Origin: Ostrea edulis
Taxonomy: Eukaryota
Direction: 5' to 3'
Length of the DNA: 64,000 nucleotides
NCBI RefSeq assembly: GCF_947568905.1
Contig: NC_079164.1
Location: forward strand, 100,564,001-100,628,000
Part shown: positions 1-64,000 of the stretch, in pieces
How positions within the stretch are numbered: the stretch's first letter is position 1
Layout of the letters: each line of letters starts with the position of its first letter
The notes under the pieces: generated by a model
Told to the model about the DNA's origin: nothing
Databases searched by the model: none
Seen by the model: the letters and a program-made list of their open reading frames with translations, nothing else
Program-made: the position numbers and the translations under genes

Positions 1-1498
1 CATTACTCAATTTTCTTCTCCATTAAACTGTACATTTGACCCAGGCTTGACCAGATTGGTTCAGTGTGAGGAGATGAATTTAAGAGTACCCTTTTTGATG
101 GAGCCTCTATGATGTTTCAGGTAAGAAACACAATATTTAGAGACAGGTTTTCTTGTTGGGTATCATCAGGGATCGAGTCCGGTGGTCTTTTGTCCAGAAA
201 ACTGGATGAATCATTGAGGTGGTTAAATATGTTTTCGTAGAGTATCAGCAAAGCATCCAGGAGTATTTAGGGTCGATTTAAAGATTTATCTATCTAATAC
301 ACCTACCATTGTGAAGGCCCAGACGATTAGGATAGATGGTGAGTTGTGATAGTGGATGTTCATTTGTGTGCAATGCTATACAGTGGGTGATCATTCAGTG
401 GGGAGTTTTATAGACAGTGGGTAGTGGTATATGCCATTCAGTGGGTAGTTTTATAGTGTGATGCTTTACTAGCTCCCAGTAAATCATTCTGAAGACCCTG
501 AGTGTGGATTATATCATAAGGAGAGGTCAGAAGGGTGTTTCTACAGAGATGACCCATTGGATGGTGTACTGGCCACCAACATTACACACCATAAAACATC
601 ATTGATCTGGTGTGATGGATAGAACAGGAGCTTACAAACGAGCATGTACCTGTTAAATTGACACCGGAGCTGTAACAATGTGACCCCTGACAAGTTATTG
701 GAAACAAGCAATGAATTAAAGGAGGCAGACTGGGGGATAATCCTTTGACATAGATGGATGGGATTTTCAGTGCTGAGGTATATAATTACCGTGATTTGTT
801 GTAGCTTCTTGTTCATAGCAGATTAGAAACATTTTATTTACAAGAGCAATTAAAAATATTGTTGTTAATTAAAATAGTGCTCTGTCCTTCTCATACAAAG
901 GTTCTATATGGTTCCAAATGTGTAGTTTGTCAGTGGGTGTCTAAAGAGGATATAAAAATTCTGACTGATTTTCTTATATTGTATATCACAATAATCAATA
1001 GGAAAAAATATCAACATGTAATTTTGCCTTTGAAGTGGTCAATTAAGAAGTGAATTTCATTTTGGAAAATACATGAGGGCATGACCTGGGATGATTCTTG
1101 CTGGCATGTCGTACTTCATGAAAAGTAATTGCCAGCTGAAGTGTTGCAGTTTACATGTTAATATTGAATTGTTTTAGACTGCCAGCATTAACTGGGAGAA
1201 ATAGGGGTAGATAATGGAAGGAAGTTTGTGGGGATGCAATAGAGAGAAAATGGCAATAGGAAGAGAACTGATGGATATCACTTGGGGTGAGGGGGGTGGG
1301 GGTGGGGGGGGGGAGGTTGAGAATTGTGACAGAGTGAGAAAGAAAAGTCACTGACAGGGGAGAAGGGGGCAAAGGAAAGATAATCATTAGGGGTGGGAGT
1401 CAAGGCAAAATTGTAAGTCCCAGAAAATTCCTGTGAATTTCTCATTTCCATATCCTGTCCATCTTAAGCAATGTGCAGTAATCATCACCCCATCACAT

Positions 1499-1750
1499 CA
1501 CCCCTGTCCTCAGAATGCCCCACCCCTGTCTTCAGAATGCCCCACCCCTGTCCTCAGAATGCCCCATCCCTGTCTTCAGAATGCCCCACCCCTGTCTTCA
1601 GAATGTCCCACCCCTGTCTTCAGAATGCCCCTGTTATTACCCCTGTCTTCAGAATGCCCCTCCCCTGTCTTCAGAATGCCCCATCCCTGTCCTCAGAATG
1701 CCCCACCCCTGTCTTCAGAATGCCCCACCCCTGTCTTCAGAATGCCCCAC
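1499..1750. repeat. 22-bp minisatellite (CCCCTGTC[C/T]TCAGAATGCCCCA), about 11 copies
   Basis: Direct tandem periodicity; explains the three overlapping repetitive ORFs at 1433-1909. Confidence 0.95.
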
Positions 1751-3382
1751 TTCTCTTCATTAATTATTTCATCCTTTATGTTTGATATTTACCTGGAAGG
1801 ATGTAATCATTTCCCTGTGTATTTTTTAGCTGAAATATATTTCCCAGCACAGCAATTACAAAGTGAAATCTTATTCCGCAAGTGTCATGAAAACTTGTAC
1901 ATGTTGTAGATTGACATCATATTAGATTTCATTGATCAGAAAAGAACTTTATTTTCTCATAAGGTAATAAATTAAGATATGGATTTCTCAACATCATTTA
2001 GAAAACTTCAACAGGAAGATTTTATTAGATGCAAGAATTGTTTCCTCAACAGCCACACGTAGTTTAGTAACAACATTGATATTAAGAGGGTTCTATGGTT
2101 GCACAGTTCTTTACTTTAGTGGAAATATTTGGAGATTGTGAAGTACTCTAGATAGCAAAATCCAGGTGAGGTATGAAAATGAAGGTCTGTTTATCTGTTA
2201 TTTTGTCTGAAGAGGAGACAAATTGAGAAGAGTGACAGCTGTGTTGCTTTGTGAAAACGTGCAGTCACAATTCATCGGTAAAAATGGAGGCCTATCCATC
2301 GGAAGTCATCCCTCCGGAAGGAAATCAATGAAGTCCTTCTCATTACGCAGTTTATGATATATTTTACTGAAAATCATTGGATGGGAAATAACTAGGCATT
2401 TTGTGGTGTGTTTGTACAGATTCTGCCGACTTTGTGTTATGTTTTAATGGATTTTGTGATATGTTTTAACGGATTCTGAGGGTCAGTGCACCATGTTTTG
2501 TCATCCATTGTATACCTGTGTTGTTTATGTCGCTGAGTGGATAAAAGAGTGTCAATTGATTCAAACTCATTTTTAGACAATTTAAGACATTTGCCAAAAA
2601 GAGGTCTTGAATCTTTAAATCACAAAGCAGTCTTAAAATATGATATACCTATGTAGAGATAACACAGGAGATGGTTTGAAATTTAAAACTCTCTGAAGAC
2701 AAATTTCATAATAGATATGGAGAATAGGGGAAAAAGCTTGATCACCCAAGTCAGCAATCTCACAAAGAAACTTAAACAAAACAAAAATAAAAATGTCCTA
2801 AAAATGAATAACAGAAAAATGGGGTAGAAACTGATGTTCTGAAGATAATGAGACTAGCACCTCGATCATGCAGCATGTGAAAAACAAGAGCAAGACTACC
2901 AGCCTAAGGGGAATGTGTTAGCCAACACGATTCCATGTTTGTCATTAGCATCAAAAATTCATTTGATGTTTCAGATCTTATTCCGAGGCTGTGTTAATCA
3001 AGTGTAATACAGAGAGGATTGTAAATTCATCTCCTAAATCCCTAATGTCAATAATTAATGAGTTTTTTTTTTTTATGTGAATATCCTGTGAAGTACTCTG
3101 AGAGATATTTGATAGATATATACTAAATTGAAACCTGTTTACCATCTTAAGCCCGAGTTATACTGCCAACATGGTTTACAATTGCTTTTTGATTGAATTT
3201 TTGACTTATTTAATCAAAACGTTTATTCTATGTTGATACGGAATTTAATGAACACCAGTGGATAGGAATATTTGGTGACATTTGGTTTGTGAGAATTTAA
3301 CTCTGGCAACATGTGGTCGGAATGAGATAATGTTGTGCATCCCTGGACAGGAGAATTGTAGCAGCCTGTGATCTCATTACAG

Positions 3383-3487
3383 ATTTATCCGGATGAGGAT
3401 CTAACGACGGAAGTCATGAACAGCCTGGTGCGGTGTCGGAATTCCAAGGATGGATGTCGATGGATTGGCAAGCTCCACATCTTACAG
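3383..3487 (+). CDS. TRAF4: TRAF4 exon (IYPDEDLTTEVMNSLVRCRNSKDGCRWIGKLHILQ), post-RING zinc-finger region
   Basis: cattacag acceptor, CAG|gtaaag donor, phase 0/0; aligns to recalled vertebrate TRAF4 IYPDPELEVQVLGLPIRCIHSEEGCRWSG. Confidence 0.92.
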
Positions 3488-4093
3488 GTAAAGTGCAGGT
3501 ATCAGTATCTCGTAAAAAATAACTGATCTAAATTAAATTCAAATTTTAGATGATTAGAATTGTTCATATACACAAAGCATGTCTTTATTTTATCAAATGC
3601 AAAGAAATTTATAAGATTTTGTTTTTAATTGCTTTGTTCCATGTTAAATTTTTAGAGGGCTGAGATGAAGTCTGAGAGGAAATAATTTGTTCATAATTTG
3701 TTTTCGATATGGTCTGCTTAATTTGATTGAATATGAATTTGTTTTAACGAGTAACACACACATTTGATATCTGTAACACGTTGTGACTGATCATTATCAC
3801 TATTCACTAACAGTATCGAGTAACAGTACTAGCATCAAATATCTCCCCATTATTACTGAATTTCATCATGTGATACAGATAAAATTGACACCCCACATAT
3901 ACTTCGCAACAAATCAATTTTAAACATCATGAAACTGAAAACTTGAATATCAATATGAAAGAAATATGTTGTATTTAAACAGCAAGTCCTTGCATGTATT
4001 TATGTCATTCTTTAGGTGAAATAAAATTAAGTAGTCAGATTTGACATTTTAAGGGAGATAACTGTTACAGTCATATCTGCTTGTTTTCTTCAG

Positions 4094-4258
4094 ACACATC
4101 TGGACGAGTGCCAGTTTGACTCAGTGCCCTGCCCCCTGAGGTGTGGGGCGGTGCTGTCCCGTCTGGACTTGGAGGACCACCTAGAATTTACCTGCTGCAG
4201 ACGCCAGGTGGTTTGTGACTTCTGTGGGAAGAAATTCCCCGGAGATGTCTATGAAAAG
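4094..4258 (+). CDS. TRAF4: TRAF4 exon, TRAF-type zinc finger (THLDECQFDSVPCPLRCG...CDFCGKKFPGDVYEK)
   Basis: ttcttcag acceptor, AAG|gtaatg donor, 165 nt, phase 0/0, Cys/His pattern of TRAF zinc fingers. Confidence 0.93.
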
Positions 4259-4292
4259 GTAATGATTAGCAGCGCGGGTAACAAAAGGTAAA

Positions 4293-4430
4293 ACCACGGA
4301 TGTTTCACATGATCAGCAGAAAGTTACAAGTAAAAACATAGGAATGAAATGATACCTAAGCACCACAGGTGTTTCACATGATCAGCAGAAAGTTACAAGT
4401 AAAAATGTAGGGATGAAATGATACAGCACC
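4293..4430. repeat. 69-bp direct duplication (2 copies) in TRAF4 intron
   Basis: accac...tgtttcacatgatcagcagaaagttacaagtaaaaa at 4293 and 4362. Confidence 0.85.
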
Positions 4431-4559
4431 TTCATGATTCGACACAAATCAGAATTTAATAATCTCCATTTCATTGTGTTTAATTTCCAAAACATACAAT
4501 GAATTATTGTCTTGTAGACATTTATACTAAACATGAGTTTTATTCTTCTTACACAGCAG

Positions 4560-4718
4560 CATTCAGGGCAGTGTATCTCAGAAGTCCTGTGGTGTGAGAA
4601 CAAATGTGGCGCTCGTCTGGAGAGGCGGTTCCTAGCCAACCACATGAGAAACGAATGCCACAAACGAACAGTTCACTGTCAGTTCTGTAACAGGGAATTC
4701 GTACAGGAGACATTGCAG
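4560..4718 (+). CDS. TRAF4: TRAF4 exon, zinc finger (HSGQCISEVLWCENKCGARLERRFLANHMRNECHKRTVHCQFCNREFVQETLQ); alternative start at 4557
   Basis: acacag-cag tandem acceptor, CAG|gtaatt donor; matches recalled TRAF4 CENKCGARMMRR motif. Confidence 0.93.
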
Positions 4719-5878
4719 GTAATTGGAGAAAAAAAGAAAATATGAATAGTTCCAGACTGATAGTACGGGTATATATATAGATCATTGAGACCCTAGTATG
4801 GAGGGGGAGGGGGATGAGGCTTTTCTATTTATTGTATGTTTATTGATGAATAAGTCTTGATATCAAATATTCTAACATGTAATTCTTGATATCAAGAATT
4901 CAGTCATAGTTTCTTGATTTTAAAAAACATGAAGGAATTCCTTCTGTCAATAAAATGAAGTTTATAGATTCATTCTATAGATATTTTTTATAAGAATCTC
5001 TATTAATTCTACATCCAAAGTCTCTGAGATTATGGGTGATCAAAGTTTGGAAATGGCTTGTTTCTTTTTCTTGCCAGTCTCTCCCAAGGTTGTCGTTCTT
5101 TAGAACCAACTTTTGGTAGAGGTTATTGACTGCAATGAATTGACTGCAATGAATTCATTGCAAGTTTTCTATTGAAACTTTTAGATATCACAGCTTACTC
5201 ATAAATCTAGTTAATCAACATTCTCTGCATTGCTTACCAGATATATTTAAGAACTAGATTTTTGAAAATACATGTACATGAGGGATATGAATTACAATAC
5301 TTCATGCTGGCATATTTCAAAGAGCTTGTTAGTACTTCACCTAAAGTATGCCGGCGTAAAGCATTGCAAGATCATTCATCATGTGTTCTCAAACATTTAT
5401 TTTTTATATTTACATTCTACTATCATTTCTGTCAGAATTCCTTACAACCATTAAAATAAATGTACTATAATATTTGTCAAATAATTCTGTAATCATACTC
5501 GCATTGTTTACTATACTGTAGCATATACACGACGAAATGCCTATCATTACATTTTGTAAATTATCAAAGACAAAAACTTTGGAAATGAGAATATTTTTTT
5601 ATGAATCATATAAACAAAGCATTCTTTTGTCAGTATGAGGCACATACTTTTCGAAAGGGGGCATATATCTTCAAATGCATACATTTTCAATGGCACTCAG
5701 AAGAAAAAAAATAGCCCACTTGATATTTCAGCAAAGAAGTAATAAACAGAAAATCCACACTTCATATGCTACTTTGCAGGATAATTTTATAATACAATTT
5801 TTATAAAAATTTTATTTTTTTTTAAAATCAGCATTGTAAGAAAATATGTTAAAGTAAAGAAATGTTTTTTGTATATAG

Positions 5879-6034
5879 ACTCATCAATACCATTGTCCCA
5901 GATTCCCCGTGGTGTGCCCCAACAGGTGTGACCCCACAAAGATCCCGCGGGAGGACCTTGATCTTCATGTCTCTGAACTCTGCCCCTCGGCCACCATTTC
6001 CTGTTCCTTCAGAGATGCAGGATGTAAACACAAG
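5879..6034 (+). CDS. TRAF4: TRAF4 exon, zinc finger (THQYHCPRFPVVCPNRC...CSFRDAGCKHK)
   Basis: tatatag acceptor, AAG|gtaaga donor, 156 nt, phase 0/0; matches recalled HQYQCPRLPVACPNQC...CPFKDSGCKHR. Confidence 0.93.
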
Positions 6035-7129
6035 GTAAGAGTTAACTCCCTTTGAAAGCATTTTCAATCACTGAATTTTACCGTTAGGTGGTATGCTAAT
6101 TGATGAATTTATGTAGGGAATCTACATAAGTCGCGATGATACTTAAAAAAAAAAGTTGTCATGATTTCAATGAAATTATAGTTGAAGAAATATATGAACA
6201 TTTATTTTATGATATTAACATTTGCCTTTGAGGACATAGGATGTCCTCAAAAAATTGTTGTAGAAAAAATTGTTATAGAACTTTGTAAAACCATTTGTAA
6301 ATGATTTGATAATGCTGAAAACCCATATTTACCATGAAATTTCCTTTGAAATCACTTTTGTTTTTGTGTAATTTACAAGTCTTTACTTGAAAATTCAGTG
6401 GGAAAACATTACCAAAAAATTGTAATCCCTCAAAACTGTTTTTATTAGTGCATTTCATGTAGTAATGACCGAATTGGATGTACATTGTTGTTTTATAAAA
6501 TCCCTCGTAAACACTGCAAAATCCTACTTCATTTGATGCATCCAAAATCTTGGGTATCCTATGGCTTTAAACTTTTGGAGCAAGCACACATTAAAGGACT
6601 GTAGTACAATCCCCTGAACAACGCCATGTTTACCTCCAAAACATGAGCATTTGACTAGAATTTTACTATTTTATCAAATTATGATGCAGACAGATTGTGA
6701 AATAGACTTTTCTGACGTTAAAATACAATGGATATCTCATACTATACAGCAATGATTGAAGAATGTAAAAAAAATTCCTGTTATCTGGATGAAAAAAAAG
6801 TTGAAATGAAGAATCTGAACTGTGTTAAAACAAAGAAAACCTATAGTGACTTATGTTTTACAAATATTACTGTGTGCAACAGTGTGTTGTCTCAGGAAAA
6901 AAAGTGAAGAACTTTCCAACATCTAAATGATGCATCATTCTGTTTGGTTTATTGAAAATGAAGCTTTGAAATAATTCTGTACATAATACAAATCTCTAAG
7001 TTTTGAATAAGTCTATATGTAATACTGTGACATATCTAGTTTTGGATGATTTAGGTGGTGTTTATGTACAATAATATTTTGAAATGGAAAACTTTCAAAA
7101 CTTTATTTAGTCAAAATTTAAGTTAAAAA

Positions 7130-7320
7130 AAGAAGATTAAAACCAGTGATGGACTCAAACCAGTGATCTACAGATTAGCAGTCAACAAGTTAACTCAAAC
7201 TGAGCTACTCAGCTGAGCAAACAAATTTAAAAGGAATATACAAATATTACTGATATTTATTTACCATTTATGTTTTAAAAGGAAGTTGGCCATCATGAAA
7301 GTATAGTATTACTTCCTAAA
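7130..7320 (-). mobile_element. Fragment of a non-autonomous DNA element with a tRNA-like A/B-box segment (same family as 23721-24033)
   Basis: Reverse complement resembles 23725-23890 (atggccaacttccttttaaaa...aatatcagtaatatttgt...tgagtagctcag...gtagatcactggtttgagtcc). Confidence 0.6.
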
Positions 7321-7423
7321 TAAAGCCATGTTACAACAAGTTGCCACTGGATATCATTATGATAGGGATAAATTGGTAAAGATTCAACACGAATCTCTGA
7401 AATCTTAATTTTCCTGTTTGTAG

Positions 7424-8038
7424 TGTCCAAGATTCAGCATGGAGAAACACATAACAGACAATGTACAGCATCATCTCAAGCTCATGTGTGATTTATCAAA
7501 ATCTCAACAAAACCAAATCACTCAACTGTGCAATGCCCTGTATTCACTCACGCACGTCACAGATGGTGTGTTCATCTGGAAGCTCGAGAACTATAAGCAG
7601 AAGTTCCTGGAATCGGCGTACAAGAGTGTAGAACTTGTAAGTGAGCCATTCTACACATCAAGATATGGCTACAAAATGGCTGCCTCAGTGTTCCTGAATG
7701 GAAATGGTGCAGGAGAAGGGAAATATTTATCAGTGTACATAAAAATCCTCCCAGGGGAGTATGACAACATTCTGGAATGGCCATTCACGTTGCCCATTTC
7801 ATTTTCCATTTATGACCAGAATTTGGAATATGACCTGAGAGCAAACATCACTGAAAGTTTTCTGCCAGATCCAACATGGAAGCACTTTCAGAAACCAGTC
7901 AAAGACACTTCCACTCTGGGTTTTGGTTACCCCAAGTTCGTGTCTCACGAAATCCTGAAAACCAGAAACTACATCAAAGATGACAGCATTATCATTAAAG
8001 TGAAAGTAGACAGCTACAAAAATTGCATGTCTCCATGA
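7424..8038 (+). CDS. TRAF4: TRAF4 terminal exon: short coiled coil plus MATH/TRAF-C domain
   Basis: gtttgtag acceptor; DGVFIWK, FYTSRYGYK, FLNGNGAGEGKYLSVYIKILPGEYDNILEWPF, PDPTWKHFQKP and LGFGYPKFVSH are TRAF4-type MATH motifs; stop at 8036-8038. Confidence 0.96.
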   Translation, partial: CPRFSMEKHITDNVQHHLKLMCDLSKSQQNQITQLCNALYSLTHVTDGVFIWKLENYKQKFLESAYKSVELVSEPFYTSRYGYKMAASVFLNGNGAGEGKYLSVYIKILPGEYDNILEWPFTLPISFSIYDQNLEYDLRANITESFLPDPTWKHFQKPVKDTSTLGFGYPKFVSHEILKTRNYIKDDSIIIKVKVDSYKNCMSP

Positions 8039-9218
8039 CTACCTCCTTGAAAAATCAAATGGATAAATGTTTTCATTATTACGATATTTAATTTTATGTA
8101 TTGTAATTGTAAATTATGGTATTTTAAAATCTGTGTGTCTTCATACCTTGTTTGATGTATGACAGAAGTATGTAAAGAATGTGTCCCTGTCAAAAGAAGG
8201 AAGCCTTGTTATTATATTACTAACAAGGCCTACATTGACTGATTGCTTTCCACGATTTATCAATGTGTGTTTGTGTGTGAATGAAAAGTGAAATTGATTG
8301 ATTGTTATTCCATATACACCTCATGTCACTATTTGAAATAAATAATTGAAAACTTGACAGATTTAAAAAAAAAATGTATTCATGATAGTGATGATTACTA
8401 GGGTTCTGATATGTATGCAAATGTGATGTTTAATTTTAAACAGATTTAACAAGGAATTTAATTCATCAGATCATGATTTTTAATTTATGATGATTGAAAA
8501 AAAAAAGTTGTTTTCTTAACGATACAGCTGGTCTTGCCAGTGACATTAATTTTCTTGATCCACCGTGTGTAACTCAAAACTGAAACTTGGTTCCGTTTTT
8601 GTTCTCATCCATAAACCTCATTAATTTATTTATCATTTTACTGTAAACGCTTTCCAAACCATGAAATCCGTAGCTGAAATGGTTTGATCTAGTTGAGGAA
8701 GCTACAATAATTTTCACAAGTTACGAAATTAAATCACCGATACTTGCCAAACAAATGAAATCTAAAAAGGCGAAAGAGATGTGACTTCCTGGAGGAAAAC
8801 TTGCACCTTAAACAAAACCTTCATTATTTTGGAACACTTTCGTATTCATCTCACGGCGTTTAATCATTAGGTGGATGCAGTTTGAAGTATAAGCTTTATA
8901 TAAATTATATCCACATTTGACATCTTTCAATTAATGATGCACGTGCCCTCTTCTACTAATAGAAACAAACGAATGTCTGCGACGGACGTCCGGTTCTGGT
9001 CTGCATTTTGACGACATTGGATGCAGTGGAGTAACTTTCTTTCCAGCCAGTTTATGAACTTGGAATATATTACAGAGATTGATTTATGTATGCAATAGAT
9101 GATATACACATCATTGAACGATTAATCAACAGGAAATCTGGATAAAATAACCTGTCGATGATCGCAGGTAGATGTGCTAGCAGTTCGCCATTTTCTGTGA
9201 CTGATTTTGGTGAGAGAC

Positions 9219-9290
9219 ATGGAGTTTCTTTACCAGTGGCTGTGTTTGGTGTGTGCGTTGTTTCAAGCTTCTGGACAGATCCTTTCGGGG
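9219..9290 (+). CDS. Exon 1 (signal-peptide-like, MEFLYQWLCLVCALFQASGQILSG) of the large secreted low-complexity protein
   Basis: ATG, hydrophobic core, ASG cleavage-like site, GGG|gtaaac phase-0 donor compatible with the phase-0 acceptor at 10282/10283. Confidence 0.7.
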
Positions 9291-9509
9291 GTAAACAGCA
9301 TTTCTTTTACTTTTGTTATTCAAATTTTGTTTTTAAGAAATGGACTTTAACCAATGATATGTTGAGCGTTTAGATGTAAATTGCTAGTGTCAGTGGGAGT
9401 AAATCATTTCTAGTATTGATATCGTGAGACAAATATATTGTTCGTTCGTTTGTTTTAAGTCCCTTCAATGTTTATTTCACTGATACTGGGATATAACCAG
9501 CTGTAAAGT

Positions 9510-9875
9510 ACCGGTCGCTCAGTGGTAGAGTGTTCGCTCCATAACCGGGAGGTCGCAAGTTCGAGGCTCTTTCATGTCATGGCCGCGTCAAACCTAAGAC
9601 GTAAACATAGATAAATCTAGTGATTGCTCTTTCGCCAAACGCTCGGCATTTAAAAGAAAGGTTAAGATAATGAACAGTGAGAATCATGGATCTTTAGGAC
9701 ATGACCTTAAAAACAGAGGTCACGTGTCGTGACAGGCGTTGGCACGTTAGAGAACCTCACTGCTACAGTCGTAAGCGCTAAGCATAGGTCTAAATTTGTA
9801 ATCAACTACAACTGGTGACGTCTGAATATGATTAAAAAATTTCTACGGGGCGTAAAACAAACAAACAACTAACAA
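9510..9875 (+). mobile_element. tRNA-derived SINE (bivalve Meta/Deu-domain-like)
   Basis: A box (ctcagtggtagag), B box (gttcgagg), body gtcaaacctaagacg...cgtgtcgtgacaggcgttggcacgtta, (AAAC)n tail; family assignment from recall. Confidence 0.75.
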
Positions 9876-10149
9876 GCTGTAGATGAGGTGCCACAAATTT
9901 AGCTCATGCGTGGCGCTCAGGGCCGTAGCAGGGAGGATTCTTTATCGTGCCAACGTCTGCCGCGACACGGGACTTCGGTTATTAAAATATTACTCAAAAG
10001 ACCTACAATTCTTATTGTAAGTGCCATGCGTTTGGTCAAGGAGCAAGCACTACCTATTTTTACGTCTTATGTTTAACACGAGTGGGGCTCAAACCCACGA
10101 CCTTTCTTCACGAAACGAACGCTTAAACCACTGAGTCACCGCGACCGGT
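9875..10149 (-). mobile_element. Second copy of the same SINE family, 3'-truncated, inverted and abutting the first
   Basis: Reverse complement reads accggtcgcggtgactcagtggtttaagcg...gtttgagcccc...aaacataagacgtaaaataggtagtg...gtcccgtgtcgcggcagacgttggcacgataaagaa...aaatttgtggcacc. Confidence 0.75.
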
Positions 10150-10282
10150 GCACGTAGGACTAAATATGATTCAGTACAAGTGTTGACACGGTGAGACTGA
10201 ATGGTGTTAGTTTGAATAAATTCAAATTAGTACAAATCCCGTTCAGAGGGGAATATGACACCGAATCTGATTCCTTTTTCAG

Positions 10283-13200
10283 AAAGCGCATGGAACCACA
10301 CGGCAGACAACACAACCAGGCAGGCTAAATAGGCACGTGAATACTGTTTCTCAAGGCACCAGCAGTAAAGTGCGTATTCCTGAGACGAGACAAGCGGCAC
10401 TGATGGGTAATAAAGGATCCAGCCCTCAAATGATGACAATGATGCCAGGATATTTTCTCTCGAAATTTCCCTCAACTCGAGCGACGATGGCGCCTGGAAT
10501 TCAGAGAAGCAGTTTAGGAAGTCCACATCCATTTAATACGAATGAACCTCGACACGGAGTGGTAGGGTTCTTAATGCAAACTACCCCTTCCCCGAGATTA
10601 AAGATGATACAATCCGTGAGTGCAATTGTCAGAAAGGAATTTGTTCCCCCAGCTCAAGAGAGAATACCCATAAAACGTTCAGATCAGCCTTCGCATTCAG
10701 TGACTGTTAACTCGCCTTTCCGACAGCTAGTAAATTCACGTGGTACTGAAATTTCACAAACACCCTCATCCAATACCCTGCAAAACGGACCGTTTTCCCC
10801 GCGAGGTTTTCCAGGAAGAGTGAAACATACACATGTTTATAATAATTTACAAAACGCACGTATTCAGCAACAGGGAAAGGAGCATGCCCATACTTCTCCG
10901 TCCAATGTTTTACAAAATGGTAATAGTAACCAGCACTCATTATCATCAAGAACAGGACCTCCGCGAACCCCACCTAATGTTTCACAAAATCTGCCTGTTC
11001 AACAGCACATGTCAAGAGTAAAGGATGTGAAAACTTCATCTCGAATTGTTCAAAATCCTCAGCATCAACCGTCACAAAAAATGAAGCATGTAAAAATGTC
11101 ATTATTTCATGCCTTGCAAAGTCCTTCATTTGCTCCCCAAAATGCACCACAGAATAGAATTGACAATGCACAAACTTCTGTTGTCTCACATAACCAGCCT
11201 GCTTCCAAGAATACTGTACCAATAACTAAGAAGCATGGTCAGACTGCTGTTAAAATGCAAAATCAAAGTGGCCATCAGCTTTCAACACCCATAAGAGCTG
11301 GACATACGCAAACATCATCCAATGTTGTACAGAATCCGCCTGTTCTTCAACATATACCACCAAGAGCGCAAACGTTAACCAGTGTCTATCAGAACCCATC
11401 TAATCTACGTCATGTTTTACCACGAAAAATTAAACATACAAATGATCCTTTACATTCAATACCAACCCATTCGCAACAACTAGTAAATTCCCGTGGTACT
11501 GAAATTTCGCAAACGTCCTCATCTAATAACGGACCGTTTTCCTCGCAAGGATTTCTTGGAGGAGTGAAACATACACATGTATCTAATAATTTACAAAACG
11601 CACGTATTCAGCAAGATGTTCAGCAACAGGGAAAGGAGCATGTCCATGCTTCTCCATCCAATGTTTTACAAAATGGTGGTAGAATCCACCACTCTTCATC
11701 CTCGGGAATAGAGCCTCCGCAAAACTTATTAGATTTTTTACAAAGTTTACCTACTGCACACCAGGTACCAGGATTGAGGGATGTACAAACCTCATCTAGA
11801 ATGTTTCGAAACTCATCTATCCCCCAGTATGACCCACCACGAAAAATAGAGCAAGTGCGAACTCCGTCATATAATGCCTCAAAAACTCATTTAACTGTTC
11901 CCCATAAAGTAGCATCGTCATCAAGAATTAGAGATGCACCGACTTCATATGCTGTTCCACAAAATCTTGTTCCCCAAACAGTGACACCAAGGAGTATGGG
12001 GCATTCACAAACTTCGTCCACTGGCTTGCGAAAACCACCTTTTCCCCAACATGAAGCTCCACAAAGAAATGAACGTACTCAAACACTATCAAACATTTTT
12101 CAAACTACACTTAATCCACAGAAGTCAACAATGAAAATGGAACAGGCAAAAACGGCACCACCCTATGATTTATCGACTTCACATACTTCAAGACATGTTT
12201 CACCTCAAGGAATGGAGCATAGGACTAAGGCCTTACAAACTCCAAGCATTTCAAATCGTTTAGCATCTGACAAAAAGAATCCTCATGATATTTCTTCATC
12301 AAGTGTTATTCGAAATCAACATACTTCCCAAAATCAAATAAAGATGGAGAATTCACACACTTTATCATCTAACATTATACGAAAGCTTCCAGTTTACCAG
12401 AATGTTGCAGCACGAAAAATGGAACCCCGACAAACTAAAAGTGCGCTAATTTCATCCACCAATATTGTTGAAAGCATCCCTTTTCCCCTGCAAGAAACTA
12501 GACGAGTAAAGGAACCAAGGGGGATAAGACATGCTCAGACTTCGCCGTCTAATGCGCTATACACCTCACCTATTCCGAATTCTCTAACACCAGGAAGAGT
12601 AGAATGGACTCAGAAAACGTCACCTAATTCATTAATTAATGGACGTCAGGAGAATGTAGCACCAAAAGGAGTAGAAAATGCGCATATATCAAATTCCAAT
12701 ATATTGCTTAACTTGCTAGTCGACCAGCAAGAATTACCACAAGGAATGAAGAATGCTCAAATTTCATCAGCTAATATCATACGACACTTGCCTGTCGACC
12801 AACAAGTATTACCACGAAGAATGAAACATAAACAAATTTCATCGGCTAATATCGTCCGATACTTGCCAATCGATGAACGAGCACCACGGCGACAAATGAG
12901 ACACGTGCAATTTTCATCATTCAGTAACGTGCAAATTCCAAATATTCCCAAGCAGATGAAATCTCGAGAAATTAATAATATGCAATTTTCACCACCAAAT
13001 ACTTTATCAAACGTGCCGGTCCGACAAGAAGCAATTGCAAAAGAAATTGCGGCTGTGCAAACTCCATCTTCGCAAAAGAGAGCTATTCAGACTAAGCAGC
13101 AACAGAAACGACAAGTTATATCCAATTCGCAACTTGGGGAACAAGCCAACAGCAAAGTCCAAACTACTAGCCATAGAAAGCAAAGAGGTTTGCCCAAAGC

Positions 13201-14713
13201 GCAACCAGTTCCTACAATAATTAATGGTAAGAAATATATGGTAAACCCGTTGTTTATTGGTCTCCTAAAGAATTACTTTGCAAACGCAGGCCTTGATATG
13301 AAAACAGGACATTCTAAAAGCGCAAACGGAAAGAAGACTGCCCAAAATGTGAATATGATTGACAAGAAACAGAGATTTCAAACGAAGTCTCAAGGAAAAC
13401 GCAATGAGATAAAAATGTCAGATACTCAAACGAATAATGGAGGAGTGGGAAAGGGACAAAATCCATTTCCAACAAGAAATGTAATACAAGCACGGATCCT
13501 CAACGAATCGTCTGTGAACAATCAAAAAACACAAACTCAAGACATGAAAACTACCAGAAAAATAGATATAGGTGCGCACCCTAGTACAAAAATTCCCAAT
13601 GCTAGATATACCACTAAAGCAACTACTCATCCATACAGTTCATCGTTAAGTAACGATTATTCAAAAAAGACCACCCAACCACACACGCCGTATGTACACA
13701 CTATTCGTGTTACAAGTACAACCACAAAACCAACGACTGCGTGGAATACAGCGAGAATGAGAAGTACACCTCCACCTTCATCCATTCCCAAACCCTCACA
13801 ACCACAAAGTGTGATAAAAACTACTACACATACAACCATAAAACCGCCATTACCAGTTACACAGACAACAACCACTGCACCTAAGAGGAGAAAGGCACTC
13901 TTGATGCCCTTCAGGAAGATGCCTGTAAAACAGATGATAACCCAACCTATTACAAAACCAACACCATATCTTCCGACCCCAATTATTCACAGAATCCCAA
14001 GCGCTTCCAATGCTAATATATCAACAACATTATCTCAGAATCTCTCTACAAATACTCCGAGGACATTTACCAAAGAACCAACGATACATGCAAAGGATGC
14101 TACCACTACACGTTCCACATACCCTTCCATGACCAAGGTAACGACATATGCACCTACATTAACTTTCCAACCTTCTGGAGGGACACAGACTGTTATTGAT
14201 ACACCATTAAAGCCGGAAACACAGCTTTCTAATCCATTCAATGATAGTTCATCGATTAATAATACAAGCTCTACGACGAAAGTCGTTCCTTCAGTAAAGA
14301 CCACCACTCCCCCTGGGTCTACACCCAAAGGCATTACCGTGGCAAAGAATACCACTCTTTCTGGTTCAAACAAACTACGGACGCCGGATCAATTATCTAA
14401 TCCTTCACAGAAGCAGACCCAAAAGAAGACAGAGCCAAAGGGAAAAAGAAAGGAACAGACAACTAGTCCCATCGACATTCCAAAGAAGAAACCCGTGAAC
14501 GTACGACTTGGATTCGAACTCAATCATTTTAGGCATACTGATATGAAATCTCAAAAGGAAAGTAATAAACTGATCGATGGTGAAGGAGTATTATTTGGTG
14601 ATATTTTTAGATACAGTAATGGATTGCATCCTTCCGGGAGGGTAGGAGTTCATAAAGGTTTTGCTGGATTCAACAACCGCGTAAACGACGTGGAATTATT
14701 AGTGTTGAGGTAG
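10283..14713 (+). CDS. Exon 2 (4431 nt) of an orphan secreted Q/S/T/P/N/H-rich protein, about 1500 aa in total, with a Thr/Pro mucin-like C-terminal third
   Basis: 4.4 kb stop-free in AT-rich DNA; ttcctttttcag acceptor just after an in-frame TGA (10268); AATAAA at 14875. Confidence 0.85.
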   Translation, partial: KAHGTTRQTTQPGRLNRHVNTVSQGTSSKVRIPETRQAALMGNKGSSPQMMTMMPGYFLSKFPSTRATMAPGIQRSSLGSPHPFNTNEPRHGVVGFLMQTTPSPRLKMIQSVSAIVRKEFVPPAQERIPIKRSDQPSHSVTVNSPFRQLVNSRGTEISQTPSSNTLQNGPFSPRGFPGRVKHTHVYNNLQNARIQQQGKEHAHTSPSNVLQNGNSNQHSLSSRTGPPRTPPNVSQNLPVQQHMSRVKDVKTSSRIVQNPQHQPSQKMKHVKMSLFHALQSPSFAPQNAPQNRIDNAQTSVVSHNQPASKNTVPITKKHGQTAVKMQNQSGHQLSTPIRAGHTQTSSNVVQNPPVLQHIPPRAQTLTSVYQNPSNLRHVLPRKIKHTNDPLHSIPTHSQQLVNSRGTEISQTSSSNNGPFSSQGFLGGVKHTHVSNNLQNARIQQDVQQQGKEHVHASPSNVLQNGGRIHHSSSSGIEPPQNLLDFLQSLPTAHQVPGLRDVQTSSRMFRNSSIPQYDPPRKIEQVRTPSYNASKTHLTVPHKVASSSRIRDAPTSYAVPQNLVPQTVTPRSMGHSQTSSTGLRKPPFPQHEAPQRNERTQTLSNIFQTTLNPQKSTMKMEQAKTAPPYDLSTSHTSRHVSPQGMEHRTKALQTPSISNRLASDKKNPHDISSSSVIRNQHTSQNQIKMENSHTLSSNIIRKLPVYQNVAARKMEPRQTKSALISSTNIVESIPFPLQETRRVKEPRGIRHAQTSPSNALYTSPIPNSLTPGRVEWTQKTSPNSLINGRQENVAPKGVENAHISNSNILLNLLVDQQELPQGMKNAQISSANIIRHLPVDQQVLPRRMKHKQISSANIVRYLPIDERAPRRQMRHVQFSSFSNVQIPNIPKQMKSREINNMQFSPPNTLSNVPVRQEAIAKEIAAVQTPSSQKRAIQTKQQQKRQVISNSQLGEQANSKVQTTSHRKQRGLPKAQPVPTIINGKKYMVNPLFIGLLKNYFANAGLDMKTGHSKSANGKKTAQNVNMIDKKQRFQTKSQGKRNEIKMSDTQTNNGGVGKGQNPFPTRNVIQARILNESSVNNQKTQTQDMKTTRKIDIGAHPSTKIPNARYTTKATTHPYSSSLSNDYSKKTTQPHTPYVHTIRVTSTTTKPTTAWNTARMRSTPPPSSIPKPSQPQSVIKTTTHTTIKPPLPVTQTTTTAPKRRKALLMPFRKMPVKQMITQPITKPTPYLPTPIIHRIPSASNANISTTLSQNLSTNTPRTFTKEPTIHAKDATTTRSTYPSMTKVTTYAPTLTFQPSGGTQTVIDTPLKPETQLSNPFNDSSSINNTSSTTKVVPSVKTTTPPGSTPKGITVAKNTTLSGSNKLRTPDQLSNPSQKQTQKKTEPKGKRKEQTTSPIDIPKKKPVNVRLGFELNHFRHTDMKSQKESNKLIDGEGVLFGDIFRYSNGLHPSGRVGVHKGFAGFNNRVNDVELLVLR

Positions 14714-14874
14714 CTGCTCCTTTTGGTATCAATGCGCTATATGATATATAGGACACAGATGATGATGGGTTACGGTTTCACGGGAAAAGGTGGAAGATTA
14801 ATTGTTTCTCTATTGTTGATGTGCCTCCGTGCAACTCCGTGTAAGCTTGTGCAGATTCGTACTAATAGATATCC

Positions 14875-14880
14875 AATAAA
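14875..14880 (+). terminator. Candidate polyadenylation signal AATAAA
   Basis: Located about 160 nt after the stop of the large exon. Confidence 0.45.
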
Positions 14881-14989
14881 TCATTTAACTGTACTAGTTA
14901 TGTTTTTAATAGAGAGAAAATACACGACACCACAACTCTCCTTACAATGCTGCATGGTGTACCCCTCCTTTCTGTTCATACATTAATGC

Positions 14990-16570
14990 TGGTCATCTTA
15001 TCTGTATATACTGGGAAACATTTAATCATGTGCATTTTATCTATGTATACTAGGAAACATTTTATTTGTGTCTACTAGGAAACCTTTAATGCTGAATATT
15101 TTATCTTTGTCTACTTGGAAACATTTAATGCTGAATATTTTATCTGTGTCTACTAGGAAACATTTAAAACTGAATATTTTAACTGTGTTTACTAGGAATC
15201 ATTTAATGCTGGCCATTTTATCCGTGTTCATTGGGACACATTTAATGCTAATCTTTTCTGTGTATATTGGATACATGTAATGTTGGGCATTTTATCTACT
15301 TATATTGGGGCATATTTGATGCTGAATATTTTAATTGTGTACTCTGCGGAAACGTTTAATGCTGAGCATTTTATCTGTGTCTACGAAAAGTTTAATGCTG
15401 GATATTTATCTTTGTCTACTAGGAAACATTTAATACTGGATATTTTACCCATGTCTGCATGGAAATATTTCATCCGGGCATTTTACCAATTTAACCAAGA
15501 TACATCTAATCCTGGGCATTTTATCTGCGTTGCTTGGAACACCTTTAATGCTAAAAATCGTTTCTGTGTATACTGGGATCTTTTCTGTGTATACTTGGCA
15601 TGTATCTGTGTGTATGCTGGATACATGTAATGTTGGCCATTTTATCTTCTTATACTGGGAAATATTTGAAGCTAAACATTTTAACTGTGTACTCTGCGGA
15701 AACGTTTAATGCTGGACATTTTATCTGTGTCTACTAGGAAACTTTATCTGTGTCTACTGGAATTTTTTTTATCTGTGTCTACTAGGAAACTTTTTATCTG
15801 TGTCTACAAGGACATTTTTTATCTACGTCTACTAGGAAACTTTTTATCTGTGTCTATTAGGAAACTTTTTATCTACGTCTACTAGGAAACTTTTTATCTG
15901 TGTCTATTAGGAAACTTTTTATCTACGTCTACTAGGAAATTTTTTATCTGTGTCTACTAGGACACTTTTTATCTGTGTCTACTAGGACACTTTTTATCTG
16001 TGTCTATAAGGAAACTTTTTATCTACGTCTACTAGGAAACTTTTTATCTGTGTCTATTAGGAAACTTTTTATCTACGTCTACTAGGAAACTTTTTATCTG
16101 TGTCTACTAGGACACTTTTTATCTGTGTCTACTAGGACACTTTTTATCTGCGACTACTAGGAAACTTTTTATCTACGTCTACTGGCAAATATTTAATACT
16201 TTGATCTGTGTCCACTGGGAAATAGTTAATACTAATAATCTTATCTGGGCATTTTATCTGTGTATATTGGGAAATATTTAATACTGGGTATTGTATCTGC
16301 GTATAATGGGAAACATTTAATATTGGGCATTTTATCTTTGTTTACTAGGAACTATCTAATACTGGAAATATATCTATGTATATTGGGAACCATTTAATCC
16401 CGGGTATTTTATCTACATTTAATACTGGGCATTTTATCTATGTATATTTGAAAACATTCAATACTGGGTATTTTATCTGTGTTTACTGGAAAATACTTGT
16501 ATTCATAGTAAGACATTTTATCTATGAATGCTGGGAAACATTTACTGCTGGACATTTAATTTGTTTATAC
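14990..16570. repeat. Degenerate 37-39-bp tandem repeat with a homogeneous 24-25-bp core (TTTTTATCTGTGTCTACTAGGAAAC) at about 15720-16185
   Basis: Recurrent atttaatgctg...ttttatctgtgtctactaggaaac units; 350-bp higher-order duplication (15269 vs 15619). Confidence 0.85.
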
Positions 16571-17099
16571 TGCTTGTTTGAATTTGACAGCAAAAAGTTG
16601 ATCAGATACAATCTCTATGTCAATATGACCCTCTGACATTGATACATCAGAAGACATGTATCTTGATAAAGTGATTGTGCCCCCAGGCAGGAATTAATTT
16701 GATTTTTTCCATTACAATGTTATATCGAGAAAATGTTCCAATGATATTGCAAGTTGATGGGTTTTCATCCTTTTCTTTTAGAGTTTTGATCTTGCATAAG
16801 ATAAGCCTTTGTTTATGTCATCATACACCTTAGTTGAATTGCATATTCATAGAAATACTGCACACAACATATTATTGACACAAACGATATTTCTACCAAA
16901 CCCTTGACAGATTAAGTTGAAATTTCCATTTGAATATAAAAACTCTGCATGGCTCCATGAACAATTGCATGATCCAATGAACTTCATCGTCTTATTCAAT
17001 ACCAGATAACGACACGTGTTCCAACACACACTCAACCATAAGCTGGTATAGGTAATGGGGGACCCCCTAGGGATCTTTGCAAGCAAGTAGTTTTTGAAA

Positions 17100-17600
17100 A
17101 TACATAGTCCCTTGATTATAAATCAGGTTGTTTTTTTACTTTCTAAAGGGGGCGTTTACGAGTTTTGGGAAAAAAGAACACCATGAAATTTGTACAAATA
17201 ATATACATGTAGATGAAAACTATAAAAAAAAAAAATCTTCACATCCGATATAGATGGCATTGACATTTGCGAACAAGTATGTTTTGAACGTATGTAACCA
17301 TTTGATTATATATCAAGTTGTTTGACATAAATATGTCGGGGCATTTACGAGGTTTTGGGGGCTTAAACATGATTTGTTTTCTTTAAAATTCGCCGAAAAA
17401 TGGAAAACCTCTTTAGATCCTTTATAGATAATATGGACCTTTGAAAACAATTATTTCATGGAAGTATGTGACCCTTTAATTATAAATCAGATGGTTTGCA
17501 TTGAGATCTTTTCGGGTTTTTAGGCAAAAACGTTGTTAAAAAATGAAAACACTTCTAGAATCCTACAAACACAATATGGACATCAGAAACATGTAACACA
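17100..17600. repeat. Highly degenerate 175-190-bp periodic repeat, possibly satellite or Helitron-associated
   Basis: ttgattataaatcaggttgttt-like motif recurs near 17112, 17301 and 17476. Confidence 0.35.
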
Positions 17601-17607
17601 TTGCAAA

Positions 17608-20600
17608 TAGCAGTTTCAAGCCTCGGTAACTTCTCCAATCACCTATCATGTTTAATAGTGTAATTTATTTAGCAGTTTCAAGCCTCTGTAAGTAACTTCT
17701 CCAATCACCTATCATGTTTAATAGTGTAATTTATTTAGCAGTTTCAAGCCTCAGTAACTTCTCCAATCACCTATCATGTTTAATAGTGTAATTTATTTAG
17801 CAGTTTCAAGCCTCAGTAACTTCTCCAATCACCTATCATGTTTAATAGTGTAATTTATTTAGCAGTTTCAAGCCTCAGTAACTTCTCCAATCACCTATCA
17901 TGTTTACTAGTGTAATTTATTTAGCAGTTTCAAGCCTCAGTAACTTCTCCAATCACCTATCATGTTTAATAGTGTAATTTATTTAGCAGTTTCAAGCCTC
18001 AGTAACTTCTCCAATCACCTATCATGTTTAATAGTGTAATTTATTTAGCAGTTTCAAGCCTCTGTAAGTAACTTCTCCAATCACCTATCATGTTTAATAG
18101 TGTAATTTATTTAGCAGTTTCAAGCCTCAGTAACTTCTCTAATCACCTATCATGTTTACTAGTGTAATTTATTTAGCAGTTTCAAGCCTCTGTAACTTCT
18201 CCAATCACCTATCATGTTTAATAGTGTAATTTATTTAGCAGTTTCAAGCCTCAGTAACTTCTCCAATCACCTATCATGTTTAATAGTGTAATTTATTTAG
18301 CAGTTTCAAGCCTCTGTAAGTAACTTCTCCAATCACCTATCATGTTTAATAGTGTAATTTATTTAGCAGTTTCAAGCCTCTGTAAGTAACTTCTCCAATC
18401 ACCTATCATGTTTAATAGTGTAATTTATTTAGCAGTTTCAAGCCTCTGTAAGTAACTTCTCTAATCACCTATCATGTTTACTAGTGTAATTTATTTAGCA
18501 GTTTCAAGCCTCAGTAACTTCTCCAATCACCTATCATGTTTAATAGTGTAATTTATTTAGCAGTTTCAAGCCTCAGTAACTTCTCCAATCACCTATCATG
18601 TTTAATAGTGTAATTTATTTAGCAGTTTCAAGCCTCTGTAAGTAACTTCTCCTATCACCTATCATGTTCAATAGTGTAATTTATTTAGCAGTTTCAAGCC
18701 TCTGTAAGTAACTTCTCCAATCACCTATCATGTTTAATAGTGTAATTTATTTAGCAGTTTCAAGCCTCAGTAACTTCTCCAATCACCTATCATGTTTAAT
18801 AGTGTAATTTATTTAGCAGTTTCAAGCCTCTGTAAGTAACTTCTCCAATCACCTATCATGTTTAATAGTGTAATTTATTTAGCAGTTTCAAGCCTCTGTA
18901 AGTAACTTCTCCAATCACCTATCATGTTTAATAGTGTAATTTATTTAGCAGTTTCAAGCCTCTGTAAGTAACTTCTCCAATCACCTATCATGTTTAATAG
19001 TGTAATTTATTTAGCAGTTTCAAGCCTCTGTAAGTAACTTCTCCAATCACCTATCATGTTTAATATTGTAATTTATTTAGCAGTTTCAAGCCTCTGTAAG
19101 TAACTTCTCCAATCACCTATCATGTTTAATAGTGTAATTTATTTAGCAGTTTCAAACCTCAGTAACTTCTCCAATCACCTATCATGTTTAATAGTGTAAT
19201 TTATTTAGCAGTTTCAAGCCTTTGTAAGTAACTTCTCCAATCACCTATCATGTTTAATAGTGTAATTTATTTAGCAGTTTCAAGCCTCAGTAACTTCTCC
19301 AATCACCTATCATGTTTAATAGTGTAATTTATTTAGCAGTTTCAAGCCTCAGTAACTTCTCCAATCACCTATCATGTTTAATAGTGTAATTTATTTAGCA
19401 GTTTCAAACCTCTGTAAGTAACTTCTCCAATCACCTATCATGTTTAATAGTGTAATTTATTTAGCAGTTTCAAGCCTCTGTAAGTAACTTCTCCAATCAC
19501 CTATCATGTTTAATAGTGTAATTTATTCAGCAGTTTCAAGCCTCAGTAACTTCTCTAATCACCTATCATGTTTACTAGTGTAATTTATTTAGCAGTTTCA
19601 AGCCTCAGTAACTTCTCCAATCACCTATCATGTTTAATAGTGTAATTTATTTAGCAGTTTCAAGCCTCAGTAACTTCTCCAATCACCTATCATGTTTAAT
19701 AGTGTAATTTATTTAGCAGTTTCAAGCCTCAGTAACATCTCCAATCACCTATCATGTTTAATAGTGTAATTTATTTTGCAGTTTCAAGCCTCTGTAAGTA
19801 ACTTCTCCAATCACCTATCATGTTTAATAGTGTAATTTATTTAGCAGTTTCAAGCCTCTGTAAGTAACTTCTCCAATCACCTATCATGTTTAATAGTGTA
19901 ATTTATTTAGCAGTTTCAAGCCTCTGTAAGTAACTTTTCCAATCACCTATCATGTTTAATAGTGTAATTTATTTAGCAGTTTCAAACCTCAGTAACTTCT
20001 CCAATCACCTATCATGTTTAATAGTGTAATTTATTTAGCAGTTTCAAGCCTTTGTAAGTAACTTCTCCAATCACCTATCATGTTTAATAGTGTAATTTAT
20101 TTAGCAGTTTCAAGCCTCAGTAACTTCTCCAATCACCTATCATGTTTAATAGTGTAATTTATTTAGCAGTTTCAAGCCTCAGTAACTTCTCCAATCACCT
20201 ATCATGTTTAATAGTGTAATTTATTTAGCAGTTTCAAGCCTCTGTAACTTCTCCAATCACCTATCATGTTTAATAGTGTAATTTATTTAGCAGTTTCAAG
20301 CCTCAGTAACATCTCCAATCACCTATCATGTTTAATAGTGTAATTTATTTAGCAGTTTCAAGCCTCTGTAAGTAACTTCTCCAATCACCTATCATGTTTA
20401 ATAGTGTAATTTATTTAGCAGTTTCAAGCCTCAGTAACTTCTCCAATCACCTATCATGTTTAATAGTGTAATTTATTTAGCAGTTTCAAGCCTCTGTAAG
20501 TAACTTCTCCAATCACCTATCATGTTTAATAGTGTAATTTATTTAGCAGTTTCAAGCCTCTGTAAGTAACTTCTCCAATCACCTATCATGTTTAATAGTG

Positions 20601-23600
20601 TAATTTATTTAGCAGTTTCAAGCCTTTGTAAGTAACTTCTCCAATCACCTATCATGTTTAATAGTGTAATTTATTCAGCAGTTTCAAGCCTCAGTAACTT
20701 CTCCAATCACCTATCATGTTTAATAGTGTAATTTATTTAGCAGTTTCAAGCCTCAGTAACTTCTCCAATCACCTATCATGTTTAATAGTGTAATTTATTT
20801 AGCAGTTTCAAGCCTCTGTAAGTAACTTCTCCAATCACCTATCATGTTTAATAGTGTAATTTATTTAGCAGTTTCAAGCGTCTGTAAGTAACTTCTCCAA
20901 TCACCTATCATGTTTAATAGTGTAATTTATTTAGCAGTTTCAAGCCTCAGTAACTTCTCCAATCACCTATCATGTTCAACAGTGTAATTTATTTAGCAGT
21001 TTCAAGCCTCTGTAAGTAACTTCTCCAATCACCTATCATGTTTAATAGTGTAATTTATTTAGCAGTTTCAAGCCTCTGTAAGTAACTTCTCCAATCACCT
21101 ATCATGTTTAATAGTGTAATTTATTTAGCAGTTTCAAGCCTCTGTAAGTAACTTCTCCAATCACCTATCATGTTTAATAGTGTAATTTATTTAGCAGTTT
21201 CAAGCCTTTGTAAGTAACTTCTCCAATCACCTATCATGTTTAATAGTGTAATTTATTTAGCAGTTTCAAGCCTCTGTAAGTAACTTCTCCAATCACCTAT
21301 CATGTTTAATAGTGTAATTTATTTAGCAGTTTCAAGCCTCTGTAACTTCTCCAATCACCTATCATGTTTAATAGTGTAATTTATTTAGCAGTTTCAAGCC
21401 TCTGTAACTTCTCCAATCACCTATCATGTTTAATAGTGTAATTTATTTAGCAGTTTCAAGCCTCAGTAACATCTCCAATCACCTATCATGTTTAATAGTG
21501 TAATTTATTTAGCAGTTTCAAGCCTCTGTAAGTAACTTCTCCAATCACCTATCATGTTTAATAGTGTAATTTATTTAGCAGTTTCAAGCCTCAGTAACTT
21601 CTCCAATCACCTATCATGTTTACTAGTGTAATTTATTTAGCAGTTTCAAGCCTCAGTAACTTCTCCAATCACCTATCATGTTTAATAGTGTAATTTATTT
21701 AGCAGTTTCAAGCCTCAGTAACTTCTCCAATCACCTATCATGTTTAATAGTGTAATTTATTTAGCAGTTTCAAGCCTCTGTAACTTCTCCAATCACCTAT
21801 CATGTTTAATAGTGTAATTTATTTAACAGTTTCAAGCCTCAGTAACTTCTCCAATCACCTATCATGTTAAATAGTGTAATTTATTTAGCAGTTTCAAGCC
21901 TCAGTAACTTCTCCAATCACCTATCATGTTTAATAGTGTAATTTATTTAGCAGTTTGAAGCCTCAGTAACATCTCCAATCACCTATCATGTTTAATAGTG
22001 TAATTTATTTAGCAGTTTCAAGCCTCTGTAAGTAACTTCTCCAATCACCTATCATGTTTAATAGTGTAATTTATTTAGCAGTTTCAAGCCTCTGTAAGTA
22101 ACTTCTCCAATCACCTATCATGTTTAATAGTGTAATTTATTTAGCAGTTTCAAGCCTTTGTAAGTAACTTCTCCAATCACCTATCATGTTTAATAGTGTA
22201 ATTTATTTAGCAGTTTCAAGCCTCAGTAACATCTCCAATCACCTATCATGTTTAATAGTGTAATTTATTTAGCAGTTTCAAGCCTCTGTAAGTAACTTCT
22301 CCAATCACCTATCATGTTTAATAGTGTAATTTATTTAGCAGTTTCAAGCCTCAGTAACTTCTCCAATCACCTATCATGTTTAATAGTGTAATTTATTTAG
22401 CAGTTTCAAGCCTCAGTAACTTCTCCAATCACCTATCATGTTTAATAGTGTAATTTATTTAGCAGTTTCAAGCCTCAGTAACTTCTCCAATCACCTATCA
22501 TGTTTAATAGTGTAATTTATTTAGCAGTTTCAAGCCTCTGTAAGTAACTTCTCCAATCACCTATCATGTTTAATAGTGTAATTTATTTAGCAGTTTCAAG
22601 CCTCTGTAAGTAACTTCTCCAATCACCTATCATGTTTAATAGTGTAATTTATTTAGCAGTTTCAAGCCTCAGTAACTTCTCCAATCACCTATCATGTTTA
22701 ATAGTGTAATTTATTTAGCAGTTTCAAGCCTCAGTAACTTCTCCAATCACCTATCATGTTTAATAGTGTAATTTATTTAGCAGTTTCAAGCCTCTGTAAG
22801 TAACTTCTCCAATCACCTATCATGTTTAATAGTGTAATTTATTTAGCAGTTTCAAGCCTCAGTAACTTCTCCAATCACCTATCATGTTTAATAGTGTAAT
22901 TTATTTAACAGTTTCAAGCCTCAGTAACTTCTCCAATCACCTATCATGTTTAATAGTGTAATTTATTTAGCATTTTCAAGCCTCAGTAACTTCTCCAATC
23001 ACCTATCATGTTTAATAGTGTAATTTATTTAGCAGTTTCAAGCCTCAGTAACTTCTCCAATCACCTATCATGTTTAATAGTGTAATTTATTTAGCAGTTT
23101 CAAGCCTCAGTAACTTCTCCAATCACCTATCATGTTTACTAGTGTAATTTATTTAGCAGTTTCAAGCCTCTGTAAGTAACTTCTCCAATCACCTATCATG
23201 TTTAATAGTGTAATTTATTTAGCAGTTTCAAGCCTCAGTAACTTCTCCAATCACCTATCATGTTCAATAGTGTAATTTATTTAGCAGTTTCAAGCCTCTG
23301 TAAGTAACTTCTCCAATCACCTATCATGTTTAATAGTGTAATTTATTTAGCAGTTTCAAACCTCAGTAAGTAACTTCTCCAATCACCTATCATGTTTAAT
23401 AGTGTAATTTATTTAGCAGTTTCAAGCCTCAGTAACATCTCCAATCACCTATCATGTTCAATAGTGTAATTTATTTAGCAGTTTCAAGCCTCTGTAAGTA
23501 ACTTCTCCAATCACCTATCATGTTTAATAGTGTAATTTATTTAGCAGTTTCAAGCCTCTGTAAGTAACTTCTCCAATCACCTATCATGTTTAATAGTGTA

Positions 23601-23676
23601 ATTTATTTAGCAGTTTCAAGCCTCTGTAAGTAACTTCTCCAATCACCTATCATGTTTAATAGTGTAATTTATTTAG
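17608..23676. repeat. Homogeneous satellite array, about 95 units of 62 bp or 66 bp (TTATTTAGCAGTTTCAAGCCTC[A|TGTAA]GTAACTTCTCCAATCACCTATCATGTTTAATAGTGTAAT)
   Basis: Direct inspection; the 66-bp variant carries a 4-nt GTAA duplication; no unique spacers. Confidence 0.98.
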
Positions 23677-23720
23677 TACTTCTGGTCAGATGGTGCATAG
23701 TCATTTCAAGAATGAGGTGC

Positions 23721-24033
23721 TTAAGGAGGTACTCTACATCGTGATAATGGCCGACTTCCTTTTTAAAATATGGATATCAATATCAGCAATATTTGTCTAT
23801 TCATTTCAAATTTTATTGAGTAGCGCAGTATGTTAGAATGTCAATTGCTGAATTGTAGATCGCGGGTTCAAATCCAGTAGGAGTTTTAAAAAAATTTCTG
23901 ATTGCTTTCTTTTAAACGTTTAAAATTTTAACTAAATAAAATAAATATGAAATTAAAGTTTTCAAAATATTGTGGTACATATCCTCCACTTTTCATCCAC
24001 ATAAAATTTCTATGGTGTAGCATACATTCTTAA
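23721..24033 (+). mobile_element. TTAA-flanked non-autonomous DNA transposon (Kolobok-like MITE) containing a tRNA-like segment
   Basis: TTAA at 23721-24 and 24030-33; degenerate TIRs GGAGGTACTCTACATC / GAATGTATGCTACACC (11/16); B box GGTTCAAATCC at 23865. Confidence 0.55.
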
Positions 24034-24485
24034 GAAATATCTATTTTCCATTCGTATCAGAGGCACATATGACCCGAGAGTACGATTTGACAAACCTTTT
24101 TGCCCTTGAAAAAAGAAAAATTGGGTTGTCTGATACGACTTGGGAGAGAAATGTAATGAAGAAAATTCCGAAGATCATTATTCTATACACAGTATTCAGA
24201 GATGATGGAGGGGTGGTCATGGTAAGTTATTGGCAGTTTTGTTGCAGTCGAAAATCTTCCTTCTGATTATTACATCAGATTCTTTGACTTGTCCTTTGGA
24301 TGAAAGGACTAACACAAATGCAGGTTCAATTGCTTTTTCAGTAGGAACACCTGCAAAATATGCAAGTTCGTTTTTTGGAGTTTTCCAAAATTTGATTTTG
24401 GTACTAAATTTTCATTCTATTTTTGATTTCAGCTTACAAGTATTGTAATAACTGTTTTATCGGTCGGGATGAATGACAATCACCC

Positions 24486-24488
<3 letters not shown>

Positions 24489-24532
<44 letters not shown>
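24489..24532. repeat. (TC)22 microsatellite
   Basis: Direct. Confidence 0.97.
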
Positions 24533-24537
<5 letters not shown>

Positions 24538-24738
24538 TGTCAAACTCTCACCCATGTAATTCTGCAGGATATTCATCTCCATATACTCAGATAATGTCAA
24601 ATGACATTCCTTGATGCTCAAGACTTACAAGTATCACCTTTAGTTTCTGACTTGTTACGGTCATGGGTACTAGTGTAGATTTTTCTACAGATTAAACATC
24701 ATCACTTTAGCAACAAAATCAATATCTCGAACTTTACT

Positions 24739-24960
24739 TACAGTGGTTTCATTTTAATTCGTGGGGATCAATGTTCGTGGGTAAGGAAAATTTTCCTGGA
24801 TCGTGGGGACGTAATTCTATGGGTAAGCAATACGATATTACTAGGCGAGATAACTCTACTTGGTTTAAAAATTGTTCGATGACACGTAAATTCGAGGGTA
24901 AGAGTGACCCACGAAATCCACGAACATCAATCCCCCACGAACAATGATGATTCCACAGTA
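24739..24960 (+). mobile_element. TA-flanked MITE (Tc1/mariner-type ends)
   Basis: Imperfect TIRs TACAGTGGTTTCATTTTAATTCGTGGGG ... CCCCACGAACAATGATGATTCCACAGTA. Confidence 0.75.
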
Positions 24961-25329
24961 TTGTGTCACAGTCACTTTCATTCATTAATGGATTCTCCTA
25001 CTGTTTCTGTCACACACTTTATCAGTTTGTGTTTCCCCCTTGTACTTCAGTTTCTGTATTACTGAGTGATTTATGGGAGAGGAGAGTGCAGATAGTTCAC
25101 ATCCCTACAGTTCACTTGACTCGGTGCGACTTTCCTCGATGCTCAAGTTTTATCTCTAGTAACTAATATTTGTAAATTATTGATGACACCATCATTTAAA
25201 GCTTCTACTAAACAATACCTCTTTATTATTCTGGGGACTCTGTCTTCTACTCTTTTTGTCAAATCTGTGAAAAATGTCGTTATCCTCTACATTCTACATT
25301 TGCCAATACAACCTGTCACTGGGTCAAAT

Positions 25330-25845
25330 GATGTCTGACGTGTGTCATACCGATTGTAATTAGGCTGTTGTTTACACGCTGATTTTGATTACGGATTATT
25401 CCATTTACCTGATCAAGACATAGGGCAGGGGCCTCCGTGGCGAGTGGTTAGAGCATCGCGCTCAAAATCACACGGCCTATCACCGCTGTTCGGCGCGGGT
25501 TCGAATCCCGCTCGCACCGGTAAGTGAGAAAGTTTCCCAGTTTACTTTCGGAAGGTCGATGGTCTCTTCCCAGGTACATTGTATCTGGGTTCTCTCTTCC
25601 ACCAATGAAAACTGGGCGCCACCAGATAACTGAAAAATTGTTGAATATGGCGAAAAACAGCAAAACAACAAAAGGGCTCACGGTGGGTGTGACCACTCGA
25701 CATGGGAAGCTTACTCCTCCTAGACACCTGATCCTACGTTTGGTATATTCAGGGGTCCGTGTTTGCCCAATTCTTAATTTTATATTCCTTATTGGAGATA
25801 TGAGAGTGGTGACAGTCGTTATCTTAACCTTTTCATTTTGTTCAT
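25330..25845 (+). mobile_element. 3' terminal segment of a Penelope-like retroelement family, interrupted by a SINE
   Basis: Matches the uninterrupted copy at 40070-40235 (- strand) and the RT-linked copy at 27280-27475. Confidence 0.65.
25428..25673 (+). mobile_element. tRNA-derived V-domain-like SINE, apparently full length
   Basis: GGGGCCTCCGTGGCGAGTGGTTAGAG A box, GGTTCGAATCCC B box, V-like core tgagaaagtttcccag...ctcttccaccaatgaaaactg, CAA-rich tail, AGGGC target-site duplication. Confidence 0.8.
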
Positions 25846-26165
25846 GAAGTATTATACATCTTTATTCTTGATGTTGATGGGAGTTTGAGACAAATAACTT
25901 GATTTAAAATGTTTGTTTTTCTATGTGACATCTTTCAAGTTGTTCAATTGAAAATTGAAAAATTCAAATTATATTTTAAAAACGTCAATTTGTCAAACAA
26001 TCGTCGTTGACCTTTATATATAAGCTAAGTACTTCGTTACTAGCTTGAAAATACGGATGTATATTAATTGCTGTGATAAAATTTAGAAATTCATTTTTGG
26101 TACACTGTTTCCCCCTAAAATAGCTCTAGCAAGTTTATCGTTATTTCGGATTTCAAACATTTTGG

Positions 26166-26207
26166 TTGAGCATCACTGAAGAGACATGATTACATCTGGT
26201 ACATCAA
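26166..26207 (+). ncRNA. Decayed type I (Penelope-type) hammerhead ribozyme remnant
   Basis: TTGAGCATCA-CTGAAGA-GAC...ATC-TGGTACATCAA: stem I, CUGANGA core and AUC site present; GAAA and the stem II/III strands are missing. Confidence 0.55.
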
Positions 26208-26397
26208 AATTGGTACCGTATAAGTTTTACATATACACACTTTCAAAATCATCACAAAACTCCCTAGTGAGGGGAGGTAATGTATCACTAGCTCATGGTC
26301 TACGTATGTTGATATGAGCTTACTATTTATCTGTTTACTGTGTGCACTGATGTTCTCTTAAAGAGACAGAGTACATGTATATGTCTTAAATTATGGA

Positions 26398-26650
26398 TAC
26401 TGTAGAATCATTATTGTTAGTGGGGTGTGTTCGTGTGTGTGTGTGTGTGGGGGGGGGGGTGATATTCGTGGATTTCGTGGGCCACTCTTACCCTATAATT
26501 TATATGTCCTCAAACATTTTTTAACCAAGTAGAGTTATCTCTCTCCTAGTGACATCGTGTCACTTACCCACGACATTACCTCCCCACGAACCGGCAAGAT
26601 TTTGCTTACCACGAACATTGACCCCCACGAATTAAAATGCTTCCACAGTA
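26398..26650 (-). mobile_element. Second copy of the TA-flanked MITE, inverted relative to 24739-24960
   Basis: TACTGTAGAATCATT...CCCCACGAATTAAAATGCTTCCACAGTA; internal accaagtagagttatct is the reverse complement of agataactctacttggt in the first copy. Confidence 0.75.
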
Positions 26651-26689
26651 GCCTGCATTACCTGTGTTTGAATCAATAGTTCTGCTCGC

Positions 26690-27475
26690 ATACTCACTAC
26701 ACCGTCACTCTTACGAGACATGGTTTATTTTAAAAAAATTCTACACAAGAAAAAACCTCTTGCTTCAATTCTCAACTCAACATTTAGGTATATTGACGAC
26801 GTTTTGTATATTAACAATATTTACTTTCATTCGTATGTCAATATGATACATCCAGTGAACTCGAAATAAAAGAAACCGCAAAGTTTTCCACATCTTTTTC
26901 ATATTTTGATATTTTATGGAACATAAATGTTAAAGGCAAATAAATAACTCAACATTACGACATAGGGATATAAATTCAGCTTCTCCTTCGTCAATTTTCC
27001 TTTACGTAACAATATTCCATTATATAGCCTGCATATGGTGTTTATGTCTTTGAACGATTCGATACGCGAGAATATGCTCTGCATATGACAAGAATTTTCA
27101 TCGAATCAAGCTGCAGACAAATAATTTCATGTTACAGTCAGCATTTTTCAAATTATATGGTCGTTAATATGATCTGTTGCACAGTCTAAGCATGCAAGGT
27201 GAAGATAACGAACAGTGATCAATCTCATAACTCCTACAAGCAATACAAAATAGATAGTTGGGCATAAATTACATTATGTTTGATGCGTTTCATACCAACT
27301 GTTAGGTCGTTCTTTACACACTGATTTTGATGACAGTCAACAGGAAATGCTTACTCCTCTTAGGCCCCCCCATCCCAGCTCTGGTATATCCAGAATGTTG
27401 GCCCTACTCTTAATTTTGTATTCTCTTTAGGTTTTATGAGATTGATCACTGTTCGTTATCTTCACTTTTGTTCAT
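26690..27475 (+). pseudogene. Degenerate reverse-transcriptase fragment of a Penelope-like retroelement, plus its 3' terminal repeat
   Basis: FNSTFRYIDDVLYINN (YxDD catalytic motif at 26789-26800), followed by frameshifted ELEIKET, FSFxxVNFP, PAYGVY, IRYARxCSAY motifs. Confidence 0.8.
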
Positions 27476-28318
27476 GGCGATATTTTCAACCAACTTTTCT
27501 GAAATGTAACCTGTCTAGGATTTGTTAGAAATGTGTTGGATCACATATTCTTGACGTGGGTACAATTGTTTTATGCAAAGTAGGTACAGTTTCTAAAGTC
27601 ATTTGGCCCACAATATCGATGATTTCACTTGGAGCTCAAACCCTGGCATTCCAATATGGAATGGACTAGCAAACCCAAAATCTGCTCAGTTTGATCAGCA
27701 AAATGATTTGTCTCATATGACGAGAGCTAGAAGTTGGCATAAAATTCCAGAAATGCCATTTTCAATGAAAATATCCACAAATTCAGGTGGTTTTCCTTTC
27801 AGAAAACATACAGCGCATGCGTCGAGCAAATTCATATTCAAGTATGTTTTTCATCTTAAAATAATTCACAATATATATAATTTTCATTTTGCTCGACAAA
27901 TGCGCACATCTTTTCCTGAACAATAATCTGTATGACATTTGACAGTTTTCAGGTTTATATTTTGAAAAACGGCGGGAAATGTCTTATTCATGATGTCATA
28001 ATGCTATCCAATTAGGAATACCATAATGATTTTGTTGACATAGTATACCTGGCATATATTTTACTTTCTTAAAATGCTGAATAAGGTTAATTCCAGACAC
28101 ATTTTATAGAGAAAATTCTTAGGCCTTTTCGAGTTTACAATCGTACCTTGTTCATGCGAAATCACGACTTCACTTTACCCTTATACGCAATCCATTTTAT
28201 CAAACATTAGTAACTTTCCTAACAAATCAAATACCAAGGTAAGTGTAAGTAATGAAATCCAATTGTTTCCTACTAAATTTTAACATATTCTTAGCAATCT
28301 TTTTAGTAGTGTTTTTTA

Positions 28319-29959
28319 TCAATTGTATTCTATTTTCAAGTCAAAGTATGGTTCATGTGTCTCTAAATTTTTCTTATTTTCTCTAGAAACTATATCATCT
28401 TCATTCACAAAATCGTCGCTGCAATACGCTGCCTCTTCATCAATGTAAACATCTTCATTTTCCTGAGAATTTTCGATGCTATCGTCCACTGTTTGTGCAT
28501 TGTCCGGGGAGGAAAAGTTGCTATTTTCAGAATGATTTGTTTCGATGAAATTTTCAGAAGTGGATGTGGAATGTGGTTTGTCATCTTCAATATTCTCAAT
28601 TCCTTCGTCAGACTTTTTAAATCCGTCCTCACATTCAGGAGCATGTCTATAAAGGTTTCTAGTTGCTGATTCGCGCATTTCGTCTATTCCTATATGCCTG
28701 TCGTTGGAAGATTCGTCAACTGTATCATCAATGCATTTCATTTCAGCCGTCTTTTCCGAATCTACTTTGTTTATTAGTCGGGTTGAACTCTTATCAGTTT
28801 TCTTCTTGTTGGATAGAACTCATTTTTTAACCTTTGCAATAGCAAAATAGCTCCTGTTGTAATACTCCATCTCTTCATTGGACATAAAACCATCTGAAAA
28901 TGAGCTACAGCTTTCGCTAAAGTCATCGTCATATGCATCACCAGATCCAGTCGCTAAAACATCAAAGGTACCGGTCTTGTCAATACTTTGGACAGCGACT
29001 TCCTCTAAATGGGGCAATGGATTAATCTCTGTTCTTTCGGGATTTTCACATTTATTAGCCTGTTCCGAACCGTCACAGGAAGTCGATCCTTCATTAATTG
29101 GATATTCATTGGCAGATTCTACAATTCTGATTCCTTGTGTTTCATGGTATTTATCCATGTCAAATATCAAAGCTTTGTTCGTATCATGTTGTCGAATGCC
29201 ATTACATGGGAGTTTGAATTCGCTATCGTCATCATCGAAAGCTTCATCTGTAGATGGGTCTGTGTTGTCGCTGCTATTTTTCTCTTCTTGATATATCTTA
29301 TCATAGTCCACCCCAGCAGCTATGGAAAGTTTGCGTTTTTCATCTATATCAGGATCATTTTCTAATTCCTTATTTTCAGCGTCAGACATCGACAAACTGC
29401 TTAACCAGTCGTAACTCTCATCAGAGTCATAATTTGCCTCTGTGCTCCACTTGTTGGACCCTATTGGTCTTCGCCTTCGACGACACTTTGCTTCGGATCC
29501 AATTTCTGTTTTCCCTTTTTTGTTGATCATCTCTTCTTCGTTATCACTGTCGTCCGATTCTCGATATACTTCATCAATTTTGAACAATGGTCGATATGAC
29601 GTTAAGAATTTTTCTGGCAAGTGAAAATCAAAATCTTCACCAGTGTGGTCGGAAATGTTGCCGTCGGTAGAGCCAAACATCTCGTTTTCTGTAGATTGGA
29701 CCAATGCGTCATCTATCAAATGTTCAGCTCTAACTGAACAGTGCTCGGCGTGTTGATTGATATTTGATGATGTTTCATCTAATTGTGATTGAAAACATAC
29801 ATTTTCATCATGCTGTTGCGTTTGGTTATGTTCATTTCCTTCAGCTTCTTGTGGTCTGTGGTCGCCTTCCTCCAGATCTTTATCATTTGCGTTGGAATCT
29901 TCAGACTGAGGCAGGTTAAATGCAACCTGCCTTGTTATCCCGGGCACTTGATGATTCAT
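28319..29959 (-). pseudogene. Asp/Glu/Ser-rich disordered ORF, about 545 codons in a single frame, interrupted by one TGA at 28822-28820; disrupted gene or large exon of unknown product
   Basis: ORFs 28820-29959 and 28319-28741 are in the same frame and the 26 intervening codons are open (KVKK*VLSNKKKTDKSSTRLINKVDSEKTAEMKC); no recognisable domain. Confidence 0.55.
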
Positions 29960-30467
29960 ATCAACTTAGTCCACTTCAAAATTGACTCACCAATCATCTG
30001 TAAAATCGATATAAAATTCGCCAACAATCACCAATCACCTGTAATATCGATATAAACTTAGCAAACAAATTACTTACACAAGTTTGTTTTTTCGTATTGT
30101 AGATATGACAGTGTTTTGTAATTATGATAAGTTCTGTTGAACATATGTCAAAAAGGTCCGGATATCCGGAAGTTGTCATTTCTAGAGAAAACATGCAAGT
30201 TAATTTTTGTACATGTGAATTACATACAATTTACCGGAAATGTTAAACAACGTCTTTCTGACAATTTTGGATTGTGAAAGTATCCTTTTAATACCTATTT
30301 CTTGTCAGTTATATACAGTGTTTGCTTAATCTATGAATTTGTGAGGGTAATACCAGAGGAAGGCAACTGCCGTTAGTTACGTCACGTCCATTGATATATC
30401 GTTACTGAAAATCAGATATATAGCAAAGTGTTTTCATTTTTCGAAATGCGTGTTCGTTACTTCTAAG

Positions 30468-31607
30468 ATGTATTGCTATAGTACTAATGAGTCAGTGAAG
30501 CATTGGAACCAGATCGTTTCGGTATCCAGACTGCCGTTCAACATCATCCTCGGATGTCTCCTTGTCGTAGGAGTTCTTGGAAATTCAGTCGTGGTGCACG
30601 TGTGTCGCCTAAAACAAAAGAGGGGCAACCGGTTCTACATCCTGCTATTGGCTCTCCTAGACATCCTAACCTGTGTAGATACAGTGCTCAGTGTTATATT
30701 TTTTAACTCCTATGGTGTAAACTTTCCATCAAATGTGTTGTGTAAAATAATCACTTATTTCATGTGGACGACACCGTCATCATCCTCGATTATGATACTG
30801 ATTATCGCATTGCAAAGGTTTCTTCTCGTCTACAAACCAACCAAACGTTATCTGGATCCGCGTCATCATCGAATCATCGTCGTCCTTATTGTTCTACTCG
30901 TTCCACTTGTCATTGCTTTTCCGATGTGTGTTTTTTCTGGAACTGTCGAAATGAAACTCTCATTGTCAGATGGGAGAAATATGACAAAATGTTCCTGTGA
31001 GCCCAGTTCCGGACAATACAAGGGAATTGAAAAAAGCTACTTGGTTTTTCTTTTCATCCTTTCTCTTCTTCTGATAATGATAACAACACTTCTTTACATT
31101 CCAGTAGGAATTGTAATTCTAAGAAAACGCAAAGAATCCAAGACATCAAAGGACATTCCTTCTAATTCGATGGATGATTTGGACACGGCTACCTCTGATT
31201 CAACTGACGTAAAAACCACGCTGAGAGAGGAGACACAGAAGAAACGCAGACGACCAAATAGTACGCTGAATTTCCACATGATGTTCGGGGTAATCGTCCT
31301 CACTTACCTTTTGGCATACATACCGACGTTCTGTATGCTTCTAATCCAGAGAGGAAAACCTGGATTCTGGATAGGGATGTGGGGCTGGGAGTTGACTATT
31401 CTGTTGCTCTTCAGACGATTTCATCTCGTCTCCAACATCATCAACCCGTTTGTCTATGGGTATTTTGACATCACGTTCAGAAATTATTATGTGTCTCTTC
31501 TGAGTGCAGTGTTTTGCCGTTGCAGGTCTGCGAATTCGTCTTTATCTAACTGCAACCAAGGTACGAATTCGAATGAGAACGAATTAACAGGTAGCACGAA
31601 CTACTAA
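30468..31607 (+). CDS. Intronless class A (rhodopsin-like) GPCR, peptide-receptor-like, 379 aa from the first ATG
   Basis: Seven hydrophobic helices; GN (TM1), LAxxD (TM2), extracellular Cys before TM3, QRF in place of DRY, AYIP (TM6), NPFVY (TM7). Confidence 0.92.
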   Translation: MYCYSTNESVKHWNQIVSVSRLPFNIILGCLLVVGVLGNSVVVHVCRLKQKRGNRFYILLLALLDILTCVDTVLSVIFFNSYGVNFPSNVLCKIITYFMWTTPSSSSIMILIIALQRFLLVYKPTKRYLDPRHHRIIVVLIVLLVPLVIAFPMCVFSGTVEMKLSLSDGRNMTKCSCEPSSGQYKGIEKSYLVFLFILSLLLIMITTLLYIPVGIVILRKRKESKTSKDIPSNSMDDLDTATSDSTDVKTTLREETQKKRRRPNSTLNFHMMFGVIVLTYLLAYIPTFCMLLIQRGKPGFWIGMWGWELTILLLFRRFHLVSNIINPFVYGYFDITFRNYYVSLLSAVFCRCRSANSSLSNCNQGTNSNENELTGSTNY

Positions 31608-32597
31608 CAGCGGAAGAGTTTTTTATATGTGGACTGTAAAATACGAACCAATACATAGATTCCTAGACACTTTCCTTCAAATCTCAATTATAAATTTCAC
31701 ATAGGCTTTTGTAAACTCTTAATGTAAATTTCACATAGGTTTTTGTAAGCTGGGATGCATATTTGGTGAAATATCACTATACATATATTGTTTGATGTTA
31801 TTCAGTGTTAATATAATTGTTATCTTGAAAATTAAGGCTTATATTATCTATATACAGAATAAACCATTGTCGCAACCAAAGTCTACAGAAAGTTTCCAAG
31901 TCTCCTTCCCACAAGTACAAAAACAAAGAAAGTATACTAGTAAGACACAATATTAAGGAATTCAGTATAAAATATAGTAATCAGAATTCTTACGCCCCGA
32001 GTACAGCAGTGGTGCTCTGGCATTTGAAATCTTTGTGCTCGATTTCTTTGATTCTTATGTATTCAATTAAATTCAAAGGGCACAATCATGCAGATTTGGT
32101 AAACTTGCGAAATTCTTTTCCTTGTTGATGGTATATAAATCAATTGACCTTGAATACCTTGTCTGGCACGTAGAATCTTAACAGCTCGCATGTCGCCTTA
32201 ATGATTACTAATTTGCATTAACTTATTAATTGCGTGATGTAATTATGCCATGACTACTTCACCTACGAGAGGCTAATTGAACCCTTCTTTTAATTTCTTC
32301 AGAATAAAACTTATAACGAATTCATCCATGCAATGATAATATGAAAATTTGCTTACTTCATCCAACATTGTTTTATCTTAAAACAGTGATTCAGTTCGTG
32401 TGCAATAATTTATTGGCATTCAACAAAACAATAATAAATTAACATTTATATCTGTGAAATAAGTTAAAACATGTAACATGCACAATAGGGAATAGTCTCA
32501 TGAGGTATATTTACAAAATCAATACGATTTAAAATTTCTTGCATCCGCATACATTCGTACATTGTAAACACATTTTCGTAATACTGAATAGTGCGGT

Positions 32598-34073
32598 TTA
32601 CACGGAGAGTTTTTTGCTGATGAAAGCTCTAGTTTTGCTCTTGGAGGCCAGATTCTTGACTACAGACACCTTTCCATGTTTGGTGAGTGCAAGCTGGGGT
32701 ATATAGTTCTGAAGCCAAGCTAAGTCCGCAGGACCATGTTGACCGCCTCCAGACGGATACTGTTGAGCCGGAAGAGAGCCAACTAACAGCATTGGATCCA
32801 ACAAAGGATTGGGCGTTGTGGATTGTTTCGCTAATGCTGCTGCATACACGTCAAGAGCCACGGAGTTTCCGAACCCAGCTCCCAACCCTATCTGTGATCC
32901 AAGTCCTGTATTGGCCTGAGCTCCGCTGGTGGCTGCCTGAGGCGAAAGTCCGAGGCTGTTTAACAAAGAAGAACTACTCTGTGGACCGCCTCCTGCTGTA
33001 GTGCTATGTATCCCTGTTCCACTGTTCAATGAAAACTGTTTTCCAGTATTTCCGACGTAGTTAAGCGTTGCTGGACTTCCGGCGCCAGGTTCTATTATAT
33101 GATGAAGTAAAGCCTCCATCAGAAGAGACTTCTGGTTTATAGGTTCGATTGTATAGGTGGGGAACGGCATCGCAGTTGTGGAAGTTGTAGTGGTTGTCGT
33201 GGTGGTTGGTGTTGTGGTAGCCTCTGTAGGTGTGGTGGTAATGGTGGTGGCCGCTGTAGTTGTTGTGGTGGCTGCGGTAGTGGTGGCTTCGGTGGTAGTG
33301 GTGGCTTCGGTGGTAGTGGTAGTCGTTTCAGGTGCAGCTGTTGTTGTCGTTGTTGTTGGAGGTGGTTTTTTGTTCACTTTCACGATCATTTTTTGTAACA
33401 GGTTCAACAAAATTTGCATATTTGGGTTGGGGCTTGGCGGTTGCATTATTTTCTTTTGATACCTGATACGGTTATGTAATCCAGCCACTGTATGGACTTC
33501 ATTTTGGCTTCCAATAACGGTCACCTGGTTGCTGGGATACCTAACAGATTTAATGTTCACAAAGTGTGGCTTTGGTTGATGCGGTCTTGGAACTCGTCCT
33601 TTTGCTGGATAACCGGACGGAGACTTCTTTGGAGAGCCTCCTGAACTTTTCTTTGGTGTCTTCTTTGGAGCTTTCGGTGGGGAAGCAGGAGTCGTAGTAG
33701 GCGGCACTGGCTGCTTGGCTTTAGGTGGGGACGGTGCTTTCTTTTTAGGGCGCTTCATTTTCTTGGGTGACGTTTTCGGTACCGGCGACTTTTTGGGTGC
33801 CGGTGACTTTTTCGGTGCCTTCGGGGTTTTGGGAGCTGACGGTGCCTTGACAGGACCTCCTCCTCCTCCGTAGCCGATATTTAGTGTAGGACTGAAGCTG
33901 TTACTGATCGGAGCGTGGAAATTCAACCTGACATGAGTATCGTGTACTCCTTGAGAATGAGTTACGAAATTTGTATTCGGATTCGAGGCTGTGTTAGAAT
34001 GACTGACGAAAACAAATGGTTCCGGAGAATTGGAGTTGATATTGATATTGGAATTCTGGTTCTGATACCATCC
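32598..34073 (-). CDS. Exon 2 of secreted Pro/Lys/Thr/Gly-rich protein, paralog 1 (509 aa total)
   Basis: tttattttag|GGATGG phase-0 acceptor at 34073, frame open to TAA at 32598; homologous to 35566-37104. Confidence 0.88.
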   Translation of the reverse strand, partial: GWYQNQNSNININSNSPEPFVFVSHSNTASNPNTNFVTHSQGVHDTHVRLNFHAPISNSFSPTLNIGYGGGGGPVKAPSAPKTPKAPKKSPAPKKSPVPKTSPKKMKRPKKKAPSPPKAKQPVPPTTTPASPPKAPKKTPKKSSGGSPKKSPSGYPAKGRVPRPHQPKPHFVNIKSVRYPSNQVTVIGSQNEVHTVAGLHNRIRYQKKIMQPPSPNPNMQILLNLLQKMIVKVNKKPPPTTTTTTAAPETTTTTTEATTTTEATTTAATTTTTAATTITTTPTEATTTPTTTTTTTTSTTAMPFPTYTIEPINQKSLLMEALLHHIIEPGAGSPATLNYVGNTGKQFSLNSGTGIHSTTAGGGPQSSSSLLNSLGLSPQAATSGAQANTGLGSQIGLGAGFGNSVALDVYAAALAKQSTTPNPLLDPMLLVGSLPAQQYPSGGGQHGPADLAWLQNYIPQLALTKHGKVSVVKNLASKSKTRAFISKKLSV

Positions 34074-34455
34074 CTAAAATAAAAATAACGTTGTGTGAAT
34101 GATCATACACGTGTTTGATTTCATATAGAAAACAACAGAAGACATGGTGCAATATTGAGATTAGTCTGAGTTCCAAGCTATTATAAGGATTCATGAATAC
34201 TTTAAAAACCAAAATCTGACTCCATTGTCATAAACATGTGATGCCATCATTTCATATAGCACTTGTATGTTGTTAATGCCCGAGCAAAGAATAGTAAAAT
34301 AAAACCTCAGATATACAAACATACTCAGAATTGATATACTCAAAATTAGATAGATAAAGACATATTGTCATAGATTAGAGAATAAAAAAGGTTACTATAT
34401 AGTATATACCCTCGCAAAGGATTACATTATATATGGATATAAGAATAAGCGTTAC

Positions 34456-34509
34456 CTGTATAAGAGGGATGAATCCAACCAGAGAGAGAACCAAAGCGCT
34501 CCTTGCCAT
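34456..34509 (-). CDS. Exon 1 (signal peptide MARSALVLSLVGFIPLIQ) of paralog 1
   Basis: ATG at 34509, CAG|gtaacg phase-0 donor, TATA box 42 nt upstream. Confidence 0.82.
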
Positions 34510-34543
34510 ACTGCTGACTGTCGAACATCCCTTGTTTGTTGTT

Positions 34544-34551
34544 CTTATATA
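34544..34551 (-). promoter_or_regulatory. TATA box (TATATAAG) of paralog 1
   Basis: Same spacing to the ATG as in paralog 2. Confidence 0.65.
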
Positions 34552-35565
34552 CACAACAATCGCCTGTAGGTCAATCATATCAAGTCATTATAAATATTCA
34601 TTTATTTTACATTTTTTACAAATTATCAGGGTTACACGGTGTCGATAAGTAAATGTTAATACTCTTATGCTAATTAGGTCACTAATGTCTTGTCATCGAC
34701 AGTTTTGCAATTTCCTCTCTGACAGCGAGCGGTCAATTTTTGACAGTCAAAACCCGATTTTGTTTTCCTCGTTCCATGGTATGCTCGTTACCAATTAATT
34801 TGTAAATTATTGTTTTTGTCATCATTAATTAGTCATTAATTTATCGAATCTATTACACACATGTTAAAGTGGCTGTTCTCGAAGATGGTAACCCCTTTGA
34901 AGCATCGTTTGCATATTGCATGAATTAAATAGTCCTTTGATATGATACATGCGTTCACAGTGACAATCATTTCCTTGCATTTCTTTTAATTACTAATAAT
35001 GATGTATGCAAAATATTTGTGAATAATATTTTGTCCTCAAGCAATAATATCCTTTGTCAGAAATATGAACGTAGTGTGTTGTTAAATATTCCATTTGCAA
35101 GAAAATGTCTTAGTTATATCCCGAAATCAGTGAGCAACACTGGCGTTTGTCGTTTTCTGTTCGTTGGTAATTTTTCTCCATGCATTTATTTCATTCCCAT
35201 GAAACACCATTCCGGAAATAAATAATTGGAGACTGCATTTAAATTTAAAGGCTTTATTCAATAAAAGGCCAAATCAACAGGACAATAAAACACAAATAAA
35301 TAAATAACACGGAGAACACCACAATATTCCTGCAGTTTATCACATTCGTACCCCAGAAGACGGATTTCATACATGTCTGTTTTGTTTCGAAAGTATGAAA
35401 ATCTTTTGATACGGCAAACATATGTTCTGGTCACTGATCGTACCTAATACTGATAAATAAGTAACTATCACAATGCTTCTTCAACTAAAGAAGAAGCATT
35501 CAATGTTAAGGTGGTTTTGACTGAGACACGAATATTTGAAGAACAGTTGGAAAGTCAAGATGACC

Positions 35566-37104
35566 TCACTTCAGGATCTTTCTTTTGCCGTAACCCCCGG
35601 AAATGACCTTGACAGGTGCTCGTTTATGAAGAGCCAGTTGAGGCATGTATTTGTTCAACCAGGTGAGATCGACAGCCCCAGCAGTACCTGCCGGAGCAGG
35701 GGTAATTCCAGGTAATCCGGCGCCGGTGCCGTAGGCTCCGGATATACTTCCACCAGCTGCAAGAAGATCAAGCTGAGCCACTGGGTCAAGGTAAGGTGGA
35801 GGTGTGGTAGGTCCCTGCTGTGCAGCACCCAAGATGTCTAAGGTGGCCTGATGACCTGCTCCCGAATTGGCGCTCATAGAAACCGCTTTCTGACCTCCTC
35901 GTCCGTAAACGTCCAGCACTGCCGCTTGCTGTGTCTGTACGTTAGAACCGGCTGTGAGTTGCGCTAAGAGGGCTTCCAACAGCATTGAATTCTGGGCAAA
36001 CGAGAAAGGTGTGGTTGTGGCCTCTGTAGTGGTTGTGGTGGTAGGCTCCGTGGTGGTGGTTGTGGCCTCGGTAGTGGTGGTGGTGGTTGTAGGTTCTGTT
36101 GTAGTCGTGGTGGCCTCAGTAGTGGTAGTGGTTTCCGCTGGAGTTGTGGTGGCTTCAGTGGTGGTGGTGGTAGTGGTATCTGGTGGGGGTGTAGTTTGTG
36201 GTGCGTGGTTGACTTTCACAACCATTTTCTGAAGCAAGTTCAATAATAATTTAAATTGCATTCCCTGCATAGGGTTGGGCTTGGGAACGACTTTCTTCTG
36301 GTATTTTACATTATTGTAAAGTCCAGCAACGGTGTGAACCTCGTTTCCATTTCCGATGACCTGGACATCATTGCTTGGGTATTTTATGGCCTTGATATTG
36401 GTGTACCGAGAGCCACCCCATCTTCCATATCCGCCTTGGCCACCCCCTCCCTGCTGTTGACCTCCCTGTTGTCCGCCCTGACCGCCGGTTTGGGCGCCTC
36501 CCTGGGTCTGGATTCCACCAGTAGCACGATAGCTCTGGGTGACCTTCTGAGTTCCTCCTGCGTTGTTATTAGGCATGTGCACACCCTTGCCTCTCACATT
36601 ATTGTGAGCCCCGACGACGTTCATCATGTTTTGTGGGAAATTGTTGTTGAAGACAAGGTTCATGGGAAGACCAGAAACCTTTTTACTGCCAGCTCCGGCA
36701 CCTCCCGATGACCCCTTAGGTGGGGAGCTCTTGGGTGCTTTTTGCTTAGGAGCCTTGGACTTCTTCGGAGAAGGGGTCTTCTTTTTGGGCTGTGGTCTCT
36801 TCCCCTTTTTAGGAGCCTTCTTTGGTGACTTCTTCTTGGGTGAAGCTGAGGGACTTTTGGGTGCGGGTCCTGCGCCACCGAAGCCGCCGATATTCAGTGT
36901 TGGTACAAATTTGTTCTTGATGGGAGCATGGAAGTTGATGCTGACCACGGTATCCTTAGTGGAGTGGACTACAGTTTTTGCGGTCTTTGGTTTTGGTGCC
37001 GGGGGCTCTGGAGCGGGTGCAGGTGGCGGATCATAAAACCCGGTGTTTACGTTGACATTGTTATTCAGATTCTGGTTCTGGTTTGCGTTAGACCACCACC
37101 AGCC
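35566..37104 (-). CDS. Exon 2 of secreted Pro/Lys/Gly/Thr-rich protein, paralog 2 (531 aa total)
   Basis: tatttctacag|GGCTGG phase-0 acceptor, frame open to TGA at 35566; shares several motifs with paralog 1. Confidence 0.88.
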   Translation of the reverse strand, partial: GWWWSNANQNQNLNNNVNVNTGFYDPPPAPAPEPPAPKPKTAKTVVHSTKDTVVSINFHAPIKNKFVPTLNIGGFGGAGPAPKSPSASPKKKSPKKAPKKGKRPQPKKKTPSPKKSKAPKQKAPKSSPPKGSSGGAGAGSKKVSGLPMNLVFNNNFPQNMMNVVGAHNNVRGKGVHMPNNNAGGTQKVTQSYRATGGIQTQGGAQTGGQGGQQGGQQQGGGGQGGYGRWGGSRYTNIKAIKYPSNDVQVIGNGNEVHTVAGLYNNVKYQKKVVPKPNPMQGMQFKLLLNLLQKMVVKVNHAPQTTPPPDTTTTTTTEATTTPAETTTTTEATTTTTEPTTTTTTTEATTTTTEPTTTTTTEATTTPFSFAQNSMLLEALLAQLTAGSNVQTQQAAVLDVYGRGGQKAVSMSANSGAGHQATLDILGAAQQGPTTPPPYLDPVAQLDLLAAGGSISGAYGTGAGLPGITPAPAGTAGAVDLTWLNKYMPQLALHKRAPVKVISGGYGKRKILK

Positions 37105-37396
37105 CTGTAGAAATAATAAATAATACGTAGATTTAAAACACATTTCTTAAATTGCTTTTTTGTGAAAATTCATATACGGAACGAAAAGCAAATTAATATC
37201 TATATAATTTAGTAAAAGTAAAACTTAATTTCGTTTGAAAGACCATAATCTAGCAAAATTTACGTCAATTTGGAAAATATCCAATCTTCACTGCGTTTGA
37301 AATAGAATAGGATAGAAAGTGTTGATAACTTTGTGTAAATGCGGTCATGAGACGTGAAGCATAAGATCTACATATCAAATAATAAAAGCTACTTAC

Positions 37397-37453
37397 AGCT
37401 ACTGAAGGCAACACGACAACCAAACACACGAAAGCAAAACAAGACGGTGCCAT
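37397..37453 (-). CDS. Exon 1 (signal peptide MAPSCFAFVCLVVVLPSVA) of paralog 2
   Basis: ATG at 37453, GCT|gtaagt phase-0 donor, TATA box 43 nt upstream. Confidence 0.85.
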
Positions 37454-37488
37454 GTTGGATGGAGTACCGAAACACAGAACATTCGCTC

Positions 37489-37496
37489 TTTATATA
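37489..37496 (-). promoter_or_regulatory. TATA box (TATATAAA) of paralog 2
   Basis: Consensus TATA directly upstream of the signal-peptide exon. Confidence 0.7.
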
Positions 37497-40069
37497 CCTT
37501 ATGCTTGTCCCAAAGGTCGACATATTACCTGTCATTGATATCAGTGCACTTTAATTAATTTCATTATTGAAAATCATAATTCGTTGTTCGTGAGTCCTAG
37601 GAATCGGTACCCCCTACACGAAGCGCATGACTTGTTCCTGATGAATATTCATGAACCTCGGAGCATTTCCATCTCCATAAGCATGACAACGTAGGTCGCT
37701 GCTTGACGTGTAAAGCTGATCGCTGTCTTGTTATATCATTAATTTCCTTGACACCGTTTGGTACATCTTCATTAACATAAATTGATTATGTTTTACAAGC
37801 ATTGTTCATGTTCTGTAATTAATGGCCATCAAATTTATTTAAAAATTCAAAATATTTCCATTAGCGCGCAATGATCTTGAATGAATGACCTTTGACCCTC
37901 TGAGATCTAGAACTCTTTGAACCATTGGAGGAACATAATGCTTTATTTTATAAAGTTGTCAATGAAAAGTTATATTACTAGGATTTGTTCGGCTTATTTC
38001 AGAAGGTAAGTTTATGTTTATTTTCCACAACTAATTTAGATATTCCACCGCCACAAATTGTTGGTGTATAATAACTCGCCTATTCGTGTGTCTGTTTGTG
38101 TGTCTTTCGTAGTAATGAAATGGGCATCGTGTATAGAGTACAGTTTTACTTTCCAGTCAGACTTGTAACAGCTAGAGGTTAATGAAGAGAAGAAGAAACT
38201 ATTGATTGCAGACAGAAGACAAAAATGACATGGTCCCCATACAGAGCCAAGTTCGCATAACCTTCGGAATTTCACTATAAATTGCAATTGCGATAAAGAC
38301 ACTTCGTGGTCGCGTCGGAAATCAGTGATAAGTTTGGCCGTGTTCTCGAGTACTTGTTGTCTGGGATTTGTTGCATGAAAATGTATCGTCAGCCTCAACA
38401 TCGAGTCAAGCGGGAACAAATTGAACCCCTTTCAGTAATGTAGAATTTAAAATAATATTAAAAATGATACTTGTATGGTTTGTAGTATTTTATATCACTG
38501 TAAATCAATATACCTTTAGCGTGTATATCCTGGATATTTGATGCGAGTTACAAATGATTGAAAGAGAAATCTACAATAATGTCTAATTGCTTTCATCCTT
38601 TTCAATAAGGTTGAATTCCAATAAAACTGGAAACCATTTAGGGACTATTTATGGTTGACCTTACTAATGTCTGTCCGTGTAAAACATTACAATGTACATA
38701 TTAAAACGAACTCTAGATTTCTAACAAACTTACTTTTATATACGTAAATCGATGCCTGTCGAAAATAGAAAGCTGGCGATAACATTGATTGTTTTAAAAT
38801 AATTGTTTATTACGTCACAAAGTGAACCATTTTCCACGATTTTTCCAAATTCTAAATTCATATACAATGGAGCGCATGCGTCATCTGGCACGGATTGTAC
38901 ACTCGGATCGCCTTGGCCGATTCCATCTAGTTAGATATAGGGTACCGGAATTTACCAATGTTTGCCGAATGACAGATTTTACATGTACGTATGTAGTTGC
39001 TCACTGTATGCGTGAACATTGTATGATCACGCATGCGCTAAGTGTTTACCAACCGAAAGTACATGTTTAAAATGTACCAGAGACGAAATTACGTCATGTT
39101 CGTGACGTCACAACTAAATGATGGCCTCATAATGTTTTTCTGAACTTATAAGTCAAGATCCCATTCGGATCACATTCGTCCTTTTCCGTAACAGTTTGTA
39201 GTTATGGAAATACCCAAGTAGTTACAATTGGTCAAGATCCGTGTGTATTCGAAAGCAAACTTCCATCAGAGATGTAGAAGTGTATTCGATATATCTTTAA
39301 GTATAACTGGTTTTTAATTTGGCGCATCGCAAACAAAGCGATATATCTAATAAAATATATACGAGATAGACATATCATGTAAAATAAAACCACGGACATT
39401 TGAACAACTAACATATATATTGTATTTTCCTATGTATTGAAACTCCTGTAAAAGAATGCTGGTCGATAATACTGTCAAAAAGTAGATAATTGTTAGATTT
39501 CCAATTGTATTCAAGCGGCATTTTGTACAAATTTCATAATTTGTAATTTGACTTGGTACAAAACATTATGTATTATTGGTACAAAACATTATTGGTATGA
39601 AATCATTTGAACAAAATGTTGTTAATTTCAAATAAAATCTTCAAATCTGGTTGGTAAACATCCTAACATTACACGACTAGTATTTCACCTAGGCGTCAGA
39701 ATACATGCCGTCACGTACAATGTAGAATGTATACGCTTATTTCAATTCCAGTGGCGGTAATGAATTTGTATATAATTGATTATGATTACAGTCAACATTA
39801 TCATGCAAATAGACTTTTTTATATACTTGAAAGCTAATTACCTGTTTGCATTAAATTTGGTGCATACCACGGGATGCATTGAATTTGATTAATATTTAAA
39901 CAACTCAGACCTTATGATTAACATATAGACAGAAGTCGGAAAAACTGCAATTTTTGCAATGTTTTCAAAATATTTTTTCATGTACAAGAATCCTCTTTAG
40001 TACTTGTTCGTAAAACGTTCATTATCTACACGTGTTCTGTCGTAGAATTTCAATATACATATAATTATT

Positions 40070-40355
40070 CTCCTGGACACACCAGAGGTGGGATCAGGTG
40101 TCTAGGAGTGAGCATCCCCTGTTGACCGGTCACACCCACCGTAAGCCTTATATCTTGATCAGGTAAACAGAGTAATCCGTAGTCAAAATCATTGTGTAAA
40201 GAACGACCTAACAATTGGTATGAAACACGTATGACAGCTTTCGACCTCACGACACGTTTTATTTCTAAATTGAATCATTTTAACGACCATAGAATTTGTG
40301 AAATGTTGGCTTAAAACGAGAATGTTGAAATCCCTGCAACATCAACATATTTGTC
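40070..40355 (-). mobile_element. Penelope-like retroelement 3' fragment (RT C-terminal remnant plus terminal repeat)
   Basis: Reverse complement reads ctactgacaaatatgttgatgttgcagggatttcaac...cacaaattctatggtcgtt...cctgatcaagatataaggcttacggtgggtgtgaccggtcaacagggg. Confidence 0.7.
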
Positions 40356-42237
40356 AGTAGCCATATATACGTGTGTGTGTTCTGTTGTGCGCAGGAGTTT
40401 GCCATATAAAAATGAATTTCATCTTCAGTTTACCAAAACTTAACCCCCATCTTGGTTAATATCACATAGAAATGTTTAATTATTAGTCTTTCGGGTCTCG
40501 GGGTCTACAAAGATGAGGCGTCACACCAATCAAACATACCGGAGCGAAAAATCTCTTTATGTTGAATTAGAGATTTCAAGATGTTCTGTTATTTTTGTAC
40601 TAAAACACCTAGTACTTCTTCAAAAAACTTCACTAAAGTTTAACAGTATTTCGTTTCACTGCTAGAGAATGACTGAATTCTGTTTACACCGGGTTTTTTT
40701 TAAAATAAAATTTATTTGTCTATTTAACATGCACTTAGAAAGTTGCCAATTCCTGGTCATAAATTGTACAGCGTTGTCTCAGAGCAATAATTATACATTT
40801 GCTTGTTTCAGATAAGTCATACATATTTATCACGATCAAAAACCATTACATAGACAAGTTTTGGATTGTTTATAGCTGTCAAATCTTAGGGCCCCTTTGA
40901 TGACACTGGCGCTAATTCTTTTGCTTTAGTAACCCTAGACGGAAATTAAATCCCATCATTATTCATTCCAGGTTTTGACGCAATGACAGAATTTTAAATC
41001 TTAGTGATTAGGACTGTGTTTAATGATGGCATTAGGATATTGAGATATGACAAAAAACCACAATGTTGAGCAGTTATATCCTGGATATAAAGATCGGGTT
41101 TTTTTCTGTTTGTGAGTTAGATTTTATAAAAGGTATTATTGTCTTTTGTATTTTTATCCATACCATATTTCGATTTTTTCACCCGAAGTTCTGATTACGA
41201 ATGTCAACGCATCACATAAACATTTAAAAAAAAATCACGAGTGGTTTTTCTTCTTCTTCAAATTCGCTACCTCCATGGTTAGTCGAGTGAATTTAAGCCG
41301 TTACGAACAAATCAGCCAGTGCTAGAGTCCCCACGGGGATCTTTTAATTTTCATATGATTTTACACAAAACTTGCAATATTCGATTAAGTAGCAAAATTT
41401 TTAATTTCAAATATCACAACTTAATCACACGTATGTCCTGTATATTTCATTCACGTATGTCCTGTATATTTCATTCACGACACTTTGGATTGGTGTCATC
41501 CCTCCTTAATGAGGTTTCAAATTTCAGAGCTAAAACCCAGATAAAATGATAAATACAAGAAAGAGATTTTTGAACTTATTTAATTTTTTATCATTAAATG
41601 ATCTGTATAAAGTATTTTTTCACATGTACAAGCTTTGGCAGATTAGTATAGATGTCTAAGGTAACAAATGAATCGCTCTTTTCGATGTTGTGCGCATGTG
41701 CACGTCTTATCTACAACAAATATATATATATATTTTAAAAATTGCATATATTGCTGCATACACTTGTATCCATTCGATATTGGATTTCCAACAAGAAATA
41801 TCACTGCGAAATTACTACTTGAATATAATATCATAGTTTTATTGCTATATCAATGTTAATTGAATGCTGCAGAAAAAGGTGTACTGTATTTAATTATATA
41901 CAAATTAAATATATAGAAATAAAATCTATACAGCTTAATGAGTAAATGTACAACATAGAAACAGTCACTCAAGAACATAAAAATATTGGCACGTGTGACT
42001 TTATTAATTAAGAACTGTGACTAAGCGCCATGTAAAAAGGTCAGCAACCCCCTGACGACCTTAACCACAGAGTCCCAAAAACTGAACACAAACTGAACCT
42101 GGCATCAGAAGTATCAAAGAACGTGAACTATGGATTTCTACTAACAGTAAAAAATAAAAGAAATTAAAAATATCCTCTCTTCCCCCCAAAGTCTTATGAT
42201 ATTAGACGAGTTGGTGGTAAAGCTATTGCCGCTACGA

Positions 42238-42388
42238 TCAGTCCCCTCCCGCTGCCGTTTTGTTGCGTTCGTGTGTGTGTAGTTTCCGGTAGAGACTTTG
42301 TACATAGGTGAAGACGCACTTCCAGTCTGGCTTCTGCATGCGGACCATGTCCTCCACGTCCAAGAGTGGGGCAATGTCTGCACATTTC
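42238..42388 (-). CDS. SMTN-like: Ig-smoothelin-like gene, last coding exon (end of CH domain: LLDVEDMVRMQKPDWKCVFTYVQSLY...)
   Basis: tgtgtttag acceptor, phase 2; DxEDMV...PDWKCVxTY is the smoothelin-type CH signature; TGA at 42240-42238. Confidence 0.93.
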
Positions 42389-42638
42389 CTAAACACAACA
42401 AATTTTAAAGTAAAACTCGATACTGTCGTATTCTAGACGCACTTTTTTTTTATTTGCTTATCTCTCCTATCTAAAAACTTTCGATTTTCTCTCTTGCCCA
42501 GATTTCTGACAATTTCAAGTTTAATCTTGATTTGTTTAATGAACAGTTTGCCGGTCTGGCAAGTTGCTAAATGTATTATCTTGCCACAAAGTTTTTTTTT
42601 CGGGGGAGGGTGTTATTATTTTGCTATTTCTCTACTTA

Positions 42639-42812
<174 letters not shown>

Positions 42813-43612
42813 TCATCAAATACAGAAGCCACGAGGAAAGCCAATAGAAATTTCAATTCTTTGAGTTAATTACAAAATATTTTGAAATTTAATCTGAACA
42901 TAAAATATATTAGTACAGAAAAACGAATATGTAATCAAGTGATATTGTATCATGCTAATGATTAGTATAGATAAAGTGATTATGTATATTAGATATAGAG
43001 ATATAAAAAAGGTTAGTATCACGTGGTTAAGTCCCACAACAACCTGCCCACACGTACCCCCTCCAGTTCCCGTATCGTCATACACCGCATTTGTATATCT
43101 ACGTTATGAGTTTATTGACTCCACACCAAACGTTAATGTATCTATTCTCAATGCTAATCCACATATCACCAAATGATTATCACCAAACCAAACTCAACAA
43201 TTTTTAGTAATCAAACCATAAAAAATACAGTGTTTACAGTTAAAACCAAAGCCGTTTAGAATCTTAGCTGAAATCGCAGATGTTGTACATGTTCATCTAC
43301 TACTGGTACAACAGTTCTAAGGCACGCAATACTTCTAAAGCATTCAACTCCATGCCGCTATAAACATTACGCTGTGCCTTCACAGCATAACGCCAGACCT
43401 CTACAGCATAATTACATGCTTCTAAAGCATACACTTTTGCAAATGTAGAAAGCATTCTACACAAATGGCAGCATACGAAACAAATATATGTACTTCTAGC
43501 ACTTGTACATGTACAACTTCTGCTTTATAATTCTAATCAGCGACCACGACAACCTTGGTAGCTCATGCATGACTATTCGTTTCCATGACAATGGCATGCA
43601 GTCATGCGTTAC

Positions 43613-43718
43613 CTCATATTCCCGCGTCATGGCTTTTGTCCAATCCAGTAACATTTGTTTGATTGCGCTGGGACTTCGAACCAGAGCCCTACCACCGCCT
43701 CCCCCGGGCGCTAAATTG
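43613..43718 (-). CDS. SMTN-like: Mutually exclusive exon B (NLAPGGGGGRALVRSPSAIKQMLLDWTKAMTREYE), first CH helix, canonical type
   Basis: ttttactgaag acceptor, GAG|gtaacg donor, phase 2/0; IKQMLLDW matches recalled smoothelin. Confidence 0.88.
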
Positions 43719-44483
43719 CTTCAGTAAAAGATGCACCGATTGGTTAATCTCTTGTTAAGATATACATGTACGTAACTAATGAAAAGGCTTCCTGGAAATT
43801 TGGTTATCAACTGCAACCAAATTTCTAAGAATACAAACGTAATAAAACCTGGAAAAGAAAGCTTTGTTTGTTTGTATGTGACAGGATTTTACTAAGGTAC
43901 ACAACATAGACTAAGAATGGCAAAAATGTTAGCATGTGAAGGCATTGTTATTAGCAACACATAAAACAGTTCAAAAGTTTATTTTCCAAGGCTGATGTTT
44001 AATCAGATATCTAATGCATATATAACAATCCAGATTCTTTTGACTGGCAGTGCGTCAAAAAATAGGTTCATCTGTTTTTGAATTGTTTGAGAAGATGCTT
44101 TCGTTCACAAAGTTTGAATTTCAAGGGATGCTTTTAAAACATGTTTGATAGAGACACTCGTTTGTCAGGAAATGTAAAATACAGTACAATCCAAATCTGC
44201 CGAAATTCCTCATTAGATATCCGTTATAATGAATTATCCGTTATAATGAATATCAGAAAACTGAACTGTGTAACTACATGTGTATATATCAACATGGGCA
44301 TAAAAGGGAAGCACATTAATACACAAGACAAAAATTCAAACAACACACGTAAAAAAAATCAAGTACGAAAATCAGAAATGTTAGAGATTAAAACATGGCT
44401 GTACGCGTACAACAAATATGAGCAGTGAGATATCTACAGGTTAGCGGTGAGCCGGCGCTGACCAGCAAGGCTAGCCGGTATAC

Positions 44484-44598
44484 CTCATAATCTGCCGTAT
44501 TCTTTTGACAGAATCGGAGAATTTCCTGCTTAATTGTGACAGCATTTCGCCGCAATGTGGTGGCTGCTTTTTTGGCGTACGACACAGATAATAAACCA
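44484..44598 (-). CDS. SMTN-like: Mutually exclusive exon A (GLLSVSYAKKAATTLRRNAVTIKQEILRFCQKNTADYE), first CH helix, divergent type
   Basis: catttgtgcag acceptor, GAG|gtatac donor, phase 2/0, homologous to exon B. Confidence 0.75.
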
Positions 44599-44639
44599 CT
44601 GCACAAATGACAGAGAGCATGTTAATACAGGGGTCATAC

Positions 44640-44872
44640 AGACAAACACACGGGTACAATTATTCTTAATTCACAGACAAACACACAGGTAGAATTCTTC
44701 TTAATTCACACACACGAACATACGGGCAGAATTCTTAATTCACATACACAAACACTTGGGTACAATTATTCTTATTTCACATACACAAACACACTGGTAG
44801 AATTATTCTTGATTCACAAACAAACACACTGGTAGAATTATTCTTAATTCACACACACAAACATACGGGTAT
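44640..44872. repeat. 35-37-bp minisatellite, about 6 copies (UG-rich on the transcribed - strand)
   Basis: Recurrent caaacacac.ggtagaattattcttaattcaca. Confidence 0.85.
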
Positions 44873-45725
44873 AATATGGTACATTAAATTTTCGTTTTAA
44901 AAACTTAAAAATTTGTACCAAAAAATGCACTTAAAATCTTTACTTATAGTGGCAGTTTCTGTTTTCTGTCTTTTAACAAAGATAACATGTTTTTTGTTTG
45001 TTAAGACATGTATATAGATAAGTTCAATGCCTTTCATCCTTGTTTATTCAATCTTGCAAATTAATGCTCTCTGAATACAAAACAGTATTTTTTTCCTGAT
45101 TTCAGCAAAGTTTTAATCAGATAAGCAATGATGAAGGCATGAAAAGCTGTTTGCCATTAATAAAACAACAATGCCAAAAACACTCAAATTCATGCACAAT
45201 AATAACACTTGTGTTGAAGAATTTAACAGTATTTGCAAAATAGCATCTTATGCCTGTTTGCTTTGATGTTCAAACTTGAACTTGCCTCAGCCTTGTGCAA
45301 TATATTTGTCAAAAACTCTTATAGATCTCACTGAACATCAGAATTAAATTTACAATCAAAGTACTTCTAGTGAGGTCAAATGAAATAGATTTTAATATCT
45401 AAATTTGGTATCCAATTGATCTTATTGTAGTTGTCAAGTTTCCATAAAGCAAACAGGGTTTCTACTCAGAACACTTCAATCAGATGCTAACATGATCAGA
45501 TATCCAGACTATGGAGGTCTAGAGCATCTCCTTAAAAAGTCTCAACTACCCAACTTATCATGTATCTTTTCAATGAAGTGTCCATAATTCAGATCAAGAA
45601 TAAACAATCCAGCTGAGGATTAACTTTTCAGATCAAACAATTCTGCTGTTCTTACAAAACCTACCCTTTAAACATACACGAAATTTTTTTAAATGTACAC
45701 GAAAAAATTCAAATCAAATACGTAC

Positions 45726-45795
45726 TTTGGTTTGGGAGCTGCATTGTCCATTTTCTGGAACATGGCTTTTGCCCCTTGTGCTCCCGAGGGTTTGG
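45726..45795 (-). CDS. SMTN-like: Ig-smoothelin-like exon (AKPSGAQGAKAMFQKMDNAAPKP)
   Basis: Strong polypyrimidine acceptor, AA|gtacgt donor, phase 1/2 fits both neighbours. Confidence 0.8.
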
Positions 45796-47131
45796 CTTCA
45801 AAAGAAAAAAAATCCAGATTTTGAAAATACACATCATTGGATTCAGGAAAGGAGATATTCTCTTCTTTTTTTTTTTTTTTCAAAAATGGAAAAATTCTTA
45901 CACATTTTCACTGAAAATCAAACAGTCCTCAAAGTTATGTTAAAGTATAGCTATGGTGCACTAATTTCTGTCTATCACATAACGTACTGCAGTATCTGTG
46001 ATGCACTGATGCAGCAATTGGTTACATACTGCCAATACTGTTTGCATCAAACACGAATCTATTTAGTGCCAATAATTGACTCCAGATTACACTGGGAGAC
46101 AGATGAGACACTGCCAACATGTAAAAAAAAAATCATCTCATCTTAAGTTCACTGTGCTGCTTGGGAATCCCAAAACAGCAAAACGATGTAAGCAAGATGA
46201 CGCAAAAACTGATTTGTTTTTTTTCAAATTTGATGGTGATGCATTGTTTGTTACTTGGATATTTTTATCGCGGTGCCACAAAAGCAATCATCAATACCAA
46301 AACAGTTTATATACGCAACACAGCACATCTGTAACGAGGCCCACTACTATAACATAACAAGCAACACCAGAAAAAATCCCCATGCTCAGGTTGTTCAACT
46401 AACTAAATAGCAGTGCTTTGTTCCTGCAGTCTGGCTGGTGAATTTTACATCTATCAAACCACTGATTGATATGCAACGTTAATTGTTAATTTGACACTTG
46501 ACCAATTGACCAATAAGTGACACAGTGACAGGTAGGTGTCTGTTTGACCTAATTTCTATCAGACACAACATACTGTTCCATTTAACAAGTTCTATTGTCA
46601 AACGGTCTGTATTCTTTCTTTTTCTGCAGATCCTGACCTCAAAATGCCAACACTAAAGGTCAGAGGATACCATGAATATCCAGAAAAGATAGGATGCGTA
46701 CAATGTAAATCAATCATCACGATGTTGTTAAATTATATATGTATATCAATTATATGAAAAATTATAGAGAAGTTTTTCGAGTTAATTTTCAAATCTATCA
46801 TCTTTCTGAGCTTCAATAGAAATATCAAGATCCAGCTTTGGACCATATGCAAGGAAAATTCAAGTAAAATTCAAGGGAAAACATCACCATAGATGTAAGA
46901 TTCAGCTATAATAAAACCTGTATAAGCAATTTAAGATATATCTATAGCATATCAACTCAAAGTATCCAATGACCTTAAGAAAAATTCCTATCTAGAGTAT
47001 ATCAACTCAAAGTATTCAATGACCTTAAGAAAAATTCCAAGTGGTTATTTAACTTGATTAAGTTTTAGGATTTGTTAATAAAAATGATGTGGAAAACAAG
47101 TGTACTGTGCAACAATGAAAACAACAGCTAC

Positions 47132-47272
47132 CTCCCCAGGATTGCGATTTCTGAGACGTATTTGTGATGCCGTTCCGGCTGTTCCACGACTCGGTTTTGA
47201 TGGTAATGTTACCACTGGTAACCGGTGATAAGGTATTGATCAGCTGATTGGTCAAAAACGTAGCGGCTTCTT
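47132..47272 (-). CDS. SMTN-like: Ig-smoothelin-like exon (EAATFLTNQLINTLSPVTSGNITIKTESWNSRNGITNTSQKSQSWG)
   Basis: Open 141-nt phase 1/1 exon between flanking exons; weaker splice sites. Confidence 0.65.
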
Positions 47273-48451
47273 CTATTCCATGATGCAAACCAAAAAGGAA
47301 AACACACATGTCAAACATGCTCAGACATTGTTACGGGGGGAAGTCAAGCATGCCTTCAAAATAGCTCTATACATGGGAATCAAATTCACAACTGTTACTT
47401 TACATCTTTACTCAATTGACATGGTACATATTTTGTACGACCAAGTACGTTTTATTTTCTTTCTATCCATTTACATAACAAGATGCAGTTGTTTAGTCAT
47501 AAATTGTAAATATGCATCTGGTCCCATTCAATTTAATTAGAATTTTACTGGTTTTTTTTAATTTCATACTTGACTTCCAAATATAAAAATGTCAACACTA
47601 CTTTTGATTTAAAACATCTCCATTTATCTATGAAACACTTTTTTATGAGTACTTCAATGATCATTGCTGTAAATTATGCAAGAAAGCACTCAAGAAAATC
47701 TTTTTCTAGAAGAATGAGAGAATTTGCAGAGAATGTAAATCTGAGAGATATAATACAAGTTTGAACTCAGTGAAGGGAGGAGTGTAGTTTACCTGAATTA
47801 CACTTGGAGGAGTCAGCAGGGGTTAATAATGTATCTTTGATTATTGTAGTCCGAATTACGCCATCTACCATTAAATAGAAGAAATAATAGGGGTGAGTAG
47901 GCCTGAATTAGTCCCAGATAGCTATCCAACACTAACCATTAGATGTGCAGAATGTATATATATACAGGAAGTGTGAAGAAATATATTCACCCCCACCACC
48001 CCGTTGTAAGTACTAAAACTGATCCAGAAAAGATAAATATAATTAGTCCATACAATGTATGATAAGATTAACTCATGCAAATGTGCATAATATATAATAA
48101 TGATGAAAATAAGTATGCTGTTATAGGGAGTAAGAAAAACAAGCTATCTTTCATTAAAATATCCATGCTATACATTATTTTGAAAGGTAAAATTATAGAC
48201 ACAAAACACAGCCCTATGAATACAAGTTATAGACATATACCACAGCCCTATAGATACACAGTAAAACAAGATTACAGCAAACATGATTATTATGAATTCA
48301 CTCTTACAGCGAAGTGATTTTCATTTCATGTAGTTTTTAAACATATTAAGAATTTACTAAATATGATGAATGACTTTTATAATGTATCATTGTTCTTCCC
48401 CAGCACTTCGCTATAAGCGTGTTTTACTGTGCAGAGAACAGAGCCCTATAG

Positions 48452-48535
48452 ACCAGGCCGAGTAAACAGCCCTGTAGAATGGGCCGAGTAAACAGCCCTG
48501 TAGACCGGGCCGAGTAAACAGCCCTGTAGATCGGA
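48452..48535. repeat. 26-bp tandem repeat, 3 copies (GCCGAGTAAACAGCCCTGTAGA....)
   Basis: Direct; lies just inside the intron after the 48555 donor. Confidence 0.85.
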
Positions 48536-48554
48536 CAGAGAACAAAACCCCTAC

Positions 48555-48833
48555 CTGGGGTCTTTTGAATAGTGACTTTCTTCTCATCATGTTTGGCTAG
48601 CTTGTCGAACGTCTCCAAGTGTCGTTTCTTGTCTTCATCCGCCTGCTTCAGCTTGTCTTTGATGAGGTCCTCCCCCTTCTGTAGAATTCGTTCTCTTTCG
48701 GCTGAAGCTTCTTTAGCCGTCTGCTCAAAATTCTTCAGGTACCTCTCCTTTTCTTTCTCAGCTTGTTCAAACTTCTTTTTCACCAAGTCCCCCGTTTCTT
48801 TTTCTCTCTGTAGGCGTTTGGCTTCCCATTCCT
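48555..48833 (-). CDS. SMTN-like: Ig-smoothelin-like exon, charged coiled coil (EWEAKRLQREKE...KKVTIQKTP)
   Basis: ctgac branch site and ttgcag acceptor, G|gtaggg donor, phase 1/1, E/K-rich helix. Confidence 0.85.
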
Positions 48834-49182
48834 CTGCAATGCGTCAGTGAGACATTCCATTAAATATCTGTAACTTATTTTCAAGTACTCAAAGCTGCAT
48901 TAAACAGCACAATTTTCATTTAATGATGAATAAACATTTTTTTTTATTGTGAGAAAATCAAGATTTTTGGCAGAAACTAGTGCTTATGAGATATGATCCA
49001 AATTACATGTAGCAGAATTCTTGGCATGTTTGAATTATGAAAATGTTCATACATATCATAAGTTATGTAATGTACAAGTTATGTAATGTACAGTCACACT
49101 AATGGAGCTAATTTCACGGTCTGAATTTGATATGCTTTATCTTTAAATGGTGATCTTTTAACAGATAAAACTCATGTCATAC

Positions 49183-49258
49183 TTTGTTTCTTTTCTCTAA
49201 TCTCCTTCATTCGAGCTCGGATCTTTTTCCTTTCTTCAAAGTTCTCGGATTTGCTGAG
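49183..49258 (-). CDS. SMTN-like: Ig-smoothelin-like exon, smoothelin-domain second half (LSKSENFEERKKIRARMKEIREKKQ)
   Basis: FEERKxIRA motif as recalled for smoothelin; tcttgtag acceptor, A|gtatga donor, phase 0/1. Confidence 0.88.
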
Positions 49259-49864
49259 CTACAAGACAAACAGGTGTTAAAATTACTACGGGTGAAGTAT
49301 GAAATGAAACCAGGGTTCTCAGTGACATGATCTGTACATTTAAAGTATATAGGAATATCTTTAGAAAATTTAACATGTGTCAGAACATTTGTAAAACAAA
49401 ATGATACATGTATCAAAATGTAAAATGATATCAGGTTTGTTTGCTTTTTCTATCGATTTCACATTTCAATGATGAATAAAATACCCCATAATGATGACTT
49501 TATCCCCCCCCCCCCCTAAAATGCAATACGATATCAGGTTTGTTTTCTGTTGCTTTATTTTTTATCAAGTGCAAATTTTAATGATGACTAAAATATCTCA
49601 TAATGATGACTTTACGAAATTGAGATACAAAGCATAAAACATTACATTGCAATCTTGAGACGGAGCAATGTTATCATCAGAGTGATGCATTAGGAAAAAA
49701 CATTTTAAAAAAACCTCTGGTTGATGTGAACTGTATGTGTATAGGATAATGAGTAGTGCAGAAGCTCCATCAGCCCCTCGTTGTTTGTTCATTACATTGG
49801 CATCATTAGAGCTCAACATGGATAGATGTTTTGAGATAACCTTGGGATTTAGCCAGGCAAGCAA

Positions 49865-50060
49865 GTCACTGATCCCCACAACACACAGCAGTACTCAACA
49901 ACAATCACATACACAACTAAGTTATTGATCCCCACAACACAAAGCAGTACTCAACAACAATCATCTACACAACTAAGTCACTGATCCCCACAACACACAG
50001 CAGTACTCAACAACAATCACCTACACAACTGAGTTCTTGATCTTCACAACACACAGCACA
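49865..50060. repeat. 56-bp minisatellite, about 3.5 copies, decaying rightward to about 50230
   Basis: Unit starts at 49865, 49921, 49977 and 50033. Confidence 0.8.
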
Positions 50061-50302
50061 CAAGTCAACAACAAAACAATGATCAGCCAGTCAACCAAGT
50101 CACTGACTCACACAACACGAGTCAACAATAAAACAACGATCAGCTAGTCAACCAAGTCACTGACTCACACAACAAGAGTCAGGAAATATAGTCACTGACT
50201 AGTTTTAAAACACAACAAGAGTCAGAAAATAGTTCTATCTCTTCAAAACATGGAAGAGTTGCTGCGTTAATTCAACCATAGTCTGACATAGCTACATGTT
50301 CT

Positions 50303-51194
50303 ACAACCAAATCACCTGCAAACATCCGAGTCTGACAAAACGACTACAACCAAATCACCTGTAAACATCCGAGTCTGACAAAGCGACTACAACCAAATCA
50401 CCTGCAAACATCCGAGTCTGACAAAACGACTACAGCCAAATCACCTGTAAACATCCGAGTCTGACAAAGTGACTACAGCCAAATCACCTGTAAACATCCG
50501 AGTCTGACAAAGTGACTACAACCAAATCACCTGCAAACATCCGAGTCTGACAAAGTGACTACAACCAAATCACCTGTAAACATCCGAGTCTGGCAAAGTG
50601 ACTACAACCAAATCACCTGTAAACATCCGAGTCTGACAAAGTGACTACAACCAAATCACCTGTAAACATCCGAGTCTGACAAAGCGACTACAGCCAATCA
50701 CCTGCAAACATCCGAGTCTGACAAAGCGACTACAGCCAAATCACCTGCAAACATCCGAGTCTGACAAAACGACTACAACCAAATCACCTGTAAACATCCG
50801 AGTCTGGCAAAGTGACTACAACCAAATCACCTGTAAACATCCGAGTCTGACAAAGTGACTACAACCAAATCACCTGTAAACATCCGAGTCTGACAAAGCG
50901 ACTACAGCCAATCACCTGCAAACATCCGAGTCTGACAAAGCGACTACAGCCAAATCACCTGCAAACATCCGAGTCTGACAAAACGACTACAACCAAATCA
51001 CCTGTAAACATCCGAGTCTGACAAAACGACTACAACCAAATCACCTGTAAACATCCGAGTCTGACAAAGTGACTACAACCAAATCACCTGCAAACATCCG
51101 AGTCTGACAAAACCACTACAACCAAATCACCTGCAAACATCCGAGTCTGACAAAGCGACTACAACCAAATCACCTGCAAACATCCGAGTCTGAC
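50303..51194. repeat. 43-bp minisatellite (ACAACCAAATCACCTG[C/T]AAACATCCGAGTCTGACAAA..GACT), about 21 copies
   Basis: Direct periodicity. Confidence 0.96.
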
Positions 51195-52504
51195 CTATCT
51201 GGATTATGTATACATGTGTGATGTGTTGTGTAAGGAATTAAAAACTGGGGGAGGAAGAGGGAAGGGTGTAGCAATCAGAAACCAGATAAAGTAAGGTTAA
51301 ACCCTGAATACGGGCCTGCAAATGTATTTCTGATACAGAACATAAAAATAATAATTTGCTTATTTCAATGTTACCCCCTTGTGGAAATCAAAATATTTGA
51401 TCAGGCATCTGAATCACTCCCTCTAAAATTGGCTAGCTGTGTACATACAAAATTTGTAGGTACATCGAGTTTGGCAACACCTGACGAGAGAGAACAGTCT
51501 GGAAATAGTTTTGCGTAAGAATTGAAAATGACTAGAGTTAATTATCGAACAAGCGTAGGAGATAAAAAGACGGCATTCTGCACACGGAAGTGCTGTCAGT
51601 GCCTTGTTGAGGCTTGCTAGCACAGCACTGAGTCACCAGGAGCTGCTGGCAACGAGCCTTACATTTTGTTTCTAATTAACAACAATGCTCAGGTGTAGGA
51701 AGGGAATTCAGGACCCACATTCCAACAACATTTTGTTTCAAGATCACAAGAACCACTTTAAAACACCAGTCAAAATTCTCCAATATTTTTAGGCTCACAA
51801 CTAAAAATACTAGTACTACTTAAACATCCATGAGCGCTCGCTGCCATGGCCTATGACTCACTTTAAACTCTTTTTACTTTTCAAAAAAAAATTCTTTTCG
51901 AACCTTGTACAACTTATCCACAGACATAGATGGACGTGTATTTATCCTGAAGGATACACTTGCTCCCACTTTACCCCTGGTCCCGGCCAAATGACTCTAA
52001 ATACTGTAAATATGCCAAGAACTGATTGCCCCTGAAGCTAATTCTGTTTATATATTTGCAATATTAAAAAAAGAGCTGCATTAACAAGAGCCAAATGGAA
52101 TTCGCCTGCCGAAACAAATTATGATAATCACCGAGCACTTAGGAACTGACCATCAATGTTCTGGAGGTCATAGCACTACTTAGTAGAATAGAACAGGCAT
52201 CTATTGTGATGCCATCATCAGAAAACCTAGGATCAGTCCCTCGCCTTTCATACCCGGCCAGTTTCAGTAATAATAGGTGTATCATTGATGGATTAACATG
52301 TGCAATATTTCGAATATTATAACCTGGTACAAAAACACTTAATAGGCGCATGATTTCTGTAGTACGGCTGTACTTTACAGGGAGATGTTCTTGGAATGCG
52401 ACACACTGTGTCTGTGGCATAAGTGTGTTGAATATTGCGTCTGTGGGCTTAGATCTTGCATACTGTGTCGGTGAGTGGGTTGTAACCAGCTAGGCACTAC
52501 CTAC

Positions 52505-52600
52505 CAATTTATGTAATTCCTCTTCATCTTCTATTGTGTCATAGGATGCCATGGTAACGGAAGTGTCGGGGCGCTTGTTTGCGAATCTGGACGAGTCTTC
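52505..52600 (-). CDS. SMTN-like: Ig-smoothelin-like exon, smoothelin-domain first half (EDSSRFANKRPDTSVTMASYDTIEDEEELHKL)
   Basis: ttttcaacag acceptor, TTG|gtaggt donor, phase 0/0; IEDEEEL.KL motif; internal ACCATGG at 52555-52549. Confidence 0.86.
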
Positions 52601-53720
52601 CTGTTGAAAAATAAATGCGACACACATGAATTCTCAAAACTAAGTCAAATCTATCTAAAAATTCTCTCAATAATTTTTGTCTGGAATTTTCATAAACAAG
52701 ATAATAAAACAGGCGGAGTCTTTAGTAGGAATCGAGATTTGCTTGTATGTTACTCTGCAACGAAGGAGATAAGAATTCACAAAGCAATACCGATATTATA
52801 CAGCCAGATCATTTTTATAAACCAAAATTGCAATTTATGAGAAGTGTGCACCCCACTGTGGGGCCTCTTCATCTTTCTCTGCATTTTAGGTATTCAGTAA
52901 ACTGATGCTCCCACTACACCACATGATAAACAAAAAAACTTTGTAAACAAATACAAGGTAGTGCACATTAGCTTCAGGCAAAAATCACCAAGTAGTGAGG
53001 AAATCAGCGGGGATCGGCAGGTACTGGGCAGGGAAACAGACAAGAATGACGAGAAATCCTTAATCATCAGATCCACAGAGGAGGCTGGTTGTGAGATATG
53101 GTCAGTGAATCTCAGCAGGGGGGATACAAAGTAGCATGCTAATGGACACAATCTGTCTCAGAAGCAGATAACTCCATTTACACATTACTCAATCTAAACA
53201 TTGAAAGAACAGGAGAAGTTACCGTAACAATTTGTAAATGATAATGGAGATTTGTCAAATCTAAAATAAAAAACAAAAAACATGAAAAGGTGCATATATA
53301 TTTTTGAAATGTGGACAACATTTGGAGAAAGAAGGAATGAGATAAAAACCGACATTTAGAATAATTTTGTCCTGAAAAGACAGGGAATTCCTATGCTTGA
53401 TGGAATTTCGGTTTATTAAAGGGAGTACAAGGTTGAGAGGTCCCTCACCTGATGCAAACATTCTGTAATCTAGGAATACAATAAATGTCTTAAGATACCT
53501 AGATATTCAAATTTTTAAAACAAACAAACAAACAAAAAAACCCAAAAAACTAAAAAAAACTAGCATTTTCTTCTAGACTTAAGCTATATTAATTCATGCA
53601 AGAAAATAAAAACACTAAAATTCTTTTTAAATATTTCTTTTTTTAACAAAAGAAACAAAAACAAAATATTTTTTTAAAAAATAAAATTCTTCAAGCATTT
53701 TGTGATCAACACATTCTTAC

Positions 53721-53970
53721 CTTTCAACAATAAATAATTCCTAATCTCCAAAAGAATGGACCAGAACTTGTGATTCCTCACATTGCAAGTGACCTTCAGT
53801 AGTTTTTGAAGGAAAAGAAGAAAAAAGGTGCTGCAAGCTTACAAGCAGTGAAGAGGAATCGTGGCCAAGTAAACAGAAAGTATATATACATCTACAGCAG
53901 TTCCTGGTGATAAGACCAGACAGATGTAGCACATCTCATCATCAGAGAGCCTGCTTGCCTCCGATCAAAC
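53721..53970 (-). promoter_or_regulatory. Candidate alternative non-coding first exon (internal promoter) for a short smoothelin isoform
   Basis: Strong AAG|gtaaga donor at 53721/53720 inside the intron upstream of the Kozak ATG exon; 5' boundary is a guess. Confidence 0.4.
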
Positions 53971-54396
53971 ACACACACATTATCAGGATTTATTGGGCAA
54001 TAATGGCTGATTTTATTAATTAGGTGGCACGTCAGTTTCTTTGGTTGAAAATGTAGAGATTTACAATATAGTGTTGATTGTTTTGAAACTCTTTGATATT
54101 CAAGGATTGTAAATAGAAGAAAAAGAATTATGTGTTTTTAGTAAATATTTGCTACACACTTTTCTCGCTGGCAGGGAATGTGTATGGGATAACACAATCA
54201 GATAAGAATGTAAACAATTCTGGGATCCATTTTACAGTAGAAGTTACAATTGATTTTTTATTTGTTCTTTTTCATCTAAAATCTTGTTGTTTTAAAAAGC
54301 TTTATTTTAAAAACTGCTTGTGCATCGTTTTTTAATTTTCTCCATGGTTTATACAGTTACAAAAATAGCTGATTAAGAAATATAATTAATCTGAAG

Positions 54397-54500
54397 ACTG
54401 TATACAGGGAAATGTTCGCCCCCATTTTAATTTCACTCCTTTCACTCTCGTTATCATTGGACGAATTTAAGACTGGGCAAAACCATTTTATCTCGTATCT
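54397..54500 (+). mobile_element. Truncated end of a common bivalve MITE (CTGTATACAGGGAAAT.TTCGCCCCC...GAATTTAAGACTGGGC)
   Basis: Recognised from recall of oyster TA-flanked MITEs; no second terminus found. Confidence 0.45.
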
Positions 54501-54613
54501 CTTTTTCAAAAACAATCCTGTATATAACTGTGTTTGGTCTCAGGGTTTGGTTGCAGTGTTTGTGTTTGGTCTCACTGGGAAGTTCTTACAGACTTTATGA
54601 GGCAGGTACTCAC

Positions 54614-55752
54614 TTTTGCCTTGTGTTCCGCTCTGAAGGACTCCATCTCTCCAGGTAGGACCTTTAAACTGGAGGTTCTTCGAAGTCCTTGTTCCCTTCT
54701 CTGAAGCGTCACCACTGGGGTGGGAGCAGGAGGCAAGTTCTTCTTGGCCTCCATCTTTTCAAACAGCATCCTCATGCTTTGACTTCTATTGAGTCCAGTG
54801 GCCTCCGTCTTCAGTTTGGACACAGCACTGTCTGTTTGTGGAGTCTCAACAGAGATGATTTTATTGTCGTTCAAGTCCTTTTTGTCCTTGTCTTGAGAAT
54901 TTGACAGAAACTTTGAAATAATATCAACATTGGTTTTGGTATTGTGTCTAGCACTCTCACTTCGGCGGAGATTCACGGTTCTTTTCTCCACGCCATTCTC
55001 CATCACCACGGGCCTCCACCCAGCAGGTCCATCCGCTTTAGATTCCACATTTTCCACTACAATCGTGGGAACAGTCGTTTTGGTTTTTTCTGTTTCCTCT
55101 CTCTTCCATGTCAAAGGCTTCTCTCTGCCATAGTTTGTCACACGAGCGCTTTCTGTTCGACGAAGGGATATGTTTTTCCATGGTGGATCATTTGCTTTTG
55201 CAGTACTAACATCTTTCACAGACGTCTGCTTTTTCTGTGTGTCTGTTGATGAACTGACTGGAGATGACTGCTTTTTCTGTGAATCTGTTGATGGGCTGAC
55301 TGGAGTATGGGAGTTTTGAGGTTTAGTTTTAGATTGCAAAGTGGACTTTTCAGTCAATGCCTTGCTGGCAGTGTCCTCTAAGGGCTTCTTTGTTGCCTTA
55401 TCATTGCTGGCAGATTTCTCTTCTGTATGATCCCTAATCAATGCTTTCTTGGGATCTGGAGTATTGTGTGACTTGGTCTCTTGCTGTTTGGTGAGGGTTT
55501 TATTGCTTTCCTCTTGCACAAAGTTAGTAGTATTGCGAGCTGGGGGTCTCTCCCGAGACTTAGCACCACTGGGTTCAAAAACAGGCTTTAATGCAAGGTT
55601 AGAAGTGGAGGTCACCCGCACGCTCTCACTGCGACGAACACTTGCAGACTTCCTCTGCTGACCCAGTTCCTCTGGCTGGGCTCCTCCTCGCCCCACTAGC
55701 CAGTCTGTTTTCTTACTGACATAACCAGTCGGTTCTTTTTCTGTCCTCTCCC
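54614..55752 (-). CDS. SMTN-like: Ig-smoothelin-like gene, 1139-nt disordered S/T/K/E-rich spacer exon with repeated LRRSES/LRRTES/RRSES motifs
   Basis: Stop-free; tttgtccatag acceptor, AAA|gtgagt donor, phase 1/0. Confidence 0.88.
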
Positions 55753-55911
55753 CTATGGACAAAGGAAAACCAGAACACATTATAGAAGAAATCTTCCTTG
55801 TATGCATGCTTTGAATTATCTATCAAAAGAAGTTTTCTCTTGTTAGCATTATCGAAGTTGACTACCGCCTTACTTAAACTACATGGATAAGTAATCTAAT
55901 TGTCTTCTTGC

Positions 55912-56202
55912 CTTTCTGCACCATAATAGCACAGCTAGAGGAAACAGCTCCGAAGGAATTCCTGGCAACACATTCGTAGCAGCCACCATCTTGATCCATG
56001 ACTTCTTGAATTTTCAACAGAGCGATGTTGTTCTGGTACGTCTGCTTAAAGTCAGCTGTGTTCCCGATCAGCCGTCCATCTTTTCTCCACAGAATCACGG
56101 GAGCTGGGCTGCCCTTTATCTGACATTGAAGAGTCAGAGATTTCCCACAGGTTGCGACTGTGTCACTAAGGGCTTGGTGAATTGCAGGGGGGCCTTCTTT
56201 AG
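55912..56202 (-). CDS. SMTN-like: Ig I-set domain exon (PPAIHQALSD...LQCQIKGSPAPVILWRKDG...DGGCYECVARNSFG)
   Basis: I-set C/W/DxGxYxC motifs; ctttccag acceptor; AAG|gcaaga non-canonical donor, phase 1/1. Confidence 0.9.
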
Positions 56203-57921
56203 CTGGAAAGAAAGCATAATTGAGACCACTGTGAAATTTGTGACCTGAACAAATTTAAAAACAAAAGAAAAATTCTGTCTGACCTGTAAAGTGTTGAGCC
56301 ATTGTATTTTATGCTAGATTACCCTGAGAGTGCAGACACAATATTTGGGGAACATGTCGATATCTAAAATCAACATATCAATCACTTCTAATTAGTTGGC
56401 TGTTTCTAATTCCAATATCGCTTTAAAGTTTTAAATGTGAATTTTTCAAATGCTGCACATTCTGTTGACAAAATGCTTACCTTGCATTGAAATTTCTTAG
56501 GCAATTTCAACTCCACATAACATTCAGTAGGAAATATAGTACTCTTACTAACCAATTCTCTAGAGAGGACCTAGCCTATATCTTCTGGTGCTTTAAAGTT
56601 CAGAGACCAGCCCTTATCATATCTGGGTACGCTAAAAAGTCTCTCCCTTTTTCACAGATGTATCCAGGTCAAATGTATGTTTGTTAATTTTTGATAAAAA
56701 AAAAATTATCTGACATATTTAGCTTTGGCTGACAGGTTGAAGTGTTTTGATGTTGTGTCAGCTGGAATTTTCATAAAAGATCACATGACCTTATTTTTCA
56801 GTGATTCAACACTTACTTAAACGCGAACACCTTTACAGGTCAATAAATATTTGTTAACTTAATCAAAAGTAGCTTAATCTCATCAGACTCACCTTTATAT
56901 TGACCAGTATTAACAACACTAGCTACGACAAAACTTTTTTCAAAATTCTTATAAGCATAGAATAAATAAAATTTGTCAAAAGAAATGTACGATTTGTTCC
57001 CATGATAGCTCAATCAAACAGTAGGAAATATTTGTATAGAGTTATATACGGTGGGGTCATAGATTTCAACTTTTGAACATCATAGAAAATTTACAAGCCC
57101 CTATTTTTTTAATGTTTGGACTAATTACAACTACACCAAACAAAAAAAAAACAAAAAAAAAACGAAAAAACAAAAAAAAAGAATATTAACCCTTGGTTCA
57201 TTTCACCAATCTAGTTTTTCAAAAAATATAACAATGATATCACAGAATATAGAATATTAATGAACGGAAACTATACATGTTATGGAACATTTTCTTTTTA
57301 AACTTTATAAAAAATTCTTAATAGAAAATAGGGGTGCTTTCTGCCATCCCCCTCTTCTCCCAATTTTGTCGCATAATTGTCCTTGCAAAAAAAATACATG
57401 TATCTGAAGTTATGACATAATAAAGACTGAGCATGCAGCCGAACTGAAGTTTAATCAGGGCTCCTATACTGTATTAATTCTTCTGATTAAATCTATACAT
57501 AACACACTGCTGATAATGAGAATGCACCAGATAATCTCTCCATACCCCTAACTATGTATTGCTAACAACAGAACATTTTCAATTATAAAAATGAAACCCA
57601 ACACTTTAATTGGGTATGTCGCATGTAAGTGATGAAAATCTCTTTATCAGGTATTAAACTTTCCATTGTTGAGATGTAATTCAAATCATCGGATGATACA
57701 TAATACACAGAGGGGTCTCAATGCTTAACATTTAAATAAAACCACTACTCTCGATTAGATCTTACTCCTTATGGTATAGGCTAATCAGCCCAGGTTTCTT
57801 TTGAACATGACATGCTTTGTATCAATTGAATAATGATAAGTCTGTAATTGAGACCAGGCTGGGTACAATCCACAACAGACAGGAGGAGGTGGGGGGAGTA
57901 GGGGGGGGGGGGGTCACTCAC

Positions 57922-58221
57922 CTTTAACAACCACTAGGCAATCTACAGCCACTTTCCCACAAGAATTCTGGGCCACCACCTCATATTTCCCACTGTCCTC
58001 GGTGGCTGATTGCGAAATTTTCAGAAGAGCCACCCGACCATCATACAGTGACTTGGTGCGGGTGCCAGGAGCAAGCTTGGTTCCATCGCGGTACCATGAG
58101 ATGGAGGGAGTCGGGGAACCAATCACATCGCATTCCAGGAGAATCAGGTCTCCGAAACTGTAGATATTGCTCTCCGGTCGACTGAGGAACTGGGGGGCCA
58201 CCTCTCCGTCCCCCTCACTCT
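57922..58221 (-). CDS. SMTN-like: Ig I-set domain exon (APQFLSRP...LECDVIGSPTPSISWYRDG...DSGKYEVVAQNSCG)
   Basis: I-set motifs; gttacag acceptor, G|gtgagt donor, 300 nt, phase 1/1. Confidence 0.92.
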
Positions 58222-58477
58222 CTGTAACAACACAATGCATGTGAACATAAGAAAGTCCGCAGACATCAAGATCACAGGTCACTATTTCAAAGGGAGGGTC
58301 CCTGTACAGTGACTTTGATAAGATTACATGGAAATTAATCCAATTATCCCAACTCAATCATTACATTATGTTTGCTGAAAGTCTTAACCTTAAATGACCC
58401 CCCTAATCCTCAGAAAACAGAGGACAAGACCTAGGGATGGTAATGTGTCGTAAGTCATAGATAACACAAGACTTAGT

Positions 58478-58720
58478 AATCACAGCTAGAGGTTACAATT
58501 CTCAGGCTCAATTTTACAATCACAGAAAGCAGATACAATTCTCAGGCTCAATTTTACAATCACAGCTAGAGGTTTACAATTCTCAGGCTCAATTTTACAA
58601 TCACAGAAAGCAGATACAATTCTCAGGCTCAATTTTACAATCACAGCAAGCAGTTACAATTCTCAGGCTCAATTTTACAATCACAGAAAGCAGATACAAT
58701 TCTCAGGCTCAATTTTACAA
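58478..58720. repeat. 40-bp minisatellite, about 6 copies (ACAATTCTCAGGCTCAATTTTACAATCACAGAAAGCAGAT)
   Basis: Direct periodicity. Confidence 0.92.
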
Positions 58721-59257
58721 CTTATGTTGGGACATGAACACATGAATTATTTTGTATTTGAAAATTCGGTTTCAACATTGTATATACGCCAATTTTATGC
58801 ATCATTATTCATAAAAAAAATTTGTATGTGGTAAATATAAAATCAGCCAAACAACTAACCCCCAAGATATAATATATATCATTAATAAATAAAAATCAAA
58901 GTACCTATAATTAACAGGGTTGTAACCAGACACTGAAAATGGTTTACCTTAAAGCTACTTGCTACAAACAAACTGTTTTTAAAAAATGATGAAAATGGAT
59001 GCTAAATCTATGTTTATACATGGAATTCATTTTTTTCTCCATGATTTCTCAATTATATTCAATACAGTAGAGAAAACTTTGTATAAGGGAGGAGCAATAT
59101 ATAATTATAACATGAAAGAAATCATACAAGTTCCTAATATTCTAGGAATTTAATAGTTGTACTAATTACAACAAAACTAAAGCAAAAAAATATACATCAA
59201 CCAATGCATCCATTATTTTGTTTGTAGCAAGAGTCAATTAGACATTCTTAGGATGTC

Positions 59258-60738
59258 TATTTTCACTCAGAACCATATACATTCTATGAACACTGCTAAT
59301 TTTCACTCAGAACTATATACATTCTATGAACACTGCTTATTTTCACTCAGAACCATATACATTCTATGAACACTGCTAATTTTCACTCAGAACTATATAC
59401 ATTCTATGAACACTGCTCATTTTCACGCAGAACTATATACATTCTATGAACACTGCTTATTTTCACGCAGAACTATATACATTCTATGAACACTGCTAAT
59501 TTTCACTCAGAACTATATACATTCTATGAACACTGCTAATTTTCACTCAGAACAATATACATTCTATGAACACTGCTTATTTTCACTCAGAACCATATAC
59601 ATTAAATGAACACTGCTTATTTTCACTCAGAACTATATACATTCTATGAACACTGCTTATTTTCACTCAGAACTATATACATTCTATGAACACTGCTAAT
59701 TTTCACTCAGAACTATATACATTCTATGAACACTGCTTATTTTCACTCAGAACTATATACATTCTATGAACACTGCTAATTTTCACTCAGAACTATATAC
59801 ATTCTATGAACACTGCTTATTTTCACTCAGAACTATATACATTCTATGAACACTGCTTATTTTCACTCAGAACCATATACATTCTATGAACACTGCTTAT
59901 TTTCACTCAGAACTATATACATTCTATGAACACTGCTCATTTTCACTCAGAACTATATACATTCTATGAACACTGCTCATTTTCACTCAGAACCATATAC
60001 ATTCTATGAACACTGCTTATTTTCACTCAGAACCATATACATTCTATGAACACTGCTTATTTTCACTCAGAACTATATACATTCTATGAACACTGCTTAT
60101 TTTCACTCAGAACTATATACATTAAATGAACACTGTTTGTGTTCACTCAGAACTATATACATTCTATGAACACTGCTTATTTTCACGCAGAACTATATAC
60201 ATTCTATGAACACTGCTCATTTTCACTCAGAACTATATACATTAAATGAACACTGTTTGTGTTCACTCAGAACTATATACATTCTATGAACACTGCTTAT
60301 TTTCACTCAGAACCATATACATTCTATGAACACTGCTTATTTTCACTCAGAACTATATACATTCTATGAACACTGCTTATTTTCACTCAGAACTATATAC
60401 ATTCTATGAACACTGCTTATTTTCACTCAGAACTATATACATTCTATGAGCACTGCTTATTTTCACTCAGAACTATATACATTCTATGAACACTGCTAAT
60501 GTTCACTCAGAACTATATACATTAAATGAACACTGTTTGTGTTCACTCAGAACTATATACATTCTATGAACACTGCTAATGTTCACTCAGAACTATATAC
60601 ATTAAATGAACACTGTTTGTGTTCACTCAGAATTATATACATTCTATGAACACTGCTAATTTTCACTCAGAACTATATACATTAAATGAACACTGTTTGT
60701 GTTCACTCAGAACTATATACATTCTATGAACACTGCTT
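59258..60738. repeat. 40-bp minisatellite, about 37 copies (TTTTCACTCAGAACTATATACATTCTATGAACACTGCTTA)
   Basis: Direct periodicity; the TAAATGAACACTGTTTGTG variant alternates toward the right end. Confidence 0.97.
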
Positions 60739-61211
60739 TTTATCGTACATGTATATCAGTTATGTCATGAATCTACAGAAGCCACACTTCCTGTGACATT
60801 CAATAACCTTGAGCACAGTGCGTTCATTATCCAAAGAACAGTAACTCTGAGGAAGATGATGATATGCATAAGGTTGATGTTTTAACCAGTCAATGACTCA
60901 TACAGCTCACGAATACAGAGTGGCAATGAGAATTCATATCTACAGGGAATACTTTCAATATCTAATGATGAATATATTGTACTCTGCTTCAGCCAGCTAA
61001 AGGTTCAGAGGCAACTCTCTCATTCTATGTTATCATGGATATACATCTATTTTTTGTTTTTATTTTCATTACGTTTTATTTCCATCGTATATATTTATTT
61101 TTTATTACTGAGGCATATAGGGACTGTAGGGACATTAACCGAGGCTTTTACTTGTAAGAGAATTTTGTGATCTGGATGATGAATTTATTTTTTGTGCAGT
61201 ACCCTTGTTCA

Positions 61212-61935
61212 AGAAAAGTTCTCCACACACAGAAAGACTCAACCGAGTCTGCATAAAGAAAAGTTCTCTACACAGAGACTCAACCGAGTCTGCATATAGA
61301 AAAGTTCTCTACACAGAGACTCAACCAAGTCTGCATATAGAAAAGTTCTCTACACAGAGACTCAACCGAGTCTGCATATAGAAAAGTTCTCTACACAGAG
61401 ACTCAACCGAGTCTGCATATAGAAAAGTTCTCTACACAGAGACTCAACCAAGTCTGCATATATAAAAGTTCTCTACACAGAGACTCAACCAAGTCTGCAT
61501 ATAGAAAAGTTCTCTACACACAAAAAGACTCAACCGAGTCTGCATAAAGAAAAGTTCTCTACACAGACTCAACCAAGTCTGCATATAGAAAAGTTCTCTA
61601 CACACAAAAAGACTCAACCGAGTCTGCATAAAGAAAAGTTCTCTACACAGACTCAACCAAGTCTGCATATAGAAAAGTTCTCTACACACAAAAAGACTCA
61701 ACCGAGTCTGCATAAAGAAAAGTTCTCTACACAGAGACTCAACCAAGTCCGCATATAGAAAAGTTCTCTACACACAAAAAGACTCAACCGAGTCTGCATA
61801 AAGAAAAGTTCTCTACACAGAGACTCAACCAAGTCTGCATATAGAAAAGTTCTCTACACACAAAAAGACTCAACCGAGTCTGCATAAAGAAAAGTTCTCT
61901 ACACAGAGACTCAACTGACTCTGCATAAAGAAAAG
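61212..61935. repeat. 39-45-bp minisatellite, about 17 copies, with an internal AGACTC-AACC-GAGTCT hairpin
   Basis: Direct periodicity; explains ORF 61444-61746. Confidence 0.94.
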
Positions 61936-62073
61936 CTGTCGAATGACGACTGCTAACATTGGTACCTCTAATGTGATAAAAATTATGTTATTTGGTCCTA
62001 ATTTTTACTATAATTTTAAGGTATAACTAAAAAGGAACAACAGATATTTTTATATCCAGTAAAATTCACTGAC

Positions 62074-62358
62074 CTTTGACCTTAATTTGACAGGATGTTT
62101 TCGTCTCCCCTTTCTCATTCTTGGCAATACATGAATATTCTCCATGGTCATCCAAGAATATCTCCCCTATCTCCAATTTGGCTTTGTCTCCATCGAACGT
62201 CTGTCTGAAGTCTGTGGAGTTCCTCTGTATGATCCCGTCTTTGTACCACGCAATGTGAGTGGCGTCTGCCACCTGGCATTCCAACACCACCGCGTGGCCC
62301 TCTGTCGCCACCATATTCACCAGATTGGACAGGAAACAGGGAGCTCTAATGTTCATAC
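62074..62358 (-). CDS. SMTN-like: Ig I-set domain exon (APCFLSNL...LECQVADATHIAWYKDG...DHGEYSCIAKNEKG)
   Basis: I-set motifs; aatcacag acceptor, G|gtcagt donor, phase 1/1. Confidence 0.92.
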
Positions 62359-62594
62359 CTGTGATTAATTGAATAAAATTAACATTCCAGTATAAATAAC
62401 TTTACAGGCTATGCATATCTAATGATTTTCACTTCTATAGTATATGTAAGAGTTGTGTCCCTTGGTCAGCAAATAGAGTCCACACAAAATGAACTATAAT
62501 ATGGTTCTTTTTAAAGTTCTTTTTTTTTGTGTGTGTGTAGCTATTTTACCACATTACTATACCTGAAAATCATAACTAGGCACTTCTATTTGTA

Positions 62595-62925
62595 TTGCAT
62601 ATGAATTTGTTTTACATAGAACTGTATAAGATCGAAATACTTGCTATGCTAGCATTGTGTATGAATTTGTTTTACATAGAACTCAGTATCAGACAATATA
62701 CTTGCTATGTTAGCATTGCGTATGAATTTGTTTTATATAGAACTTGATACATGACAATATACTTGCTATGCTAAGCATTGGGTATGAATCTGTTTTATAT
62801 AAAACTGTACACAACAATACTTGCTATGTTAACATTGCATTATATGAGAACTGTACAAGACAATATACTATGTTAGTAGCATATGAATTTGTTTTTATAT
62901 AGAACTGTACAAGACTTACTTGCTA
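62595..62925. repeat. About 60-bp degenerate tandem repeat, about 5 copies, whose unit includes the exon/intron junction at 62920
   Basis: tatgaatttgtttt...agaact...tacttgcta recurs at about 60-bp spacing. Confidence 0.8.
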
Positions 62926-63192
62926 CGGTGAGCTTGGCCTTGGTCTGGGCCTCCCCCAGGGTATTACTGAACACACACTTATATTCCCCCATCTGGTCTC
63001 GCCTCACATTGTGGAGGGTCAAAGACGCCTTCCCAGATACGGGATCAAACACCGCCCCTTCGTGAACGACCCTGTCCCCGAGGAACCAGGTGACAAAAGG
63101 GGGTGGAGAACACGTAGCACAGCACTCCAAGGTCACGGATTTCCCTTCTGAAGCGGAGACATCTCGCATCACTGACTTAATCTCTGGACAGC
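62920..63192 (-). CDS. SMTN-like: Ig I-set domain exon (PEIKSVMRD...LECCATCSPPPFVTWFLG...QMGEYKCVFSNTLG)
   Basis: I-set motifs; ttctgcag acceptor, A|gtaagt donor, phase 1/1. Confidence 0.9.
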
Positions 63193-63610
63193 CTGCAGAA
63201 CAGAAGACACAGCATTACGACTTCAAAAGATGTTAACTGATCTTGCAGGTGACATTTAAAGCTCCTGAACATGGATATACTCCTTCCAATAGAAACTTAA
63301 TTTTCAATTTATTATACAAAGTCATGTCTTCAATTTACATTTACTGCAAACTATTAAAGAGGATTGGAACAAAAGAAATGAAATGTTTACTTTGAGTAGG
63401 GCACAACACCATCCTGATACATAAACAAAACTCTATAAGTCTAGGAAGAACCTTGACTTAAAAACACCCACTGCATACAAGAGTATTATTCTCTAATGAA
63501 CTACGACAGTTATGATCATGAAACCCATCACAGTTACACCACAACATCAAGTTTATAATGAGGGTATTATCACAAGCAAGGAAAGACATCACATTTTAAA
63601 CAGTGCCTAC

Positions 63611-63712
63611 ATATCTTCCAGCCGGAGCTGGAGTTCAAGACATCCGTGAGATGCAATTTTTGATTGCGACTATTCGTTTCTAAAATGCTGACAACTGAGA
63701 TGCCCGTGAAAT
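63611..63712 (-). CDS. SMTN-like: Probable upstream linker exon (FTGISVVSILETNSRNQKLHLTDVLNSSSGWKI); gene continues beyond the window
   Basis: ctaac branch site and ccattttgcag acceptor, open 102-nt phase 1/1, weak T|gtaggc donor. Confidence 0.5.
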
Positions 63713-64000
63713 CTGCAAAATGGAAGGCCAGTTAGATAAAACTAAAGGTTAGTTATTACAAGCAGCCACTAATTATCATATTAAAATTCCTCATAAAAAG
63801 TGAAGTTGATTAATGATGAAATGGTAATGCAAAAATTTAATTCTTTCAGGCTGTACATAATTTCTAGAATAACCTGTGCATATATATAGATCAATTAGTG
63901 TTGAATGGATATTCATGCAGCGAGCTACACCACTTTAAGCATATAATGTTTCACTGTTAAGTTGATGCAAATTGAGAGATGACAACAAGCAATATCTAAT

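What the first reader, a model, noticed from the sequence alone, without database searches (positions are those of the whole stretch)
32598..37496. Tandem pair of orphan secreted proteins sharing unrecognised conserved motifs
Seen: both genes have a TATA box 42-43 nt before the ATG, a signal-peptide exon, a phase-0 intron, and an exon 2 starting GW. Between divergent low-complexity tracts they keep short islands in the same order: NQNxNxNxN; NFHAPIxNxFxPTLNIG; a Lys/Pro SPKK/APKK tract; (F/Y)xNIKxxxYPSNxVxVIGxxNEVHTVAGLxNxxxYQKK (33563-33450 and 36405-36290); LLNLLQKMxVKVN; a TTTEATTT tract; QxSxLxEALL; LDVY; TTPxPxLDP; DLxWLxxYxPQLALxK. The mature chains contain no Cys. I recognise no known domain. 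Inference: a modular structural protein family (shell matrix, periostracum, cement or mucus) with a polycationic block, an O-glycosylated block and beta-prone self-assembly motifs.
Basis: partly seen in the sequence, partly recalled or inferred. Interest (0 to 1): 0.72.

Follow-up and report, generated by a model that had tools for sequence, protein, structure and literature searches.

The report
Oyster-only basic mucin-like protein pair
Two neighbouring flat-oyster genes encode secreted, cysteine-free, very basic, mostly unfolded proteins. They belong to a small, strongly conserved family found only in true oysters, and its function and site of expression remain untested.

Summary
The window (Ostrea edulis) carries two tandem minus-strand genes, A at 32598-34509 and B at 35566-37453. 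Each has a TATA box, a signal-peptide exon, a phase-0 GT-AG intron and one large exon that starts with Gly-Trp.

- **Paralogy:** Neither mature chain has a cysteine.
- **Real, conserved genes:** The same B-A pair lies between the same neighbours in Saccostrea and Crassostrea virginica. dN/dS is about 0.09 with synonymous sites saturated. About 450 nt of the B promoter are conserved.
- **A third member:** Gene C (1423-aa exon) lies on another chromosome and has the same gene layout.
- **No known family:** Pfam, PDB, the ESM Atlas, a 5.8-billion-protein word search and a profile search of 1.84 billion representatives found credible relatives only in oysters. The RefSeq names (mucin-19-like, mucin-5AC-like, FNDC1-like) are compositional.
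- **Structure:** AlphaFold2 gives mostly disorder, with a weak three-strand sheet plus helix over the core island.
- **Most likely role:** A polycationic, probably O-glycosylated extracellular scaffold that assembles through the short islands.

This is an undescribed family of a familiar kind, of moderate interest.

The parts
37454..37903 (-). Gene B promoter, including TATATAAA at 37496-37489. About 450 nt are conserved across three oyster genera.
   Evidence: Three-species alignment with long invariant blocks, although coding dS is saturated.
37397..37453 (-). Gene B exon 1: a 19-codon signal peptide, MAPSCFAFVCLVVVLPSVA.
   Evidence: Read. Identical to the N-terminus of RefSeq XP_048753542.2.
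37105..37396 (-). Gene B intron, 292 nt, phase 0, GTAAGT...CTACAG.
35566..37104 (-). Gene B exon 2, 512 aa plus stop: the mature Cys-free chain, pI 10.1.
   Evidence: dN/dS 0.085-0.095 against Saccostrea and C. virginica.
36886..36936 (-). Gene B island 0, NFHAPIKNKFVPTLNIG.
   Evidence: Shared with A, C and all orthologues.
36676..36870 (-). Gene B Lys/Pro polycationic block, net charge +22 over 65 residues.
36544..36675 (-). Gene B island 1, LPMNLVFNNNFPQNMMNVVGAHNNVRGKGVHMPNNNAGG. Absent from A and present in C.
   Evidence: 90% invariant in three genera. Alignments. Weak internal similarity to the core island (hhalign P = 0.005).
36290..36405 (-). Gene B core island, YTNIKAIKYPSNDVQVIGNGNEVHTVAGLYNNVKYQKK.
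   Evidence: Three strands predicted at low confidence.
36010..36207 (-). Gene B Thr-rich (TTTTTEATTTP) mucin-type block.
   Evidence: 80% invariant in three genera.
35620..35670 (-). Gene B C-terminal motif, DLTWLNKYMPQLALHKR.
35253..35258 (-). Gene B AATAAA polyadenylation signal, about 305 nt after the stop, in a conserved 3' flank.
34544..34551 (-). Gene A TATA box, TATATAAG, 42 nt before the ATG.
   Evidence: Conserved in Saccostrea and C. virginica.
34456..34509 (-). Gene A exon 1: an 18-codon signal peptide, MARSALVLSLVGFIPLIQ.
   Evidence: The Saccostrea RefSeq model P0005 has a similar signal peptide (...NGLVLCLVGFLPLIQ) followed directly by GWY.
34074..34455 (-). Gene A intron, 382 nt, phase 0, GTAACG...TTTTAG.
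32598..34073 (-). Gene A exon 2, 491 aa plus stop: the mature Cys-free chain, pI 10.35.
   Evidence: dN/dS 0.09 against Saccostrea.
33450..33563 (-). Gene A core island, FVNIKSVRYPSNQVTVIGSQNEVHTVAGLHNRIRYQKK.
32409..32414 (-). Gene A AATAAA polyadenylation signal, about 185 nt after the stop.
30450..31607 (+). Neighbouring single-exon rhodopsin-type GPCR, used as the conserved synteny anchor. It is not part of the family.
   Evidence: 7tm_1 genes sit at the same position in L007 and L008.

Best explanation
A and B are functional paralogues of a small family restricted to true oysters (Ostreidae). O. edulis has three members: A, B and a 1423-aa relative, C, on another chromosome.

Each protein is secreted through a cleaved signal peptide as a cysteine-free, strongly basic (pI about 10), largely disordered chain. 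I read it as a modular extracellular scaffold:
- A Lys/Pro block (+22) binds polyanions such as sulfated or carboxylated glycans, acidic proteins or charged surfaces.
- A Thr-rich block is O-glycosylated and acts as an extended, hydrated spacer.
- Short, near-invariant islands mediate specific non-covalent self- or hetero-association. These are the Asn-rich NNNVNVN...NFHAPI module, the YPSN...VIG...NEVHTVAGL mini-sheet with its amphipathic LLNLLQKM helix, and the C-terminal DLxWL...PQLAL motif.

The result would be a material held together without disulfides.

Shown: gene structure, paralogy, purifying selection, synteny, taxonomic restriction, composition and charge, and lack of any known domain.

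Inferred: secretion, glycosylation, polyanion binding, island-mediated assembly, and the tissue or material involved.
For: - Complete gene anatomy: TATA box, signal-peptide exon, phase-0 intron, large exon and AATAAA signal.
- RefSeq models with the same two-exon structure in O. edulis, C. gigas, C. virginica and Saccostrea.
- A/B paralogy at E = 2e-30.
- The B-A tandem is flanked by the same smoothelin-like gene and GPCR in three genera.
- dN/dS is 0.085-0.095 with dS above 1.
- In the tree the A copies form a 100/100 clade separated from all B copies by a long branch. Within the A clade and among the B copies, Ostrea groups with Saccostrea.
- Paralogue C has the same TATA, signal exon and phase-0 intron layout, the same order of islands and no cysteines.
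- pI is 9.9-10.4, the Lys/Pro block carries +22 and the Thr block carries -8.
- AlphaFold2 gives mean pLDDT 35-38, hence mostly disorder. It places helices at LLNLLQKM, LLEALL and DLTWL, and three strands on the core island when the centre is folded alone.
- No Pfam family, no PDB relative, no Atlas look-alike.
- Only oyster proteins appeared as credible relatives in the 5.8-billion word search and in the HMM search of 1.84 billion representatives.
Against:
- All public contigs I could read are unspliced genomic DNA.
- The AlphaFold2 models are low-confidence and rest on only 7-8 sequences, so 'disordered' and 'three strands' are both weak.
- Signal-peptide cleavage was judged by eye, not by a predictor.
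- Polyanion binding, glycosylation and self-assembly are inferences from composition.
- The representative library seems to lack the A-type cluster, so absence outside oysters is strong but not absolute.
Confidence: 0.6

Rival explanations
1. This is the first reader's specific version: a structural component of an oyster hard or adhesive material. Candidates are shell framework, periostracum, hinge ligament, or the larval or adult cement that fixes the left valve. The protein would be laid down by mantle or foot glands and possibly cross-linked through Lys and Gln.
For: - The family is confined to true oysters, the cementing lineage with foliated and chalky shells.
- A Lys block and a Gln/Gly block occur in one Cys-free chain. 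Paralogue C is 23% Gly and 16% Gln with long GGQ/GGAQ repeats, like elastomeric or silk-like matrix proteins.
- The sequences are strongly conserved.
- There is a sub-threshold resemblance of the Thr tract to insect glue proteins (PF21827, 17.4 bits against a cut-off of 31).
Against: - The accessions and tryptic-type motif peptides are absent from all full texts searched and from the supplements of three oyster shell-proteome papers.
- The protein is basic and Thr-rich rather than Asp-rich or Gly/Tyr-rich like most calcite matrix proteins (my own knowledge).
- It has few Tyr, so it does not fit a DOPA-type adhesive.
Confidence: 0.3
2. It is a soft-tissue mucus or secretion component: a non-gel-forming, polycationic mucin-like protein of gill, mantle, labial-palp or digestive-tract mucus, or of the crystalline style. 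It would condense or organise acidic mucopolysaccharides reversibly.
For: - It has a mucin-type Thr block and a signal peptide, and lacks the Cys-rich VWD and cystine-knot domains.
- Its strong positive charge suits binding of sulfated or sialylated glycans.
- The absence of cysteines implies a reversible, non-covalent network.
Against: - The Thr block is short (about 66 aa), and its length and sequence are conserved, unlike typical fast-evolving mucin repeats.
- There is no expression evidence.
- It is not obvious why such a component would be confined to oysters.
Confidence: 0.25
3. It is a reproductive or developmental coat protein, for example of the egg envelope, sperm or larval surface.
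For: Lineage-restricted secreted glycoproteins are common among gamete-recognition proteins (my own knowledge). None of about 30 contig-derived cluster members inspected is spliced, which hints that assembled transcripts are uncommon in the runs sampled.
Against: dN/dS of about 0.09 is far from the rapid evolution typical of gamete-recognition proteins.
Confidence: 0.07
4. They are not functional genes: chance open frames, or decaying or untranscribed duplicates.
Against: Open frames of 491-518 codons are kept in three genera with dS saturated and dN/dS of about 0.09. The synteny, promoter, splice sites and polyadenylation signal are all conserved.
Confidence: 0.02

Closest known systems
Secreted non-gel-forming mucin-like proteins (PTS-domain glycoproteins). 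RefSeq names here: mucin-19-like, mucin-5AC-like.
   Same: A signal peptide, a Thr-rich tract likely to be O-glycosylated, and low complexity.
   Different: No VWD, C8, TIL or cystine-knot domains and no cysteine at all. The Thr tract is only about 66 aa and is conserved in length. There is a +22 Lys/Pro block and unique conserved islands. No sequence homology was detected.
Basic or low-complexity mollusc shell matrix proteins (KRMP, shematrins, mucoperlin of pearl oysters and Pinna). This comparison comes from my own knowledge.
   Same: Lineage-restricted, secreted, modular low-complexity proteins with basic and Gly-rich blocks. Mucoperlin is mucin-like.
   Different: No sequence relatives outside Ostreidae were found in any search. 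The family was not found in the oyster shell-proteome supplements searched. It lacks the cysteines and Gly/Tyr repeats of KRMP.
Drosophila salivary glue proteins (Pfam New_glue, PF21827).
   Same: Secreted, Thr-rich and possibly adhesive. There is a weak match over the Thr tract.
   Different: The score of 17.4 bits is below the 31-bit cut-off, and the match covers only the low-complexity tract. This is composition, not homology.
Polycationic partners in marine adhesives and clot-like cements (sandcastle-worm Pc proteins; the transglutaminase or lysyl-oxidase model of barnacle cement). This comparison comes from my own knowledge.
   Same: A Lys-rich block that could pair with polyanions. Lys plus Gln blocks could be enzyme-cross-linked in a Cys-free chain.
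   Different: No homology, no DOPA-prone Tyr richness, and no evidence that the protein is in cement.

Membership tests
Gel-forming mucins (MUC5AC/MUC19 type) | VWD, C8 and TIL assemblies and a C-terminal cystine knot for disulfide multimerisation | tested here: not met
   Pfam scan at E up to 10 shows none. The mature chains have 0 Cys.
Gel-forming mucins (MUC5AC/MUC19 type) | Long Pro/Thr/Ser-rich O-glycosylation domain | tested here: inconclusive
   A Thr-rich tract is present but spans only about 66 residues. Glycosylation was not tested.
[quoted passage not shown] | At least one fn3 domain | tested here: not met
   No fn3 hit in Pfam at E up to 10. In the profile search, the only fn3-like resemblance is a repeat-inflated match of about 30 residues to P0036.
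New_glue (PF21827) | Score at or above the Pfam gathering threshold of 31 bits | tested here: not met
   17.4 bits, E = 0.0038, confined to the Thr tract of B. There is no hit for A.
Linker-histone or protamine-like SPKK proteins | Nuclear protein with an H15 globular domain and no signal peptide | tested here: not met
   No Pfam linker-histone hit. An N-terminal hydrophobic signal exon is present.
Described mollusc shell matrix protein families | Detectable sequence homology to a described shell matrix protein, or identification in a shell proteome | tested here: not met
   Only uncharacterised oyster proteins were retrieved as credible relatives. No occurrences in three shell-proteome supplements. 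Two further papers had no supplements held, so this test is incomplete.
The new oyster family itself (A, B and C) | Signal exon, phase-0 intron and a single large exon. Ordered islands: NNNVNVN...NFHAPI, Lys/Pro block, YPSN-VIG-NxV-AGL core, LLxLL helix, C-terminal PQ(L/M)AL. No Cys. | tested here: met
   All three O. edulis genes and the orthologues in Saccostrea, C. virginica and C. gigas show these features.

The most novel reading that the evidence does not exclude
The family is an oyster innovation that builds a disulfide-free extracellular material tied to the oyster way of life. The most attractive candidate is the cement, or the organic sheet, that fixes and seals the shell. The Lys/Pro block would first coacervate with polyanions. 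The invariant islands would then zip chains together, and the Lys and Gln/Gly blocks would be covalently cross-linked by transglutaminase or lysyl oxidase. The Gly/Gln-rich paralogue C would be the elastomeric bulk component.
Probability: 0.15. Interest if true: 0.7.

Novelty: new variant of a known kind. Interest (0 to 1): 0.4.

Why it matters
Oysters are ecosystem engineers and aquaculture species, and the proteins of their cement, shell and mucus are only partly known. This family is confined to oysters. It has been kept under strong purifying selection since before the Ostrea, Saccostrea and Crassostrea lineages split. It has no cysteines, a large polycationic block and a few near-invariant short motifs.

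That makes it a concrete, testable candidate for how oysters build a non-covalently assembled or enzyme-cross-linked material. It also offers a compact set of motifs for biomaterials work. The very conserved 450-nt promoter of gene B could serve as a cell-type-specific driver or marker.

If expression turns out to be ordinary mucus, the finding is a tidy annotation correction. The genes are not MUC19, MUC5AC or FNDC1 relatives.

Tried and rejected
- **Spliced public contigs:** the RefSeq proteins P0008 and P0033 are on no contig in the collection. All Logan and ENA cluster members inspected start inside the intron, so they are genomic. Short contigs L014-L016 end in an adapter or run on into flanking DNA with no poly(A) tail.
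- **Literature:** accessions, motif peptides and name-plus-topic searches found nothing on these proteins. Supplements of three papers held no match, and two papers had no supplements held.
- **Word search with paralogue C:** the central region gave nothing, probably because low-complexity words swamped the candidates.
- **ESM Atlas:** no usable hit.
- **PDB profile search:** only chance hits, with E of at least 0.07.
- **Profile-search hits P0035 and P0036:** rejected as repeat-inflated chance matches of about 30 residues.
- **Bacterial hits P0006 and P0007:** rejected as Thr-tract matches.
- **Internal duplication of island 1 and the core island:** only weak support (hhalign P = 0.005 over 19 columns). 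Island 0 shows no significant similarity to either.
- **Relation to the other two-exon secreted gene in the window (10337-14713):** none by tblastn.
- **Fold search:** not run, because both models are far below usable confidence.
- **Joined signal exon plus exon 2 model:** Exons were searched by reference, and the identical RefSeq protein P0033 stood in for the joined form.


Full report
**What is there.** The window is from Ostrea edulis. Gene B's product is identical to RefSeq XP_048753542.2, 'mucin-19-like [Ostrea edulis]', and the window lies on contig C1 of the assembly at 100,564,001-100,628,000. Two large open frames on the minus strand dominate the flagged interval. Reading upstream of each gives two genes with the same anatomy.

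- Gene A has TATATAAG at 34551-34544, an ATG at 34509, an 18-codon hydrophobic exon (34509-34456), a 382-nt GT-AG intron in phase 0, and exon 2 at 34073-32598 (491 aa, starting GWY). An AATAAA signal lies at 32414-32409.
- Gene B has TATATAAA at 37496-37489, an ATG at 37453, a 19-codon exon (37453-37397), a 292-nt phase-0 intron, and exon 2 at 37104-35566 (512 aa, starting GWWW). An AATAAA signal lies at 35258-35253.

**Is the similarity real?** BLASTP with compositional adjustment gives E = 2e-30 (38% identity over 328 columns) from the core island to the C-terminus, and E = 3e-07 for the NFHAPI island. A tblastn search of the window finds only these two loci. Neither mature chain has a cysteine.

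**Are they real genes?** I could not test transcription. All public contigs I could inspect are unspliced genomic DNA. The evolutionary evidence is nevertheless strong.

- In Saccostrea cucullata (L007) and Crassostrea virginica (L008) the same two genes lie in the same order and orientation. They sit between the 3' end of a large Ig/I-set gene, which matches the smoothelin-like exons of this window at 42250-47886, and a 7tm_1 GPCR, which matches 30450-31607 here.
- Nei-Gojobori estimates on exon 2 give dN/dS of 0.085-0.095 for both A and B orthologue pairs. dS is 1.1-1.6 or saturated.
- All six exon-2 products are open and Cys-free.
- In a maximum-likelihood tree the three A proteins form a 100/100 clade separated from all B proteins by a long branch. 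Within the A clade and among the B copies, Ostrea groups with Saccostrea. Together with the synteny, this places the duplication before these genera split.
- RefSeq models with the identical signal exon and large exon structure exist in four species.
- About 450 nt upstream of gene B align almost without gaps across the three genera, with long invariant blocks. Gene A's promoter is conserved more patchily.
- B's 3' flank is also conserved.

**A third member.** Searching the whole O. edulis assembly with B, with a profile of the core island and with C itself finds exactly one more locus, G000:C8:15865451-15869719. It has the same layout: a TATA box, a 26-codon signal exon, a phase-0 GTAAGT intron and a single 1423-aa exon.

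Its product carries the same modules in the same order:
- INFHAPIQNGFYPSLN;
- a +29 Lys/Pro block;
- LPINLVINNNFPQNMMN...PNNNAGG;
- a diverged core island (KIHETVLPKNKVRIVGDRNKVRTFAGLEN);
- a QQLLQLL helix-like stretch;
- a C-terminal LGNLPQMAL.

It also has no cysteine. It is 23% Gly and 16% Gln, with long GGQ/GGAQ repeats. It repeats the N-terminal Asn module (NNNVNVNNN...N[F/M]H[V/A]xIxNNQNQ) about four times. The N-termini of A and B are therefore single copies of a repeatable module. Island 1 of B (absent from A) resembles the core island only weakly (hhalign P = 0.005 over 19 columns).

**Is it a known family?**
- Pfam gives nothing for A. For B it gives only a sub-threshold match of the Thr tract to New_glue (17.4 bits against 31).
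- The 5.8-billion-protein word search returned only oyster proteins, plus two bacterial Thr-tract artefacts.
- A profile of the 73-position core island, searched against 1.84 billion representatives, found only the family's own representative. The two other hits match about 30 residues and are significant only because the unit is repeated 7-11 times. I reject them.
- There is no PDB relative and no ESM Atlas look-alike.
- No cysteines, VWD domains or fn3 domains are present, so the RefSeq names are compositional.
- One caveat: the representative library did not return an A-type cluster, so its coverage of mollusc proteomes is imperfect.
- No paper in the library contains the accessions or the motif peptides. 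The supplements of three oyster shell-proteome papers hold none of them.

**What the protein looks like.** All members have a pI of 9.9-10.4. B divides as follows:
- residues 1-22: GW plus an Asn-rich stretch;
- 23-45: a PAPAPEPPAP stretch;
- 46-78: island 0;
- 79-143: the Lys/Pro block, net +22;
- 144-187: island 1, 90% invariant across three genera;
- 188-232: a Gln/Gly tract;
- 233-272: the core island, 82% invariant;
- 273-299: a Pro stretch plus the LLNLLQKMVVKVN helix;
- 300-365: the Thr-rich block, net -8 and 80% invariant, with conserved length;
- 366-478: an Ala/Gly/Gln region with an LLEALL helix;
- 479-512: a basic C-terminus with DLTWLNKYMPQLAL.

AlphaFold2 on the whole chain with a 7-sequence alignment gives mean pLDDT 35, with no strands and weak helices at 279-298, 373-384 and 481-486. 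Run on residues 140-302 alone, it gives pLDDT 38. It then places three short strands on TNIKAIK, DVQVIGN and EVHTVAG, followed by the helix at pLDDT of about 55. Both models are too weak for fold searches. They suggest a mostly disordered chain with a few small structured or binding-induced elements.

**How it most likely works.** These are inferences, not demonstrated facts. The chain is secreted. The Thr block is O-glycosylated and acts as a hydrated spacer. The Lys/Pro block binds polyanions. The near-invariant islands are specific contact sites for self- or hetero-assembly. Their conservation, at dN/dS of about 0.09 in an otherwise low-complexity protein, argues for defined partners. Because there are no cysteines, any network is either non-covalent or cross-linked enzymatically. 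A Lys block next to a Gln/Gly block makes transglutaminase an attractive idea, but it is only an idea.

Which material the protein belongs to remains open: shell, ligament, cement, mucus or crystalline style. Restriction to the cementing oysters and the elastomer-like paralogue C lean towards a structural or adhesive material. The basic, Thr-rich composition and the absence from the shell-proteome supplements I could search lean away from bulk shell matrix.

**Verdict.** This is an undescribed, oyster-restricted, three-member family of a familiar general kind, namely lineage-specific low-complexity secreted proteins of molluscs. It is of moderate interest, and that would rise if expression places it in cement or another oyster-specific material.

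Noticed in passing
window 37454-37903 (minus strand); L007 about 6800-7075; L008 about 9550-10000: About 450 nt upstream of gene B are conserved almost gap-free between Ostrea, Saccostrea and C. virginica, although synonymous sites are saturated. The invariant blocks include GGGTACCGATTCC, CGAATTATGATTTTCAATAAT, AATTAATTA (homeodomain-type), ATGACAGGTA (Meis/TGIF-like), GACCTTT and TAAGGTATATAA. This is a candidate cell-type-specific enhancer and promoter.
   Followed up: partly
G000:C8:15865451-15869719 (minus strand); L005:5449-9720; signal exon in L006 at about 1389-1466: This is the third family member, C. It has a 1423-aa Cys-free exon that is 23% Gly and 16% Gln, with long GGQ/GGAQ/GGH repeats, four copies of the Asn-rich module and a +29 Lys/Pro block. 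It resembles an elastomeric or silk-like protein. Its orthologues in other oysters were not retrieved.
   Followed up: partly
window 10337-14713 (+): A 1458-codon open frame encodes another Ser/Thr/Pro/Gln-rich secreted-type protein, already noted by the scan as s1-268795. It shows no similarity to A or B by tblastn.
   Followed up: partly
window 30450-31607 (+): A single-exon rhodopsin-type GPCR (7tm_1 in the orthologous loci) lies tail-to-tail (3' end to 3' end) with gene A. Its position is conserved in three oyster genera.
   Followed up: partly
L014 (JGI metagenome 3300045951, contig Ga0438279_0083806): An environmental metagenome contig carries the 3' part of a gene B orthologue from an Ostrea-like oyster that is close to, but not identical with, O. 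edulis. Its 3' flank is also conserved.
   Followed up: no
window 42250-47886 (minus strand): Exons of the upstream smoothelin-like or Ig-domain gene match the 3' exons of the 1922-1944-aa I-set gene called in Saccostrea and C. virginica. The whole block of that gene, B, A and the GPCR is collinear.
   Followed up: partly

Follow-up and report, generated by a model that had tools for sequence, protein, structure and literature searches.

In the smoothelin gene of the oyster Ostrea edulis, two neighbouring exons, here termed exon A and exon B, encode different versions of the first helix (helix A) of the type-2 calponin-homology (CH) domain and of the linker that precedes it. We read them as mutually exclusive exons that arose by an ancient tandem duplication, a reading to which we assign a probability of about 0.8 and under which proper inclusion of exon A in oyster mRNA is predicted. 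In the sampled tissue exon B would be the default form, and exon A would be a minor form or one restricted to certain tissues or stages. The window, that is the whole stretch of DNA analysed, is 64,000 nucleotides of contig NC_079164.1 and is free of any N. Positions are counted from its first letter and the gene is read from the (-) strand.

Anatomy of the exon pair and its reading frames

The constitutive upstream exon U (45726..45795, (-)) was read and translated; it ends in …AKPSGAQGAKAMFQKMDNAAPKP plus two bases of the next codon, and its donor, gtacgt, follows position 45726 with the gt at 45725-45724. Exon A (44484..44598, (-)), the alternative copy, is 115 nt long and encodes the 38-residue peptide GLLSVSYAKKAATTLRRNAVTIKQEILRFCQKNTADYE, which consists of the 20-residue linker GLLSVSYAKKAATTLRRN and the CH helix A AVTIKQEILRFCQKNTADYE. 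Exon B (43613..43718, (-)), the canonical copy, is 106 nt long and encodes NLAPGGGGGRALVRSPSAIKQMLLDWTKAMTREYE, with a Gly-rich linker, an RSPS motif and the CH helix A AIKQMLLDWTKAMTREYE. An intron of 765 nt separates the two. The core of the CH domain lies in exon D (42640..42791, (-)), which begins at 42791. The last coding exon (42238..42388, (-)), read directly, ends in …KCADIAPLLDVEDMVRMQKPDWKCVFTYVQSLYRKLHTHERNKTAAGGD and the stop codon TGA at 42240-42238, and the 3′ UTR runs on below 41900.

The acceptor of exon A (...ttgtgcag/, preceded by ...ctctctgtcatttgtgcag) is strong, with a polypyrimidine tract and a TTAAC branch-like site, and its donor (GAG/gtatac) is no weaker than that of exon B (GAG/gtaacg). 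The acceptor of exon B reads ...ctgaag/ and is preceded by ...cttttactgaag. An earlier sequence-only reading of this DNA had given the coordinates, strand and peptides of the two exons, their distance of 765 nt and their shared GAG/gt donors, and all of these figures were correct when the letters were read again.

Exons A and B are both 3n+1 nt long, have the same entry and exit phase and are flanked by the same exons U and D. Because both are 3n+1 long, a productive mRNA has to hold exactly one of them. Scripted translation gave an open frame for U-A-D (...AAPKPN-GLLSVSYAKKAATTLRRNAVTIKQEILRFCQKNTADYE-NVEITNF...) and for U-B-D (...AAPKPN-NLAPGGGGGRALVRSPSAIKQMLLDWTKAMTREYE-NVEITNF...). The U-A-B-D frame continues as QFSARGRRW and then meets a stop at codon 10 of exon B, and when both exons are skipped the U-D frame is shifted and runs into a stop 20 codons into exon D. 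The translated frames thus bear out what had been proposed before, namely that joint inclusion is terminated at codon 10, that a double skip shifts the frame and that each productive mRNA takes one exon.

The smoothelin gene in the window

Judged from the encoded sequence, the gene is a member of the smoothelin family, with a C-terminal type-2 CH domain closest to those of SMTN and SMTNL1. Exon D matches the Pfam CH profile PF00307 (E 8e-11) over profile positions 22-69, and the last coding exon gives a weak CH match over profile positions 72-107, the stop codon coming after the domain. Pfam returned no match for the exon A peptide alone or for the exon B peptide alone, both being too short. 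From 'IKQ' onward, the A-type protein of the sea slug Elysia can be aligned with the CH-domain structures of human smoothelin (2D87, E 3e-41) and SMTNL1 (2JV9, E 6e-40). Because these alignments begin at 'IKQ', the swapped exon corresponds to CH helix A together with about 20 residues of the preceding linker.

The rest of the gene was mapped by tblastn with the proteins of relatives. Four Ig I-set exons (63283-55877, (-)) are matched by the long models named 'smoothelin' in Mytilus (1618 aa) and Patella (1920 aa), and a large exon of the same gene lies at 55189-54659. The homologues carry PF12510, and their N-terminal region (…DEEELHK…FEERKKIRAR…) aligns by tblastn to 49258-49184 of the window. 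A coiled-coil exon (48837-48553) and an optional exon (EEAATFLTNQLINTLSPVTSGNITIKTESWNSRNG…; 47273-47127, (-)) complete the gene upstream of the CH-encoding part, in which the order is U, A, B, D and the last exon. The gene probably gives rise to a long isoform with the Ig region as well as to a short one of about 300 aa, which starts near 49258. The optional exon was present in some isoforms of Liolophura, Sinanodonta and Elysia and absent from others. Downstream of the smoothelin gene, on the opposite strand, the window also holds an intronless-looking ORF for a rhodopsin-family GPCR (30351-31604, (+); Pfam 7tm_1, E 2e-23).

Homology of the two exons and their distribution among lophotrochozoans

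The A and B peptides have a BLOSUM62 local score of 36, compared with 15.9 +/- 3.3 for shuffled sequences, and none of 2000 shuffles scored that high. When the 64-kb window was examined in six frames, exon A was the sole other 23-residue stretch that scored at least 25 against the B helix. The shuffles, together with the alignments to 2D87 and 2JV9, uphold the earlier proposal that the two exons share an ancestry and offer alternative versions of helix A in the type-2 CH domain. By sequence comparison exons A and B are true homologues, and their duplication is old, since the two stand far apart at the DNA level.

A full HMMER scan, with exon D as the query, and a subsequent word search that started from a Lingula protein yielded 268 smoothelin-like proteins, in which the segment preceding the CH core was scored against A and against B. 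A-type segments were identified in isoform X2 of the smoothelin-like protein of the chiton Liolophura sinensis (ALVTVSLAKKAATTMRRNAVQIKAEILDFCKSNTAEYK), in the sea slugs Elysia crispata and Plakobranchus ocellatus (GLLAVSLAKKAATTMRRNAVAIKQEILYFCKMNTQEYE), in isoforms X3 and X5 of the brachiopod Lingula anatina (...FVRMNANTIKQQILNFAQANTQEYK) and in one ORF on a JGI contig. The same genes also had B-type isoforms in Liolophura (X3, X4 and X5) and in Lingula (X1), which were identical to the A-type isoforms on both sides of the segment. From the RefSeq isoform naming and the otherwise identical sequences, we infer that the Liolophura gene and the Lingula gene each carry A and B in tandem. As for the JGI contig (L001, 257-841), the gene call for its A-type ORF (P0245) reads a TGA as Trp, while under the standard code the open frame begins after that TGA; no intron separates the A-type helix from the CH core there.

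The A-type protein of Elysia (P0167) matched the window by tblastn at 44600-44484 with 74% identity (E 8e-13). Oyster exon A is identical to the Elysia/Plakobranchus segment in 29 of 38 positions and to that of Liolophura in 26 of 38, and the junction ...PN/GLL... is common to Elysia and to the predicted oyster U-A splice. Exon B was matched by the B-type proteins of Mytilus, Patella, Mactra and Sinanodonta, also by tblastn. A maximum-likelihood tree of 24-residue segments from five A-types and eight B-types displayed two groups, formed by type and not by species. The split between A and B had a support of 98/98 and was found in 100% of the bootstrap trees, and the mean identity of the segments was 61% among A-types, 71% among B-types and 37% between A and B. 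Because the helices group by type and not by species, the duplication predates the split between molluscs and brachiopods. The occurrence of A-types across species and the tree rule out a chance ORF and make a dead duplicate unlikely. On the evidence of these sequences long-term purifying selection acts on exon A, and both copies have been retained.

The A-type was not encountered among oyster products in the searches that were made. All 12 members of a Magallana gigas transcript cluster were B-type, with no A-type, and so were both members (2/2) of the cluster nearest this gene. A word search with the 77-residue stop-free stretch around exon A gave no candidate among proteins of 42-135 aa, and one with the A-type segment of Elysia P0167, covering proteins of 228-724 aa, retrieved only Elysia, Plakobranchus and Liolophura and no oyster; proteins of 136-227 aa and the long Ig-containing isoforms fall outside the range of these searches.

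RNA evidence for the use of the two exons

A run search with exon A alone as the query returned one RNA-like run, termed X1, and five DNA-like runs, of which X2, X3 and X5 are taken as DNA because introns are covered in them. X1 is labelled as a different organism, is about 1-4% diverged from the window and was available as contigs only, so that the observations below come from a single run. In X1 the exons were covered, and no intron sequence was covered apart from that in the contig with exon A.

A contig over 45726-45797, at a depth of 1170, represents exon U. At a loose end at 43717, the start of exon B is joined directly to the end of exon U (TTTTGGTTTGGGAGCTG); at a loose end at 42793, exon D reads into the end of exon B (CATATTCCCGCG); and a loose end at 42639 reads into the last exon, whose start at 42388 agrees with the junction letters GAAATGTGCAGA. 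The U-B and B-D junctions had depths of about 800-2400. Since the loose ends show these two junctions at high depth, U-B-D is the main form in X1. This run skips the optional exon at 47273-47127.

Exon B made up more than 99% of the signal in X1, and the depth of exon A was about 0.5-1% of that of exon B. Exon A occurred in one X1 contig only (record 7; 322 nt, depth 12.5), which spans 44695-44484. This contig crosses the predicted acceptor of exon A into 97 nt of the upstream intron, and on the 5′ side a further 109 letters lie outside the aligned stretch. At the other end it stops 2 letters beyond the predicted donor, and these letters are not aligned to the intron GT. That the contig does not continue into the intron GT suggests that the donor of exon A is used. 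Because no other intron sequence was covered, the contig is not part of a general pre-mRNA background. No U-A, A-D or A-B junction was seen among the contigs of this one RNA-like run. The sequence-only reading had set the U-A-D path against the U-B-D path as the two outcomes of splicing; of these, U-B-D dominates in X1, and exon A was met at a depth of 12.5 joined to unspliced intron.

In the frame of A there is a TAA at 44624-44622, and no in-frame ATG is found upstream of or inside exon A. For these two reasons the intron-retaining form of exon A has no start codon from which the A helix could be translated, and the idea of exon A as an alternative first exon of a short CH-only protein was rejected. 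An ATG at 44620 is in a different frame, which ends in the skip-frame stop. The contig that combines exon A with intron may represent a partly spliced intermediate, a cryptic acceptor or start in a 37-nt repeat upstream of exon A, or a break in the assembly.

Between X1 and the window there is one difference in exon A, which is synonymous (ACA to ACG), and there are 7 differences in the 97 nt upstream. At position 43718, the first base of exon B, the window has a C (AAC, Asn) and X1 an A (AAA, Lys); transcripts of Magallana also have Lys at the start of exon B (…KPK/NLAPGG).

Alternative explanations for exon A

The sparse signal of exon A in X1 might be understood if the exon had worked formerly and was now silent in oysters, so that what is seen is the splicing noise of a recently retired pseudo-exon. 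Its depth of about 0.5-1% of that of exon B, the unspliced acceptor in the same contig and the lack of an oyster A-type protein or transcript fragment in the databases searched would all agree with this. Against it stand the intact frame, the strong acceptor, a donor no weaker than that of B and the 29/38 identity to the sea-slug exon. Moreover, the only difference in exon A between the two oyster-lineage sequences is synonymous, as against 7 in 97 nt of the adjacent intron, and the stop of the X1 contig 2 letters beyond the donor suggests that this donor is in use. Retirement is therefore judged improbable. The dead duplicate that had been considered in the sequence-only reading is likewise unlikely, given the intact frame, the conservation in sea slugs and the chiton and the use in annotated isoforms.

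Only a little less credit is given to the explanation that exon A belongs to a larger alternative exon, 5′ or internal, with an internal start or a cryptic acceptor in the repeat, whose transcript would be non-coding or regulatory (poison). Record 7 does carry at least 97 nt, possibly 206 nt, upstream of the acceptor at the depth of exon A, while the remainder of the 1127-nt intron and all other introns are uncovered in X1. Yet the A frame has the TAA at 44624-44622 and lacks an in-frame ATG, so that the conserved A peptide could not be translated from such a transcript, and its strong conservation at the protein level would have no explanation. The A segment of other species comes after the same upstream exon (…PN/GLL…). 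Contigs cannot reveal starts, and a 37-nt repeat can break an assembly. The probability that exon A is an intronic stretch which resembles a CH helix by accident is close to nil: expression is weak only and Pfam scores neither the 38-residue A peptide nor exon B alone, but 0 of 2000 shuffles reach the A/B score, exon A is the sole such stretch in the window, the match to the Elysia A-type protein has an E of 8e-13 and the A-type clade covers two phyla.

Consequences of the swap for the CH domain

The A and B segments of Liolophura were modelled with AlphaFold2 from the same 58-sequence alignment. Both isoforms adopted the same CH fold in the models, with helix A at residues 46-60 of the 166-residue segment and a core pLDDT above 90, and the roughly 18 residues preceding helix A were of low confidence in both. 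Both were also above the Pfam CH threshold, from profile position 4, with 86 and 92 bits. The helix has the pattern IL-x-F…NT in the A-type and LL-x-W…AMT in the B-type; the near-invariant Trp of the B-type helix, which other CH domains have at that place, is a Phe in the A-type. The linker is basic in the A-type (AKKAATT-x-RRNA) and without Ser, and Gly-rich followed by RSPS in the B-type.

The swap would retain the CH fold. It would alter three features, namely the exposed face of helix A, the core position at which Phe replaces Trp, and the linker next to the helix. In going from B to A, a Gly-rich linker with a potentially phosphorylatable RSPS would be exchanged for the basic AKKAATTxRRNA, which offers no Ser. 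In the mammalian SMTNL1, a disordered region near Ser301 and the surface of the CH domain jointly bind tropomyosin; calmodulin binds nearby, and phosphorylation by PKA at Ser301 shifts the balance between tropomyosin and calmodulin (PMC5359911). By analogy alone, a difference between the A and B forms in partner binding or in kinase control, and not in folding, is proposed as the likely effect, and the linker with the first CH helix is a candidate functional surface for interactions with actin, tropomyosin, calmodulin or kinases. A link to the apo-calmodulin IQ motif of SMTNL1 was considered and set aside, that motif being located at the C-terminal end of the CH domain and not in helix A.

Exclusivity and regulation

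The sequence-only reading had suggested that exclusivity is enforced by nonsense-mediated decay (NMD) or RNA pairing and not by steric spacing. Steric exclusion is indeed out, because the intron between A and B has 765 nt, whereas steric hindrance would call for one of less than about 60 nt. The idea of RNA pairing gained no support: a screen of the three introns for docking and selector inverted repeats, made in this one genome, gave arms of 15-35 nt with 70-88% complementarity in no consistent arrangement, and nothing above what is expected of AT-rich introns. U12-type splicing (A/GTATCCTT) was rejected by eye, as none of the donors gtacgt (U), gtatacc (A), gtaacg (B) and gtaagt (D) fits. 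With steric exclusion out, no U12-like donor and inverted repeats not above chance, policing by the reading frame is what is left. An mRNA with both exons in or both out would meet a premature stop codon far 5′ of the final exon junction, and would presumably be untranslatable or removed by NMD.

The choice of exon is probably set by trans-acting splicing factors, and members of the Rbfox family are candidates. Three GCAUG, two of them UGCAUG, lie at 43564..43607 (-), which is +6 to +49 in the intron that follows exon B, and form a candidate Rbfox/Fox-1 enhancer. On both strands of the 64-kb window this cluster is the only place with at least three GCATG in 50 nt. In a downstream flank (U)GCAUG lets Fox-1/Rbfox enhance the inclusion of an exon, and in an upstream flank repress it (PMC2777236). 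The cluster 3′ of exon B, being in a downstream flank, suggests control of an Rbfox type. Upstream of the optional exon at 47273-47127, two GCATG lie within 100 nt, and the skipping of this exon in X1 alongside inclusion of exon B fits one Rbfox-type programme, as a single observation.

On the side of exon A, Tandem Repeats Finder detected a 37-nt tandem repeat of 6.5 copies (44642..44875), UG-rich on the gene strand and 44-277 nt upstream of the exon. There are 12 TGTGT in the 300 nt upstream of exon A, and the X1 contig that holds exon A runs into the repeat.

A wider scheme may be drawn from these features. The pair could be a lophotrochozoan-wide switch more than 500 million years old between a kinase-regulatable CH domain (B, with RSPS and Trp) and a constitutive one (A, basic, with no Ser and with Phe), operated by an Rbfox-type programme and contributing to differences between muscle types, or between muscle and non-muscle, in molluscs and brachiopods. 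Taken in full, this scheme is speculative and we consider it unlikely to hold in all its parts. The tissue switch put forward in the sequence-only reading, for example between striated and catch or smooth adductor, and the change of CH binding specificity that would go with it are conjecture as well.

Comparison with known systems

The same exchange of linker and helix A, within the same neighbouring sequence, is evident when isoform X2 of Liolophura is compared with X3, X4 and X5, when X3 and X5 of Lingula are compared with X1, and in the models of Elysia and Plakobranchus. The hallmarks are RxNA…IKQxILxF…NTxxY for the A-type and RSPSAIKQMLLxW…AMTxEY for the B-type. For those species the evidence consists of protein models, whereas in the oyster the two exons can be read next to each other in the genome together with their phases and splice sites, in a bivalve with no A-type product on record. 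The pair is consequently not as new as had been supposed, since it was already visible in the public gene models of other species. Either/or splicing that arises from tandem duplication is a known kind of arrangement and not a new mechanism; the isoforms are in public gene models and undescribed. A literature search on smoothelin mutually exclusive exons and on scallop, oyster and invertebrate isoforms found no description of the pair.

The vertebrate proteins SMTN and SMTNL1 (2D87, 2JV9) have the same domain in the same C-terminal position, with a helix A that starts IKQMLLDWC…. Among the matches seen, all vertebrate smoothelin helices are of the Trp type, in contrast to the Phe of oyster exon A. 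We know of no duplicated helix-A exon in vertebrates, and the literature search found none there.

The NM and SM exons of Actn1 are mutually exclusive and tissue-specific. They affect the EF hand of the protein (PMC5062968). As in the smoothelin pair, an alternative exon of alpha-actinin-1 recodes part of a module in an actin-associated protein, but it is the EF hand there and CH helix A here, and in another phylum.

Smoothelins, proteins of the muscle cytoskeleton, serve as markers of contractile smooth muscle and also modulate it. In the scallop, a smoothelin-like protein is enriched in catch muscle (PMC5963113). The exclusive exons of egl-15 and unc-32 in Caenorhabditis elegans are controlled by Fox-1/ASD-1 and by the CELF protein UNC-75, UG-rich elements being CELF-type sites and (U)GCAUG being found in the flanking introns of these pairs (PMC2777236, PMC3585155). 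The oyster pair resembles them in having three GCAUG 3′ of exon B and a UG-rich repeat 5′ of exon A, the oyster case being known from motifs in one genome. As the pair has been kept since before molluscs and brachiopods diverged, the two versions of linker and helix should do different jobs. Few mutually exclusive exons are known outside arthropods, nematodes and vertebrates, and to these the oyster pair adds a well-defined and deeply conserved case that has a candidate Rbfox element.
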